The notes: generated from the letters alone by a model not told the origin. A DNA stretch of 64,000 nt from Haliotis rufescens (GCF_023055435.1 NW_025964124.1:186001-250000), one strand, 5' to 3'. Counted from the first letter of the stretch, positions 1 through 64,000 are shown. Translations and numbers: made by a program.

Positions 1-90
1 ATAAAGATTATCCAGAAGACTCTTTGTCAAGAGGGATGACTTGACATTTGATACGTATCAATAAGGGTATTTGTTTGCCAGTTAACAACT

Positions 91-1095
91 TTTATAATAT
101 AATGGGTAAGTTTCTCAGCAGTATAAAGCCAACGGATAAAAACGATATCCGTTGGAGTCATATGCAGATAGAGATGCAAATATCAAAGGTCAAGTAGGGA
201 CTACTTTCTCTGTTTATTAATAAACTACACTCTGGCCCAGTGCACACTCCGGCGCAGTAGTGACGCAGCATAACACATGGAACTCTGGGTAGGAGAGTGT
301 AAACAAACATGGCGTCGCCCTCGTCCTTCGGCGATCGCGTCAGAATTAACCATCGGGAATCTGGATAAACTACAGGGATAATTGCTATCATTATCAAAAG
401 AACAGTCTAATATACTGAAAAGCAGTGTCTAACTGTGACGTAGCTAAGGCATTTTATAAGTTTTGGCAACTTTGGAGATATAAATTTCGAAACAATTTTG
501 CGAGGGCACGAGGTCTAGCCAAGAGGGATCGGTAGTCATATTTCTGCTTGTAGACCTCTTCGGCTTGAAACCTTCTCCACAAATTAAAATAGTTGGATTT
601 GGCCGAAATATAATTGAATTGTTACCTTGTTTCGTTTTGTCGCTGTGTGTACATCTGACTTCACTTCTTAACGTTATTACAGGACAGATCGACTGTCAAC
701 AACGTCTGACCGTGTCCGTGACGTCTCAGAGACTAGGGTTAGAGTAGTTTCCCTTTGATAAAGGGCATTTGCTCTTGTGGACAGACCGATGGATTGCCCC
801 GAAAGGCAATTAAAAAAATTTTTTTTGGCGTTTATGTTGCTTCGCCACTGTATAAGAAACAAATTTCAGTTGGAACTATATTGGCTACTGTCACTGTCCG
901 ACTGACACATCACTTACCCTGTGACGTAATAAATATTAATGCACGCATTCCAGGAAAACTCGCAATGTTTCGGTAATGTTTGTGAGAGAGGGAAAGCGAT
1001 TTTGAAGCACAGAATTAAAGAATGACATTATATGATAAAGAGGTTATCACGCTTGTGTGTTTGGTGATGGTAAATATCCTGTATTAGGAATAAAA
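91..1095 (+). mobile_element. 3'-truncated copy of ~1-kb non-autonomous element (putatively tyrosine-recombinase mobilised)
   Basis: Homologous to the complete insertion at 55802-56831; contains CCAACGGATA/TATCCGTTGG hairpin and internal CATTATATGATAAAGAGGTTATCACG (1026-1051); breaks off within the 3' hairpin. Confidence 0.8.
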
Positions 1096-1641
1096 AATAA
1101 AGCCCTCTGTGCTTAAATCTTCCATTAGAATCTAGTAGCCCACAATTAGCACATGGATGTAACCTCTCAATTCCTATCCCAGATAGTTTTTAAAACACAA
1201 TCATAATTGATGCTTACTTTTCCTTTACAATTTCATTTAAGTACGAAATCAGTTCTGGAGAACCTGTTCATTTCTTATCATCCGCATGACCTACTAAGGA
1301 ATGGATGAAGGATTCATAACATATTGTAAGCCCGAGGTTTAACTTGCAAATAGCAAAATGTACCCCTATCTTTTTATTGCACGCCAAAGATTTTGATTGC
1401 AGCACAAACACTCATGTTACAATATAACGTAGCACATTTAGAAGATCAGATGTGTGTGGATACGTTTCATAATCATTCCCTAGAACTCAACATGGGGGAG
1501 AGTTTATGATGGATTTATTACATAGTTAGCTCAGAACTCTCCAGCGTTTTAGCTAATATAGTCCATAGTTAATTCAGAAGGCTGTTTGGGAGATGCATTT
1601 GTGTATTGAATATATTTTATGTTTACTTCGGAACACAATTG

Positions 1642-1923
1642 GGGGCACGGGTGGCCCAATCGTCTAAGGCGCCATGATTCGCTGTGCAGAGTTACGTCCC
1701 TTGGGCACGCCAGAAACCTATGATTGTTGGTTCGAATCACTGTTCAACCAGATTATGTTTCTAGGTTTGTCAGCACCATATCCGTGCTCGTAGGTATCAA
1801 TGAAGTGGTTAACATCTAAGACCTGCATCACTTCTGGCTCTCCTCCCACATTAAGCTGACACGCCGCCATATAACTGTAAGACTGTTAAAAGCAGCATTA
1901 AACCAAACTTACTTACTAACTCA
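1642..1923 (+). mobile_element. tRNA-derived SINE (family 1)
   Basis: A-box-like TGGCCCAATCGTCTAAGG, B box GGTTCGAATC, (ACTT/ACTC)n tail, target-site duplication GAACACAATTG (1631-1641 and 1924-1934); five copies in the window. Confidence 0.9.
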
Positions 1924-2596
1924 GAACACAATTGTAGGAGGATTGGTATCAAACATTTTTGTTATTCATTCAGAACGCTACATTTGAGAGAGTATTCAAG
2001 CACACTGAGAACATTTTCTACCGTTTCGTCACGAAACTGAATTATTTCAATTCGCAAGATCACCGTTTCAGTGACAGCGTTGTGTTATGACCTCGACAAC
2101 GCTGGCAAACCATACTGACAGCACAACTGTTTGTGATGCATCATACATTATAGACATGTATAGACAACTAACGTTGTCGTGAGACTTATATTAAGGACCG
2201 ACACTAATGCTCAATACGTTTACAGGTTCGTATCATCAATACAAACAACAGTGCATCACAAAATCACAACACAGCGAAATTTTGGAATCAAGAAAAACAC
2301 TGGAGAGTTCCTGAGAAAAAACAACACAACTTAATGGTAGACTGTGAGATGTATCTATATTTTTTCTGATTTTTAAATTCACTGAAATCAATTGTTTGCC
2401 GTGTAATAAAAGTAAAATAAAAGTTGGAAGTACCAGGATCCGTTGTTCTTGGATTTGTGGGTTTAGCAGGTATTTATGCTTTGGCGGTAATTTCTACAAC
2501 CGTGGTCGATGGTTTGATTTGTGGTGATGTGAGAGATTTAATTTTATTTGATATGAAAAACTGATCAAATGGTACATCAAGACTGACGAGTATTTA

Positions 2597-4112
2597 TACT
2601 ATTCCAAAACAGAAACGCATAAGGCAGAAATCTGAAGAGACAAAGGTTTAATTCAAACGTGTATAACTATTCAACAAACATACTTAGGAGCATGAAATTT
2701 GACGTGCACATGGCAGAACCTCGTGTGTATACGATGTAATGATCACCACAGGCTAACCAGTCATGATTTTGTTAAGCGTCCACAGAAGTGCTAGTATCTG
2801 TTATGTCCACCACGTGCACGAATAACAGTTCGGACCCGCCTCGTCATGGACTGGATCAGACGCTATATAACTGGTTGAGGAATTCTCCTCCACTCCTGCT
2901 GAAGACATTTAGCTAACTCCTGAAAAGTTTGAGGTTGACGTATACGCTGACGTAGACGCCGATCAAGTTCATCCCAAAGATGTTCTATGGGGTTGAGATC
3001 CGGGGAACGAGATGGCCAGGGAAGCACAGGCATGTTGTTATTTGCCAGATACTCCATGGTGACACGTGCTGTATGTGGCCTGGCGTTGTCTTGCTGAAAT
3101 AACTCCCGTCGGACGTCAATGACTGGGAGAAGGTGTTGCTGAAGAATATTGTCCCTGTAGCGCACAGCCGTCAGGTTTCCTTGGACATGGATAAGATTAG
3201 TACGGTTGGTGTAGGATATCGCCGCCCACATCATGACACTTCCTCCACCGAATCTGTCCACTTGACGTACACAGATAGGAGCATAACGTTCAAGGACCCG
3301 TCTGAAAACTCTGTTTCGTCCATCCCGTCTCTGTAGAAGAAACCTAGATTCATCGCTAAACCATATGCGCCTCCAGTTTCGTAAGTTCCAGGCCGACATG
3401 TTATTGCACCAGCGGAGACCTTTGACGCGATGCTGACGTCGTAACACGTTCCCGAAGTAGGGTCTCCGGGCTCTCAGTCAAACCTCTCTCAGTCTGTTCC
3501 GTACTGTTTGCAGCGATGTCCTTCGAAGTCCATGCACCCTGGCCGCTATGCTCTCAGCTGTAACAGTACGATCACGTAAATGGAGGACCCGGATGTAGCG
3601 ATCCTGAGCTGCTGTGGTGACTCGAGGTCTTCCGGTGCGTGGACGGTCGTTTGTGGTACCTGTGAGGTTGTAGCGTGTTGTGAGTCGAGTAATCGTACTC
3701 TGGCTTACATTGAGACGTCTTGCAACTGAAGATTGCGACTCACCAGCCCCTAGTCTTCCAATGGCGATATTGCCGCAGCGTCTATACGTGGCATAATGAT
3801 TCCGTTGTGAAACTCTTCAAAACTGATTTCACATTTCGAATGCGACATGCCATTTTATAGACAGATACAGCATGCAACTCATGGCCCTATTTGCACTTGC
3901 AAAATGAGTTTGGTTTCGTTTGGTTGATGTGTTTTCAGAAATTTGTAAAACGTCTTATGAAACACAACGTTTTGCGTTTTGGTGTTTTTTTAAAATACAG
4001 ATTTGCATAGAAATCTCCTATACACAGATTTATAACATATTTTATCGATTCAGTTGACATATTCTTTGATCTGAGGAATTTTTTTAAATTCAGAAAGACC
4101 TATGCGTTTTAT
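2597..4112 (-). mobile_element. Tc1/mariner DNA transposon (DD34E), defective
   Basis: Left end TACTATTCCAAAACAGAAACGCATA, partial right TIR TATGCGTTTT, TA flanks; transposase motifs FSDESRF, FQQDNARPH, SPDLNPIEHLW with 34 residues between D and E. Confidence 0.93.
2791..3794 (-). pseudogene. Tc1 transposase pseudogene
   Basis: Starts MPRIDAA at 3794 with an early frameshift; GRPRVTT motif; in-frame stops near 3477 and at 2863; ancestral end RGGHNRY* at 2791. Confidence 0.9.
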
Positions 4113-4476
4113 ATATATAAGAAAGTACTATGTATGAAACTGATATAAAGAAGATGATGGACTAACGTGGACTTTATTATTTAATTATATATGTATATAT
4201 ACAATGAAACATGCCAACAACAGTAATATACAGCATACATTTCCTCTAAACGCTGCATGTTTATCATCCTACACATTTCTCTTGTCTTTACCGAACCTCG
4301 CACATATAACAGAAATATTAGTATTAGCAATATATAAGAAACTCACATTTAATCAAATTCAACTTTTTATCTAATATCTGTTTGAACACGAAGTGCAACA
4401 CAAACAGATCCCAGACTCAGTTTTACTAGGAATATTGCAATAAGCAACACCCACACTATCAGCTCCCACAGTCTGG

Positions 4477-6693
4477 TCATGTGGAGGCGTCGTCTCCTTT
4501 CCAGAACGGCCACTCCCACCACTTCTTCTTCTTTTGGCCGAACTGAAAGGATTAACAAAACAGTTCACACGTGGTTGCAGCCGTTCACCCATGTCACAAA
4601 ATAGTCTATGAAAAACAAGGAGCTCATTTCTATGTATTCTGTTTCTCTGAAACAAGAAAGGTAAATATAAGTTTAATGTGAATTTTTGGGGACATAGCAT
4701 TACATTGATGTATCAATCAATCCCACGGAAATATCAGTCCCGATTATCTGCCGACACAGACTCCACTGGGCGTGAAAGACAAACCAGTGGTTCAAGAAAT
4801 AGTACGTGTTTGTAGACTATTGCCGCACAGGATGGCGTCTGTAGGAAAGCGGCCCCAAGTGGGCAAAGTCGACATAATTACATATAAAGGACTGTGTACC
4901 TTCAGCACGGCGTCTATGATCTCATGAAGTGATCCTGTATTCAACACCAGTTGGTTCTCTATCCTGCTGGCCATATCGTCTCCGAGTAGAGGTGGAGCTG
5001 CCAAGAATTTCACTCATTATCACATCCTTTTTGCACATAAGACAAACTGACGACTGGGGCGTAAGTATTAAATCTTACACATTATGACGCTGTAAAAGAA
5101 TCAAATGCTATTGTGGTTGCTTACAGTATCTCATAATCGTTATTTGAACATCATTAAACGCGTCAGTACATCTTTCTTGAAACGTATGTGACATGTTTTT
5201 TTTTCACACAGATTTTCAAGAGTAAGATTTTCTAACTTACGATGCAGCTTAAAGATTCATTGAATGTTTCCATAACACTCATCATGTAGATACGAGAACA
5301 TCGGGTCGAATACGTTCACTTCGTTTCTCCTGACATTATTTCTGTGGTTACTTCTCTAATTAGAAAACTTCCGTATAAAACTTACATCTTCCCGGTTTCT
5401 CTGACATTCCTGCAGCCTGAAAAATATATAAAAGTTATCTTTGGAGTTGGTAAAACGTTTATTCAAATAAACACAGAGTAGCAGCATATTTTGTTTAACA
5501 AGACACTGAAAGGCATTCTGCGCGCCAACACACAACCATGCTTTCCATTCCCAAAGGTCAACTGACAACTGTATATGCAATGTTAAAATACATAAAACAC
5601 TAACCAGACACAAAGCTCATTTGAACAGATATTTTAATATTGCATATTATGGATTGTTTTGATTCAATGTCATGATTGGTTACGACATGGATCATTTGTC
5701 ATAATTCATTATTGTTTTATATCCATGGATATACATAGATTGCATTCTCCTAATCTTGACTGAACAAACAGGACGGTGCCTAGTGGTTAAAGCGTTCGCT
5801 CGTCACACCGGAGACGCGGATTCGATTCCCCAGATTAGTACTATGTGTGAAGCTCATGGCTTGTGTGATATTGCTGGACTATTGCTAAAACCGTCGTAAA
5901 ACCAAACTCACTAACTAACTAAACAAACAGCTTATTTGGCAGAAGATTGATTAAGAAGCAAGTGTTAAATCTGCAATATTTCAGAGGAAGAAATATTTAG
6001 GTTTGACATGCACATTCTAAAATATGTAGTTTATGAAAAGTGGTACCGAATCCTTTGTCACGGGTGTTACCTTTGGTGCCTGGTTCTGTTGACATTTCAG
6101 CACCTCATCAAGTATGTCCGGTAGTCTCCCTGGTGGCAACTTACACTTTTTCTCCACCACTTTTTGTAAATAAGTTGTCTTTATCTTCATTTCTTCCAGT
6201 ATAGTCCGTAGTTTGTCTGAAATATCCCAGAGAGATGTTTGATTCAGTGACGCATCTGTACTCTGGAACTGTACCTTCGGGGTTATTACTATTGAGAATA
6301 TTTACATTTATACAATGTGATCTGGAAATTTGATTACTGAGACCCAGGATTATTAGGGTTTCAAAGTTCTTGTTCATGTTACCGAGATTTTGGTCGCATC
6401 TAGGTCCAGAATGTGGAGGACAGCAAGAGTTACTTCCTGACTCCTAGAAAAGGGAAACAGGATCTGCACACATGCAAGATTATAATAATAGTAAGGAGTA
6501 TATGCTAAGATAACTCCAGACTAGGAAGCATGCTTGATAATATTCTGTCATTTTATAAGGAGTGAATATGATTGAATAACGCCTGTTTGACGAATGGCTG
6601 GAAGAATACTATACCCCATATGTTATCCATGGGGAAGACATGCTTTACATAGGAGCTAAAAACATGATCAAACTTTGTGTGACCCGATTGTCA

Positions 6694-6771
<78 letters not shown>

Positions 6772-7408
6772 CGTTTCTTCGAACACCAATCACACACTAA
6801 CCTGCATCTCTGCTCCCAGTGATGGCACATCTCTCCTTAAGGTGTTGGGTGTGTGATCATGAGAAACGACAGGTTCATCTCCACCATGATGTCTGGTTGT
6901 GACACCAGGGATGTTGTCACCTTGGTTCTTGGCGTCACTTCCACTAGAGTTGCCTTTGTCCTCTTGTCTCTTTACATCACTACACATTGAAATGCCTTTA
7001 TCATCTTGTGTGCATTGTTTGTTTGTCTTTTCCACATATGTCTGAAAATAAAGGTAGTTGTGGAATAGTGGTTATTGTGACTAATGTTTTGGTACATCTG
7101 TGAATACATGTGAACATTTACCTTGGCCTTCACGTCACGTCCTAGTTGTGACTGATCATCAAACAAACTGTTCTCGTATTAAAACTAATACACTCCTAGA
7201 TACATAATGCCTTTTAGAAAGTGGCAAAATGTAACAAATCTTATATTTTGGACTACACTCTCTCCATAGAGTACAAGTTCTCTTGCTATTTGGGAATCGA
7301 CCAGCAAAACACAGAATGTGTACTTTACTAAGAAAGTGTAATCCCCCAAATAAGATTTGTTACATTTGACCACTTTCTAAAATGCAGTATGTATCTATAA
7401 CTTTTCGC

Positions 7409-7439
<31 letters not shown>

Positions 7440-10400
7440 AATAATAATAAAAAAAAATAAAAAATAAAAAAAATAAAATAAAAAAATATATAAAAAAATA
7501 AATAAGTTAATAAAAAAATTGTTACATTACACTCCTGGTATGCATTTATAAAAAAAAATGATACTTAGTTGCACTATTAATTTAGTATTTTATCGGAAGT
7601 GTGTTCGATCAGGAACGTATCTCACTGACATGAACGGTACCTTTAGGAGAGCTTGTATGATCTTATTAAGTGATCCTTTATCCATCCCAAGTTGATTCTC
7701 TATCTTGCTGGCCATATCGTCTCCTAGAAGAGGTCGAGCTGTCGAGAATTTTTAATCATTATCACATCATTTTTGATAAAAAAAAGAATCTGTAAGGATC
7801 ACATTAGATGACGTAAAGAAAATGAATTTTATTTATGTTGCTCCGCACTTGCTCTAATAATTCATATATAGTCTTCATTTATGTTTTAATAATACCAATA
7901 CCGTTAAATAGAAAGGCGGATTTACAACAGTAAAGATTTTGTTCAATTACACACCAATCAAGAATATACACACGCTTTATCATAAGGAAACTAATACGTT
8001 ACGCTTGTAAAATTTCTGTCTGATTTGAAATATCCTTAGAAACGTACATTTGCCCTGTATCTCCGAAGTCACTGCAGACTGAAAAATATGAAAAATTACT
8101 GATTTCGTGTAACGCCTGTTTCAGTACATGCAGAGTAGCAGTATATTTTTTATGACAAGTAATCGAATCCCACTCCTCTCTTTTCATTCTCTCATTTATT
8201 CAGCTGTATGTAGGCCATCGGCCCATATTACTTTGTTACAGAAAATACAGCTCTTTGTCTGCAAGAGTGAAGATGACATTGGTGATAGACATTAATATTT
8301 TATGTATGTACATGTACAATATTTATCAGGAATATAAATTTTACGTAGGTTATCATAAGCAGTACATATCAATAGGAAATGGTATCCGTTTACTTTGTAT
8401 CTAAAGAAACACATTTCACATAGTCTGAGCCTTCTAGGTTTATTCATCAACGCCGAGTAAATATTTAGACGCTAAAGTGTGAACTTTGTGAATAGGAGAA
8501 CCGATATCACAATCAAGACCCCACACCTCGGCTATTTAAACAGGACTAGCATAACTTTAGAATCAAAGATTCTGAAAAAATATTGCACGGAATAGGTTGT
8601 AGTTTTGACAGATATTTAAGATAGCTAATGGGGTCTTTTTTGATTGTACAATAGCGTTGTGAACGTGTTTATGCCAGGACAAACATTGTGAGAATAATTC
8701 CAAAATCTTTATATGAGAATTGAAATTACCCCCGAGATACCATTTTGCACGTTTTCAAAGCATTCCACCATTTCTAAAAAATACAACTTTTGATTTGTCC
8801 AAATTTACAGAAAAATTGTATTCCACACTTCTGAAGCTCACATTAGTATAAGAAAAAAGTATCGTCAGAAAATAACTGGTGAAACAGTTGGCCCAGTCGT
8901 CTAAGGCGTCGCGATTCGCTGTGCAGAGTTGCGTCCCTTGGGCACGCCGGAAACCACAGCACCACAACTGTGCTCATGGGTTTCACCGAAGTTGTAAACA
9001 TCTGAGACCTGCATCACTTCTGGCTTTCCTCTACATTTAGCTGACACGCCGCGATATAACTGGAATACTGTTAAAAGCGGCGTTAAACCCAACTCACTCG
9101 CTCACTATCACTTCATCGGCTGTTTTTGGTGAGTCAAGAATAGCTGTAATGTTATTATCAGAAAACTGAGAACTGACACAACAAATATTATTACCCTTTC
9201 CTGGATGACCAGCTTCAATATACATGCCATGAAAATATTAATTTCATTCCTGCAATGATATATAGGAACTATAGACGAACCACCGAATATTTTAAAAACC
9301 TTCCAAAATGCCTTGCTATTATACCAGGTTTGTTTCAGCCTCCTAACAATCTTTTCCTGGTACGAGCATTTGGTCTCTCTCATTACGAAAGTATATATGT
9401 TTCAAGCTGTTAAGACAATCTCTACGATTCTCAAGTCTACACCTCCTATGAATATTTAATAGCCTCTCTCGCTCAGAACAATAATACTTACATTCTGCAT
9501 CATACCATGGTTGAGATTTAATCTTACTAAGTTGTAAGTTTCATACATTCTGCAGCTTCACAAATGGCTTCTGTAAATAGGTCAATTGCTACAATAGCAT
9601 TTGCTAACATAACACAATGATTAAGCACAGAGACAACATTTTATGACAATAGGTTGTTCAGCTTTGTCATCATCCCATACAAAACATGGCGCTGGTTTCC
9701 CTTTCCAGTTAATAATCGATAAGATCAACCAGTAACTGAACCCGTGATCAATGGTGTATGCCATCCAGATGACATAAAGCCAGCCGATTCACAGAGCATG
9801 ACCATCAAATCCACAATTTAAAATGGTCATGTCCATAGGATGCAGAATTAGGAGAAAAGAGTACTATATTTCAGAGGAGAAAACATGTATCTTTGACATA
9901 CACAAATTAACAGATACGGTTTAATGAAGAAATGTATTCTGTCCCAGAATTACTATTACCTCTTGTTCCTGGTCCAGGCTTTGCAGGACCTCATCAAGTA
10001 TTCTAAGTAGTTTCCCTGGTGGCAACTTGAACTTGGTCTCCACATTCCTTTGCAAAACTGCGGTCTCTTTATCAATACCTTCCTGTATACTCTGTAATGT
10101 GTCTGAAACAACCCAGTGGCGAGGTTTTATATAGTGATGCATCTATATTTAGAAAATGTACCCCCAGGATAATTACTACTGCACATTTAATTACATGCGA
10201 CGTGATATTACTTTATTAAACTGGAAATACGTTACTCTGGACGATTACCGCCAGTGTATACTGTAGGAAGGTATTGTTCCTGAAGACTTACTTATTTCTT
10301 CGAGATATGGGTTGCATCTACTTTCCGTGATCCCTTGGACGATTGCATTACTACCAGTAGAGCTGCTTTTGTCCACTTGGCTGTTAGCTTCACCACCAGA

Positions 10401-13181
10401 AGAGTAACCTTTGTCAAGTTTGCTGTTGGCATCACTTTCAGGAGGGTTGCCATTGTCCACCGGATAGTTGGCATCAGCTGTGTTGCATTCGTCATCTTGG
10501 CTGTTCGCAACACATCCAGTAGAGCTGTTATTGTCCTCTTGACTGATGGCGTTACTTCCAGTAGAGTTGCCATTGTCTTCTTTGCTGTTGGCTTTACTTG
10601 CAGTAGAGGTGCCATTGTCTTCTTGACTTATGGCTACACTTCCTGGAAAGGTGCCATTGTCTTCCTGGCTGCTGGCATGATTTCCAGTAGAGGTGTCATT
10701 GTCTCCTGTGCTGTTGGTAAGCCTTGCAGTAGAGGTGCCATTGCCTTCTTGGCTGTTGGCTTTACTTCCTGGAAAGGTGCCATAGTCCTCTTGACTGTTG
10801 GCTTTACTTCCTGGAAAGGTGCCATTGTCTTCCTGGCTGTTGGCATGCCTTGCAGTAAAGGTGCCATTGTCCCATTGGCTGTTGCCATGATTTCCAGTAG
10901 AGGTGCCATTGTCTTCTTGGCTGTTGGTATGACTTGCAGTAGGGATGCCATGGTCCTCTTGGCTGTTGGCATGACGTGCAGTAGAAGTGCTAATGTCTTC
11001 TTTGCTGTTGGTTTTACTTCCAGTAGAGATGCCATTGTCTTCTTTGCTGTTGGCATGACTTGCAGTAGAGGTGCTATTGTCTTCTTGGCTGTTGGCTTTA
11101 CTTCCAGGAAAGGTGCTATTTTCTTCCTGGCTTATCACTTTACTTCCAGGAAAGGTGCCATTGTCTTCCTGGATGCTGGCATGATTTCCAGTAGAGGTGC
11201 CATTGTCTTCTTGGCGTATGGCTTTACTTCTAGGAAAGGTGCCATTGTCTTCTTGGCTTATCACTTTACTTCCAGGAAAGGTGCCGTTGTCTTCTTGGCT
11301 GTTGGCATGACTTGCAGTAGAGGTGCCATTGTCTTCTTGGCTGTTGGCATGACTTGCAGTAGAGGTGTCATTGTCTTCTTTGCTGTTGGCTTTACTTCCT
11401 GGAAAGGTGCCATTGTCCTTTTGGCTGTTCGCATGCCTTGCAGTAGAGGTGCCATTGTCCTCTTGGCTGTTGGCATGACGTGCAGTAGAAGTGCTAATGT
11501 CTTCTTTGCTGTTGGTTTTACTTCCAGTAGAGATGCCATTGTCTTCTTTGCTGTTGGCATGACTTGCAGTAGAGGTGCCATTGTCTTCTTGGCTTACGGC
11601 TTTACTTCCAGGAAAGGTGCCATAGTCTTCCTGGCTGTTGGCATGCCGTGCAGTAGAAGTGCTAATGTCTTCTTTGCTGTTGGCATGACTTCCAGTAGAG
11701 GTGTCATTGTCCTCTTGGCTGTTGGCATGACTTGCAGTAGAGGTGCCATTGTCTTCTTGGCTGTTGACATGCCTTGAAGTAGAGGTGCCATAGTCTTCCT
11801 GGCTGTTGCCTTTACTTCCTGGAAAGGTGCCATTGTCTTCTTGGCTATTGGCATGACTTGCAGTAGAGGTGTCATTGTCTTCTTGGCTGTTGGTATGACT
11901 TGCAGTAGAGGTGCCATTGTCTTCTTGGCGTATGGCTTTACTTCCAGGAAAGGTGCCATTGTCTTCCTGTCTGTTGGCATGATTTCCAGTAGAGATGCCA
12001 TTGTCTTCTTGGCTGTTGGTATGACTTTCAGTAGAGGTGCCATTGTCTTCTTGGCTGTTGGTATTGTTGGCATGATTTCCCTGGAAGCGGTACGTTGTCG
12101 TTTCGAGTTCTGAACAAAATATATGCATCTTGTATTGAATCTTATCATTGAATGATAACATTCTACATTCATATACATCAATCAGTTGACATTGGGCGGC
12201 GAAACAGTGCTAGAACAATGTTTATGTTTACAGAACTGTATCAGTACATCTCTTACTGTCATTATCATGCAATTGAAACTGCACATGATTATCAAAGAAC
12301 TTTTACCTTGACCTCCACAGAGATGAACTGATCCCATGTATCTTCGTAGCTGTGGTTGATCATCAGACTTCTGCTGATATAGTGAACACGATAATCATAT
12401 TAAAAATAAACTCAATACCATGTGACGGTTAGTTTCAGTGGTATCTTTATTTAATCATAGTTGATTTGTGACTCCTATCTACCTTAAATCCATATTGTGT
12501 CCCAAGCACATCTCCAAGTCTTTTAAATGTGCACTTGTTGATTTGTGTATCGAGATGTCCTGATGTTATAAGAAGCTTGTCTATGTACTTGAAGCGTGGG
12601 GCACAATCTGGAGTAAAGCCACAGCCATATCGCTGTGACATAGCAAAGGCGGTGAAGAGAATAATGTTCCTACAGCTAAGATTACCTGAAATGAATACGG
12701 ATAAATACATTTACATGTTTTGTTCTTTGTATTAATTACGTTAAGATTGATATATTCATTTTTGAATAATCTACACAATTTACATACAATCAATCGTTGT
12801 AATACTTGAACTTAATCGTTTCTCGACATGGTTTGCTTCTGAAGAAATGGTATATGTAATAACGATTTGTAGTGTTATTTAGCTGTCCTTAATTTCACAT
12901 TCACTCGACTTGCCAAACTTCAGAACTTCAGAATAAACTGCACCCTATCTTAACAATTGTCACTTACAAAAGTTCTTACATTTATCCAGGAACCGTAGAA
13001 CCACTCCATTAAATTCAACATTCGGTCTGCCTTGAGGCCGGAATATCACAATGAGCGGCGGTGAAACAGTGGAGGACAGTTCCCTCTTCAGCTCAACATG
13101 GAGAGACAGTTGGTCTATAAAAGACTCCATGAGTTTGTCATCATAACGTGTGCTGGGCAGAACATAAATCGGCAGTGACAT
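4477..13181 (-). CDS. Multi-exon uncharacterised protein, paralogue A (~1084 aa): putative TIR-like alpha/beta domain + 41 x 14-aa repeats + duplicated helical modules + basic/aromatic C-terminus
   Basis: Manually assembled GT-AG exons with matching phases and no stops: 13181-12980, 12685-12483, 12373-12307, 12109-10292, 10102-9960, 8078-8048, 7738-7641, 7172-7122 (weak acceptor, frame-neutral), 7041-6802, 6443-6383, 6216-6071, 5416-5386, 4997-4900, 4542-4477; total 3255 nt. Exon sizes are conserved in paralogue B. Start codon and last exon choice are inferred. Confidence 0.8.
5771..5921 (+). mobile_element. Short tRNA-derived SINE (family 2), intronic
   Basis: GCCTAGTGGTTAAAGCGTTCGCTCGTCAC head, GATTCGATTCC B box, GATATTGCTGGA...CTCACT tail, AACAAAC flanking duplication. 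Confidence 0.85.
6696..6769. repeat. Compound (TA)n(TG)n microsatellite
   Basis: Directly visible. Confidence 0.98.
7408..7520. repeat. Poly-C tract followed by A-rich low complexity
   Basis: About 30 consecutive C followed by AAAAT-like runs. Confidence 0.95.
8560..9760 (-). mobile_element. Degenerate non-LTR retrotransposon fragments (similar type to 30741-33667)
   Basis: Peptide VNLDKSKVVFFRNGGML resembles VNLDKTKIVVFSKGNTL of the LINE at 30820-32109; WYNSKAFWK resembles SSSKQFWT; boundaries approximate. Confidence 0.65.
8889..9107 (+). mobile_element. SINE family 1, 5'-truncated and internally deleted
   Basis: TGGCCCAGTCGTCTAAGGCG...AAAAGCGGCGTTAAACCCAACTCACTC matches 32243-32527. Confidence 0.9.
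10344..12059 (-). repeat. Coding 42-bp minisatellite, 41 units (consensus NSQEDNGTSTASHA / NSQEDNGTFPGSKA)
   Basis: 572 aa = 40 x 14 + one 12-aa unit within the 638-aa ORF; diagnostic block repeated 504 bp (12 units) apart at 10981 and 11485. Confidence 0.95.
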
Positions 13182-13380
13182 ATCTGAAACAGATTTTAAC
13201 AGGCTTGACACATATATTTGCTACAATGTTAATATATTGATACATACATATAAAAATAAATAATTTTAAGTACATGAATGAGTACTTTCTATTCCGATTT
13301 TATTATGAGAAGAAAAATCATTGATAATTGTTCAACAAACTAATATTACATAAATCTAGTTGCGTCATGGTCTCACATAC

Positions 13381-13580
13381 TGTGTTTTGGTGTATCTACA
13401 CAGCACTTTGATTCAAAGGAGGGCATAGCATGTTTAAAACAATAGATGCCATTTTCCACTGACTGGGTTTTCGAATCCAGATGTGCCTCATTACGGCAGA
13501 AGTGCGTTTCCCTGAACATCATTTCCACACCAGGTAAATCATTGTCTTGAAATGTTTGTACTTTCAGCAGAACACAACAT
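13381..13580 (-). other. Candidate upstream exon of paralogue A (coding or 5' UTR)
   Basis: Open frame CCVLLKVQTFQDNDLPGVEMMFRETHFCRNEAHLDSK...DTPKH ending at a phase-1 GTATGT donor, in frame with the next exon; the acceptor AG seen in copy B is replaced by an A-run here. Confidence 0.45.
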
Positions 13581-14499
13581 TTTTTTTTTTTTATTTATCG
13601 TGGAAAGAAGCGAACGTAAAATGGTCTCTCATTTGCAAGAAGAAGATGGTTAGATGATAGATAGATGATAGATACACGCGTCTTAAAGATTATAGCTATA
13701 AACGTAACTTCTCCAAGTTGACAACACATGCATCCAGAGACAATATGTCTTTGAAGGCAACAAAAATAATGACACCAACGCTTTACATGAAAGAGACAGA
13801 TCCACCTTTCATGTTGCTTAGTTGAGAACCAAGGTTATTTTGTAAACAAACGTATAGTGATTCCAGCGCTAATATAATAGGGACATGAATAATAGTAATA
13901 GAAAGAGTATTGAAACATGTACCTCAACCACGCCAACCAGACAACTGCAGACACATATGTATGTTCGCTTGAACTTGTCTCAGCTATCCCCTTGTCAGGT
14001 TGTCAGGCGTTGCACAACACTCTGCTTGAGGGAGTCGTCTTGTTTATACCGCCGCCCCTGGCAACTATCGCAGTCAATGTGTGCACACCAAGCTGGTTGG
14101 ACGTGTTATTCCTCGCAAGCCACAACACAACGTAAGTTAACATATCACTTGACCTTCCTTCTTGTATCTTTCTTCATTAGAAAATATATCTTTGCAATAT
14201 CTAATTGTTCTCAAGTCAACATCTGGTTGTTTTATCCATGAATGAAGCTATAGCATATTATTGAGTCATTAATTTACTTGGAAATAAAATAAGCCAGCAC
14301 ATAATATGTTCTGTATAGGTGACTATTGTAATGAATAGACACAAAATCAGTTGACTGTTTGGTAAAATATATATACTTATTTAATATTGTCATGAAGCAA
14401 TGACATATGCTTAAACTACTGTAAACATAACTAAGTTAAACTGTTTTTGTTGAATTTGGTTTATTTGGATAATAATAAAAAAATACCAGCTAAAAAAAA

Positions 14500-15160
14500 C
14501 ACCATAAGGATTCTTTCCTGAAAGGTATACAACCACATATATTGAGTCAAATTAAAAACTTCACATTTTTAAAAGTAATCCCATATATGATATACAACGG
14601 ACAAATGTATCAGAGAGGGTATTTTTTAATCATTAATGTCCAAAGAAGGATTTTAATTAACGGTGGTAACCATAATTTGTTCCAAGCACGGTATTCGGTA
14701 ATAACATCAGTTTAGCAAGCACGAGAATCTGATGGCACACAAGTTCAGTAGCGTGTATGGCCACCATGTGCGTTGACAACGTTATAGAACCCAAGTAAGT
14801 ATAACCGATATTTGCTTTTATTGCATGTAATTTATTTATACCCACTTGGGTGTCCCATTTCTTCTGCATTAGGTCTCTGATATAGCATCTAATAACAGGT
14901 TTATAGTCACTGTATGGTAGGAGAAGTGGTGTCACAGATTTGTTGAGAGCTGCCTTTGCTGCATCATCAGCCATAGTGTTACCCGTGATTCCAACATGAC
15001 TGGGCAACCAGCAAAAGACTATGTCGTATTGGCCATTAGCGAGGTCATTATATATTTCTAAAATGTCTAAAATGAATGGATGATGTGAACAGTAAATACA
15101 CAATAAGGGCCCACAATGATAACTGGTCAACATGTTAAAATTTTAGGATTGTGAGGTTTA
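14500..15160 (-). mobile_element. Internally deleted Tc1 remnant (equivalent to 58510-60004)
   Basis: Flanks match copy B up to CGTTGACAAC (14780) and resume at AAATACACAATA (~15094); transposase core missing. Confidence 0.75.
14784..15092 (-). mobile_element. I/Nimb-clade LINE fragment (RNase H C-terminal part)
   Basis: DIVFCWLPSHVGITGNTMADDAAK is the WxPxHxGIxGNExAD RNase H motif of I-group LINEs, followed by QKKWD...NKLHAIK. Confidence 0.85.
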
Positions 15161-15886
15161 ATTTGGTTCAGTATATATGAATATATGCCAGATGGCGATG
15201 TTTTTACGTGCTTCAATATAGCTTCAATAGAAATTATTTGGCTTTGTTAAATATATAGTCATCTGAAATAAAAGGGAATAACAAGAGGAAAAACATCCTA
15301 TCTCTGGCTGCAAAAACATGCGAGAGGTGTTTGCTAGCATTATTAAACATCATATCTATATCAACAATAAGAAATATTGGATAGCAGAAAGCCAACTTAG
15401 ACACACACCGAAAACAAACAACTATGTATATCACATCACTGTTTATTGAGCAGCACTTGTAACAAGCAGATAAACAATGTCACGTTCTTTTGGAGACAGA
15501 CGCATTAATTTGACGATTTACAGTATATTACGTCAATGACACAGACGAAGAGCCAGTCGCGATTATCCAACGAATCTTCAAGGATGGTCGGGCTTGGATG
15601 TAATAAATGTACTTTCATCTTGTTATCAACTGAAATCATAAGGAAAAAAGGAAGGAATGCCTACTATCACTCTATGGAGGCGGTCTATCGGAAAGTGATA
15701 GATGTCTACTGACAACAACCCTTAACTGCATGCAACCTTGTAAACAACACAGGCATCCAAGACAACTAAGTGCTTGATAAACTGAAAAAAGTAATGACAC
15801 AAATACATTACATGGAACCGTTAGATAATATTAAAGATTGTCTGGCCATGTTGCCTTGTAGACAAAGGGCATGTTGTACCGAGACT

Positions 15887-16127
15887 GGTTGGTTGTTGAT
15901 TGGTTTGTTGTTTAACGCCGCACTCAGCAATATTCCAGCTATATGACGGCGGTCTGTAAATAATCGAGTCTGGACCAAACAATCCAGTGATTAATATCAT
16001 GAGCATCGATCCACGCAATTGGGATCGATAACATGTCAACCAAGTCAGCGAAACTGACCACTCGATCCCTTTAGTCGCTCTTCACGGCAAGCATGGGTTG
16101 CTGAAGACCTATTCTACCCCGGATATT
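15887..16127 (-). mobile_element. SINE-like repeat family 3 (Nin-domain-like)
   Basis: Reverse strand reads CTTCAGCAACCCATGCTTGCCGTGAAGAGCGACTAA...GCTGGAATATTGCTGAGTGCGGCGTTAAACAAC; more copies at 36074, 39620, 40804 and 41565. Confidence 0.8.
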
Positions 16128-16157
16128 GAACACAGACAGAGAAGGAACCCAGTTCAT

Positions 16158-17490
16158 ACACTCTTTGAAAAAGGGAAACGCATAAGAGATCATGAGAATG
16201 TTATTTTTTGTTTATTCAAGAAACATTCTATACAAAAGCATTATTTGGATTGTAAGTCACATGTTCGCGATCGTTAACTGGCGTAGTGCCCAAACGCAAC
16301 CGTTTAAAACTTTATACAACTTTTGTTATGAGACAATAAGTGCGAGTTGTCACTATCGTTTCACTGCAGTGACGTTGACATGAAAAGATCAAACTTCACT
16401 CAACATTATGTCATACTATTGTCATACTTAGTCCCAGACTACATGCTGACATTCGCAAGTTCGCCATTTGAATGTCTTGAAGCTTGAGAGTAAACGTACT
16501 CCTTAGCTCCATATCTCTTTCATACCCGCTTCAATTCAACCAAGATCGTCGCAGAAGTAGTAGACCAAGAGTCACCACCTGTGCACCACCAAGATCGCTA
16601 CATCAGGATCTTTCATCTATGTCATCGGCATGCTACTGCCATCGAGATTACAGGACATGCGGCTGGTTTGAGGAGGTTAACCTGGTCCTGCGAGAGATGA
16701 GAATTAGACCCTGAAGACCGGTATGTGTCCCTGAGTTGAGACGTTTGCATCGATGACAACGCATGCGTTAGAGCAGCATTGTACAGGCATCGGCTTTGTG
16801 AAACTGAGGCTGGTTCGGTGATAAATCAAAATAGCTTCTCTAACACCGAGATAGAAGACATCGAAATGAACGTTTTGCACCGAAATGCCTTCGACAGGTC
16901 GACCGATTCGGTGCTTATGTTAGTGTGGAGAGTCATATCCGACACACGGAGATCTGGCTGAATGGTGGTTCAGGGAATCTGACAGCAAAATTGATACATC
17001 AACCAAATTCTTCAACGTCGCCTTCTCCTCTGATTATCAACCGACAGAGGGAGTCATTTCATCGCTACAGGAAACATGGCTCGTTACTGTTGACTTCCTT
17101 TATAATTGTCCTGTCCTGCCATGCCATGGCTTTCAAGATCTGAACCCGAAGAGTATTTATGGGAGGAATTCAACTGGCCAATGTGTTGTAGGAAGAACGG
17201 AGGAGAATTCCACAGAATTCCATAGACTTATTCAGTCTGTGCCAAGGGATTGTAAATCAGTCATAACAGCACACGGGGGTCACACCAAGTACTGATCATA
17301 ACGCCCCCCTCGTGGACGTACGTGTCTTGTGACAGGACTGTCAGTATTGCCATTATGTCTGCAGATCACGTGACTGTCACCATGCTTAGTTTCATCCTTG
17401 TGTCAATCAAATTAAAATGAAATATACCCATTAATTGAACAGGAAAACATTTAGTTAAAAAAAAGTTAGCCTATACGTTAGCCTATACGC
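16158..17490 (+). mobile_element. Highly degenerate Tc1 element
   Basis: TIR-like CACTCTTTGAAAAAGGGAAACGCATA; peptide remnants SSRPRVTT, GNLTA and terminal HGGHTKY* (~17294). Confidence 0.75.
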
Positions 17491-17917
17491 CAAATGTTAG
17501 TATTGGAAACAGAATGCCTATATCTTGCCAAGCTGTTCAAAATAGGAGTATAACCCTAGATGTTCTTATAATCCAAATGTGCGTTATGTGGAGTTATGCT
17601 AAACAAACATAATGCAATATTGTTAAACTTTTGAATACTTATCTCTCACGGTAACAATGGAAATTCAACACTGACTTCATAATGTAGAAATATCTAGCTC
17701 TACCATTTTTAGTTCCACTGACAGTTGTGAAAACAAAAGCTAGGCCAGGCCTACCCCCGGCACAATGTCAATAATTAACCAAACTGCAAGTAACATATGT
17801 TTCCCTTTCAGCTGATGCTGCTGATGTGATAAATGTTAAAGATTTCTTCCAATGGCAATTTTCATAGAAAGAGAGTCACTATAGATTGAAATCCTGTCAA
17901 TTGATTTGAAACCAAAA

Positions 17918-18170
17918 GTGAGTGAGTGAGTGAGCTGTGTTTAACGCTGCTTTTAACAGTATTCCAGTTATATCACGGCGTGTCAGCTTTATGTGGGAGG
18001 AAAGCCCAAAGTGACGTTTACCACTTCGGTGAAACCCACGAGCATGGGTATGGTGCTGACAAACCTAGAAACATAATCGGGGCGAACCGGGATTCGAACC
18101 CACTATCATAGGTTTCTGGCGTACCTTAGGGACGCAACTCTGCCCAGCAAATCGCGGCGCCTTATACGAC
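17918..18170 (-). mobile_element. SINE family 1
   Basis: (GTGA)n tail then reverse complement of the family, including GGGGCGAACCGGGATTCGAACCC. Confidence 0.9.
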
Positions 18171-18656
18171 TGTGTCTGTGTGTCTGTGTGACTGATGTCC
18201 AAGAGTTGAAGTTTTGAAAGAGATCTAATATCTATACATGACTGGAAATCTTCAGATTGCATGGTACACTTATCAAAAAAGCAAGTGAGAAGATATTCGT
18301 GTAGGCAAGATCTAAACTTATTTGATTCCCAGCATTAATGAGTCTAATTGTTAGTCATAGTCATTTACAGAAACATCACATTGGAGGTTTATCCTTGGAA
18401 TAAAAAAAACACCAACTTGATTTGCAGCAACAGTGTCTCCCCTAGATATATATAAACATTGTGCCAAGCACATTGTAGGCATGTGATTAAGTACTTCAGG
18501 GTTTAGATGCTTCTTGTCACAAAAGATCACGGATAAGATGAGAAAAATATGAAAACTTATTTTTGCTTGTTGATGAATTAATTCATGGTGGCTATCCAAT
18601 GAATCAAGAACAATTTCAATAACACATTCTGTTTAAGCTAAAAATTGTTAAAACTC

Positions 18657-18770
18657 CTTGGACCACTTGCACAAAGAGATCTTAGCGCTAAGATGATTGT
18701 AACTCCCATACTTTAACATAGGCTAACGATAGTCATGATGCTAAGATCTCTTTGTGCAAGAAGGCCTAGG
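18657..18770. mobile_element. ~110-bp palindromic MITE
   Basis: Perfect 21-bp inverted repeat CTTGCACAAAGAGATCTTAGC (18666-18686) / GCTAAGATCTCTTTGTGCAAG (18740-18760). Confidence 0.7.
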
Positions 18771-19504
18771 TTTTCTTTTATTGTTAACCTGAAATATCAT
18801 TTTCATTGTATGTTTCTGAAGAACTTTACTGTTCTATCTCGCTTATCATAAGAGGTACCTTTTTCTTCAAGTGAAACAATTAACATTTTATTTGTGATGT
18901 ATATTTTTATCTTTGGCACGCTCATAAAGAATTGTCAGGGCTCGGAAATATATTAAAAATAGAAAAATCGATTTTCACCCAAAGTGGACTTTCAACATAT
19001 GTATTATGTACAAAAGTAAACAGGTAGTATCAAAATACTTTCAACTTAATAACATTGTAGCTAAAATTGTTTACTGTCAAAATGACACTTCATGTGATAT
19101 AAGAACAAACATCCGTCACAGTAATGTAAAGTTGATAACGTTTCAGATATTTGAAGAAATTGGAATTTAGCAAAATTGCAAATTGAACAATGCACTGTCT
19201 AATACATGTTTCGAACTAGAGTTAGATACAGGTCAAGAACAGCGCCTGAGCGTGCTTCATGACATGGATCATTGCTCATGCAACCGGTTACGTACCTGTA
19301 TTGCCAAGACAAGTTTATTTATATGTCATAATGATATATCAAGCCAACTGTGAAGTTGAACAAAAATCCATTACAACAGTTAGCACAGGCACAAGAAGCG
19401 GCAAGAAACGAGGCCAGGCGAGCGAAGGAGGAACAGGACCGTGCAGAAAGGGAAAGGAGAAATGCTGACGAAGCAAGGAAACAAGCATCTGAAAGTGCAT
19501 CAAG

Positions 19505-19893
19505 TTGCTGAAGAACGAGCACAAAAGGAAAGCCGTAGAGCGAAAGAGGAGAAAGAACTTGCAGAACAAGAAAGGAAGGCTGCTGCTAAAGCAAAGGAAG
19601 AAGCAGCTACAAGCACAATAAGAGCTGAACAAGCTGAAGAACAAGCCCAAAAGGAAAGCCGTAGAGCGAAAGAGGAGAAAGAACTTGCAGAACAAGAAAG
19701 GAAGGCTGCTGCTAAAGCAAAGGGAGAAGCAGCTACAAGCACAATAAGAGCTGAACAAGCTGAAGAACAAGCCCAAAAGGAAAGCCGTAGAGCGAAAGAG
19801 GAGAAAGAACTTGCAGAACAAGAAAGGAAGGCTGCTGCTAAAGCAAAGGGAGAAGCAGCCACAAGCACAAGAAGAGCTGAACAAGCTGAAGAA
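19505..19893 (+). repeat. Coding 126-bp tandem repeat x3 (42 aa = 6 heptads, E/K/A/R-rich)
   Basis: AQKESRRAKEEKELAEQERKAAAKAK(E/G)EAATSTIRAEQAEEQ; GCCCAAAAGG at 19645 and 19771; diverged units on either side. Confidence 0.95.
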
Positions 19894-20229
19894 CCAAATC
19901 GAAAACCAAAGAGCGAAGGAGGTGCAGACAATTGCGGACAAAGAGAGAGACAGCAGAAGAGGCAAGAGCGCATGCAGAAAAAGAAGCCCGAATATCAGAG
20001 GAATGAGACAAAAGAAGGAGTCTGCTGAGCAAGAAAAGCAACGTCTTCTGGATGAGAAAGATGAAAAGAAGAGGAGAGATTTAATAGTAAGTGTGATATC
20101 ATACCTACTTCCTTCTAACAATACCTAAACGACTAGTCAACAAACATACTGAAAAAAGAGCAGCCTTTAAAAAGATTTGGTTGGTACTTGAGATAAATAC
20201 AGCTGAAAAACTTGAAGATGTAACTTTAC

Positions 20230-20770
20230 CTGTACACATCTCGGTATTACTTCATGTTGCTGTAACCACTAGGGCCCCCACTACCCCCGATTGGTTGTTA
20301 TGAACGTTACTCCACAGTGGTATCTCGGGAACGTTTTGTGACCCATCTGTTACTATTTATCAAACTACAGCCATTCACTATAGTCTTCCAGCATGGTGAC
20401 ACTAGACCCCATTACTGCAAGGCAGCCACTGGACTTCCTCAGTAACATGAACGTTAACGTTTGGCCATGGCCTGTATGTTCGCTGGCCAAGAACCCCATC
20501 GACAATTTGTGGGATCATCTTGACAGGCAAGTCAGATGGCGACCAATACGACCAGTAAACCAGCAGGACTTGGAGGACGCCATCAGGCATTCGGAGCGGA
20601 GACGTGTTGTAGCCTGAAATGATGAATGAGGCGGACAAATGAGTGATTTCTGACTTTACAGTGACTCACAAGTCTCTAGTCACACATGCGCCTGATCTAA
20701 GTTGACCCCCTGTTGTACCATTAATAGTCATAAATGTCTTCTTTTATGGAGTGATACAAAAATATATTTT
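20230..20770 (+). mobile_element. Tc1 transposase C-terminal fragment, intronic
   Basis: VWPWPVCSLAKNPIDNLWDHLDRQVR, a degenerate WPxxSPDLNPIEHLW. Confidence 0.8.
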
Positions 20771-23700
20771 TTGTTGTTAATGCTGGTGGCTTTGGAAGGT
20801 AGAGGTATTCGGGAGACAAGGGAATGAAAGATATCATTAATATCTACTGACTTTTTGGTAGAAAACTGGCCTTGGTTTCGATCATTTCACAATACCTCTT
20901 GGTTCTACATTTTCAGCAATTTGCATGGGGTCCAAAGAAGACAGAACGAGGAAGATGGACATCACAGGTATCAACAGATAATAATGAGTGTTAGAAACAT
21001 GATAAATAAAATCTATAATAATCTAACTCTTGCACATAATTGAACTCTCCCTGTAACTAATATACATTACGTCATATTTTTCTTTCATCAAACACTCTGC
21101 AGGCGGTTGAACATCTTCGCAACCAATTTCTTGAACACATGTATGACAAGGAAGGGAAGCTGATACGTGGGAAGATCTTGATATTTGGTCCTACCGGTGC
21201 TGGAAAGTCCTCCTTCTGTAATGGCCTGAGATCAGCACTGAAGGATTCTGCCAACTACTATGCCGTTGGTAATCTTGTCGAGTCACTTACTAGCAACGTA
21301 AGTATTTAACCGGGAACAAATCTGGAATAAGCTGAAACTTCATTTCACAAAAACCGGTTGTTAATATCTCAGAAACATATGCATACTAAGAAACCTCCTC
21401 TGTCGTCATCTATTGTTTTTCAGGTGACTTATTTTCACACACCGGTCTCTGAAGTTTTTAAAGTAAGGATCCCCAATGTTCATGATATATATTTTAACAC
21501 ACGTCATACTTACCTTCACATTCGCTGTAGATCTGGAAGCTGCTGAATTAGTTCACTAGAAACATTGCATCACTGGAAAGTCATTACCCCATTCTTTAAA
21601 ATAATAACCTATAATACACCCATAAACGTTTTCTTCAAACATTTCCTGATCCTTGAACTGGAACTCATGCACCACCTTCGTTAATATGTCTTAGCCTACT
21701 ACCAATTCCTACATGTCAGTGCCAAAACTTATTCTTTGTGATAAAAATGCTTCTGATTTGTCGGTTGACTACAAAGATTCAATAAAACTAATGTTTGTGT
21801 TGTACATTTCTTAAAAAAAATTGTTGCACGTTCATTTTTATCAGGAGAAATTTGTGTTGCATGTACATAATTGACTAGGTGCCAATGTCATTCATTGAAA
21901 TCCCAGTCATCACCTTATGTTTCCCCGTTAACCCAAACCAGTTTATTTTACAGTTCCACTCTACACAATATGGTGACCACTGGATTATTGACATGCCAGG
22001 AATATTTGAATCTAATGATTCAAAAAACGGAGAATATTGAAGCTATTGTATCCGGCAGGGTTCGCTTTGATGCCCAGGTAAGCACTGCACAGTACTATCA
22101 TCTTAAAGTTTTAGATATGGACAAAATAGAAATTGAAATATACATTTGTTAAATCATCATTCATGACCTACTGATTCATTTTTTTGTTTCAAGATTATAA
22201 AACGTCTTGATGTGACAGGCAACCTGCAAGAGGCACGAAGGGACGTGTCATGTGTTGTGCTGGTTCTCCACCATGGCATCACTGTGGGTGATGAATTGAA
22301 ACGTCAGATAGATGCTGTCATACGATTGGGGGGAGATGGCGGTAAGTTAAAACATTGGCACACCCTCAGGTCCTGAAACTAGTAAAACTGCCATGTGTAT
22401 TTTTGTGCCATTTTGAAACTGTGTGAATTAATTGAACTTAACAAAACTTTCAAGGTATTTTTCTCAGTGACTGCTGCTGCTGCTCCTGCTGCAATATTGC
22501 CAAACCGCAGGATTTGAATACTTCCAAAATACAACTGAAGAAAGCTCATGGCATATGAATAGGTCATTTAGAGTCTCAGCATCTTGAGTTGATGGTATAA
22601 TTTCCATATCATAAGCAGGCCTCCATGAATCACCATTAAATTGTGAAGAGACCAGGTGTTCTCGAAAAGGTGAGCGTGCCTTGGCCTACCAGTGGCACCC
22701 ATCAGAACACATGCAATGGCGAGTCGCAGCTCTGTAGTGTCTTCATGTTTGGGAATACACACTCTTGGATGAATATCTCTATCATACAGTGTGGTGGAAA
22801 GTGTTTTGTTAAGCGGATTCTTTATGCATAAATCGGAATATGAGACAAGCGAGGCGGTCTCTCTGATCTCCTTTATTTCCACTTCAGGTTATTTAATGTT
22901 ATGAGATGATAGATAACAATCTCCAACTGTATACAAAGAAGAAGAATGTAATACCTGATATACATAACAGTTCCCAAAAATATGAATATAGAGGACAATA
23001 TTCAGGATAATCACTTCTGAAATGACTTGTTTCTTTCATAAAACAGAATCCATGTATAGAAATGAGGCTATATATCAGGCCAAGGTCACTCCTTTCGAAA
23101 TGTGTAACCATAAACGATAATTGGGATATGCTTTAGGATGTGTGTTTTACGATCGCTATACAATAGTGACTTCAGTTATTTCGCCTGTACTGATTTAATG
23201 TATCTTGTTTCAGCTCTGTCCTACCACCTGGTGCTGACTCACCTGGATGAGTGTGACCCACAGTTCAAGGACCCAGATAACATCCCCAACCTGTACAATT
23301 CTCCTCTAGTACAGGAATCTGTGAAGAGCGTGTCAGAAGATACTGGCATTCCACCATACGCCATCAGTTACGTGAAGAAGTATGTGACAGAAACAGAAAC
23401 AGACACCAACACTAAGGTGCTTCACCTGAGAGCTCTTGACAGAATCCTCACCTCTGCAGCTGACCAAGTGGAGAAGATGATTGATTTAAAACTGCAGAAG
23501 AAGATGTATGAGGATGCCCCTGCTACTGAGGAGACACAGGCTGTATCTGAAGATAATGCTGAGCCGCTACAAGATGAATCAGTCAGCTGGGCCATCCCAG
23601 TGTTGATATCATCTGGGATATTTAGAATTGCATCAGTCTGAGGCATCATTTGAATAAAATTATTAAGGAGTGCAGAAACATGCGATGTCTCATGTCTATA

Positions 23701-24109
23701 TATTTGTCCTGTCTAATGCATGCTCATAAAGCAGATGTATAATGGTAGATTTTGCAATTACCGTCGTGCACATTAGAAAAGTTTATTGGTTTGAAGCCTG
23801 TGTTTGAGAACATCTTCATCATATTCTTATGATAGCATCGACAATTCCTTAAAGGCAAAATATTCAATACATTAGACAAGTCGAATTCCACTCCAGAAAT
23901 TTCCAGAAAAAAGTTCGTCCTTAATTTCGCCAGTTGGAATATGTTGCATTCGTGTTCGGCTCCACAGGAGCCACGAGTTTCATTAAATGCGAATATGTAT
24001 TAATAATAATTTATTCTGATTATCTTATGAAATAGCGGGACGTTTTTGAAATATTATCGTTTCTTAAACACTTTCCATCAAAGCGGAAAACAAATGATAA
24101 AACAAAAAT

Positions 24110-24230
24110 TGGTGGTGGAGTAAAAGCGCTAGCTCCAAACGCTGAAGACCTGGGTTCGATTCCAAAATATAGGTACAATGTGTGAAGCCTATTTCTGGTG
24201 TTCCCGCCGTGATATTTCTGATATTGTGAA
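24110..24230 (+). mobile_element. SINE family 2, degenerate
   Basis: GAAGACCTGGGTTCGATTCC...GGTACAATGTGTGAAGCCTATTTCTGGTGTTCCCGCCGTGATAT. Confidence 0.75.
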
Positions 24231-24744
24231 AGACCCGAAGATAATTTTTTACATTTTGTATGCTATTTGAGCAGTATCTTTCCTATTGAACAATGGAATA
24301 CATAATTTACCATAAATGTGTCAAAAAAACATGAACCATGCTCCTGTATTGTGCCTGCTAACGACTCTGTACTCTTGTGATGGGGTTATATGTTGTGGCG
24401 GGAAGCTCTGGACGAACTGGTCTTTTATTACTTTTCATAAGTGACGCACGTTGTAGACAAATTTGCAGGGCTTATTTCATCTGTAAATTCAGTCTTACAG
24501 GTTTTAGTCAACATTTGATTCATTATGGTAAATATATGTTTAGTGTCAAGTGTTAAACATGTTTTTATTCAGTCACCTGGAATATAACATATTCCAGGAC
24601 TCACTTGGCTTCTCTACTGATCTTTAAATTTGTCCAGACACAATAGGTAAAATGACTTTATGAAAAACATCTCTTATTTAGGATTGCCTATCAAACAATA
24701 TGAAAAAATGTGTTAACGTAAAATTCTCGACTTCTCAAAACGAA

Positions 24745-24880
24745 CTGACATCAATAATGACGTGAAAACCCACTTTTGCCACTATATAGTGCTGTGCACA
24801 TGATTTTGACGTGGCCATTTCTGTTTAAATACACAATAAGGGCCGACAATGATAACTGGTCAAAATGTTAAAGGTTTCTT
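24745..24880 (-). mobile_element. Non-coding fragment of the Tc1 family at 58510-60004
   Basis: CACTTTTGCCACTATA...GTGCTGTGCACATGATTTTGA...TTTAAATACACAATAAGGG shared with 59894-60004 and 15094-15140. Confidence 0.75.
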
Positions 24881-25179
24881 AAAAAGGTTTTTACACATGC
24901 TTTATATTCACTATTAATGAATACTTAGGTATATATGTTACACACTCAACAGTAACACTTCGTTATATAGCTTGAATTTGCAATCTAAAACGGACCATCA
25001 AAAGCATTTGGCGATTACTTAAGATAATGAGGTAGCCAGTCACGTGATTTGTGTGACGTCATACCGGACAGTTGTAGCATCGAAACACACAAGTTGCGCA
25101 ACGGTGCCGCGCCGAATCGCTCTCGGAAATCTTCTTTTATCTTCACCAATAATTCGACCCACAAGGTCAAAACTGGATT

Positions 25180-25348
25180 TGGAAGGTCTACCCCATACAG
25201 ATACTGACATAGAAGTACAACCTTTTCAATTTGAACAAATTTCTGGCAGCAAGAACGACCAGAATACTGACGACGATTCCAGCAGTTCACAAGAAAACAG
25301 TGACGATCCCGATCTCGACGATGTTTTGAATAGGCCTCACACAGACTG
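25180..25348 (+). pseudogene. Exon-1-like remnant of a P2X7 C-terminal-like Cys-rich protein (Kolobok-associated)
   Basis: DIEVQPFQFEQ...acidic tract...LNRPHTDW ending at TG|GTATGC, resembling the QPYxFEP...NTDW|CxCxxC opening of that family; downstream exons not found. Confidence 0.5.
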
Positions 25349-25899
25349 GTATGCTAGTAATTAGCGTGCCATATATTCAGGAAAACAGATTAAATATGGA
25401 ATAAATCTTTCAGCTGTCACGGTAAAATGTGTAGTCACAATTACCGCAATGTTAGACCAATAATAATATGCGAAGCCACGCCTATATATGTGACAGTAAA
25501 TGCTCAAATCGCGAGTTACAAGTAAATCGTTTCAATATAATTTGTCAGACTTTTCACCTTAATTATTAAATGTGTTATAAAACTTCTTCTGACTAAATAT
25601 ACCCAACAGAAGGATCGAATATGAGGATCAACCTTTCTGTGAAATACCATTACGTATGTAACAATACACGTACACTAGCACAGTACCCTAAATTCGTAAG
25701 TGTAACATTATCAATGTTGCCGGTGCATCGAAGTTCAATTTTATAACACATTCAATCTCCATAGACGTCCCATTTTTGAAAATGTATATTCCACAATAAC
25801 TATCACAACAGCTTACCAATAGCTAGACGTCTGTTTGGAGATTGTTGTACTTTCCCTCTTCTATGGTAGTAAAGAAAACATGCCTCAGTCTTTGTTAAG

Positions 25900-27960
25900 T
25901 TAAAGAGATAACAGATATATTTGAGCATAACACTATCATTAATACAGTTTTAAAACACGGGCTAGAGGCCACCAGTAACCAACACTAGACCACCTCGCTG
26001 GGGATCATGGGGACTTACAGTGCCTCTGCTTCCTGCATGATACCCAGCAGTATTTAAGTCATCACTTTAGCCACAGGGGGTTGAGCACAATGCCAGCCAA
26101 TATTAAGAAAAACCTCGGAATTGAGTTGGCTTAAAAAAACTGGTTGATGATAGTTAAATCGATTATGATTATATTTCGTGTCACACAGGGGGAGAATAAT
26201 TTTATGATACTTTAACCCCCTGGACAGAGCCTTCAATAATGTCAGTTGATAATAACATCACACCAAATTTAAAAACAAGCATCTAATTATTTGCATTCAT
26301 ATTTAAAATCTATTTTACAGACCAATTTGGATTAGTTTCTGACTTTTTTAGATGGGTTTGAGGGAGGTATACTTCAGGCTTCGCCATCTGCCAGGGAAAA
26401 GGATAAGGTGATGTGTTATCAAGATTAATTTTAGCTGCAGTGATGTGTGGTTGAATTCTGTTTCCAAGTGGTGGAATCAAGTTTGCACAAATGTTTAAAC
26501 AGGTTTTCATATTGAGGGTGGAAAACACAATCACATGCTGGATTTGATTTACTTGAGTACAATTTAGTAACGTATAGCAGTGAAAGTTTGATGCGGAGCT
26601 GTTCGAGTATAGGTGCATCAGCTCCCACATACAAACTGTCCACGTGAGAAGTCCTAAAAGCTTGAAGACAGAGCCCTAAGCCTTGATGGCTTTATAGTGT
26701 CCAATTTTTCTAAATTGCTTTTGCAGGCTCCACCATAGACAATGAAACCATAGTGTAGTTTTAGCTTATTAACGATCTGTAATGTGAAACAACTATTAAC
26801 AAGTAGAGATCCTTCAGGCACTTTGCCTTGATATATTTGATGTGTGGTAACAATGTCAGATGACGGTCAAATATGAGGCTTAGGAATTTGGCCCCTTCTA
26901 CTACTTTGATAGGAGTACCATCTAAATATAAATCTGGATCCCTGTGAGGTATATATTTACGACAATAGTGGATACAGTTTGTTTTAGATTTAAAAAACAA
27001 ATTTGAAGCCGTTTTCGTTCGCAAATTTTTGAATTTTGTTAAGACAGAGCTGTAGCTTCTTTCTATTGTATTCTTACCACGACAAGAAATGTTGAAATCA
27101 TCCAGTAAAAGTGAACCATCAACGCTATTGTTTAATACTTTAGACTATTGATTTCGAGGCTGAAAAGTGTGACTAATAATATATTGCCTTGAGGGAAATG
27201 ATCTGACAGGGTAGAGCCCATTCGTACTTGAAATTATCTGTTGTTTAATAATTGAGATATGAACTGAGGTAATCTGCCCTGCAACTCTGTTAAAATACAA
27301 TATTTCCACGTTACATATCACATGCCTTCTCTAGATCTAAAAATATTGATGCAGTGTGCGTTTGTAGACAATGGAATTTTAAATAAATGATTCTAAACGC
27401 ACCAAATGGTCCATGCTTTTTCTGTTTTTTCGGAAACGACACTGGATGTCACTGAATAGGTTATCGGTCTCAAGTACCAGACTAATCAATTGTTAACAAT
27501 GTGCTCCATGGTTTTACAAACTTAGCTAGATAATCATATTGTAGGTAATTGGATGAATCTGTATTATCCTGTCCAGGCTTTGAAATAGGAATAATAATAG
27601 CATTGTGCCACGAAGGAGGAACATTTCTGGTTGTCCATATCTCATGAAATATATTAAGTAACGTTTCCAAACGTGAATCGGGCAAGTGTTTCAGGAGCAC
27701 ATAGAGGATGTTGTCGGCTCCTGCTGCAGTGTCATGAGGCAGTATATAATTCATGGAGTGAAAATGTTTCATTGTAGTCCTCACCATTATCAGAGTTAAA
27801 AATAACTTTTTGTCTTTTCCTGCTTTTTTTGAAAACTCTGAAATTGAGGATAATAGTTTGATGATGACGAATGGTTTGACGAAGTGTCACCAAGTATTTT
27901 GGCAATTTCGGATTTAGTAGTTAAAAGTGTATTACCATCTCTGAGATGGTGAGGTGAAAT
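25900..27960 (-). mobile_element. Degenerate I/Nimb-clade LINE (RT region and 3' UTR)
   Basis: HDTAAGADNILYVLLKHLP...PPSWHNAIIIPISKPGQD; AKFLSLIFDRHLTLLPHIKYIKAKC; SLYVGADAPILEQLRIKLSLLY; 3' UTR GGGA(T/C)CATGGGGACTTAC shared with 60250-60305. Confidence 0.85.
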
Positions 27961-28009
27961 GGGGTTTAACCTCCAAGGTTATTGCACTTATATAGTGACG
28001 TGCATGCCC

Positions 28010-28232
28010 ATGTGTGTGTTGCTGCTTGTACCAGTCCGGACTGATGCTGATGCTGATTTATAGTGCTATCTCACTAAGATACCATGCCGCAGTTTATCTT
28101 GAATACCAAACTCAAACACAGAATACTGACTCTGACCCGACCAGTCCTTGTTTTAGACCCTTAATGCCGGGCGCCAGACAGGATAACAACAAGTACCATT
28201 TGTTAACATCTTTTGGTATGATGCGACCTGTT
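28010..28232 (-). mobile_element. SINE family 4 fragment (Meta-domain-like)
   Basis: TTTATAGTGCTATCTCACT...ATACTGACTCTGACCCGACCAGTCCTTG...TTTTGGTATGATGCGACC resembles the reverse strand of molluscan Meta-domain SINEs (recalled, not searched). Confidence 0.55.
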
Positions 28233-30740
28233 CACTAATCTTCCAGTGTCTGCCCCAGTTCAGATATATCACTGCACTGAAGCTCGATGTGTGAATAAAG
28301 CCCAAAATAATGCAGGTCTTAATGTTTATTACTCAGGTGAAACACACAACCATGGGTATGGTCCATCGTCATAGTATTCTCCGAGACGTGACTGGTGAAC
28401 ATGGTTTACAACAAATAATCATGCAGATAAACATCTAGCAAAAGTTGATCAGTTCTAGGCGTAAAGGAGATCATAATAGTTTGAGTGCGATTTGCACACC
28501 TTACTCGTGTTTGAATAGCAGACTATCAATGAAAACAACATTCCTGAAAGCCTAACAACTGCACCAGACACCATCTACTTATTCTTTTATGATCAAAGTG
28601 AAAAGTTCAATGCACAGCTGTGGAAAATGCATGTCCCTTTTGTTATCAACAATGAATATATTTTACCAATGCTGAATGTAAAGTGTAACGTGTATTAATT
28701 TTATGGCGTATTTTAAGGGTCTGCTTGTGGCATATTATATTGTGTCTCTACACAGAGAGAAACTCAAGTTGGTGGATTCAACCACGTGTTTCTCACGTCC
28801 TCGCAGTGCAAATGTCAACTTTTGTTTGCTATACAGGTGAATATTTGACGAGGCACATTCAAATTCTTTTCCAATCAAATCCCTTTTAAATCGGTCATTA
28901 TAAATCAATTGCTAGTAATGGTCGCATTATAATGTTGGTATTGAAATGACAAGGCAAAGGAGTAAACAACTATAATGAGAACTTGCGCACCTGTTGATAT
29001 TGAAGACAGAAGTATACAGAACATTGTTGATGTCTTAACAACTGCATCTGCCAACCACCTGCACAACATCTAAAGATTGTGGTGAACATGTGATAGGCTT
29101 AAACAAGTGAATTGTGATCAACATACAAGACCATTGTCACTCGACCTGTATTTCTCCATTAAAAATATTTTGCCAATAGAAGACTTTCAAAGATTCACAA
29201 GGACGTATGCACGTCCGTCCAGTAGCCAGTATGTGTGATTAGCTGTGTGTGCCGAGTAACGGGAATATCCCTAGCCCATGCTGTATATTCAGAGGCGCCC
29301 CTGTATTAGTCATGTGTTTTCTTTTATCTTGAGTAACTGGTAGCACAATACTAAAACATAACCTTTAGCATGCATTTACTTATTCTTCATATGAATGTAC
29401 CTTGTGTATGCGAGTGAATTTGACTGAAATGTGCATTGGATGTTTCACCACCCGAAATGAGAGCAAGGCGATATTAATGACTTCCTAGATGTTTAACAGG
29501 TAGGGGTTAGCAGGTATAATTCATGACATTGCAAATTTAATAATCAGCGCCTAATCACCTCATGTAAACATCAACACTTAAACTTCAAGTCATGCTTAAA
29601 TTATTATTCATATCAGTAACAAACTGGAATTTAGCCGCGATATCTGTATTAAGGCGTTAGTTTCTAAGAAATTTAAATGTATCCTCTACATGCAGTTATA
29701 ACAGGAAAAGGAAAATAGATATAAAACAGGCAAACGAATTCTTGACACCAGGACGTGGCGAATTTATATTTAGGTCTATATGTGATCTAGTTGGCAAATA
29801 GGTGCCTCACTCTAAGATGGGGCTCACCCCAAACAAAGGACAATAATTTGGAAATTACTAAGCAAATGTCATTCTTAACAACTTTGCACGAAGACCTTGC
29901 ATAATGTAACACTGATCAAACAACTGTAAAGACACCAAAGGCTGGACTGCTGTAGGCTTGACATAAAGGGAAAGTTGACTATTGTTTCCCTCTTGTAATG
30001 CTGTCTTGTGGAGCGATTTTCTGGGAAATACCACTATTGAAGAAACCATTAATACTCCCTTCGCCCTAAAACGCACGCACGCATATATATATATATATAT
30101 ATACTCACACGCAAAAGAAGCGCAAGTGGTTTAAGGCAAATAGGTTACAAACACGAAACCATAAAATGATACGAGTTTTAGCATGTAGTGAAGCCTGATG
30201 GTGTTATCAATATATTTGGTTGCATTTTGGAAGCCCTGAGTAAAAACGCAACATAAAAAAAGAATCGCCAAAACGCACCATTTCAATGAATATGTGGGTA
30301 GCATGCACACATTTCTCGCGAAATCGAAAATTCGCGAACTGGAGAGTATGTCCAAGATGTTGCCTGTCATTTCAATGTTAACATAACCAGGATTTACCGT
30401 CTCCTGCATCGATACAATGCTACACAGACCCCACAGGTGACCTTCCTCGGAGCGGTCGTCCTAGGGTCACCACACCTCGACAAGATCGGCAGATTACCCA
30501 TCAAGATCAGCGACATCCGTTTCTAACTGCAAGTGAAAGTGCTCGACAGACCATAGGAACACATAACTGACACATTAGCCGAGACAACCTCAGCACGTCG
30601 TCCTGTTCTCCAACCACAGCATCGAGAAGCACGACTTCAGTGGGCATAGGGTCATCACAATTGGCGTCATCGTGAGTGGAGGCGTGTCATCTTCTCTGAT
30701 GAAAGTCGCGTGTGTGTCTCCCATGCAGACGGAAGAGTCA

Positions 30741-33667
30741 ATTAGTTTATTCATATATAACTGTAAGGCAACATGCCCATAGTACAGAATACATGACAAT
30801 GTGGAAGCGGTTAGGAATGTTACAAGGATTCATTTCTTAATAACATGGCATGATATATAAAGAGAGAGAGATTTTGTATAGCCGTTTTGCTCACATGTGA
30901 AATTAAAGAGATAAACTTGTATTTATTTGGACGTACATAGTATTTCTGTTCAATATATTTTTTCCTTAAATTATCATATTTACAACATACAAGTAGAAAA
31001 TGAAATTCATCTTCGACAACATTTAAAGACCATTGTTTACCTAATCTTAAACATTTGGGTATTTTGTTGTGCCTGCCAACTTCAACCATTAAGCTGTGTG
31101 AGCTGCATCTAAATTGTGTTAATGATATTCTGCATTTTCTTATATTTACATCAGTTAAATATTTTTCTGCGCATATTTGCATTTTAAAATATCTATAATA
31201 TTTGCTAGAAACATCTACAGTAGATCTCCATGTTTGAAAGTACATGTCAAAAAGCGTCTGCCTTATTTTCGATATGAACATGGCATGATTCTCTAAGAAA
31301 CATTGGTTTTCCCAGATGTAACCATACCCACATTTATACAGTAGACATTTAAAATTGAATGCCCAATTTTGATCTCCATTCTTTTCATACAATAGCATCA
31401 TATTATAACATTTTTTTGGCAATCTACTTACTGGCATTTTTAGTAATTTTAACCAGTATCTTATGATTTTTAAGTAGTGATATATATACAAGGGCATGCG
31501 AATACATTCACCATAAACCATTACGTTAGACGTACTATGTTTAACACCAAGAAATCTTTTGCGTGCGTATAAATGTACGGATTCAATTTCTTTAGCCTCT
31601 GCAAAACTCCATATTTCTGAACCATAGGAAAGAATAGGAGCTATTTTTGTGTTAAAGATTTTGAAAAAAGATTTATAAGCACACTCGCTAAAATGCTCAA
31701 ACGTTTGTAAAATGCCCAATAGCATCTTTTTAGCTTGGATTGCTGCAATACATATATGTCGATTCCATGATAATTTACTTGAAAATATTACACCAAGATA
31801 TTTATATGAGGTTTCAGTTTGGAGTAATTGTCCCCCAAAGTACCACTTTTCGTTTTTTGACAGCGTATTTCCTTTGCTAAATACAACAATTTTTGTCTTA
31901 TCTAGATTAACATTAAGTTTCAACGTATCACAGTATAATTCTAGCTGATTTATCAAAGTTTGTAAACCTTTTACAGTACTCGAGAACATGATTATATCAT
32001 CTGCAAATAGTAACATAAATATTTTTATAAGTTCAGGATGTAATTGTATACCATCATCATAATTTCTTTTGATTTGGGCTGCAAGCTCATTAATAAAAAA
32101 ACAGAACAAAAAAGGGCTTCATACACATCCTTGGCGTACACCAGTATGACATATAAAAGAATCTGAATACATGCCGTTTTGTTTAACACATGATTTAACT
32201 TCCTTATAAATACCACATAACAATTTACAATAACAATAACCCGGGGGCACGGGTGGCCCAGTCGTCTAAGGCGCCGCGATTCGCTGTGCAGAGTTGCGTC
32301 CCTTGGGCACGCCAGAAACCTATGATTGTGGGTTCGAATCCCGGTTCGCCCCGATTATGTTTCTAGGTTTGTCAGCATCATACCCTTGCTCGTGGGTTTC
32401 ACCGAAGTGGTAAACGTCTTAGACCTGCATCACTTCGGGCTTTCCTCCCACATTAAGCTGACACGCCGTGATATAACTGGAATAATGTTAAAAGCGGCGT
32501 TAAACCCAACTCACTCACTCACTCACTAACAATTTACCCATTTTATTACTGACACCATGCGAATTAAATAGATACCATAACTTATCTCTACAGACTGAAT
32601 CGAATGCTTTCGAAAAATCTACAAATATAGGATACAATTTTCCACGTTTACGTTGAATATACCTATCTATAAGAGCCTGGAGAATAAACATATTATCAGT
32701 GGTTGAGTAACCTTGTCAAAAACCTGCCTGCTCTTCCTCAATCTTATCAAGTGCTTCCGACCACAATACCAAGCGTTTATTAATAATGCTAAGAAATATC
32801 TTACTGAAAATACTGGTAAGTGTAATCCCCCTATAGTTTTCAACATCAGTCACTGAGCCTTTTTTTGTGAATTGGAACGATAGTTCCAAGTGTCCAACCT
32901 TTTGGAAAGTAAGAGGTATCCATTATTGTATTGAATAATATTTCCAAATACGACAGGGTATTATCAAGAGAGTATTTAAAGAATTCTGTTATAAGTTTAT
33001 CAAATCCCGGGCTTTTCAAGTTTTTCAGATTTTGAATAACAGATTTAATTTCTTCTTTTGAGATTGGGGAATCTAATATTTCCGTTGTAAAATTGATTTC
33101 ATCATTATCAAAAGAGTTCAACTGGAAGTTATTTGTGGAATCATCACCGCTGAAAAGATTTTTGAAGTAATTAAACCACTCATGCATTTCTATGTTACTT
33201 TTAGTTTCCTTCTTTTTGCTGATGTTTTTCAAGGTCGTCCAAAACTGTTTTGATGAGCTGATACTTTCTTCTAGTTTTTCTCTGCTTCTATTCATGAAAT
33301 TTTGTTTCTTTTTTCTGCAAGTAGCTTTATACTTATTTTTCGAATCAGTGTACTTAGCAAGTGAGTCTTTATCCTTTAATTTTCTGAAATGGTTTAAAAG
33401 AGTGCATCTTTCCTTTTTTAACAACTCACATTCCCAGTCAAACCACTGTTTACTTTCTCTGTTAGGGGTTACTTACCTTTTCATTACATTGTAAAAGCTT
33501 CTGTAAATAACGATACGCTTTCATCAACATTTGTAAAAACAGAATCAATAACTTCTCTTAGGAGGCATGCAAAGGTGTCTGATAACAATCGTTCTTGGAA
33601 AATATCTGCTTTGCTGTTATCCCACTTAAACATTGAATGACTATGGTAGGCGTTTTCAAATGATGAA
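30741..33667 (-). mobile_element. 5'-truncated non-LTR retrotransposon (RTE-X/CR1-like, clade uncertain)
   Basis: RT motifs KSPGFD, LLFADD, YKYLGV and C-terminal SSHSLMVEVGR...VEDEFHFLLVC; 9-bp target-site duplication GAAGAGTCA at 30732-30740 and 33668-33676; several frameshifts. Confidence 0.92.
32243..32527 (+). mobile_element. SINE family 1, best-preserved copy, inserted in the LINE
   Basis: Complete head GGGGGCACGGGTGGCCCAGTCGTCTAAGGCG...GGTTCGAATCCCGGTTCGCCCC, (ACTC)n tail, TAACAATTTAC on both sides. Confidence 0.93.
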
Positions 33668-34456
33668 GAAGAGTCAGAATTTGTCGGGGACAAGGTGATC
33701 GTTTCGCTGACAGAAACGTTGTGGAAAGGGATCCATTGGGTGGACCTAGCGTCATGATATGGGCAGGGATTGGACGTAATGCGAGACTTGGACCCATGTG
33801 CTTTCTGAATGTTGGTAAAGGTCGGGGACATGGCATCACTGCTCAGCAGTATATCGACCAAGTGATCAGACCCCACGTTGTTCCATTTTTTGCACAACAT
33901 CAACAACACATTTTCCAGCAGGAAAACGCTCGTCCCCATGTTGCCAGAGCTACCATGGCCTTTCTGCAACAACACAACATCCGCGTTCTACCTTGGCCAG
34001 CCCTCAGCCCTGATCTGAACTCCATCCAACATTTGTGGGATGAGGTTCAAAGGCGTCTGCACAATGTGCGCCCAGTCCCTACAACTGTGGATGAACGACG
34101 CACAGCTGCTCTGGATGTATGCAGGAGGATCCCTAGGGCCTTCATAAATCGTCTGATCAACTCAATGTACAGGAGATGTGTGGCAGTGATCAATGCTAAT
34201 GGTGGTCACACCAGGTATTGACTGACATTTTGGGTATTGACCCCAAACTGTGTAAGACCTTATAATTTGAAAATGTCATCTGCCTTTTAATCCATTAAAC
34301 TGTTTTCAGTCAATTTTTTGTCAATCTTGCCCTATTAGTATTTCTTGTCTTTACTGTTGAAAATAAATAACGTGTTTACTGCATACTCGACTTGCGTTTC
34401 TTTTGCGTGTGAGTATATATATATAGAGAGAGAGACACCCTATCCATCCTGACCAG

Positions 34457-34634
34457 TTTGCTTCATCATCTCCAGTCTCACAGTCAACATCAACGCCGAT
34501 GCTTGTGTCACCTGCTACAACCACATCAACTGCTTCCACAACTGGAGCCTCCTCATCTAAATCTCCATCGATGTCTACATCTCCATTGACATCAACATCT
34601 TCATCAGTAGCCTCGACACGTACACAGACGTACA
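34457..34634 (+). other. Ser/Thr-rich (mucin-like) candidate exon
   Basis: CAG acceptor, open frame FASSSPVSQSTSTPMLVSPATTTSTASTTGASSSKSPSMSTSPLTSTSSSVASTRTQTY, GTAAGG donor; no intact neighbouring exons found. Confidence 0.4.
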
Positions 34635-36073
34635 GTAAGGTCTGTTATCGTGGGAGATATGCGGTGTTGAATTCACAAGAACTTCGATATGACCTCCTTT
34701 CTCAACAAAAATAATACTGGTGTCATTGAAGGGCGTGGGACACACATTGACTGAAAAACAAATCAGCTTGGAATACCTCCTGCGTTTCAAAGGTAGCGTT
34801 TGCATGATTGAAATATGATTTTAGGCTGACAGTCATGTCTTTGCAATTGCATTTGAAAGAGTTCGTCAAATGTGAATAGACCCTCAAATCTTTTGTGCGT
34901 CCATAATCCACATAACAGAAAGAACACCTGAGCACTGCGAGAATAACGAAAGACGTGTATTGACAATACAATTCACTCAGAAAGACAAGCTAAATGTATA
35001 CACCTTCCCAGTTTGAATGGCGGTGTATTTGTGTCGTCGCCCACGTAGCCCCCGGTTGTTACCTCTTTGTTACTGCTGAGATTCTCCAAACATAGTTGCA
35101 TTAATGAGCTTAGGTTAAACTGACCAATGTTCAGAGTAAGAGTAGACTGGTTTATTGAATTTATTGGATTTGGTCCTGATCGAATTGTTTTGCCCAGTGT
35201 ATAAGATCTGACTTTTACACACTGATTATGATGCCTTGTAACTATAATCTGAAGAACCTTCAGCCCATGTCCAACTTCCCGAGGCAAGCGAGTTAACTGA
35301 CTTTGAAAGTCCAGTTTCCACCCTTGCCGAACTAGTGTGGAGGGCTGGTTAACCTTGGTTAAATGGTACATTCATTGCTCAAACAAGTTACAGCGTGAAG
35401 TATGTATGTACCATACACTGCACAGATCGTTACGAATATATAGAGTTATGTATCAATGTCTATCGTTCGTCATAACACCATACGAAAAACATGTCCTGAG
35501 CTTGGGAATAGTACTGGCGTGTAGATAAATAAACATGTTTTCAGATATGTTAAACAGTGTTGCTGTATTTGAAGCTCACAGAATCGTGGTCCAGTCACCC
35601 ATGTTCCTGATAGGTGCGTCAGAGGAGAATTAGAACCCTAGTGTACAGGAGAAAAACATGTTTGTTCAGGCAATCTCAAGGCTACTTTGCACTTTGGCAA
35701 AAAACACATGTTTATCATTAATCTATCATGTTTTATTTAAGAACACCTCAATTAGTTTTCCGCATATCCGAAATTCTCCTAAAGATAACTGGTTACAATT
35801 CAAATCAGACACGTCAGAGAGACTGCCTAACTGTGTCCTCGTGTTTGTGAGCATTTCAAACTCAACCAGCACAAATATGCCATAGTTCGGCAGTCTATTG
35901 TTGTGAAAATCAATTGGCGGAGCTTCTTGGAAAAAGACTTTGTGCGAGGAATGTCGGAACGCAGTATCAAACAACTGGACCCCACGATTTCTCCACTGAA
36001 AGTAGGTTGCCTAACTGTTACCCCTGTATTACAAGGACTGTGTGACGTTCAGTGAGTTAACAGCATACAATGT

Positions 36074-36310
36074 GTTGTTTGTTGGTTGGTTTGATTTTTG
36101 TGTAACGCTGCACTCAGCTATATTCCAGCTATATGAGGGCGGTTTGTAAATAATCGAGTCTGGACCAGACAATCCAGGGACTGACACCATGGGCATCGAT
36201 TAGGATACGATGACATGCACCATTCAAGTCAGCATGCCTGACCACCCGATCCCATCGCGGAAAGCATGGGTTGCTGAAGACCTATTTCAACCCGCATGTT
36301 CAAGGGTCCC
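36074..36310 (-). mobile_element. SINE-like family 3
   Basis: Matches 15887-16127 along its length. Confidence 0.85.
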
Positions 36311-37986
36311 TCACAACACGTAATACGTCCAACAAACTCTGAATCTGTAAGGTTTGGTTAGGAATCCACATGCAGGTTCATTATTACACAGCATTGTAGC
36401 ATTATTGGCGGGAAATGTTATATCACAATCCCGCATTGAACACACTTATTGTTTAGGGTACATTTCCTGACGCTGGGAAGAGTGTTGGCATCAAATTTCC
36501 CAAATCGCCTTTTTAGAAATGCAGCGAGAAACACATATTTAAATCCGCTACCCGCTCTCCAGGCGAGAATGTTATGTCATTTATGTCAGAATGATAGAAT
36601 CGAGGAAGTAGAATATGCTAATAGAATATGGTACAGGTAATGATGCAAATACTACAGTGTTCAGTTCCGAACGGTACAAACATATGATGATGTGAACTAA
36701 AAGATGGTTCATGTGGTTATTGCAAGTTGTTCATTTGCATACATACAGTTACTGCGGGAAAATTAGAAAATTGAAAATTATGTTTTAAACTTCTCAAATG
36801 TGTTAGCGCGATGGTTGCATGGACGCACCGTTTATTACCTGTGTAAGGGAGTTCAATAAACGTGTACAACAGCTGATCGCCCCAGACCAGGGAGACTACG
36901 TGGTGACGTCACAGGCACATGACTGTCACTGCTTTGTGACAGATATATCGACAAGGAATGAACTTTTCAGGGGTCTTGGGTCTGCGCAAAGGATCCTGAA
37001 CAGACTTCATGCACGACTGTCATAACTTGGATCCATTCTGAGGGTTTCAAGGCGGCGTGATAGACGTCATGCTCTGCGTCGAGTACAGGAAGTAGCTGTT
37101 TCGGACGCACAAGTTTCATACTTTGGGATGTTTATGTTGGAATGGCCGTTCTTGACACGACATCACCACCCCCAAATCACCTTCTGAGGACCGCGGGCAT
37201 CTACGTTATGATGTTGACTCCAGGAACCAATCGAGCACCTTTGGGTTACGCCGGGAAGACGTCTGCGTACTGTCAGGAGATTCCCACAGACTTTGAAGGA
37301 GCGTGGTGCCGCATTGTTTTACCCATAATTATTACGTGGAACAATGGCGCCGTATCTCCAAATGCAGTATTGCCACGTATCAGGTAGTCAATGGCGAGGT
37401 GTTGCATTGCATTTTTGGCGCCCAAAAAGGCACATGCCCTTATAAACATGAGACGTCATTAGACAACACTGCTTGTGGCTAGCCATTTTGACTGGTACGT
37501 GTTTTGGCGAATTCATTGACGCCACATTTATTCCAGTTATAACGTCTGACGTCAACAAGGACACTATACCTTCTTCATCACTTTTTTCTGTCTACATTGT
37601 CAAATAGTTATACATATGTAGCCTACATCTGTTTATCTGATGATTCTACAAGAATTGAAGAATGCTTCATCACAAACAGCGCGTAAAAATAAGTAGATGG
37701 CCTAGATCTCAATCCATAGCAGATAACAGAGAGCAGGCTGCTGTCAGTCCATCACAACTCTATCATTCGATATCAGAATTTTATTTGACTTTCTGTGGCG
37801 ACGATATTAACGTCTTAGCCCTCAACATGGTGACATGTCAACACCTGACGAAGGTAAATCGTTTGCATAACTACTTTGGCGGCCACTGACAGTAGTGAGC
37901 TGTGCCCGCGATGAGAACAACGTGAAATGTTTGGGGTTGAGGGGTATCCAGCTTGAATTCGTATTACTGTTATCTCAACTTATACA

Positions 37987-38110
37987 GAGTGAGTGAGTGA
38001 GTGAGTATGGTTTAACGCGGCTTTTAGCAATATTCCAGCAATATCACGACGGGGGACACCAGAAATGTGCTTCACACATTGTACCCGTGTCGGGAATCGA
38101 GCCCGGGCCG
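37987..38110 (-). mobile_element. SINE family 2, 5'-truncated
   Basis: (GAGT)n tail, GCAATATTCCAGCAATATCACG, CTTCACACATTGTACCC, GGAATCGAGCCC. Confidence 0.85.
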
Positions 38111-38902
38111 AACTTATGCAGAATTGCCGATTTTGACTTTTTGTCATCCGTTCATGCGCCAGTCCAAATCTTTCTACACGACAACACCACCCCCATGGCG
38201 CCTCTTGAGGACCGCGGGCATCTACGTTATGGTGTTGACTCCAGGAACCAATCGAACACCTTTAGGAGACGCCGGTAAGACATCTACGTACTGTCAGGAG
38301 ATTCCCTCAGACTTTGAAGGAACGTTGTACCGCATTTCTTTACCCTAAATCCAGAGCTGACACGCATCAGGCAGTCAATGGCGAGGTGTTGCATTGCATT
38401 TGTTGGCGCTCAAAAAGGCACATGCCCTTATAAACATGTGATGTCATGAGATAATACTGCTTGTGGCTAGCCGTTTTGACAGGTACTTGCTTTGGCAAAT
38501 TCATGGACGCCACATTTATTCAAGTTATAACGTCTGACGTCAATGCCTTCATCATCACTTTATTCTGTCATATTTGGAAAGTGGCTAACGGTGGCACTAT
38601 TGTTACATCTCAATCCATAGCAGATTGCAGAGAGCAGGCTGCCGTCAGCCCATCACAACTCTATCAGTTCGATGTCAGAATGTTATTTGACTTTCTGTGG
38701 CAACGATATTAACGTCTCAGCCCTCAACACTAACTGGCTTTATGGTGACATGTCAACACCTGACAAAGGCAAATTGTTTGTATAACTATTTTGGCGGCCA
38801 CTGACAGTAGTGAGCTGTGCCCGCGATGTGAGCAACGTGAAATGTTTGGGGTTGAGGGGTGTTCAGCTTGAATTCGTATTACTGTTACCTCAACTTATAC
38901 AG

Positions 38903-39020
38903 TGTGAGTGAGTGAGTATGGTTTAACTCGGCTTTAAGCATTATTCCAGCAATATCACGACGGGGGACATGAGAAATGGGCTTCACACATTGTACCCATG
39001 GCGGGAATCGAACCCAGCCG
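38903..39020 (-). mobile_element. SINE family 2, 5'-truncated (duplicate of 37987-38110)
   Basis: Same structure and same truncation point. Confidence 0.85.
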
Positions 39021-39911
39021 AAGTATTTGTTACCCACTGAGACACAAGTACAAATGCAAAATAACTAAACTACTGTTGCTAAATAAAGTTTGTTGAGATA
39101 TAAATTAGTTAAGCGTTTGTTTGTTTCTATTTCTACAACCCATTTCTAGAAACTTGGTTTTACAGTTTTACTTTTGGTTTTCTGCGAATGGAAAATTGCA
39201 TTAATAGTTTCCATTTGAAGGTCTATTTTTGTTAAGTTTCATGTTTTGAAACATACAGCTCTGTACATACACAAATCTCAGATACTACACTGCCCTGTCT
39301 TGTACATAAGTTCTGTCCTGAGTAAATAACCACTACATATTTGCAACCTATAAACTAGATGCATGTAACCATTACCACGACTCAAAGTAACAATATCAGT
39401 CACTGGCCGAGACTGTATTATTCACAGTCTGTTGTCAGAAAGAGCAACCTTCGTAAACAAGAAATCATGACATAACTAACTTCACCAGCAACGGCAGTAA
39501 CATATATGAACCTGCCAGGTCAGTATAATAGTGTCTTGTATTATATAACAAGTTTCACGTTCCCGGTACAAAAACAAAGCTGATTCATCCGAGAAGTTTT
39601 CAAGATTTATTTCCCTTTAGCTTTGTTTGTTTGTTTGTTATATTACGCAGCATTCAGCACTATTCCAGCTATTTGACGGCAGTCTGTAAATGATCGAGTG
39701 TAGGGTTGATGTTTACACATAGTATTACCTAGTAATGCCAGTCACCAGTGGCTTAATCATCTCAAATGGCCCCCTGTGCCTAAAAATGAGTCTGTCAATA
39801 ATATTCCAGGACATTAGTTTTACCCACAAATATCATGTGGGTTTACCTCTCAACTGACACCCAAGATAATCTACATGACGGAATTATGACTCATATGTAC
39901 CTTATCGTATG

Positions 39912-40035
39912 TACAAACATCCACGTGACATGCTGGCACAGAGGCTCATGACGAAGACATGGTACAGAGTGATGATAGTACAAACATCCACGTGACATGC
40001 TGGCACAGAGGCTCATGACGAAGACATGGTACAGA
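39912..40035. repeat. Direct repeat x2, period 67 bp
   Basis: TACAAACATCCACGTGACATGCTGGCACAGAGGCTCATGACGAAGACATGGTACAGA twice. Confidence 0.95.
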
Positions 40036-40249
40036 CTGTTGATAGTACAGTGGTCACACACTGTCATGTATACGGTATATATCATCTGTATGGCATCTTG
40101 ACCCACGTTATCCAAATAACATATTGGTATATTGTAATGAGACCTACTGGTCAGGCTCGCTGACTTGGTTGCTGCATGGGTCAGACACTGTTACTTGTAC
40201 GGAAAATTTGTGTTTTTGGTATCTCTGCCAGTGTTTTCCAAATTACATG

Positions 40250-40803
40250 TCTGTACAGTGTGATAATATTAGACAGGTCACGCACTGTCATGTATAGAGT
40301 ATATTCAGTTATATATCTCGGTCCGCGTAATCTAATGTACATATTGTACACTTTGATGATATTACACAGGTCACACACTCATGTATAGAGTATATTCAGT
40401 TATATATCTCGGTCCGCGTTATCAAACGTACATATTGTACAGTTTGATGATATTACACAGGTCACACACTGTCATGTATACCGTATATTTAGTTATAAAT
40501 CTCGGTCCGCGTTATCCAATGTACATATTGTACAGTTTGATGATATTACACAGGTCACACACTGTCATGTATACCGTAAAGTATATTCAGTAATATATAT
40601 CGGTCCCCATTATCTAACGTACATATTGTACAGTTTGATGATATTACAAAGGTCACACACTGTCATGTATACCGTATATTCAGTTATATATCTCGGTCCG
40701 CGTTATCCAATGTACATATTGTACAGTTTGATGATATTACACAGGTCAAACACTGTCATGTATACGATATGTTCTGTCATATGGTATCTCGTTCCACATT
40801 ATA
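40250..40803. repeat. 93-bp minisatellite, ~6 units
   Basis: ATTGTAC anchors at 40343, 40434, 40527, 40625 and 40718 (periods 91, 93, 98, 93). Confidence 0.95.
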
Positions 40804-40962
40804 CTGGTCAGGCTCGCTGACATAGTTGAAGCATGTCATCGTATCCCCATTGAATAGATCAAGGTTCATGATATCAATCACTGGGGCGTCTGGTCCAGAT
40901 TCGATAATTTACTGACCACGGTCACAAAGTGGATCATTTCTGAATGTGGCGTTAAACAACAA
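40804..40962 (+). mobile_element. SINE-like family 3, 3' part
   Basis: CTGGTCAGGCTCGCTGAC...GTCTGGTCCAGATTCG...GGCGTTAAACAACAAC. Confidence 0.8.
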
Positions 40963-41101
40963 CCTGTCATTGTCAGCATACATACCGGATGAGGTTTATA
41001 CCACTGATGGTTAGGCGTATCAAAACTGACATAGTTGTTTGCCACTGGGTATAAGAGGGGTTCCAGGTTCGCAACACAGACCGCATTGCCGGGTCCAGGC
41101 T

Positions 41102-41430
41102 ACAACATCATCACAGTAGTGAGGAGGAAGAGGCTCACTGTCAGGACACGTACAGTGCAAGGGAGACTACTCCTTCAGTCACACCAACATCATCACAGCA
41201 GTGAGGTGAAAGAGGCTCACTGTCAGGACAGGGGCAGTGCAAGTGAGACTACTCCTTCAGTCAGACCAACATCATCACAGCAGTGAGGTGAAAGAGGCTC
41301 ACTGTCAGGACAGGGGCAGTGCAAGGGAGACTACTCCTTCAGTCACACCAACATCATCACAGAAGTGAGGTGGAATAGGCTCACTGTCAGGACACGCACA
41401 GTGCAAGGGAGACTACTTCTTCAGTCACAC
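41102..41430. repeat. 82-bp tandem repeat x4 with internal hairpins
   Basis: (A/C)CAACATCATCACAG anchors at 41102, 41184, 41266 and 41348. Confidence 0.95.
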
Positions 41431-41564
41431 TTCTTTGGGCGATACTGTGTCATGCACAGCTACTTTCACAAGTGTTATTTTTGTTTGTTGGTTGCTTTTT
41501 GCAATATACCTGATACATATAGTTGTCTTAATATTTGTACAAACATTTAATTTTAACCAAAGAA

Positions 41565-41698
41565 TTTGGCACGCATCAACCAAGTCAGCGAGCCTGACCA
41601 CCCGATCCCGTTACTTGCCTCTTTACGACAAGCAAAGTCGCTTTTTACAGCAAGCATGGGTTGCTGAAGAACTGTTCTACCCCGGATCTTCATGGGTA
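41565..41698 (-). mobile_element. SINE-like family 3, 5' part
   Basis: CAACCAAGTCAGCGAGCCTGACCACCCGATCCCG...CAAGCATGGGTTGCTGAAG...CCCGGATCTTCATGGG. Confidence 0.8.
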
Positions 41699-42032
41699 TT
41701 CTACATTTCTGACAATTAAGAAGCATCAAAACATAATGCTACGAGCTTCTACGAAATCACAACAATGTAATACAGTTTCAACTCTGTTTAACAATAAATT
41801 TCACTTCCTTATAACAAGGTATATCGAAGATCTGATATTATTCGATAATAGTGAAATAGTCCATTCTTTTCCAATCATTTATTTAAATAGAAATATAAGA
41901 GACCATCGAGAACGACTTATCATTTTGATTTTAAATCCATGCATAAAGATTATCCAGAAGACTCTTTGTCAAGAAGGATGACTTGACATTTGATACGTAT
42001 CAATAAGGGTATTTGTTTGCCAGTTAACAACT

Positions 42033-43037
42033 TTTATAATATAATGGGTAAGTTTCTCAGCAGGATAAAGCCAACGGATAAAAACGATATCCGTTGGAGT
42101 CATATGCAGATAGAGATGCAAATATCAAAGGTCAAGTAGGGACTACTTTCTCTGTTTATAAATAAACTACACTCTGGCCCAGTGCACACTCCGGCGCAGT
42201 AGTGACTCAGCATAACACATGGAACTCTGGGTAGGAGAGTGTAAACAAACATGGCGTCGCCCTCGTCCTTCGGCGATCGAGTCAGAATTAACCATCGGGA
42301 ATCTGGATAAACTACAGGGATAAATTCTATCATTATGAAAATAACAGTCTAATATACTGAAAATCAGTGTCTAACTGTGACGTAGCTAAGGCATTTTATA
42401 AGTTTTGGCAACTTTGGAGATATAAATTTCGAAACAATTTTGCGAGGGCACGAGGTCTAGCCAAGAGGGATCGGTAGTCATATTTCTGCTTGTAGACCTC
42501 TTCGGCTTGAAACCTTCTCCACAAATTAAAATAGTTGGATTTGGCCGAAATATAATTGAATTGTTACCTTGTTTCGTTTTGTCGCTGTGTGTACATCTGA
42601 CTTCACTTCTTAACGTTATTACAGGACAGACCGACTGTCAACAACGTCTGACCGTGTCCGTGACGTCTCAGAGACTAGGGTTAGAGTAGTTTCCCTTTGA
42701 TAAAGGGCATTTGCTCTTGTGAACAGACCGATGGATTGCCCCGAAAGGCAATTAAAAAATTTTTTTTTGGCGTTTATGTTGCTTCGCCACTGTATAAGAA
42801 ACAAATTTCAGTTGGAACTATATTGGCTACTGTCACTGTCCGACTGACACATCACTTACCCTGTGACGTAATAAATATTAATGCGCGCATTCCAGGAAAA
42901 CTCGCAATGTTTCGGTAATGTTTGTGAGAGAGGGAAAGCGATTTTGAAGCACAGAATTAAAGAATGACATTATATGATAAAGAGGTTATCACGCTTGTGT
43001 GTTTGGTGATGGTAAATATCCTGTATTAGGAATAAAA
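42033..43037 (+). mobile_element. 3'-truncated ~1-kb element (duplicate of 91-1095)
   Basis: Near-identical to 91-1095. Confidence 0.8.
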
Positions 43038-43583
43038 AATAAAGCCCTCTGTGCTTAAATCTTCCATTAGAATCTAGTAGCCCACAATTAGCACATGGAT
43101 GTAACCTCTCAATTCCTATCCCAGATAGTTTTTAAAACACAATCATAATTGATGCTTACTTTTCCTTTACAATTTCATTTAAGTACGAAATCAGTTCTGG
43201 AGAACCTGTTCATTTCTTATCATCCGCATGACCTACTAAGGAATGGATGAAGGATTCATAACATATTGTAAGCCCGAGGTTTAACTTGCAAATAGCAAAA
43301 TGTACCCCTATCTTTTTATTGCACGCCAAAGATTTTGATTGCAGCACAAACACTCATGTTACAATATAACGTAGCATATTTAGAAGATCAGATGTGTGTG
43401 GATACGTTTCATAATCATTCCCTAGAACTCAACATGGGGGAGAGTTTATGATGGATTTATTACATAGTTAGCTCAGAACTCTCCAGCGTTTTAGCTAATA
43501 TAGTCCATAGTTCATTCAGAAGGCTGTTTGGGAGATGCATTTGTGTATTGAATATATTTTATGTTTACTTCGGAACACAATTG

Positions 43584-43865
43584 GGGGCACGGGTGGCCCA
43601 ATCGTCTAAGGCGCCATGATTCGCTGTGCAGAGTTACGTCCCTTGGGCACGCCAGAAACCTATGATTGTTGGTTCGAATCACTGTTCAACCAGATTATGT
43701 TTCTAGGTTTGTCAGCACCATATCCGTGCTCGTGGGTATCAATGAAGTGGTTAACATCTAAGACCTGCATCACTTCTGGCTCTCCTCCCACATTAAGCTG
43801 ACACGCCGCCATATAACTGTAAGACTGTTAAAAGCAGCATTAAACCAAACTTACTTACTAACTCA
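43584..43865 (+). mobile_element. SINE family 1 (duplicate of 1642-1923)
   Basis: Same sequence and TSD GAACACAATTG. Confidence 0.9.
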
Positions 43866-44538
43866 GAACACAATTGTAGGAGGATTGGTATCAAACATTT
43901 TTGTTATTCATTCAGAACGCTACATTTGAGAGAGTATTCAAGCACACTGAGAACATTTTCTACCGTTTCGTCACGAAACTGAATTATTTCAATTCGCAAG
44001 ATCACCGTTTCAGTGACAGCGTTGTGTTATGACCTCGACAACGCTGGCAAACCATACTGACAGCACAACTGTTTGTGATGCATCATACATTATAGACATG
44101 TATAGACAACTAACGTTGTCGTGAGACTTATATTAAGGACCGACACTAATGCTCAATACGTTTACAGGTTCGTATCATCAATACAAACAACAGTGCATCA
44201 CAAAATCACAACACAGCGAAATTTTGGAATCAAGAAAAACACTGGAGAGTTCCTGAGAAAAAACAACACAACTTAATGGTAGACTGTGAGATGTATCTAT
44301 ATTTTTTCTGATTTTTAAATTCACTGAAATCAATTGTTTGCCGTGTAATAAAAGTAAAATAAAAGTTGGAAGTACCAGGATCCGTTGTTCTTGGATTTGT
44401 GGGTTTAGCAGGTATTTATGCTTTGGCGGTAATTTCTACAACCGTGGTCGATGGTTTGATTTGTGGTGATGTGAGAGATTTAATTTTATTTGATATGAAA
44501 AACTGATCAAATGGTACATCAAGACTGACGAGTATATA

Positions 44539-47500
44539 TACTATTCCAAAAAAGAAACGCATAAGGCAGAAATCTGAAGAGACAAAGGTTTAATTCAAAC
44601 GTGTATAACTATTCAACAAACATACTTAGGAGCATGAAATTTGACGTGCACATGGCAGAACCTCGTGTGTATACGATGTAATGATCACCACAGGCTAAAC
44701 AGTCATGATTTTGTTAAGCGTCCACAGAAGTGCTAGTATCTGTTATGTCCACCACGTGCACGAATAACAGTTCGGACCCGCCTCGTCATGGACTGGATCA
44801 GACGCTATATAACTGGTTGAGGAATTCTCCTCCACTCCTGCTGAAGACATTTAGCTAACTCCTGAAAAGTTTGAGGTTGACGTATACGCTGACGTAGACG
44901 CCGATCAAGTTCATCCCAAAGATGTTCTATGGGGTTGAGATCCGGGGAACGAGATGGCCAGGGAAGCACAGGCATGTTGTTATTTGCCAGATACTCCATG
45001 GTGACACGTGCTGTATGTGGCCTGGCGTTGTCTTGCTGAAATAACTCCCGTCGGACGTCAATGACTGGGAGAAGGTGTTGCTGAAGAATATTGTCCCTGT
45101 AGCGCACAGCCGTCAGGTTTCCTTGGACATAGATAAGATTAGTACGGTTGGTGTAGGATATCGCCGCCCACATCATGACACTTCCTCCACCGAATCTGTC
45201 CACTTGACGTACACAGATAGGAGCATAACGTTCAAGGACCCGTCTGAAAACTCTGTTTCGTCCATCCCGTCTCTGTAGAAGAAACCTAGTTTCATCGCTA
45301 AACCATATGCGCCTCCAGTTTCGTAAGTTCCAGGCCGACATGTTATTGCACCAGCGGAGACCTTTGACGCGATGCTGACGTCGTAACACGTTCCCGAAGT
45401 AGGGTCTCCGGGCTCTCAGTCAAACCTCTCTCAGTCTGTTCCGTACTGTTTGCAGCGATGTCCTTCGAAGTCCATGCACCCTGGCCGCTATGCTCTCAGC
45501 TGTAACAGTACGATCACGTAAATGGAGGACCCGGATGTAGCGATCCTGAGCTGCTGTGGTGACTCGAGGTCTTCCGGTGCGTGGACGGTCGTTTGTGGTA
45601 CCTGTGAGGTTGTAGCGTGTTGCGAGTCGAGTAATCGTACTCTGGCTTACATTGAGACGTCTTGCAACTGAAGATTGCGACTCACCAGCCCCTAGTCTTC
45701 CAATGGCGATATTGCCGCAGCGTCTATACGTGGCATAATGATTCCGTTGTGAAACTCTTCAAAACTGATTTCACATTTCGAATGCGACATGCCATTTTAT
45801 AGACAGATACAGCATGCAACTCATGGCCCAATTTGCACGTGCAAAATGAGTTTGGTTTCGTTTGGTTGATGTGTTTTCAGAAATTTGTAAAACGTCTTAT
45901 GAAACACAACGTTTTGCGTTTTGGTGTTTTTTTAAAATACAGATTTGCATAGAAATCTCCTATACACAGATTTATAACATATTTTATCGATTCAGTTGAC
46001 ATATTCCCAGCCAACAATTCTACGTTGTGACAACGTTGTGACAACGTTGACTTTTCGTTGCTACAACGTTGTGATGTTACGTTGTCACAACGTAATTCTG
46101 TAGACTCCCAGATTGGTTGCTACAACGTTGTGCGTAAACCAAAATACAACCAAATCAAGACGTTGTCACAACGTCCATTTTTTACGTTGCTACAACGTTT
46201 AACCAAAACGTCGCGACAACGTACCCAGCCAACAATTCTACGTTGTTACAACGTTGTGACAACGTTTACTTTTCGTTGCTACAACGTTGTGATGTTACGT
46301 TGTCACAACGTAATTCTGTAGACTCCCAGATTGGTTGCTACAACGTTGTGCGTAAACCAAAATACAACCAAATCAAGACGTTGTCACAACGTCCATTTTT
46401 TACGTCGCGACAACGTAGGTATCGCATACTGTTTACATATGGCGACACTACAGGCATTGCAGCACGTTGTTGCAATGTCCATGTAGATTAACGCCTGTTT
46501 TATTCCTCAATACCTCCCAGGCAGCCTGAAAAGTTTGTACCAATCTAGTTAAGACGTCAGGTACCAAGAAATACATTCTGCAAACTGAATTCACTTTAAC
46601 CCTATCCATGAAACAGCAAGTCAATGAAATGCACTCTCTTTTGGCAGAGTTTGAAATACGGCCAAGATATAAATCTAAATGTTTTAAATTACATGTACAA
46701 TTTGGTAATATAATATTCATTTTCCAAAACAATTTTCAAGGCTATGTGCAAATTGTTCACAAATGTTTCAACACAATTAAAAGATATTGGATTTTCCCAC
46801 GAATTTGCAAATTAAAAACCATCAAACAATAAGCCCTGCACAAATTGAAACATTTAAATTTTCTTGGCCTTACCTCATACATTCAGCATTGAGAGCAACA
46901 CTGTGACAAACAGAATAGTCTATGCATCTGATGTCCTAAGATCCATTAAGTAAACGAAATGACAATAGAATTCTGGTTGAGGTGACCTTTATTTATTTGT
47001 TAAATGACAAGTCAGAACATGGGCTGAGTTGCTGGGGAGCCTTTTCAGTCCTCTAATGAAAAGTCACAGGGATGATCTTCAACTGTATCCTCAGTCTCTC
47101 CTTATGCCTTGGTAACTGAATAAAAAATGACACAAATGTTATAAAATGGCAAGGCAAGGGACATATTTCTGACATAACAAAATAACGGTTGCATTCCCCA
47201 AAATAATGTTTTGATGTCTGATGTCAGTCTTTAAACTGTTAAAAACTGCTGAAAGTGCGAAGGCGCTGACACTAATACCATGATGCTCTTGGATCATACA
47301 TAAGCAGAAAAGCTTTTAGCACTGAATCATTGGTGTAACTTTATACCCCCGCCCTTTTAGATTGTGGGTATAATTAAATAAGAATCATCTAAATTTTAAT
47401 TCTTGAAGATGTTTGTATATATTATTGAATCAGACATACCTTTCTGTCAGTGATATGTACTTTAAACAAATACGCTCCCACAATACTGTTTTCTCCACCT

Positions 47501-50500
47501 GAAAGAAAAACAGAAACCACAAAGTATCACATTCTTAAATAAACCAGTACTGTATAGATAAATCCCATTTACTTAGACTAATAGAGTATGATGTAACTGA
47601 TAGTAATATTGGCAAATAGTTTTATCAGTCAACAGATCAACTGTAGTTTTTCAAAAGCAGTAACTTTACCTTTCTGCTGTACACTCAAACTAGTGATTCA
47701 AGTGAATATCATGGCCAAGTTTCTAAAACCTTATTTGAAAAATATGTACATAAATGAAAAATATATATTGCCAAATAAAATAAATAGTTCCCATATTTGA
47801 AGCAAGAATGTTGAATATGAATTATGAATTGGCCCACCAATAAGTGATAAAAGTGTTAACACTTTGGGGTATTTATCCTAATTAAAACTGTGATTTTTTT
47901 TAACACTTAGATCTACCTTAATATTTTCCATATTAATATGCCAGGATAGTTATATATGTTCTAACATTTACAAAGATTAGAAACATGGGGAAATAAACAA
48001 AATGCAATAGCTTATACAATACCAGACGAAGTTGAAACAGATCTAAATATTTATTGAAATTTATTTGTCACTACGTTTATTAACATAGATCTAATACAGT
48101 TAAATATCGTTTAATATAATTCTGTAGTATGGTAGCCTACGTGGCAACATATGCAGATCGAAAACCGAAAGAATATGGTTGCTATCAATTCCATTGTATT
48201 TTTCATTGGTGCACATTGGCTACACCTATCTCACTTTAATAATCAACAAACGATGACCAACTCACTGACAATATATGGTGATATTTAACTTTTGACTATC
48301 GACTAGCTTATCATCACCAGAGAGGACAATACCGCAAACACCCCGTTATAGCGCGCGACGAGAAACTCGTTTTACTTTTGCTCGTTTTCATTAGAAAGGA
48401 GTCGGACATAGATCTAGTTATCGGAAAATGATGAATTGATTCTTTTTTCGGAAATAATAAAAATACACATGATAAGCACCTTGCTATGATAAACTTTATA
48501 GACAGCAGCAACAACCTGATGATCCACATTTAGGCTACTTCAGTCAGTGCTAATTAGGCCTTTTCGGAAACATCAAGTATGTTTTTGTCTCTTCCCGAAA
48601 ATACGATTTTTTTCATAACATCATTGATCACTTTAGACTAGGGCTATAACTAGCAGCCTACAGAGAGTCGATCTGAATACTTCCATTGTTTTGATTCCCT
48701 CTTTTCGCTGTATAAGAGAAATCTACTTAACCTTTCCCATGGCCTGGATGAGCCACATTGTTGCACAAAAATCAAAGTCAGAAGATTAGTACATGTAAAC
48801 TTTAAATAGTAATGATTTCAGAAATAACACAGAAGAAATGGCGATAACTGTCAGTGCGGTCAGTAGGCGATGCATAAGTTAGGCCTATTTACAAATCTAC
48901 ACGCTTACGAACGAAACCCGAACATAATATGACGGCCACAAAACGCCACCAGATTGAATTCTGGTCAAAAATATACCGCTTGCCCTTGGCAATTACCCTT
49001 GGTATCCATAAAATAATAATATGGAAAAAAGTCTTGGGCCCCCTTCACCTCTATCATCAAGTTCTGTGTATCATATTAATATCAACACTGACGCTCAGTG
49101 AAAATGACCGGCAAACTGCATTCTTAACCCTGCCACTTCTGAATAATACGATACATTTAGATCATTTGACGCACTGCATGCACAGAAACATATCAACAAG
49201 AGGAGACTATTTTTGAAAAATTAACTTACCTCAATCGAATTCACAGATCATCTGTCCAGTTCCAGTTGCTGCACAATCACTTGCTTGTAATATATTATGT
49301 CCAGAGTGAGTTTGAGCTAAGATGGCTGGTGACAACAAATCTTCCGCGACAATGTGACGTCAGGCTAAACTTTTCTGCAGTCGCTCTCACGCCGCAAAAA
49401 ATACGCGCCAATTGTTTTTAACTGTAATATTGCTTGTGACAACATTTAGTTCGTTAATAGATATATATGTTTAAAAAAAAATAACACTAAGAGATGGTAG
49501 ATCTACAAGTGGTTTCCTAAACATCATTTACAAAAAGTACTGTAATGTCCAAAGCACAACGTTATCACAACGTTAATTTGCAACGTTGTTGTAACGTTGT
49601 CACAGATATACGCAATTACGTTCTCGAAATATTAGTATTAAGAGATGAAAATTCAAATGCCGAATATATAGAAAGGTAATGCATTACTAACTTGGTTTTC
49701 TGACAAATTCATGTTGATTTTGATAGAGCAGTTCTATTCCTTCTATTCTATTCTATCGAGAAGCAAACTCAATAACGTTTCACCGACGTTTCAGAAACGT
49801 AGTTACAAAACGTTGTGTGATGTCCAATGCACAACGTTTTCACAACGTGAATGTGCAACGTTGTTATTACGTTGTGAAATAACGTTGCAGGTCGACGTTA
49901 AAATAACGTTGTTACAACGTTATATCACGACGTTACCAATCCACAACCTTTCAACAACGATGGAAGTGCGAATCATGCATGTATGGCGAAAATGTTATTG
50001 TCATTGTTTGTTGTTTAATCGCCTCTTACGACAAGCACGGGTTGCTGAAAAGTGAAAACCAAATCTAACATTATTGTAATTTTCTGCCAAAATGTAGTTT
50101 ATTTCGAGTAAACACCTTTGTTTTTACGCTTTTCGCGATGAAGACTATTTGACGTCGCACCAACGTATGAGAAACGTTCTCATCATAACGTTGCATGGCG
50201 CCCGATGCACAACGTTTCCACAACGTAATTTTGCTACGTTGTGATTACGTTGTCACATAACGTTGGAGTGACGTGATAATAAGGTGTTTACACAGACTTT
50301 AGTTTATTTACGAGATGGAAATCCTGATTCCGAAGATATAGGTAAATAATGAATTACTGCCTTGTTTTTGGCAGAAATTGTGTCGATTTGTATGTAAAAC
50401 TTTTGTTCATACAATGTTTGTTAAGGCGACAGTTGACGTCGCACCAACGTTTCAGGAACGATGTAACAAGACGTTGGGAAATATTCGATGAACAACGTTT

Positions 50501-50698
50501 TCACAACGTAAAAATGCAACGTTGTTATTACGTTGTGAAACGACGTTGCACAGTGACGTAATAATAACGTTGTGACAACGTTGTATCACTACGTTACCAA
50601 TTCACAACTTTACCACAACGTTGTGAAAACGTAGTGTGTTAGCTGGGTTCTTTGATCTGAGGAATTTTTTTAAATTCATAAAGACCTATGCGTTTTAT
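44539..50698 (-). mobile_element. Defective Tc1 (duplicate of 2597-4112), interrupted at 46006-50647
   Basis: ORF 44805-45389 nearly identical to 2863-3447, same disabling stops; terminal ~50 bp displaced to 50648-50698. Confidence 0.93.
46006..50647. mobile_element. Non-autonomous EnSpm/CMC-like DNA transposon, 4642 bp
   Basis: Absent at the equivalent site GACATATTCTTTG (~4057-4069); termini CCCAGCCAACA / TGTTAGCTGGG; 2-bp TSD TT; dense subterminal ACAACGTTG repeats at both ends; no transposase ORF. Confidence 0.88.
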
Positions 50699-51080
50699 AT
50701 ATATAAGAAAGTACTATGTATGAAACTGATATAAAGAAGATGATGGACTAACGTGGACTTTATTATTTAATTATATATGTATATATACAATGAAACATGC
50801 CAACAACAGTAATATACAGCATACATTTCCTCTAAACGCTGCATGTTTATCATCCTACACATTTCTCTTGTCTTTACCGAACCTCGCACATATAACAGAA
50901 ATATTAGTATTAGCAATATATAAGAAACTCACATTTAATCAAATTCAACTTTTTATCTAATATCTGTTTGAACACGAAGTGCAACACAAACAGATCCCAG
51001 ACTCAGTTTTACTAGGAATATTGCAATAAGCAACACCCACACTATCAGCTCCCACAGTCTGGTCATGTGGAGGCGTCGTC

Positions 51081-54000
51081 TCATTTCCATAACGGCCACT
51101 CCCACAACTTCTTCTTCTTTTGGCCGAACTGAAAGGATTAACAAAACAGTTCACACGTGGTTGCAGCCGTTCACCCATGTCACAAAATAGTCTATGAAAA
51201 ACAAGGAGCTCATTTCTATGTATTCTGTTTCTCTGAAACAAGAAAGGTAAATATAAGTTTAATGTGAATTTTTGGGGACATAGCATTACATTGATGTATC
51301 AATCAATCCCACGGAAATATCAGTCCCGATTATCTGCCGACACAGACTCCACTGGGCGTGAAAGACAAACCAGTGGTTCAAGAAATAGTACGTGTTTGTA
51401 GACTATTGCCGCACAGGATGGCGTCTGTAGGAAAGCGGCCCCAAGTGGGCAAAGTCGACATAATTACATATAAAGGACTGTGTACCTTCAGCACGGCGTC
51501 TATGATCTGATGAAGTGATCCTGTTTTCAGCACCAGTTGGTTCTCTATCCTGCTGGCCATATCGTCTCCGAGTAGATGTGGGGCTGTCAAGAATTTCACG
51601 CATTATCACATCCTTTTTGCACATAAGACACACTGACTACTAGGGCGTAAGTATTAAATCATACACATTATGACGATGTAAAAGAATCAAATGTTATTGT
51701 GGTTGCTTACAGTATCTCATAATCGTTATTTGAACATCACTAAACGCGTCAGTACATCTTTCTTGAAACGTATGTGACATGTTTTTGTCACACTGATTTT
51801 CAAGAGTAAGATTTTCTAACTTACGATGCAGCTTAAAGATTCATTGAATGTTTCCATAACACTCATCATGTAGATACGAAAACATCGGGTCGAATACGTT
51901 CACTTCGTTTCTCCCGACATTATTTCTGTGGTTACTTCTCTAATTAGAAAACTTCCGTATAAAACTTACATCTTCCCCGTGTCTCTGACATTCCTGCAGC
52001 CTGAAAAATATATAAAAGTTATCTTGGGAGTTGGTAAAACGTTTATTCAAATAAACACAGAGTAGCAGCATATTTTGTATAACAAGACACTGAAAGGCAT
52101 TCTGCGCGCCAACACACAACCATGCTTCCATTCCCAAAGGTCAACTGACAACTGTATATGCAATGGTAACATACATAAAACACTAACCAGACACAAAGCT
52201 CATTTGAACAGATGCAGATATTTTGATATTGCATATTATGGATTGTTTTGATTCAATGTCATAATTGGTTACGGCATGCATCATTTGTCATAATTCATTA
52301 TTGTTCAACGGCTATACATAGATTGCATTCTCCTAATCTTGACTGAACAAACGGGACGGTGCCTAGTGGTTAAAGCGTTCGCTCGTCACACCGGAGACGC
52401 GGATTCGATTCCCAGATAAGTACTTTGTGTGAAGCTCATGGCTTGTGTGATATTGCTGGACTATTGCTAAAACCGGCGTAAAACCAAACTCACTCACTAA
52501 CTAAACAAACAGCTTACTTGGCAGAAGATTAATTAAGAAGCAAGTGTTAAATCTGCAATATTGAGGTTTGACATGCACATTCTAAAATATGTAGTTGATG
52601 AAAAGCAGAACTACATCCTTTGTCACAGGTGTTACCTTTGGTGCCTGGTTCTGTTGACATTTCAGCACCTCATCAAGTATGTCCGGTAGTATCCCTGGTG
52701 GCAACTTACACTTTTTCTCCACCGCTTTTTGTAAATCAGTTGTCTTTATCTTCATTTCTTCCAGTATAGTCCGTAGTTTGTCTGAAATATCCCAGAGAGA
52801 TGTTTGATTCAGTGACGCATCTGTATTCTGGAACTGTACCTTCAGGGTAATTACTATTACTTGAGAATATTTGCATTTATACAATGTCATCTGGAAATAT
52901 GATAACAGAGACCTAGGTTTACTAGGGTTTCAAAGTTCTTGCTCATGTTACCGAGATTTTGGTCGCATCCAGGTCCAGAATGTGGAGGACAGCAAGAGTT
53001 ACTTCCTGACTCCTGGAAAAGGGAAACAGGAACTGCATACATGCAAGATTATAATAATAGTAAGGAGTATGTATTACATGTTATATGCTAAGATAACTCC
53101 AGACTAGGAAATAGCGCCTGTTTGACGAATGGCTGGAGGAATACAATACCGCATATGTTATCCACGGGGAAGACATGCTTTACATAGGAGCTGAAAACAT
53201 GATCAAACTTTGTGTGACCCGAGCGTCAGCAGATATAAATAAATAAATAAATATATATTTATATATATATGTAGTTGTAACGTTTCTTCCAGCAGCAATC
53301 ACACACGAACCTGCATCTCTGCTCCCAGTGGTGGCACATCTCTCCTTGAGGTGTTGGGTGTGTGATCATGAGAAACGACAGGTTCATCTCCACCATGAAG
53401 TCTGACTGTGACACCAGCGATGTTGTCACCTTGACTCTTGGCACCACTTCCAGTAGAGTTGCCTTTGTCCACTTCGTTGTTGGCATGACTAACAGTAGAG
53501 TTCATTTTGTCCACTTGATTGGCGGCGTGACCAACGGTAGAGTCTTCTTTGTCCTCTAGGCTGTTGGCATGACTACCAGTAGCGTCCTCTTTGTCCTCTA
53601 GGCTGTTGGCACGACTACCAGTAGAGTCCTCTTTGTCTTCTAGGCTGTTGGCATGACTACCAGTAGAGTCCTCTTTGTCTTCTAGGCTGTTGCCACGAAT
53701 ACCAGTAGAGTCCTCTTTGTCCTCTAGGCTGTTCGCACGACTACCAGTAGATTCCTCACTGTCTTCTAGGCTGTTGCCACGACTACCAGTAGAGTCCTCT
53801 TTGTCCTCTAGGCTGTTGGCATGATTACCAGTAGAGTCCTCTTTGTCCTCTAGGCTGTTGGCACGACTACCAGTAGAGTCCTCTTTGTCTTCTAGGCTGT
53901 TGGCACGACTAACAGTAGAGTCCTCTATGTCTTCTAGGCTGTTGGCATGACTACCAGTAGCGTCCTCTTTGTCCTCTAGGCTGTTGGCACGACTACCAGT

Positions 54001-57000
54001 AGAGTCCTCTTTGTCCTCTAGGCTGTTGGCACGACTTCCAGTAGAGTCCTCTTTGTCCTCTAGGCTGTTGGCATGACTACCAGTAGCGTCCTCTTTATCC
54101 TCTAGGCTGTTGGCATGACTACCAGTAGCGTCCTCTTTGTCCTCTAGGCTGTTGGCACGACTACCAGTAGAGTCCTCTTTGTCCTCTAGGCTGTTGGCAT
54201 GATTACCAGTAGAGTCCTCTTTGTCCTCTAGGCTGTTGGCACGACTACCAGTAGAGTCCTTTTTGTCTTCTAGGCTGTTGGCATGACTACCAGTAGAGTC
54301 CTCTTTGTCCTCTAGGCTGTTGGCACGACTACCCATAGAGTCCTCTTTGTCCTCTAGGCTGTTGACACGACTACCAGTAGAGTCCTCTTTGTCTTCTAGG
54401 CTGTTGGCATGACTACCAGTAGCGTCCTCTTTGTCCTCTAGGCTGTTGGCACGACTACCAGTAGAGTCCTCTTCGTCCTCTAGGCTGTTGGCATGACTAC
54501 CAGTAGAGTCCTCTTTGTCCTCTAGGCTGTTGGCACGACTACCAGTAGAGTCCTTTTTGTCTTCTAGGCTGTTGGCATGACTACCAGTAGAGTCCTCTTT
54601 GTCCTCTAGGCTGTTGGCACGACTACCCATAGAGTCCTCTTTGTCCTCTAGGCTGTTGACACGACTACCAGTAGAGTCCTCTTTGTCTTCTAGGCTGTTG
54701 GCATGACTACCAGTAGCGTCCTCTTTGTCCTCTAGGCTGTTGGCACGACTACCAGTAGAGTCCTCTTTGTTTTCTAGGCTGTTGGCACGACTACCAGTAG
54801 AGTCCTCTTTGTATTCTAGGCTGTTGGCACGACTACCAGTAGAGTCCTCTTTGTTTTCTAGCCTGTTGGCACGACTACCAGTAGAGTCCTCTTTGTATTC
54901 TAGGCTGTTGGCACGACTACCAGTAGAGTCCTCTTTGTTTTCTAGGCTGTTGGCACGACTACCAGTAGAGTTCTCTTTGTATTCTAGGCTGTTGGCATGA
55001 CTAACGGTTGAGTTCCCTTGGTCTACTTGGCTGTTGGCATGATTTCCAGTAGAGTTGCTATTGTCTTCTTCGCTGTTGGTATGACTTGCAGTAAGGGTGC
55101 CATTGTCCTCTTGCCTGTTGTTATGACTTGCAGTAGAAGTGTTAATGTCTTCTTTGCTGTTGGTATGATTTCCCTGGAAGCGGTACGTTGTCGTTTCGAG
55201 TTCTGAACAAAATATATGCATCTTGTATTAAATCTTAAGATTTGAATGATAACATTCGACATTCATTACATCAATCAGTTGACATTGGGCGGCGAAACAG
55301 TGCTAGAACAATGTTTATTTTTACAGTACTGTATCAGTACATCTCTTACTGTCATTATCATGCAATTGAAACTGCACATGATTATTAAAGAACTTTTACC
55401 TTGACCTCCACAGAGATGAACTGATCCCACGTATCTTTGTAGTTGTGGTTGATCATCAGACTTCTGCTGATATAGTGAACACGATAATCATATTAAAAAT
55501 AAGCTCACTACACAGTGACGGTTAGTTTCAGTGGTATCTTTATTTAATCGTAGTTGACTTGTGACTCATATCTACCTTAAATCCATATTCTGTCCCAAGC
55601 ACATCTCCAAGTCTTTTAAATGTGCACTTGTTTACTTGTGTATCAAGATGTCCTGATGTTATAAGAAGCTTGTCTATGTACTTAAAGCGTGAGGCACAAT
55701 CTGGAGTAAAGCCACAGCCATATCGCTGTGACATGGCAAAGGCGGTGAAGAGAATAATGTTCCTACAGCTAAGATTACCTGAAATGAAAACGGATAAATA
55801 CATTTATCATATAATGGGTAGGTTTCTCGGCAGGATAAATCCAACGGATAAAAACGATATCCGTTGGGGTCATATGCGGATAGAGATGCAAATATCAAAG
55901 GTCAAGTAGGACTACTTTCACTGTTTATAAACAAACATGGCGTCGCCCTCGTCATTCGGCGATCGAGTCAGATTTAACCATCGGGAATCTGGATAAACTA
56001 CAGGGATAATTGCTATCATTATCAAAAGAACAGTCTAATATACTGAAAAGCAGTGTCTAACTGTGACGTAGCTAAGGCAATTTATAAGTTTTGGCAACTT
56101 TGGAGATATAAATTTCGACACAATTTTGCGAGGGGGGATGAGGCCTAGCCAAGCGGGATCAGTAGCCATATCTGTGACCTGTATCTGTAGCCATATCTTT
56201 AGACCTCTGCGGCTTGAAACCTTCTCCACAAATTAAAATAGTTGGATTTGGCCGAAATAAGTCTGAATTGTTATCTTGTTTCGTTTTGTCGCTGTGTGTA
56301 CATCTGACTACACTTCTTAACGTTATAACAGGACAGACCGACTGTCAACAACGTCTGGCCGTGACGTCTCATAGACTAGGGTAAGAGTAGCTTCCCGTTG
56401 ACAAAGGGCAGTTACTATAGCGGACAGACCGATGGAATGCCGCGAAAGGCAATTAAAAACAACTGTTGTTTTGCGTATATGTTGCTTCGCCACTGTATAA
56501 GAAACAGATTTCAGTTGGAACTATATCGGCTACTGTCACTGTCCGACTGACACATCACCTACCCTGTGACGCAATAAATATTAATGCACGCATTCCAGGA
56601 AAAGTCGCAATGTTTCGGTAATGTTTGTGAGAGAGGGAAAGCGATTTAAAGCACAGAATTAAAGAATGACATTATATGATAAAGAAGTTATCACGCTTGG
56701 GGATGGGAAATATCCTGTATTAGGAATAAACACTATGTATTTAGCTCGCCAAGGCTCGCTAAATACAATGTTTAATCCTAATGCAGGATATTTACCATCC
56801 CCAAACACACTCGCGTGATAACCTCTATTTACATGTTTTGTTCTTTGTATTAATTACGTTAAGATTGATATATTATTTTTTTAATAATCTACACAATTTA
56901 CATACAATCAATCATTGTAATGCTTGGACTTAATCCTTTCTCGACATGGTTTGCTTCTGAAGAAATGATCTATGTAATAACGATTGGTATTGTTATTTAG

Positions 57001-57299
57001 CTTTCCTTAACTTCACATTCACTAGACTTGCCAAACTTCAGAACTTCAGAATAAACTGCACCGCATCTTAACAATTGTCGCCTACAAAAATTCTTACATT
57101 TATCCAGGAACCGTAGAACCACTCCATTAAATTCATCATTCGGTCTGCCTTGAGGCCGGAATATCACAATGTGCAGCGGTGCAAGAGTCGGGGACAGTTC
57201 CTTGTCCAGCTCAACATGGAGAGACAGTTGGTCTATAAAAGACTCCATGAGTTTGTCATCATAACGTGTGCTGGGCAGAACATAAATCGGCAGTGACAT
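51081..57299 (-). CDS. Multi-exon uncharacterised protein, paralogue B (~915 aa): putative TIR-like domain + 41 x 14-aa acidic repeats + one helical module + basic/aromatic C-terminus
   Basis: Exons 57299-57098, 55778-55576, 55466-55400, 55202-53311, 53012-52952, 52781-52636, 52000-51970, 51583-51486, 51128-51081; all GT-AG, phases consistent, 2748 nt, no internal stops; ends FGQKKKKLWEWPLWK*. Confidence 0.82.
52353..52503 (+). mobile_element. SINE family 2 (duplicate of 5771-5921)
   Basis: Same sequence and position in the intron. Confidence 0.85.
53440..55161 (-). repeat. Coding 42-bp minisatellite, 41 units (consensus NSLEDKEDSTGS[R/H]A)
   Basis: 574 aa = 41 x 14 within the 640-aa ORF; 294-bp (7-unit) higher-order repeat marked by the SMG variant at 54331 and 54625. 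Confidence 0.96.
55802..56831 (+). mobile_element. Complete ~1-kb non-autonomous element with ATTTA direct repeats, internal complementary region and long 3' hairpin (DIRS/Crypton-like, inferred)
   Basis: Absent from the equivalent intron (single ATTTA at 12709-12713); ATTTA at 55802-55806 and 56827-56831; TTTATCATATAATG (55803) inverse to CATTATATGATAAA (56670); ~65-bp-arm hairpin 56684-56826. Confidence 0.85.
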
Positions 57300-58509
57300 A
57301 TCTGAAACAGATTTTAACAGGCTTGACACATATATTTGCTACAATGTTAATGTCTTGATACATACACATAAAAATACATAATTTTAAGGACATGAATGAC
57401 TACTTTCCTTTTCCGATTTTATTATAAGAATAAAATCATTGATAATTGTTCAACAAACTAATATTACAGAAATCTAGTTGCGTCATGGTCTCACATACTG
57501 TGTTTTGGTGTATCTACACAGCGCGTAGATTCAAAGAAGGGCATAGCATGTTTAAAACTATAAATGCCATTTTCCACTGGCTGGGTTTTCGAATCCAGAT
57601 GTGCCTCATTACGGCAGAAGTGCACAACATTCTAAAATTATCGTAGAAAGAAGCGAACGTAAATTGTTCTTTCATTTGCAAGAAGAAGATGGTTAGATGA
57701 TAGATACACGCGTCTTTAAGATTACAGCTATAAACGTAACTTCTCCAAGTTGACAACACATGCATCCAGAGACAATATGTCTTTTAGAAGTCAACAAAAA
57801 TAATGACACCAACGCTTTACATGAAAGAGACAGATCCACCTTTCATGTTGCTTAGTTGAGAACAAAGGGTATTTTGTAAACAAACGTATAGTGATTCCAG
57901 CACTAATATAATAGGGACATGAATAATAGTAATAGAAAGAGTATTGAAACATTTACCTCAACCACGCCAACCAGACAACTGCAGACACATCTGTATGTTC
58001 GCTTGAACTTGTCTCAGCTATCCCCTTGTCAGGTTGTCAGGCGTTGCACACCACCAAGCTGGAAGGAGCCGTCTTGTTTATACCGCCGCTCCTGGCAACT
58101 ATCGCAGACAATGTGTGCACACCAAGCTGGTAGGACGTGTTATTCCTCGCAAGCGGCAATACAACGTAAGTTAACATATCACTTGACCTTGGTGTATCTT
58201 CCTTCGTTAGAAAATATATCTTTGCAATATCTAATTATGCTCAAGTCTGCATCTGGTTGTTTTATCCATGAATGAAGCTATAGCATAGTATTGAGTAATC
58301 ATTTTACTTGGAAATACAATCAGCCAGCACATAATATGTTCTGTATAGATGACTATTGTAATGAACAGGCATAAAATCATTGGACTATTTGGTAAAATAT
58401 AAACGTATTTAATATTGTCATGAGGCAATGACATATGCTTAAACTACTGTAAACATAACTAAGATAAACTGTTTTTGTTGAATTTGGTTTATGTGGATAA
58501 TAATTAAAA

Positions 58510-60004
58510 AATACCAGCTAAAAAAAACCTACCATAAGGATTCTTTCTTGAAAGGTATACAACCATTTATAGAGTCAAATTAAAAACTTCACATTTTTTA
58601 AAGTAATCCCATATATGATGTACAACGGACAAATGTATCACAGAAGGTAATTTTTAATCATTTATGTCCAAAGAAGGATTTTAATTAACGTTGGTAACCA
58701 TAATTTGTTCCAAGCACTTACGGTATTCTGTAATAACATCGACAGTTGAAATCATAAGTCCCAAGCACGAGAATCGGATGGCACACATATTCAGTAGCGT
58801 GTTTGGCCACCATGTGCGTTGACAACTGCCACACAACGCCTCCGCATTGACCTTGTGATGCTTGTGAACACATGATTTGGAAGACGCTGTTGTTGCTGCA
58901 AAATGGTGCCAAGATCTTGCAAATTCTGTGGTTAGTTCTGGAGAGTGCGCAGACTTCTGCCAAGAGCATCCCAGAGGTGTTCGATGGGGTTGTGGTCGGG
59001 AGATCTTGACGGCCAGTACATGACGTTGACTTCCGCATTCTGAAGGAAATTCCTTGTCAAAATTGCTGTGTGGGGTCTGGCATTGTCGTGTTGGAAGATC
59101 AAACCGGGTCAATGTGCAGCCATAAAAAGCAGAAGTTCTGGTCGCAGTAAGCAGCAGCGTTGAGGTTGCCACGTATGACAAGAAGCCTGGAACGTGCATT
59201 GCCACAGAAAGCACCCCACACCATGACACTTCCGCCTCGAAATCTGTCAACTTCCCGTACACAACACTAGGCGTAACGTTCATGACGGCGCCTCCACACC
59301 CTCGCCCTACCATCAGCAAATCGAAGACTAAATCAGGATTCATCACTGAAGACGACTTGATTCCAATTCCTCTGAGTCCATCGTAAGTGTCGCTGTGCCC
59401 ACAATTGACGTTGACGTCTGTGTAATTGAGTCAGAATCGGCCCGCAGTATGGCCGTCGTGCTTGAAGGTAAGCAGTTCTCAGACGGTTTCGAACAGTTTG
59501 CGCAGTCTACCACTAAACAGTTCATTTCTGGTTGATGTAGCAGTCAAATATCGGTTATTGAGGTGACGCAAGACAATCTGACGATCCTCTGCATGTGACG
59601 TCACACGTGGTCGACGTGGCCGAGGGCGATCAGCGGTGGTACCCGTTTGCTGTAGACGCGTCTGTAAATCATAAACAGTCCGTCGACTACAACCCATCGT
59701 CCTTCCGACTTCAGCTGCGGACGTGCCAGTCTGCAACATGTCGATGGCACGTTCACGTTGCACATTTGAAAGGCGTGGCAAGACAAATGGCCGTAAAGAC
59801 TCTTGTTTCCTTGTATTTTTCTTTTTTGGTTAATGACTGCTAACAAGTATGGCTGAAAACACATGCGGTATTATGGCCACGTGACCAGTTCCACGTGAAA
59901 AAACACTTTTGCCACTATAGTGCTGTGCACATGATTTTGATCGATTCACCTGCGAGTGTTATCTGAAGACAATACGTGGCCATTACTGTTTAAATACACA
60001 ATAG
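58510..60004 (-). mobile_element. Degenerate Tc1 element (transposase remnant 59781-58791)
   Basis: PRLSNVQRERAIDMLQTGTSAAEVGR...RPRVTSHAEDRQI; FRGGSVMVWG; PDLPTTTPIEHLW-like region; GGQTRY*; left boundary approximate. Confidence 0.88.
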
Positions 60005-60450
60005 TGAGTGAGTGAGTGAGTTAATATTTAAAGTCACATCAACAATTTTCCAGCCAAGTCAATCAATAAATACAGTTATATATTAATACATATAGACATT
60101 AAAATCTGTTGACAAAGGACAGTAAAACCACTAGACTTTCACAGACGTAGATTTAAAACTAGCATAGCATAATGAAATTCATAACAACTCAGAACAGTAC
60201 ACAATAAAAATGGGCTATAGATCACAAATAACCAAAGGTAGGTCACGATACTAGGGACCATGGGGACTTACGGTACATCTGGTTCCTGCATAGTACCCCA
60301 GCAGGATTTACACCATCTCTATGGCTACTGGTGATTGTTAGATATTTTAAGCCAATGTATTTAAAAACAACAAATATTCTGCGATTACAATCCAGGAAAA
60401 TGAAGCATAATTTGAAGGTGGTGGGACTTACGCACCCTCTCACGGGGACA
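60005..60450 (-). mobile_element. 3' end of an I/Nimb-type LINE inserted in the Tc1
   Basis: (GTGA)n tail at 60005 and 3' UTR segment shared with the LINE at 25900-26060. Confidence 0.7.
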
Positions 60451-60452
60451 AT

Positions 60453-60606
60453 TATTATCCCCCGCCACGAATTGGAAGGGGGATATAGGAATGGGTGCCG
60501 TCCGTCCGTCCGGCCGTCCTTCCGTCCGTCCGTCTGTCACACTTCGTTTCTTGAAAACCGTACCTTATTTCTTCACCAAACTTGGCATATAGATAGATCT
60601 ATCATG
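60453..60606 (+). mobile_element. HINE/DINE-1-like (Helentron-associated) 5' fragment
   Basis: TTATCCCCCGCC...GGGGGATATAG short inverted repeat, then (CCGT)n microsatellite and TTCACCAAACTTGG core. Confidence 0.7.
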
Positions 60607-63600
60607 GGATAACATTTATACTAAGTTATCTTATAATAATTAGATCTACATCAAGTGCTTTTATGAGTTATCATGGTGTAATATTTATACATCATTTCAT
60701 ATAATTATAGTTTAGCAAGTAATAATTATCATTAGGTAAAATGCATATATAAAATATCAGTAGTTTCAGTTAAAGCTTTTTTAGATGGTTGCTAGCCTAA
60801 GGTAATGGGAGCGCGTCTTCTAGACATGCTATTCAATAAGACAAGAGTTACGTCTACATAGTTTAATTGATTTGAAGCTTTTAGATAAATGCTAGCCTAA
60901 GGTATCAAGATCCCTTCTCCCAGACAAAGGATATTTATTTATGTATATCTGTCATCACCTACCGGGGTATATTAGAATAACATTACTTCAATTAAGACTC
61001 ATTAAGGATTAGCCCCCACACAAGCTCATCTATAGGGCATTAAGGATTAGCCCCCACACAAGCTCATCTATAGTGACACCCTAATCTCTTTCAAAGCATC
61101 CAGTAAATATGTCAACAAGATTAGTGCCAGTCCAACAGGATAAACAGGATTTAGTATTCCCCTCTGTCTAGCCATCCATTTAGCTTAGGACACAACCAAT
61201 CGTGTATCAACCAATCACATTCCATTTTATTGTTTAAATTTTTGTTAAATACATACTGTAGGCAGGTTTTAAGCAGAGAAGGGGTTTGACTCTCTTACCA
61301 AGCAGACCTCTCTCCCACAGCCCAGAGTGTGTACCGACTCTCTGTGGCACCCTCAGTTATTATCTAAGTATATTGTAAATTGTTAATTGTTCTTGTAAAT
61401 AAAATTGTGATTAGTCTCCTGTGACTCTGGCTCTTTGCTGACTAATTCCCCAAGAAAACCAGCACGTCATTTGGAAGGTATTGTTCACTCAATAACAGCA
61501 CCATGATAATTTGGCGGAGAATCATCCTTTCCGGAACCACGGAGTCCAGGAACTAACTACGACCACCTACAAGAACCCATTGGAGGAGGACATGTCCAAC
61601 CGTGATCATCTGATGGAATAACAAGCAAGCTGCATCTACCTCTGACCTCAACACTGGATTAAAGACAACCAACTCCTCCAAAGACACCAACAAAGGAAGA
61701 AAAAGTCTTCAAATATTGTAGGTACGACATTGTTGATTACTTGTCTTCCTTTAATTTAGTACGGTACATACTAATAGGTGTCATGGCAAATATGGAGTAT
61801 GGTATGGAAAGTAACTTTGAAAGTGAAATTCCAACAGTGTCTTTAGTTACGCCCCTTGCCAAAAGTGTAATTCAGGCAAAATTTGGCACAAAAACAACAA
61901 ATTGTTTGGTAGATACAGGGGCATCCATTTCTTGTATTTCGTCTGCTTTTCTTAGCACAGCTTTTGAAAACCTTACTCTTGGAAATTCACCCTTTCCACA
62001 GGTTAAAGGTGTTGGCGGCGAATTGCATTAAGTGTTAGGTTCAGTTGTGTTAGATTTTGTCATTGAGGATCAGGAATTTTCTCAAAGATTCCACATTCTG
62101 CCTACACTTCCAGAGGCAGTGATACTAGGTGAAAACTTCCTTAATGACAATGATGCAGTCTTAGATTATAGCTGTCATTCCTTGATACTTAACAACAGCA
62201 CCTCAGACAGGCAATATATCAATTTCATAGCCAATTCAGTACAAGAGATTAGTGGATGAGCAAAAACAATAGATCAGATTTACATCCCCCTCAGAGTGAA
62301 ATTCATTTCAAGGTTAGACTATCAGAGACCAAAGAGGACTCCCTCATCCTCATTGAACCCATTGCTTCCCTCATTGCTCATTCTGAAGTAGCAGGTGGTA
62401 GAACTCTTTCCAAAGTGAAAAGCAAAACTGCTACATTTAGGCTTATGAATCCCTCCCAAGAAGAAAAGGTTCTTGACAAGGGTACAGTTGTAGGCAAATT
62501 TAGTTACATTGAACAAGACTCTGTTTATGAAATTGACTCTGACCAACCATTCATCAGTACCGTTCACACCACTGAGAAGAGAGACAATGACACCAGGGAT
62601 TATGTTAAAATTGCACAAGAATTAGGATTTGATTTGACCAATACACAACTGACTCCAGACCAACGACACAGACTACTTAGATTTTTGGGACAAAATAGAA
62701 ACATGTTTTCAACGAGTCTTGCAGATTTAGGTAAGACTGACATGCACCAACATATCATTGACACTGGCAACCACCAACCTGTTAAGAGTAGACCATATCG
62801 TCAATCTCCTCATCTCCAAAAAGTCACTGAAGAACTTATAGATGATTTTCTGAAGTATGATTTGATCGAGGAATCTACTTCTATGTATTCAGCTCCAATT
62901 ATCCTGGTCAAAAAACGCGATGGCTCATATAGATTTGTTTGTGACTACAGAAAGTTGAATTCTGTCACTTTACCAATGTCTTGGCCTCTTCCTGTTTTTG
63001 ATGATGTTATTGATAACATCGCCAATGCACATGCTAAGATCTTCTCAACTTTAGACCTTGCTAATGGCTTCTTCCAAGTGCCATTACATGAAGATTCAAA
63101 GCATAAAACTGCTTTCGTCACCCATCAAGGCCTTTATCAATTCAAACGATTGCCCCAAGGTTTGACAAATTCTCCACTTTGTTTTCAACAGCTCATGAGC
63201 AAAGTGCTACGAAAATTGCTATTTAAGGTTGCGCTGATCTACATTGATGATTTGATAATTTACAGCAAAAACTTTGAAGAGCATCTCCAACATTTGGAGC
63301 AAGTATTTTACTATCTGAAACAGGCAAAATTAACACTAAAGCCATCCAAATGCAATTTTGCAACGGACAACGTTTCTTTTCTGGGTCATGTTTTATCATG
63401 TGGAGGTGTTCAAGTTGATGACAAAAAGATTGAAGCAATTAGAACCTTTCCAGTGCCCAAGTCACAAAAGCAGATTCGCTCCTGCTTAGGTCTCACGAAC
63501 TTCTACAGGAAGTATGTGAAAAATTACGCTCACATAGCGCTTCCACTGAATGCCTTGCTAAAGAAGCATTCGGAGGCAGAACTAGGAAAGAAACCAAAGT

Positions 63601-64000
63601 TCCTTATGGTCACTTGAGTGTGATCAGGCATTCAACACACTCAAACATGCTATGAGTAATACACCTGTTCTGGCGTATCCAAATTTTGACAAAGAACTTC
63701 TTCTTGCAACTGATGCCAGTGATATGAGCATAGGTTTTGTTTTGAGTCAAAAAGATGAGAAAAATAATGAACATCCAATAGCTTTTGGTGGTAGAGCTCT
63801 TCATGGCAGCGAAAAGAACTGGAGCATTACAGAAAAGGAAGGCTTAGCCCTAGTTGAAGCAATTCGATCCTTTCGTCCATACCTTGCAAATTCATAATTC
63901 ACAATCTACACTGATCATATAGCATTGAAGTGGCTGAAATCCATCAAAAGATGCCACAGGTGGGTTAGGACGATGGTCTTTGGAACTTTCTACCTACACT
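60607..64000 (+). mobile_element. Ty3/Gypsy LTR retrotransposon (5' LTR ~60607-61510, PBS 61512-61523, pol), runs off the window
   Basis: LTR-like region with AATAAA and a 39-bp internal duplication (~61000-61074); PBS-like TGGCGGAGAATC (near complement of a tRNA-Ala 3' end); PR-RT-RH order; LTR start uncertain. Confidence 0.9.
61783..64000 (+). pseudogene. pol: Gypsy pol polyprotein (protease, RT, RNase H), disrupted
   Basis: CLVDTGASISC (aspartic protease), YRFVCDYRKLN, LDLANGFFQV, YIDD, LATDASD; stops at 62029 and 63895, frameshifts near 62256 and 63600. Confidence 0.93.

What the first reader, a model, noticed from the sequence alone, without database searches (positions are those of the whole stretch)
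4477..13181. Hidden multi-exon gene family: putative TIR-like domain on a long repeat stalk
Seen: 14 (copy A) and 9 (copy B, 51081-57299) exons splice into uninterrupted frames with identical exon sizes, although the ORF track shows only fragments. The N-terminal ~135 aa alternate beta/alpha (PIYVL / DKLMESFIDQL / LIVIF-RPQGRPN[V/D]EF / NIILFTAF / YIDKLLI / NKCTFKRLGDVL). Knowledge: this matches the flavodoxin-like topology of TIR and nucleoside deoxyribosyltransferase domains, in which an acidic residue on the helix after the third strand is catalytic. Inference: a cytosolic immune signalling or NAD/nucleotide-processing protein with an architecture I do not recognise as a named gene.
Basis: partly seen in the sequence, partly recalled or inferred. 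Interest (0 to 1): 0.78.

Follow-up and report, generated by a model that had tools for sequence, protein, structure and literature searches.

The report
Abalone orphan-domain repeat protein family
This is a real, expressed, abalone-only gene family whose small N-terminal domain has a common alpha/beta fold but is not demonstrably a TIR domain, and each copy sits head-to-head with an interferon-type GTPase gene, which points to a role in innate immunity.

Summary
The spliced genes are real. Copy A (minus strand, 4477-13181) reads as 13 GT-AG coding exons, 1067 aa. Copy B (51081-57299) has 9 exons, 915 aa, with identical sizes for shared exons. RNA contigs reproduce the junctions E1|E2, E4|E5, E5|E6 and E6|E7, but they come from a close paralogue or allele.

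The family has at least 13 loci on one 4-Mb contig. NCBI already models some as "uncharacterized" or "serine-aspartate repeat-containing" proteins of Haliotis rufescens and H. cracherodii. No relative outside Haliotis was found.

The 135-aa N-domain folds as four beta-alpha units, a flavodoxin-like sandwich. TIR membership fails:
- no Pfam hit;
- no profile similarity to this genome's own TIRs;
- structural matches (Z 7-8) tie with pseudo-GTPases, GTPases and receiver domains;
- the proposed catalytic Glu follows strand 2, not strand 3.

Behind the N-domain come about 38 in-register 14-aa acidic repeats (gene-specific consensus), helical modules and a basic Trp-rich tail.

All 13 copies lie divergently beside an IFI44-like GTPase gene, in 11 amplified cassettes. 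My best reading is a partner or adaptor of that GTPase. This scan noted a similar cassette on other DNA (s1-815124).

The parts
12980..13181 (-). Copy A coding exon 1 (ATG at 13181; the exon itself starts at 13183 after a conserved acceptor). First half of the N-domain: strand 1, helix 1, strand 2, RPQGRPNxEF loop, helix 2.
   Evidence: Frames and splice sites. RNA contig pieces 12976-13182. Acceptor conserved in 13 of 13 loci.
12483..12685 (-). Copy A exon 2. Second half of the N-domain: strand 3, YGxGF loop, strand 4, TSGHLDTQ loop, helix 4.
   Evidence: Joint 12685|12980 in runs X1, X3 and X6. Alignment A2.
12307..12373 (-). Copy A exon 3, a 67-nt linker exon.
   Evidence: Frame. A 67-nt unplaced gap between the E2 and E4 pieces of a 620-nt RNA contig.
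10292..12109 (-). Copy A exon 4, 1818 nt. About 38 in-register 14-aa repeats (consensus about NSQEDNGTSTASHA), net charge -52 over 605 aa.
   Evidence: TRF period 42 x 37.5 copies. Register and composition. RNA contig ends at 12109 and 10292.
9960..10102 (-). Copy A exon 5, first helical module part 1 (KFKLPPGKLLRILDEVL).
   Evidence: Joints 10102|10292 and 8078|9960.
8048..8078 (-). Copy A exon 6, a 31-nt micro-exon.
   Evidence: Joints 8078|9960 and 7738|8048 in X1 and X3.
7641..7738 (-). Copy A exon 7, first helical module part 2 (PLLGDDMASKIENQLGMDKGSLNKIIQALLK).
   Evidence: RNA contig piece 7641-7738.
6802..7041 (-). Copy A exon 8, degenerate acidic repeat-like spacer.
   Evidence: Frame and GT-AG sites. 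tblastn of paralogue models. No RNA check.
6383..6443 (-). Copy A exon 9 (61 nt).
   Evidence: Frame and homology. No RNA check.
6071..6216 (-). Copy A exon 10, second helical module part 1.
   Evidence: Frame and homology. No RNA check.
5386..5416 (-). Copy A exon 11, second 31-nt micro-exon.
   Evidence: Found as the counterpart of exon 6 with the same acceptor context. No RNA check.
4900..4997 (-). Copy A exon 12, second helical module part 2.
   Evidence: Frame and homology. No RNA check.
4477..4542 (-). Copy A last coding exon: basic, Trp-rich tail and stop.
Evidence: Similar K/R+W tails in P0001-P0004.
57098..57299 (-). Copy B exon 1.
55576..55778 (-). Copy B exon 2.
55400..55466 (-). 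Copy B exon 3.
53311..55202 (-). Copy B repeat exon, about 37 x 14 aa with a different consensus (NSLEDKEDSTGSRA). It runs into the counterpart of A's exon 8 tail.
52952..53012 (-). Copy B exon 5 (counterpart of A exon 9).
52636..52781 (-). Copy B exon 6 (counterpart of A exon 10).
51970..52000 (-). Copy B exon 7, 31-nt micro-exon.
51486..51583 (-). Copy B exon 8 (counterpart of A exon 12).
51081..51128 (-). Copy B last coding exon and stop.
21061..23638 (+). GTPase-domain exons of the divergent neighbour, an IFI44-like gene. Open stretches 21061-21306 (P-loop GPTGAGKSS), 21879-22037 (IIDMPG), 22167-22373 and 23138-23638 (LTHLDE plus hydrophobic C-tail).
   Evidence: NCBI name 'interferon-induced protein 44-like [Haliotis rufescens]' for P0010, 97% identical to the last exon. 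Pfam MMR_HSR1 23.6 bits against a cut-off of 21.9.

Best explanation
This is a Haliotis-restricted, transcribed gene family encoding soluble proteins built from four parts.
1. A conserved 135-aa N-terminal domain with a four-unit beta-alpha (flavodoxin-like) fold that belongs to no detectable sequence family.
2. A long, acidic, disordered run of in-register 14-aa repeats. It is homogenised within each gene and differs between genes.
3. One or two roughly 90-aa helical modules.
4. A short basic, tryptophan-rich tail.

Each gene is fixed head-to-head with an IFI44-like GTPase gene, and the pair has been amplified as a cassette about 11 times within 2.8 Mb.

Inferred, not shown: the protein acts as a partner or adaptor of the paired IFI44-like GTPase in innate (probably antiviral) defence, with the two genes probably co-regulated from the shared intergenic region. 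In this reading the N-domain binds a partner or a small, possibly phosphate-bearing, ligand through the conserved loops that follow its strands. The repeat run serves as a fast-evolving spacer. I do not read the N-domain as a TIR-type NAD-cleaving enzyme.
For: Gene and splicing.

Family size and restriction.
- 13 exon-1 copies, all on contig C346.
- A profile search of 1.84 billion representatives gave 7 hits. Five are family proteins, all later named as Haliotis, and two are repeat junk.
- The helical modules also occur only in Haliotis family members, 3 hits among 2042 candidates.

Constraint: dN/dS median 0.33 over the 44 of 45 pairs with dS > 0.05.

Fold.
- Two AF2 models give the same four-strand topology.
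- ESM Atlas structure rows are flavodoxin-like folds, TM 0.5-0.7.
- Foldseek best rows are NrdI, E 0.027-0.028.

Solubility: no hydrophobic span.

Repeats. pLDDT is about 30 over the repeats.

Pairing: each of the 13 exon-1 copies has a close IFI44-like last exon (at least 72% identical to the window's) 9-29 kb away on the opposite strand in divergent orientation. This makes 11 cassettes, one of which carries three tandem family copies.

Neighbour identity.
Against: - No experiment or expression series links the two genes.
- Co-regulation was not tested. My scan for ISRE, STAT and NF-kB-like motifs upstream gave nothing consistent and had no control.
- Physical interaction was not modelled, because no complex tool was available and exons were not joined.
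- The RNA contigs come from a paralogue or allele, so copies A and B themselves may be weakly expressed.
- A and B exons are no more conserved than their introns (93.5-98.4% against 92.7-100%). dN/dS in the A/B/L002 trio is 0.43-0.85. The youngest copies therefore show little constraint.
- Three close IFI44-like copies have no family partner in the partial flanks I could fetch.
- Adjacency by cassette duplication proves shared history, not shared function.
Confidence: 0.45

Rival explanations
1. One reading: the N-domain is a divergent TIR or nucleoside-deoxyribosyltransferase-type domain that cleaves NAD or processes nucleotides, with the Glu of RPN[V/D]EF as catalytic residue.
For: - TIR structures are among the tied top VIA rows: RPS4 TIR Z 7.7 and 7.1, TIR-STING 6.7 and 7.0, SIGIRR TIR 6.3.
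- MyD88 TIR and DNPH1 appear in Foldseek at E 0.15-0.25.
- By eye the strand and loop pattern resembles TIR boxes 1 and 2.
- E56 is invariant in 10 of 10 paralogues.
Against: - No Pfam TIR, TIR_2 or NDT hit at E <= 10 in 5 of 5 proteins.
- hhalign against abalone TIRs is no better than shuffles, 82 of 100 shuffles scoring as high.
- Only 3 (perhaps 4) of 39 N-domain rows are TIR, against 18 P-loop or GTPase-type and 10 receiver domains.
- Four strands are predicted, not five.
- E56 follows strand 2.
- There is no invariant acidic residue on the segment after strand 3.
Confidence: 0.12
2. The N-domain is a pseudo-GTPase, that is, a P-loop-less, truncated small-G-like domain in the manner of CENP-M or IRGQ. 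It pairs with or regulates the IFI44-like GTPase by heterodimerising through a G-domain-like interface.
For: - CENP-M is the top VIA row for both models (Z 8.2, rmsd 4.0, 123 aligned; Z 8.0, rmsd 3.8, 123 aligned).
- LRRK2 ROC, HflX, GIMAP4/7, IRGQ, Era, EngB, Arl13B and a p190RhoGAP pseudoGTPase domain also appear.
- Ran, Rab and Ras follow NrdI in Foldseek.
- The gene is always paired with a GTPase gene.
Against: - hhalign of the N-domain against the paired GTPase domain (P0010 + P0011) scores 13.9, and 30 of 100 shuffles score as high.
- Per-exon hhalign gives probabilities of at most 1.8%.
- There is no G1 motif.
- The domain has four strands against six in G domains.
- All Z values are within the range that the tool says a common arrangement gives.
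- The follow-up on s1-815124 could not show its partner to be a GIMAP.
Confidence: 0.18
3. The family has nothing to do with immunity. It would be an acidic repeat protein used for something else, for example a scaffold or a mineral- or cation-binding protein, and its adjacency to IFI44-like genes would be a passive result of segmental duplication.
For: - NCBI names some members after bacterial Ser-Asp repeat adhesins.
- The repeats are acidic and S/T/N/G-rich.
- The cassettes clearly spread by duplication, with TE-rich flanks duplicated too.
Against: - No signal peptide or membrane span, so a secreted matrix role is unlikely.
- The divergent arrangement is kept in 11 cassettes whose N-domains have diverged to dS 0.3-0.6, whereas repeats and module numbers changed freely.
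- The NCBIfam Sdr matches are noise (8.3 bits against cut-offs of 1700-2500).
Confidence: 0.15

Closest known systems
TIR domains (Pfam PF01582 / PF13676), including NADase TIRs
   Same: Similar size. Flavodoxin-like alternation of strands and helices, with hydrophobic strands followed by conserved loops. Structural Z 6.3-7.7. Use in cytosolic immune proteins.
   Different: No sequence or profile similarity. Four predicted strands rather than five. No conserved Glu on the helix after strand 3. The structural score does not stand out from GTPases or receiver domains.
Pseudo-GTPases such as CENP-M and IRGQ, and TRAFAC GTPase domains (LRRK2 ROC, GIMAP, HflX)
   Same: Best structural rows for both models (Z 8.2 and 8.0 for CENP-M). 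No P-loop, as in pseudo-GTPases. Genomic pairing with a GTPase.
   Different: No sequence similarity to the paired IFI44-like GTPase. Smaller, with four strands. The assignment rests on scores the tool itself calls middling.
Flavodoxin / NrdI and CheY-like receiver domains
   Same: Best Foldseek rows are NrdI (E 0.027-0.028). Ten receiver domains appear among the 39 N-domain rows. Acidic residues follow strand 1 and a T-S-G motif follows strand 4 (seen by eye).
   Different: No Pfam hit. No phospho-acceptor Asp at the end of strand 3. The fifth beta-alpha unit is lacking. These are bacterial families with no known animal counterparts of this kind (from my own knowledge).
IFI44-like GTPase plus abalone-only partner cassette noted earlier in this scan (s1-815124, other DNA of the same genome)
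   Same: Head-to-head pair of an IFI44-like GTPase gene and a lineage-restricted partner gene, amplified as a cassette.
   Different: That partner is described as small and membrane-anchored. This one is 900-1070 aa, soluble and repeat-rich.
Bacterial Ser-Asp repeat (Sdr) adhesins, the source of NCBI's automatic name
   Same: Long acidic Ser/Asp-rich low-complexity repeats.
   Different: Compositional resemblance only (8.3 bits against cut-offs of 1700-2500). Different repeat unit, no adhesin domains and no secretion signal.

Membership tests
TIR (PF01582, PF13676) | Significant match to the family profile | tested here: not met
   Pfam found no TIR-type family for 5 of 5 full-length paralogues at E <= 10, and none per exon. 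hhalign against a profile of 8 abalone TIRs scored 10.0, with 82 of 100 shuffles as high. The same Pfam model finds 111 matches in this genome, and none of those listed is on contig C346.
TIR (PF01582, PF13676) | Five-stranded parallel sheet (betaA-betaE) with five surrounding helices | tested here: inconclusive
   AF2 gives four strands and four main helices in both models. pLDDT is only 43-85 and the loop after strand 3 falls below 50, so a missed element cannot be excluded.
TIR (PF01582, PF13676) | Structural similarity that stands above other folds | tested here: not met
   TIR Z 7.7 and 7.1 against CENP-M 8.2 and 8.0, HflX 7.3 and 7.6, LRRK2 7.5 and 7.2. No Foldseek hit at E <= 0.001.
NADase-type TIR | Conserved catalytic Glu on the helix after the third strand (feature recalled from my own knowledge) | tested here: not met
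   The invariant E56 lies after strand 2. Between strands 3 and 4 no acidic residue is invariant: the Asp of TPDC is Ala or Thr in L005 and L006.
Nucleoside 2-deoxyribosyltransferase (PF05014) | Profile match or outstanding structural match | tested here: not met
   No Pfam hit. DNPH1 appears only at Foldseek E 0.15-0.25.
Small GTPase / TRAFAC G domain | G1 P-loop GxxxxGK[ST] and the G3/G4 motifs | tested here: not met
   The sequence after strand 1 is LPSTRYDDKL. No MMR_HSR1, AIG1 or Ras hit, whereas the neighbour P0010 passes MMR_HSR1.
Pseudo-GTPase derived from the paired IFI44-like GTPase | Residual sequence similarity to that GTPase domain | tested here: not met
   hhalign score 13.9, with 30 of 100 shuffles as high. 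Per-exon comparisons gave probability <= 1.8%.
CheY-like receiver domain | Profile match; phospho-acceptor Asp at the end of strand 3; Lys after strand 5 | tested here: not met
   No Response_reg hit. Strand 3 ends in F-T-A. There is no fifth strand.
IFI44-like GTPase (the neighbour gene, not the finding itself) | GTPase domain with P-loop, and naming by homology | tested here: met
   P0010 is 97% identical over 82% of the last exon and is named interferon-induced protein 44-like by NCBI. MMR_HSR1 scores 23.6 bits against a cut-off of 21.9. The motifs GPTGAGKSS, IIDMPG and LTHLDE are conserved in paralogues.

The most novel reading that the evidence does not exclude
The orphan flavodoxin-like domain would be a new kind of sensor or effector domain that works with IFI44-like GTPases as a two-gene antiviral module. 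Abalone would have amplified and diversified this module about 11-fold. The gene-specific repeat stalk and the variable number of helical modules would be the parts that diversify under host-pathogen conflict. This would give a first handle on what invertebrate IFI44-like GTPases actually do.
Probability: 0.22. Interest if true: 0.72.

Novelty: new variant of a known kind. Interest (0 to 1): 0.5.

Why it matters
IFI44 and IFI44-like genes came up in my literature search in studies of oyster antiviral responses (search listing only). Their mechanism, to my knowledge, is unknown in any animal. A lineage-specific partner gene that has stayed locked head-to-head with an IFI44-like GTPase through about 11 rounds of cassette duplication is a concrete, testable candidate for a functional partner.

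The family also shows three other things. First, a conserved orphan domain can be combined with a repeat run that evolves in concert within each gene. Second, exon-level tools plus RNA contigs can recover a gene with two 31-nt micro-exons. Third, on the negative side, a by-eye TIR call from beta/alpha alternation does not survive profile and fold tests.

Tried and rejected
1. TIR or NDT membership was rejected on Pfam, hhalign against abalone TIRs and non-discriminating fold searches.

2. I tested my own idea that the N-domain is a decayed copy of the neighbouring IFI44-like GTPase. By eye, RPQG resembles DMPG and TSGHLD resembles LTHLD. Per-exon hhalign and hhalign against whole-domain database proteins were no better than shuffles, so I dropped it as a sequence claim. 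It survives only as a fold-level rival.

3. I first thought the helical modules were death-fold-like. AF2 shows long helices and a four-helix unit. Only weak sub-threshold Pfam HTH_68 matches appeared (19-20 bits against a cut-off of 27). The VIA rows were filled by the N-domain, so the module fold remains untested.

4. ESM Atlas by features gave only scores below 0.9 for unnamed clusters.

5. PDB sequence search gave 0 hits. PADLOC and NCBIfam gave nothing for the family.

6. P0006 matched the exon-1 profile at E 1e-15, but only by summing six roughly 12-bit repeats. By my reading it is a translated tRNA-derived SINE array. I take this for chance and did not follow it at DNA level.

7. I looked for a family-like partner beside more distant IFI44-like genes on other contigs and beside three unpaired copies. 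hmmsearch of six-frame fragments found nothing below E 0.9, but only partial flanks could be fetched.

8. The promoter motif scan had no consistent pattern and no control, so it is not used.

9. Literature. Searches for 'abalone' + 'interferon-induced protein 44' (15 papers) and 'Haliotis' + 'serine-aspartate repeat-containing protein' (1 unrelated paper) gave no report of this family. I saw listings and abstract starts only and read no paper. Supplementary files were not consulted.

10. I could not establish whether copies A and B themselves have NCBI models. Copy A (1067 aa) lay outside the length band (by the tool's 0.55-1.75 rule, about 284-905 aa for the 517-aa query).

Full report
WHAT IS THERE

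The window is animal DNA. Names returned by the protein database identify it as Haliotis rufescens, the red abalone, in line with earlier notes of this scan.

The finding lies on the minus strand. Stop-to-stop reading frames and the sequence itself let me build a model of copy A with 13 coding exons, listed in the parts. Every intron is GT-AG. No exon has an internal stop and no split codon is a stop. The frame runs from the ATG at 13181 to a stop ending at 4477, 3204 nt or 1067 aa.

Copy B (57299 to 51081) has 9 coding exons and 915 aa. Exon sizes are identical to A wherever the exons correspond (202, 203, 67, 61, 146, 31, 98 nt). Its large exon runs directly into the counterpart of A's exon 8 tail, so it lacks A's exons 5-7.

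A conserved acceptor 2 nt before the ATG (13 of 13 loci), and RNA contigs carrying 38-150 further 5' letters that do not lie next to exon 1, imply at least one 5'UTR exon. That may be the difference.

RNA EVIDENCE

The run index offered no run on record as RNA that holds the stretch. Seven 'RNA?' runs hold small shares of it.
- Joints with CT..AC ends (GT..AG on the gene strand) fall exactly on the model: 12685|12980 in X1, X3 and X6, and 10102|10292, 8078|9960 and 7738|8048 in X1 and X3.
- One 620-nt contig runs exon 1, exon 2, a 67-nt unplaced gap equal to the length of exon 3, and then exon 4 from 12109.
- In X1, seven of the eight fully intronic 200-bp bins have zero depth. The exception is 8000-8199, which holds exon 6.
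- The splice pattern itself argues that these runs are RNA.
- The contigs differ from copy A by 4-7%. In exon 2 they carry the letters of the upstream paralogue L002 at 12 of the 14 listed differing positions, yet they differ from both copies in exon 1. They therefore show that the family is transcribed and spliced as modelled, not that copy A itself is.
- Exons 8-13 were outside the laid stretch. They rest on frames, splice sites and tblastn of NCBI paralogue models.

THE FAMILY

- Exon 1 finds 13 intact copies in the genome, all on the 4.05-Mb contig C346. Exon 2 follows in 12 of the 13 loci within the 1.5-kb flanks.
- An HMM of exon 1 searched against 1.84 billion representative proteins gave 7 hits. 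Five are full-length family proteins. Two are repeat artefacts scoring through 6-7 summed weak stretches.
- A word-indexed search with the N-domain of P0004 gave 7 proteins, all H. rufescens or H. cracherodii. NCBI names them 'uncharacterized protein LOC...' or 'serine-aspartate repeat-containing protein I-like/F-like'.
- The C-terminal half of P0004 finds only three of the same proteins.
- The family is therefore already modelled by NCBI for several paralogues, is uncharacterised, and has no detectable relative outside Haliotis in these collections. Length windows and the shortness of the exon profile limit that statement.
- Two literature searches found no report of it (listings only).

ARCHITECTURE

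1. The N-domain is 135 aa, encoded by exon 1, one split codon and exon 2. Paralogues are 67-99% identical to copy A. Nei-Gojobori dN/dS has a median of 0.33 over the 44 of 45 pairs with dS > 0.05, rising to 0.43-0.85 in the young A/B/L002 trio.
2. A 22-aa linker exon follows.
3. Next comes one exon of about 38 perfectly in-register 14-aa repeats. TRF gives period 42, 37.5 copies, 79% matches. The exon is S/N/T/G/D/E-rich with net charge -52 over 605 aa. The repeat consensus is gene-specific: about NSQEDNGTSTASHA in A, NSLEDKEDSTGSRA in B and SQVDKGKSAGSDAD in P0003. The N-domains of A and B are 88-96% identical, so the repeats are homogenised within genes and diverge quickly between them. AF2 gives pLDDT of about 30 there.
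4. There are one or two helical modules. Each is split into a 143-146-nt exon, a 31-nt micro-exon and a 98-nt exon. In P0004 the second module is modelled as four helices at pLDDT 74-88.
5. A short basic, Trp-rich tail ends the protein.
6. No exon has a hydrophobic span (maximum 19-residue hydropathy 0.81), so there is no signal peptide and no membrane segment.

THE N-DOMAIN FOLD

Because exons may not be joined, I folded two database paralogues, using alignments that included single-exon rows from the window and loci.
- P0002: strands at 4-8, 42-46, 74-79 and 104-107, helices at 14-25, 52-65, 92-95 and 114-131, 10-residue block mean pLDDT 43-85.
- P0004: the same order.
- The ESM Atlas's own model of P0002 finds unnamed chordate clusters (TM 0.69-0.70 by query) and NrdI, receiver, CobQ and patatin-type folds (TM 0.48-0.64).
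- Foldseek against the PDB gives no hit at E <= 0.001 for either model. The best rows are NrdI flavodoxins (E 0.027-0.028), followed by Ran/Rab/Ras, TIR-STING, DNPH1 and MyD88 TIR.
- VIA-align against 48,161 chains gives CENP-M Z 8.2 and 8.0, RPS4 TIR 7.7 and 7.1, LRRK2 ROC 7.5 and 7.2, HflX 7.3 and 7.6, TIR-STING 6.7 and 7.0, receiver domains about 6.4 and flavodoxins about 6.2.
- By my reading of the entry titles, the 39 rows that cover the N-domain divide as 18 P-loop or GTPase-type, 10 receiver domains, 3 TIR (a fourth, Cat1, is uncertain), 2 flavodoxin-like and 5 other.
- The tool itself warns that a Z of 7-8 is what models without a clear relative typically reach.

The conclusion is a generic flavodoxin-like three-layer alpha/beta/alpha domain, with no superfamily singled out.

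TESTS OF THE TIR READING

- Pfam finds nothing for the N-domain at E <= 10 in 5 of 5 proteins, and nothing per exon.
- The PDB sequence search gives 0 hits. PADLOC and NCBIfam give nothing.
- The Pfam TIR model finds 111 matches at E <= 1e-10 in this genome, and none of those listed is on C346.
- I aligned 8 of these TIR domains and compared the profile with the N-domain profile. The hhalign score was 10.0 and 82 of 100 column shuffles did as well.
In both models it opens the helix after strand 2, whereas the catalytic Glu of NADase TIRs follows the third strand (from my own knowledge).
- After strand 3 no acidic residue is invariant.

The topology part of the interpretation therefore holds, and the family assignment and the catalytic proposal do not.

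GENOMIC CONTEXT

On the opposite strand, starting a few hundred bases upstream of exon 1, lies a gene whose last four open stretches (21061-23638) encode a GTPase domain. A database protein 97% identical to its last exon is named 'interferon-induced protein 44-like [Haliotis rufescens]' and passes Pfam MMR_HSR1 (23.6 bits against a cut-off of 21.9).

Searching the genome with that last exon gave 27 matches, of which 14 are close (at least 72% identical) and all on C346. Setting these beside the 13 family copies gives the following:
- Every family copy has a close IFI44-like last exon on the opposite strand in divergent orientation.
- For 11 copies the distance is 8.8-24.7 kb.
- The other two belong to a tandem triple of the family gene that shares one GTPase gene (22-29 kb).
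- That makes 11 cassettes spread over 2.8 Mb.
- Three close GTPase copies have no family partner in the partial flanks I could fetch.

The N-domains of different cassettes have diverged to dS 0.3-0.6 while the arrangement was kept. An earlier finding of this scan (s1-815124, other DNA of this genome) describes an IFI44-like GTPase head-to-head with a different, small membrane-anchored abalone-only partner, also amplified. I could not test whether the two partners are related (one search was blank).

AN IDEA OF MY OWN THAT FAILED

CENP-M, GIMAPs and LRRK2 top the fold lists, and by eye RPQG and TSGHLD recall the neighbour's DMPG and LTHLD. I therefore tested whether the N-domain is a decayed copy of the neighbouring GTPase.
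- hhalign against each GTPase exon profile gave probabilities of at most 1.8%.
- hhalign against the contiguous GTPase proteins P0010 and P0011 gave a score of 13.9, and 30 of 100 shuffles did as well.

There is no sequence support, so it remains only a fold-level rival.

HOW IT MOST LIKELY WORKS

Shown:
- a transcribed, constrained, Haliotis-only family of soluble proteins;
- an orphan flavodoxin-like head;
- a gene-specific acidic repeat run predicted to be disordered;
- helical modules and a basic Trp tail;
- strict divergent pairing with an IFI44-like GTPase gene.

Inferred:
- The pair is a functional unit, probably co-regulated from the shared intergenic region.
- The protein is a partner or adaptor of the GTPase in innate defence.
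- The head binds a partner or small ligand through the conserved loops after its strands. Those loops are the usual binding edge of this fold (from my own knowledge).
- The repeat run is a fast-changing spacer.
- The tail may hold the protein at a membrane or on an acidic surface. The neighbour ends in a hydrophobic tail.

I put this at about 0.45. The pseudo-GTPase version is at 0.18, a non-immune repeat protein at 0.15, and the TIR/NDT enzyme at 0.12.

NOVELTY AND SCORE

The genes are not unknown to databases, since NCBI has models for paralogues, but the family is uncharacterised and its head domain is unassigned. What remains is an orphan domain plus a concertedly evolving stalk, locked to IFI44-like GTPases in an amplified cassette. 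That is a moderately interesting and testable lead into invertebrate IFI44 biology. It is a second variant of a cassette this scan has already seen. Interest is 0.5.

LIMITS

- I searched, folded and compared nothing that joins the window's exons.
- Only one 6000-letter read-laying run was available.
- The AF2 alignments are shallow (20-21 rows, the most distant only 44-52% identical to the modelled protein).
- The fold of the helical module was not searched on its own.
- Supplementary files of papers were not consulted, and no paper was read beyond the listings.

Noticed in passing
window 8889-9106 (intron 5 of copy A): A short element with summed contig depth of roughly 1e5-5e5 in all four runs. 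Its loose ends read like the T-arm of a tRNA (GGTTCGAATCCCGG). It is probably a very abundant, transcribed tRNA-derived SINE.
   Followed up: no
window 2863-3447 and 44805-45389 (minus strand): Two nearly identical 194-aa ORFs with a DDE_3 transposase domain (Pfam E 1.6e-13), 41.9 kb apart. Together with copies A and B (44.1 kb apart) and a further copy 36.7 kb upstream of the window, they show a tandem segmental duplication of the whole unit, transposons included.
   Followed up: partly
window 19384-20025 (plus strand, inside the IFI44-like neighbour): An open 214-aa Lys/Glu/Ala-rich stretch with three near-identical repeats of about 37 aa (…QAEEQAQKESRRAKEEKELAEQERKAAAKAK…). It is likely a coiled-coil exon of the GTPase gene. 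The opposite strand is also open for 260 aa.
   Followed up: no
window 10335-11777 (plus strand) and the other two minus-strand frames of 10248-12209: The 42-nt repeat array is open in several frames on both strands (480-aa ORF on the plus strand; 195-, 165- and 111-aa stretches in the other minus frames). This is a by-product of a stop-free repeat unit and is not evidence of overlapping genes.
   Followed up: no
protein P0006, compared with exon 1 at window 12980-13181: A database 'protein' made of six copies of what reads as a translated tRNA-derived SINE matches positions 14-54 of the exon-1 profile. By eye it is about 34% identical per unit, roughly 12 bits each, E 1e-15 only by summing. 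I take it for chance, but an origin of part of exon 1 from such an element was not tested at DNA level.
   Followed up: no
   Followed up: no
window 8048-8078, 5386-5416 and 51970-52000: Three 31-nt micro-exons with the same TTTTTCAG acceptor context. One of them is confirmed by RNA contigs.
   Followed up: partly
window 30820-32109 (minus) and 62256-63617 (plus): Two ORFs with reverse-transcriptase domains (Pfam RVT_1, E 5.9e-10 and 8.1e-40). They are retroelements between and beside the cassettes.
   Followed up: no
G000:C346:2560646-2574804 (L007-L009): Three family copies about 7 kb apart with identical exon-1 peptides and near-identical exon-2 peptides. This is a very recent tandem triplication of the family gene alone, sharing one IFI44-like neighbour.
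   Followed up: partly
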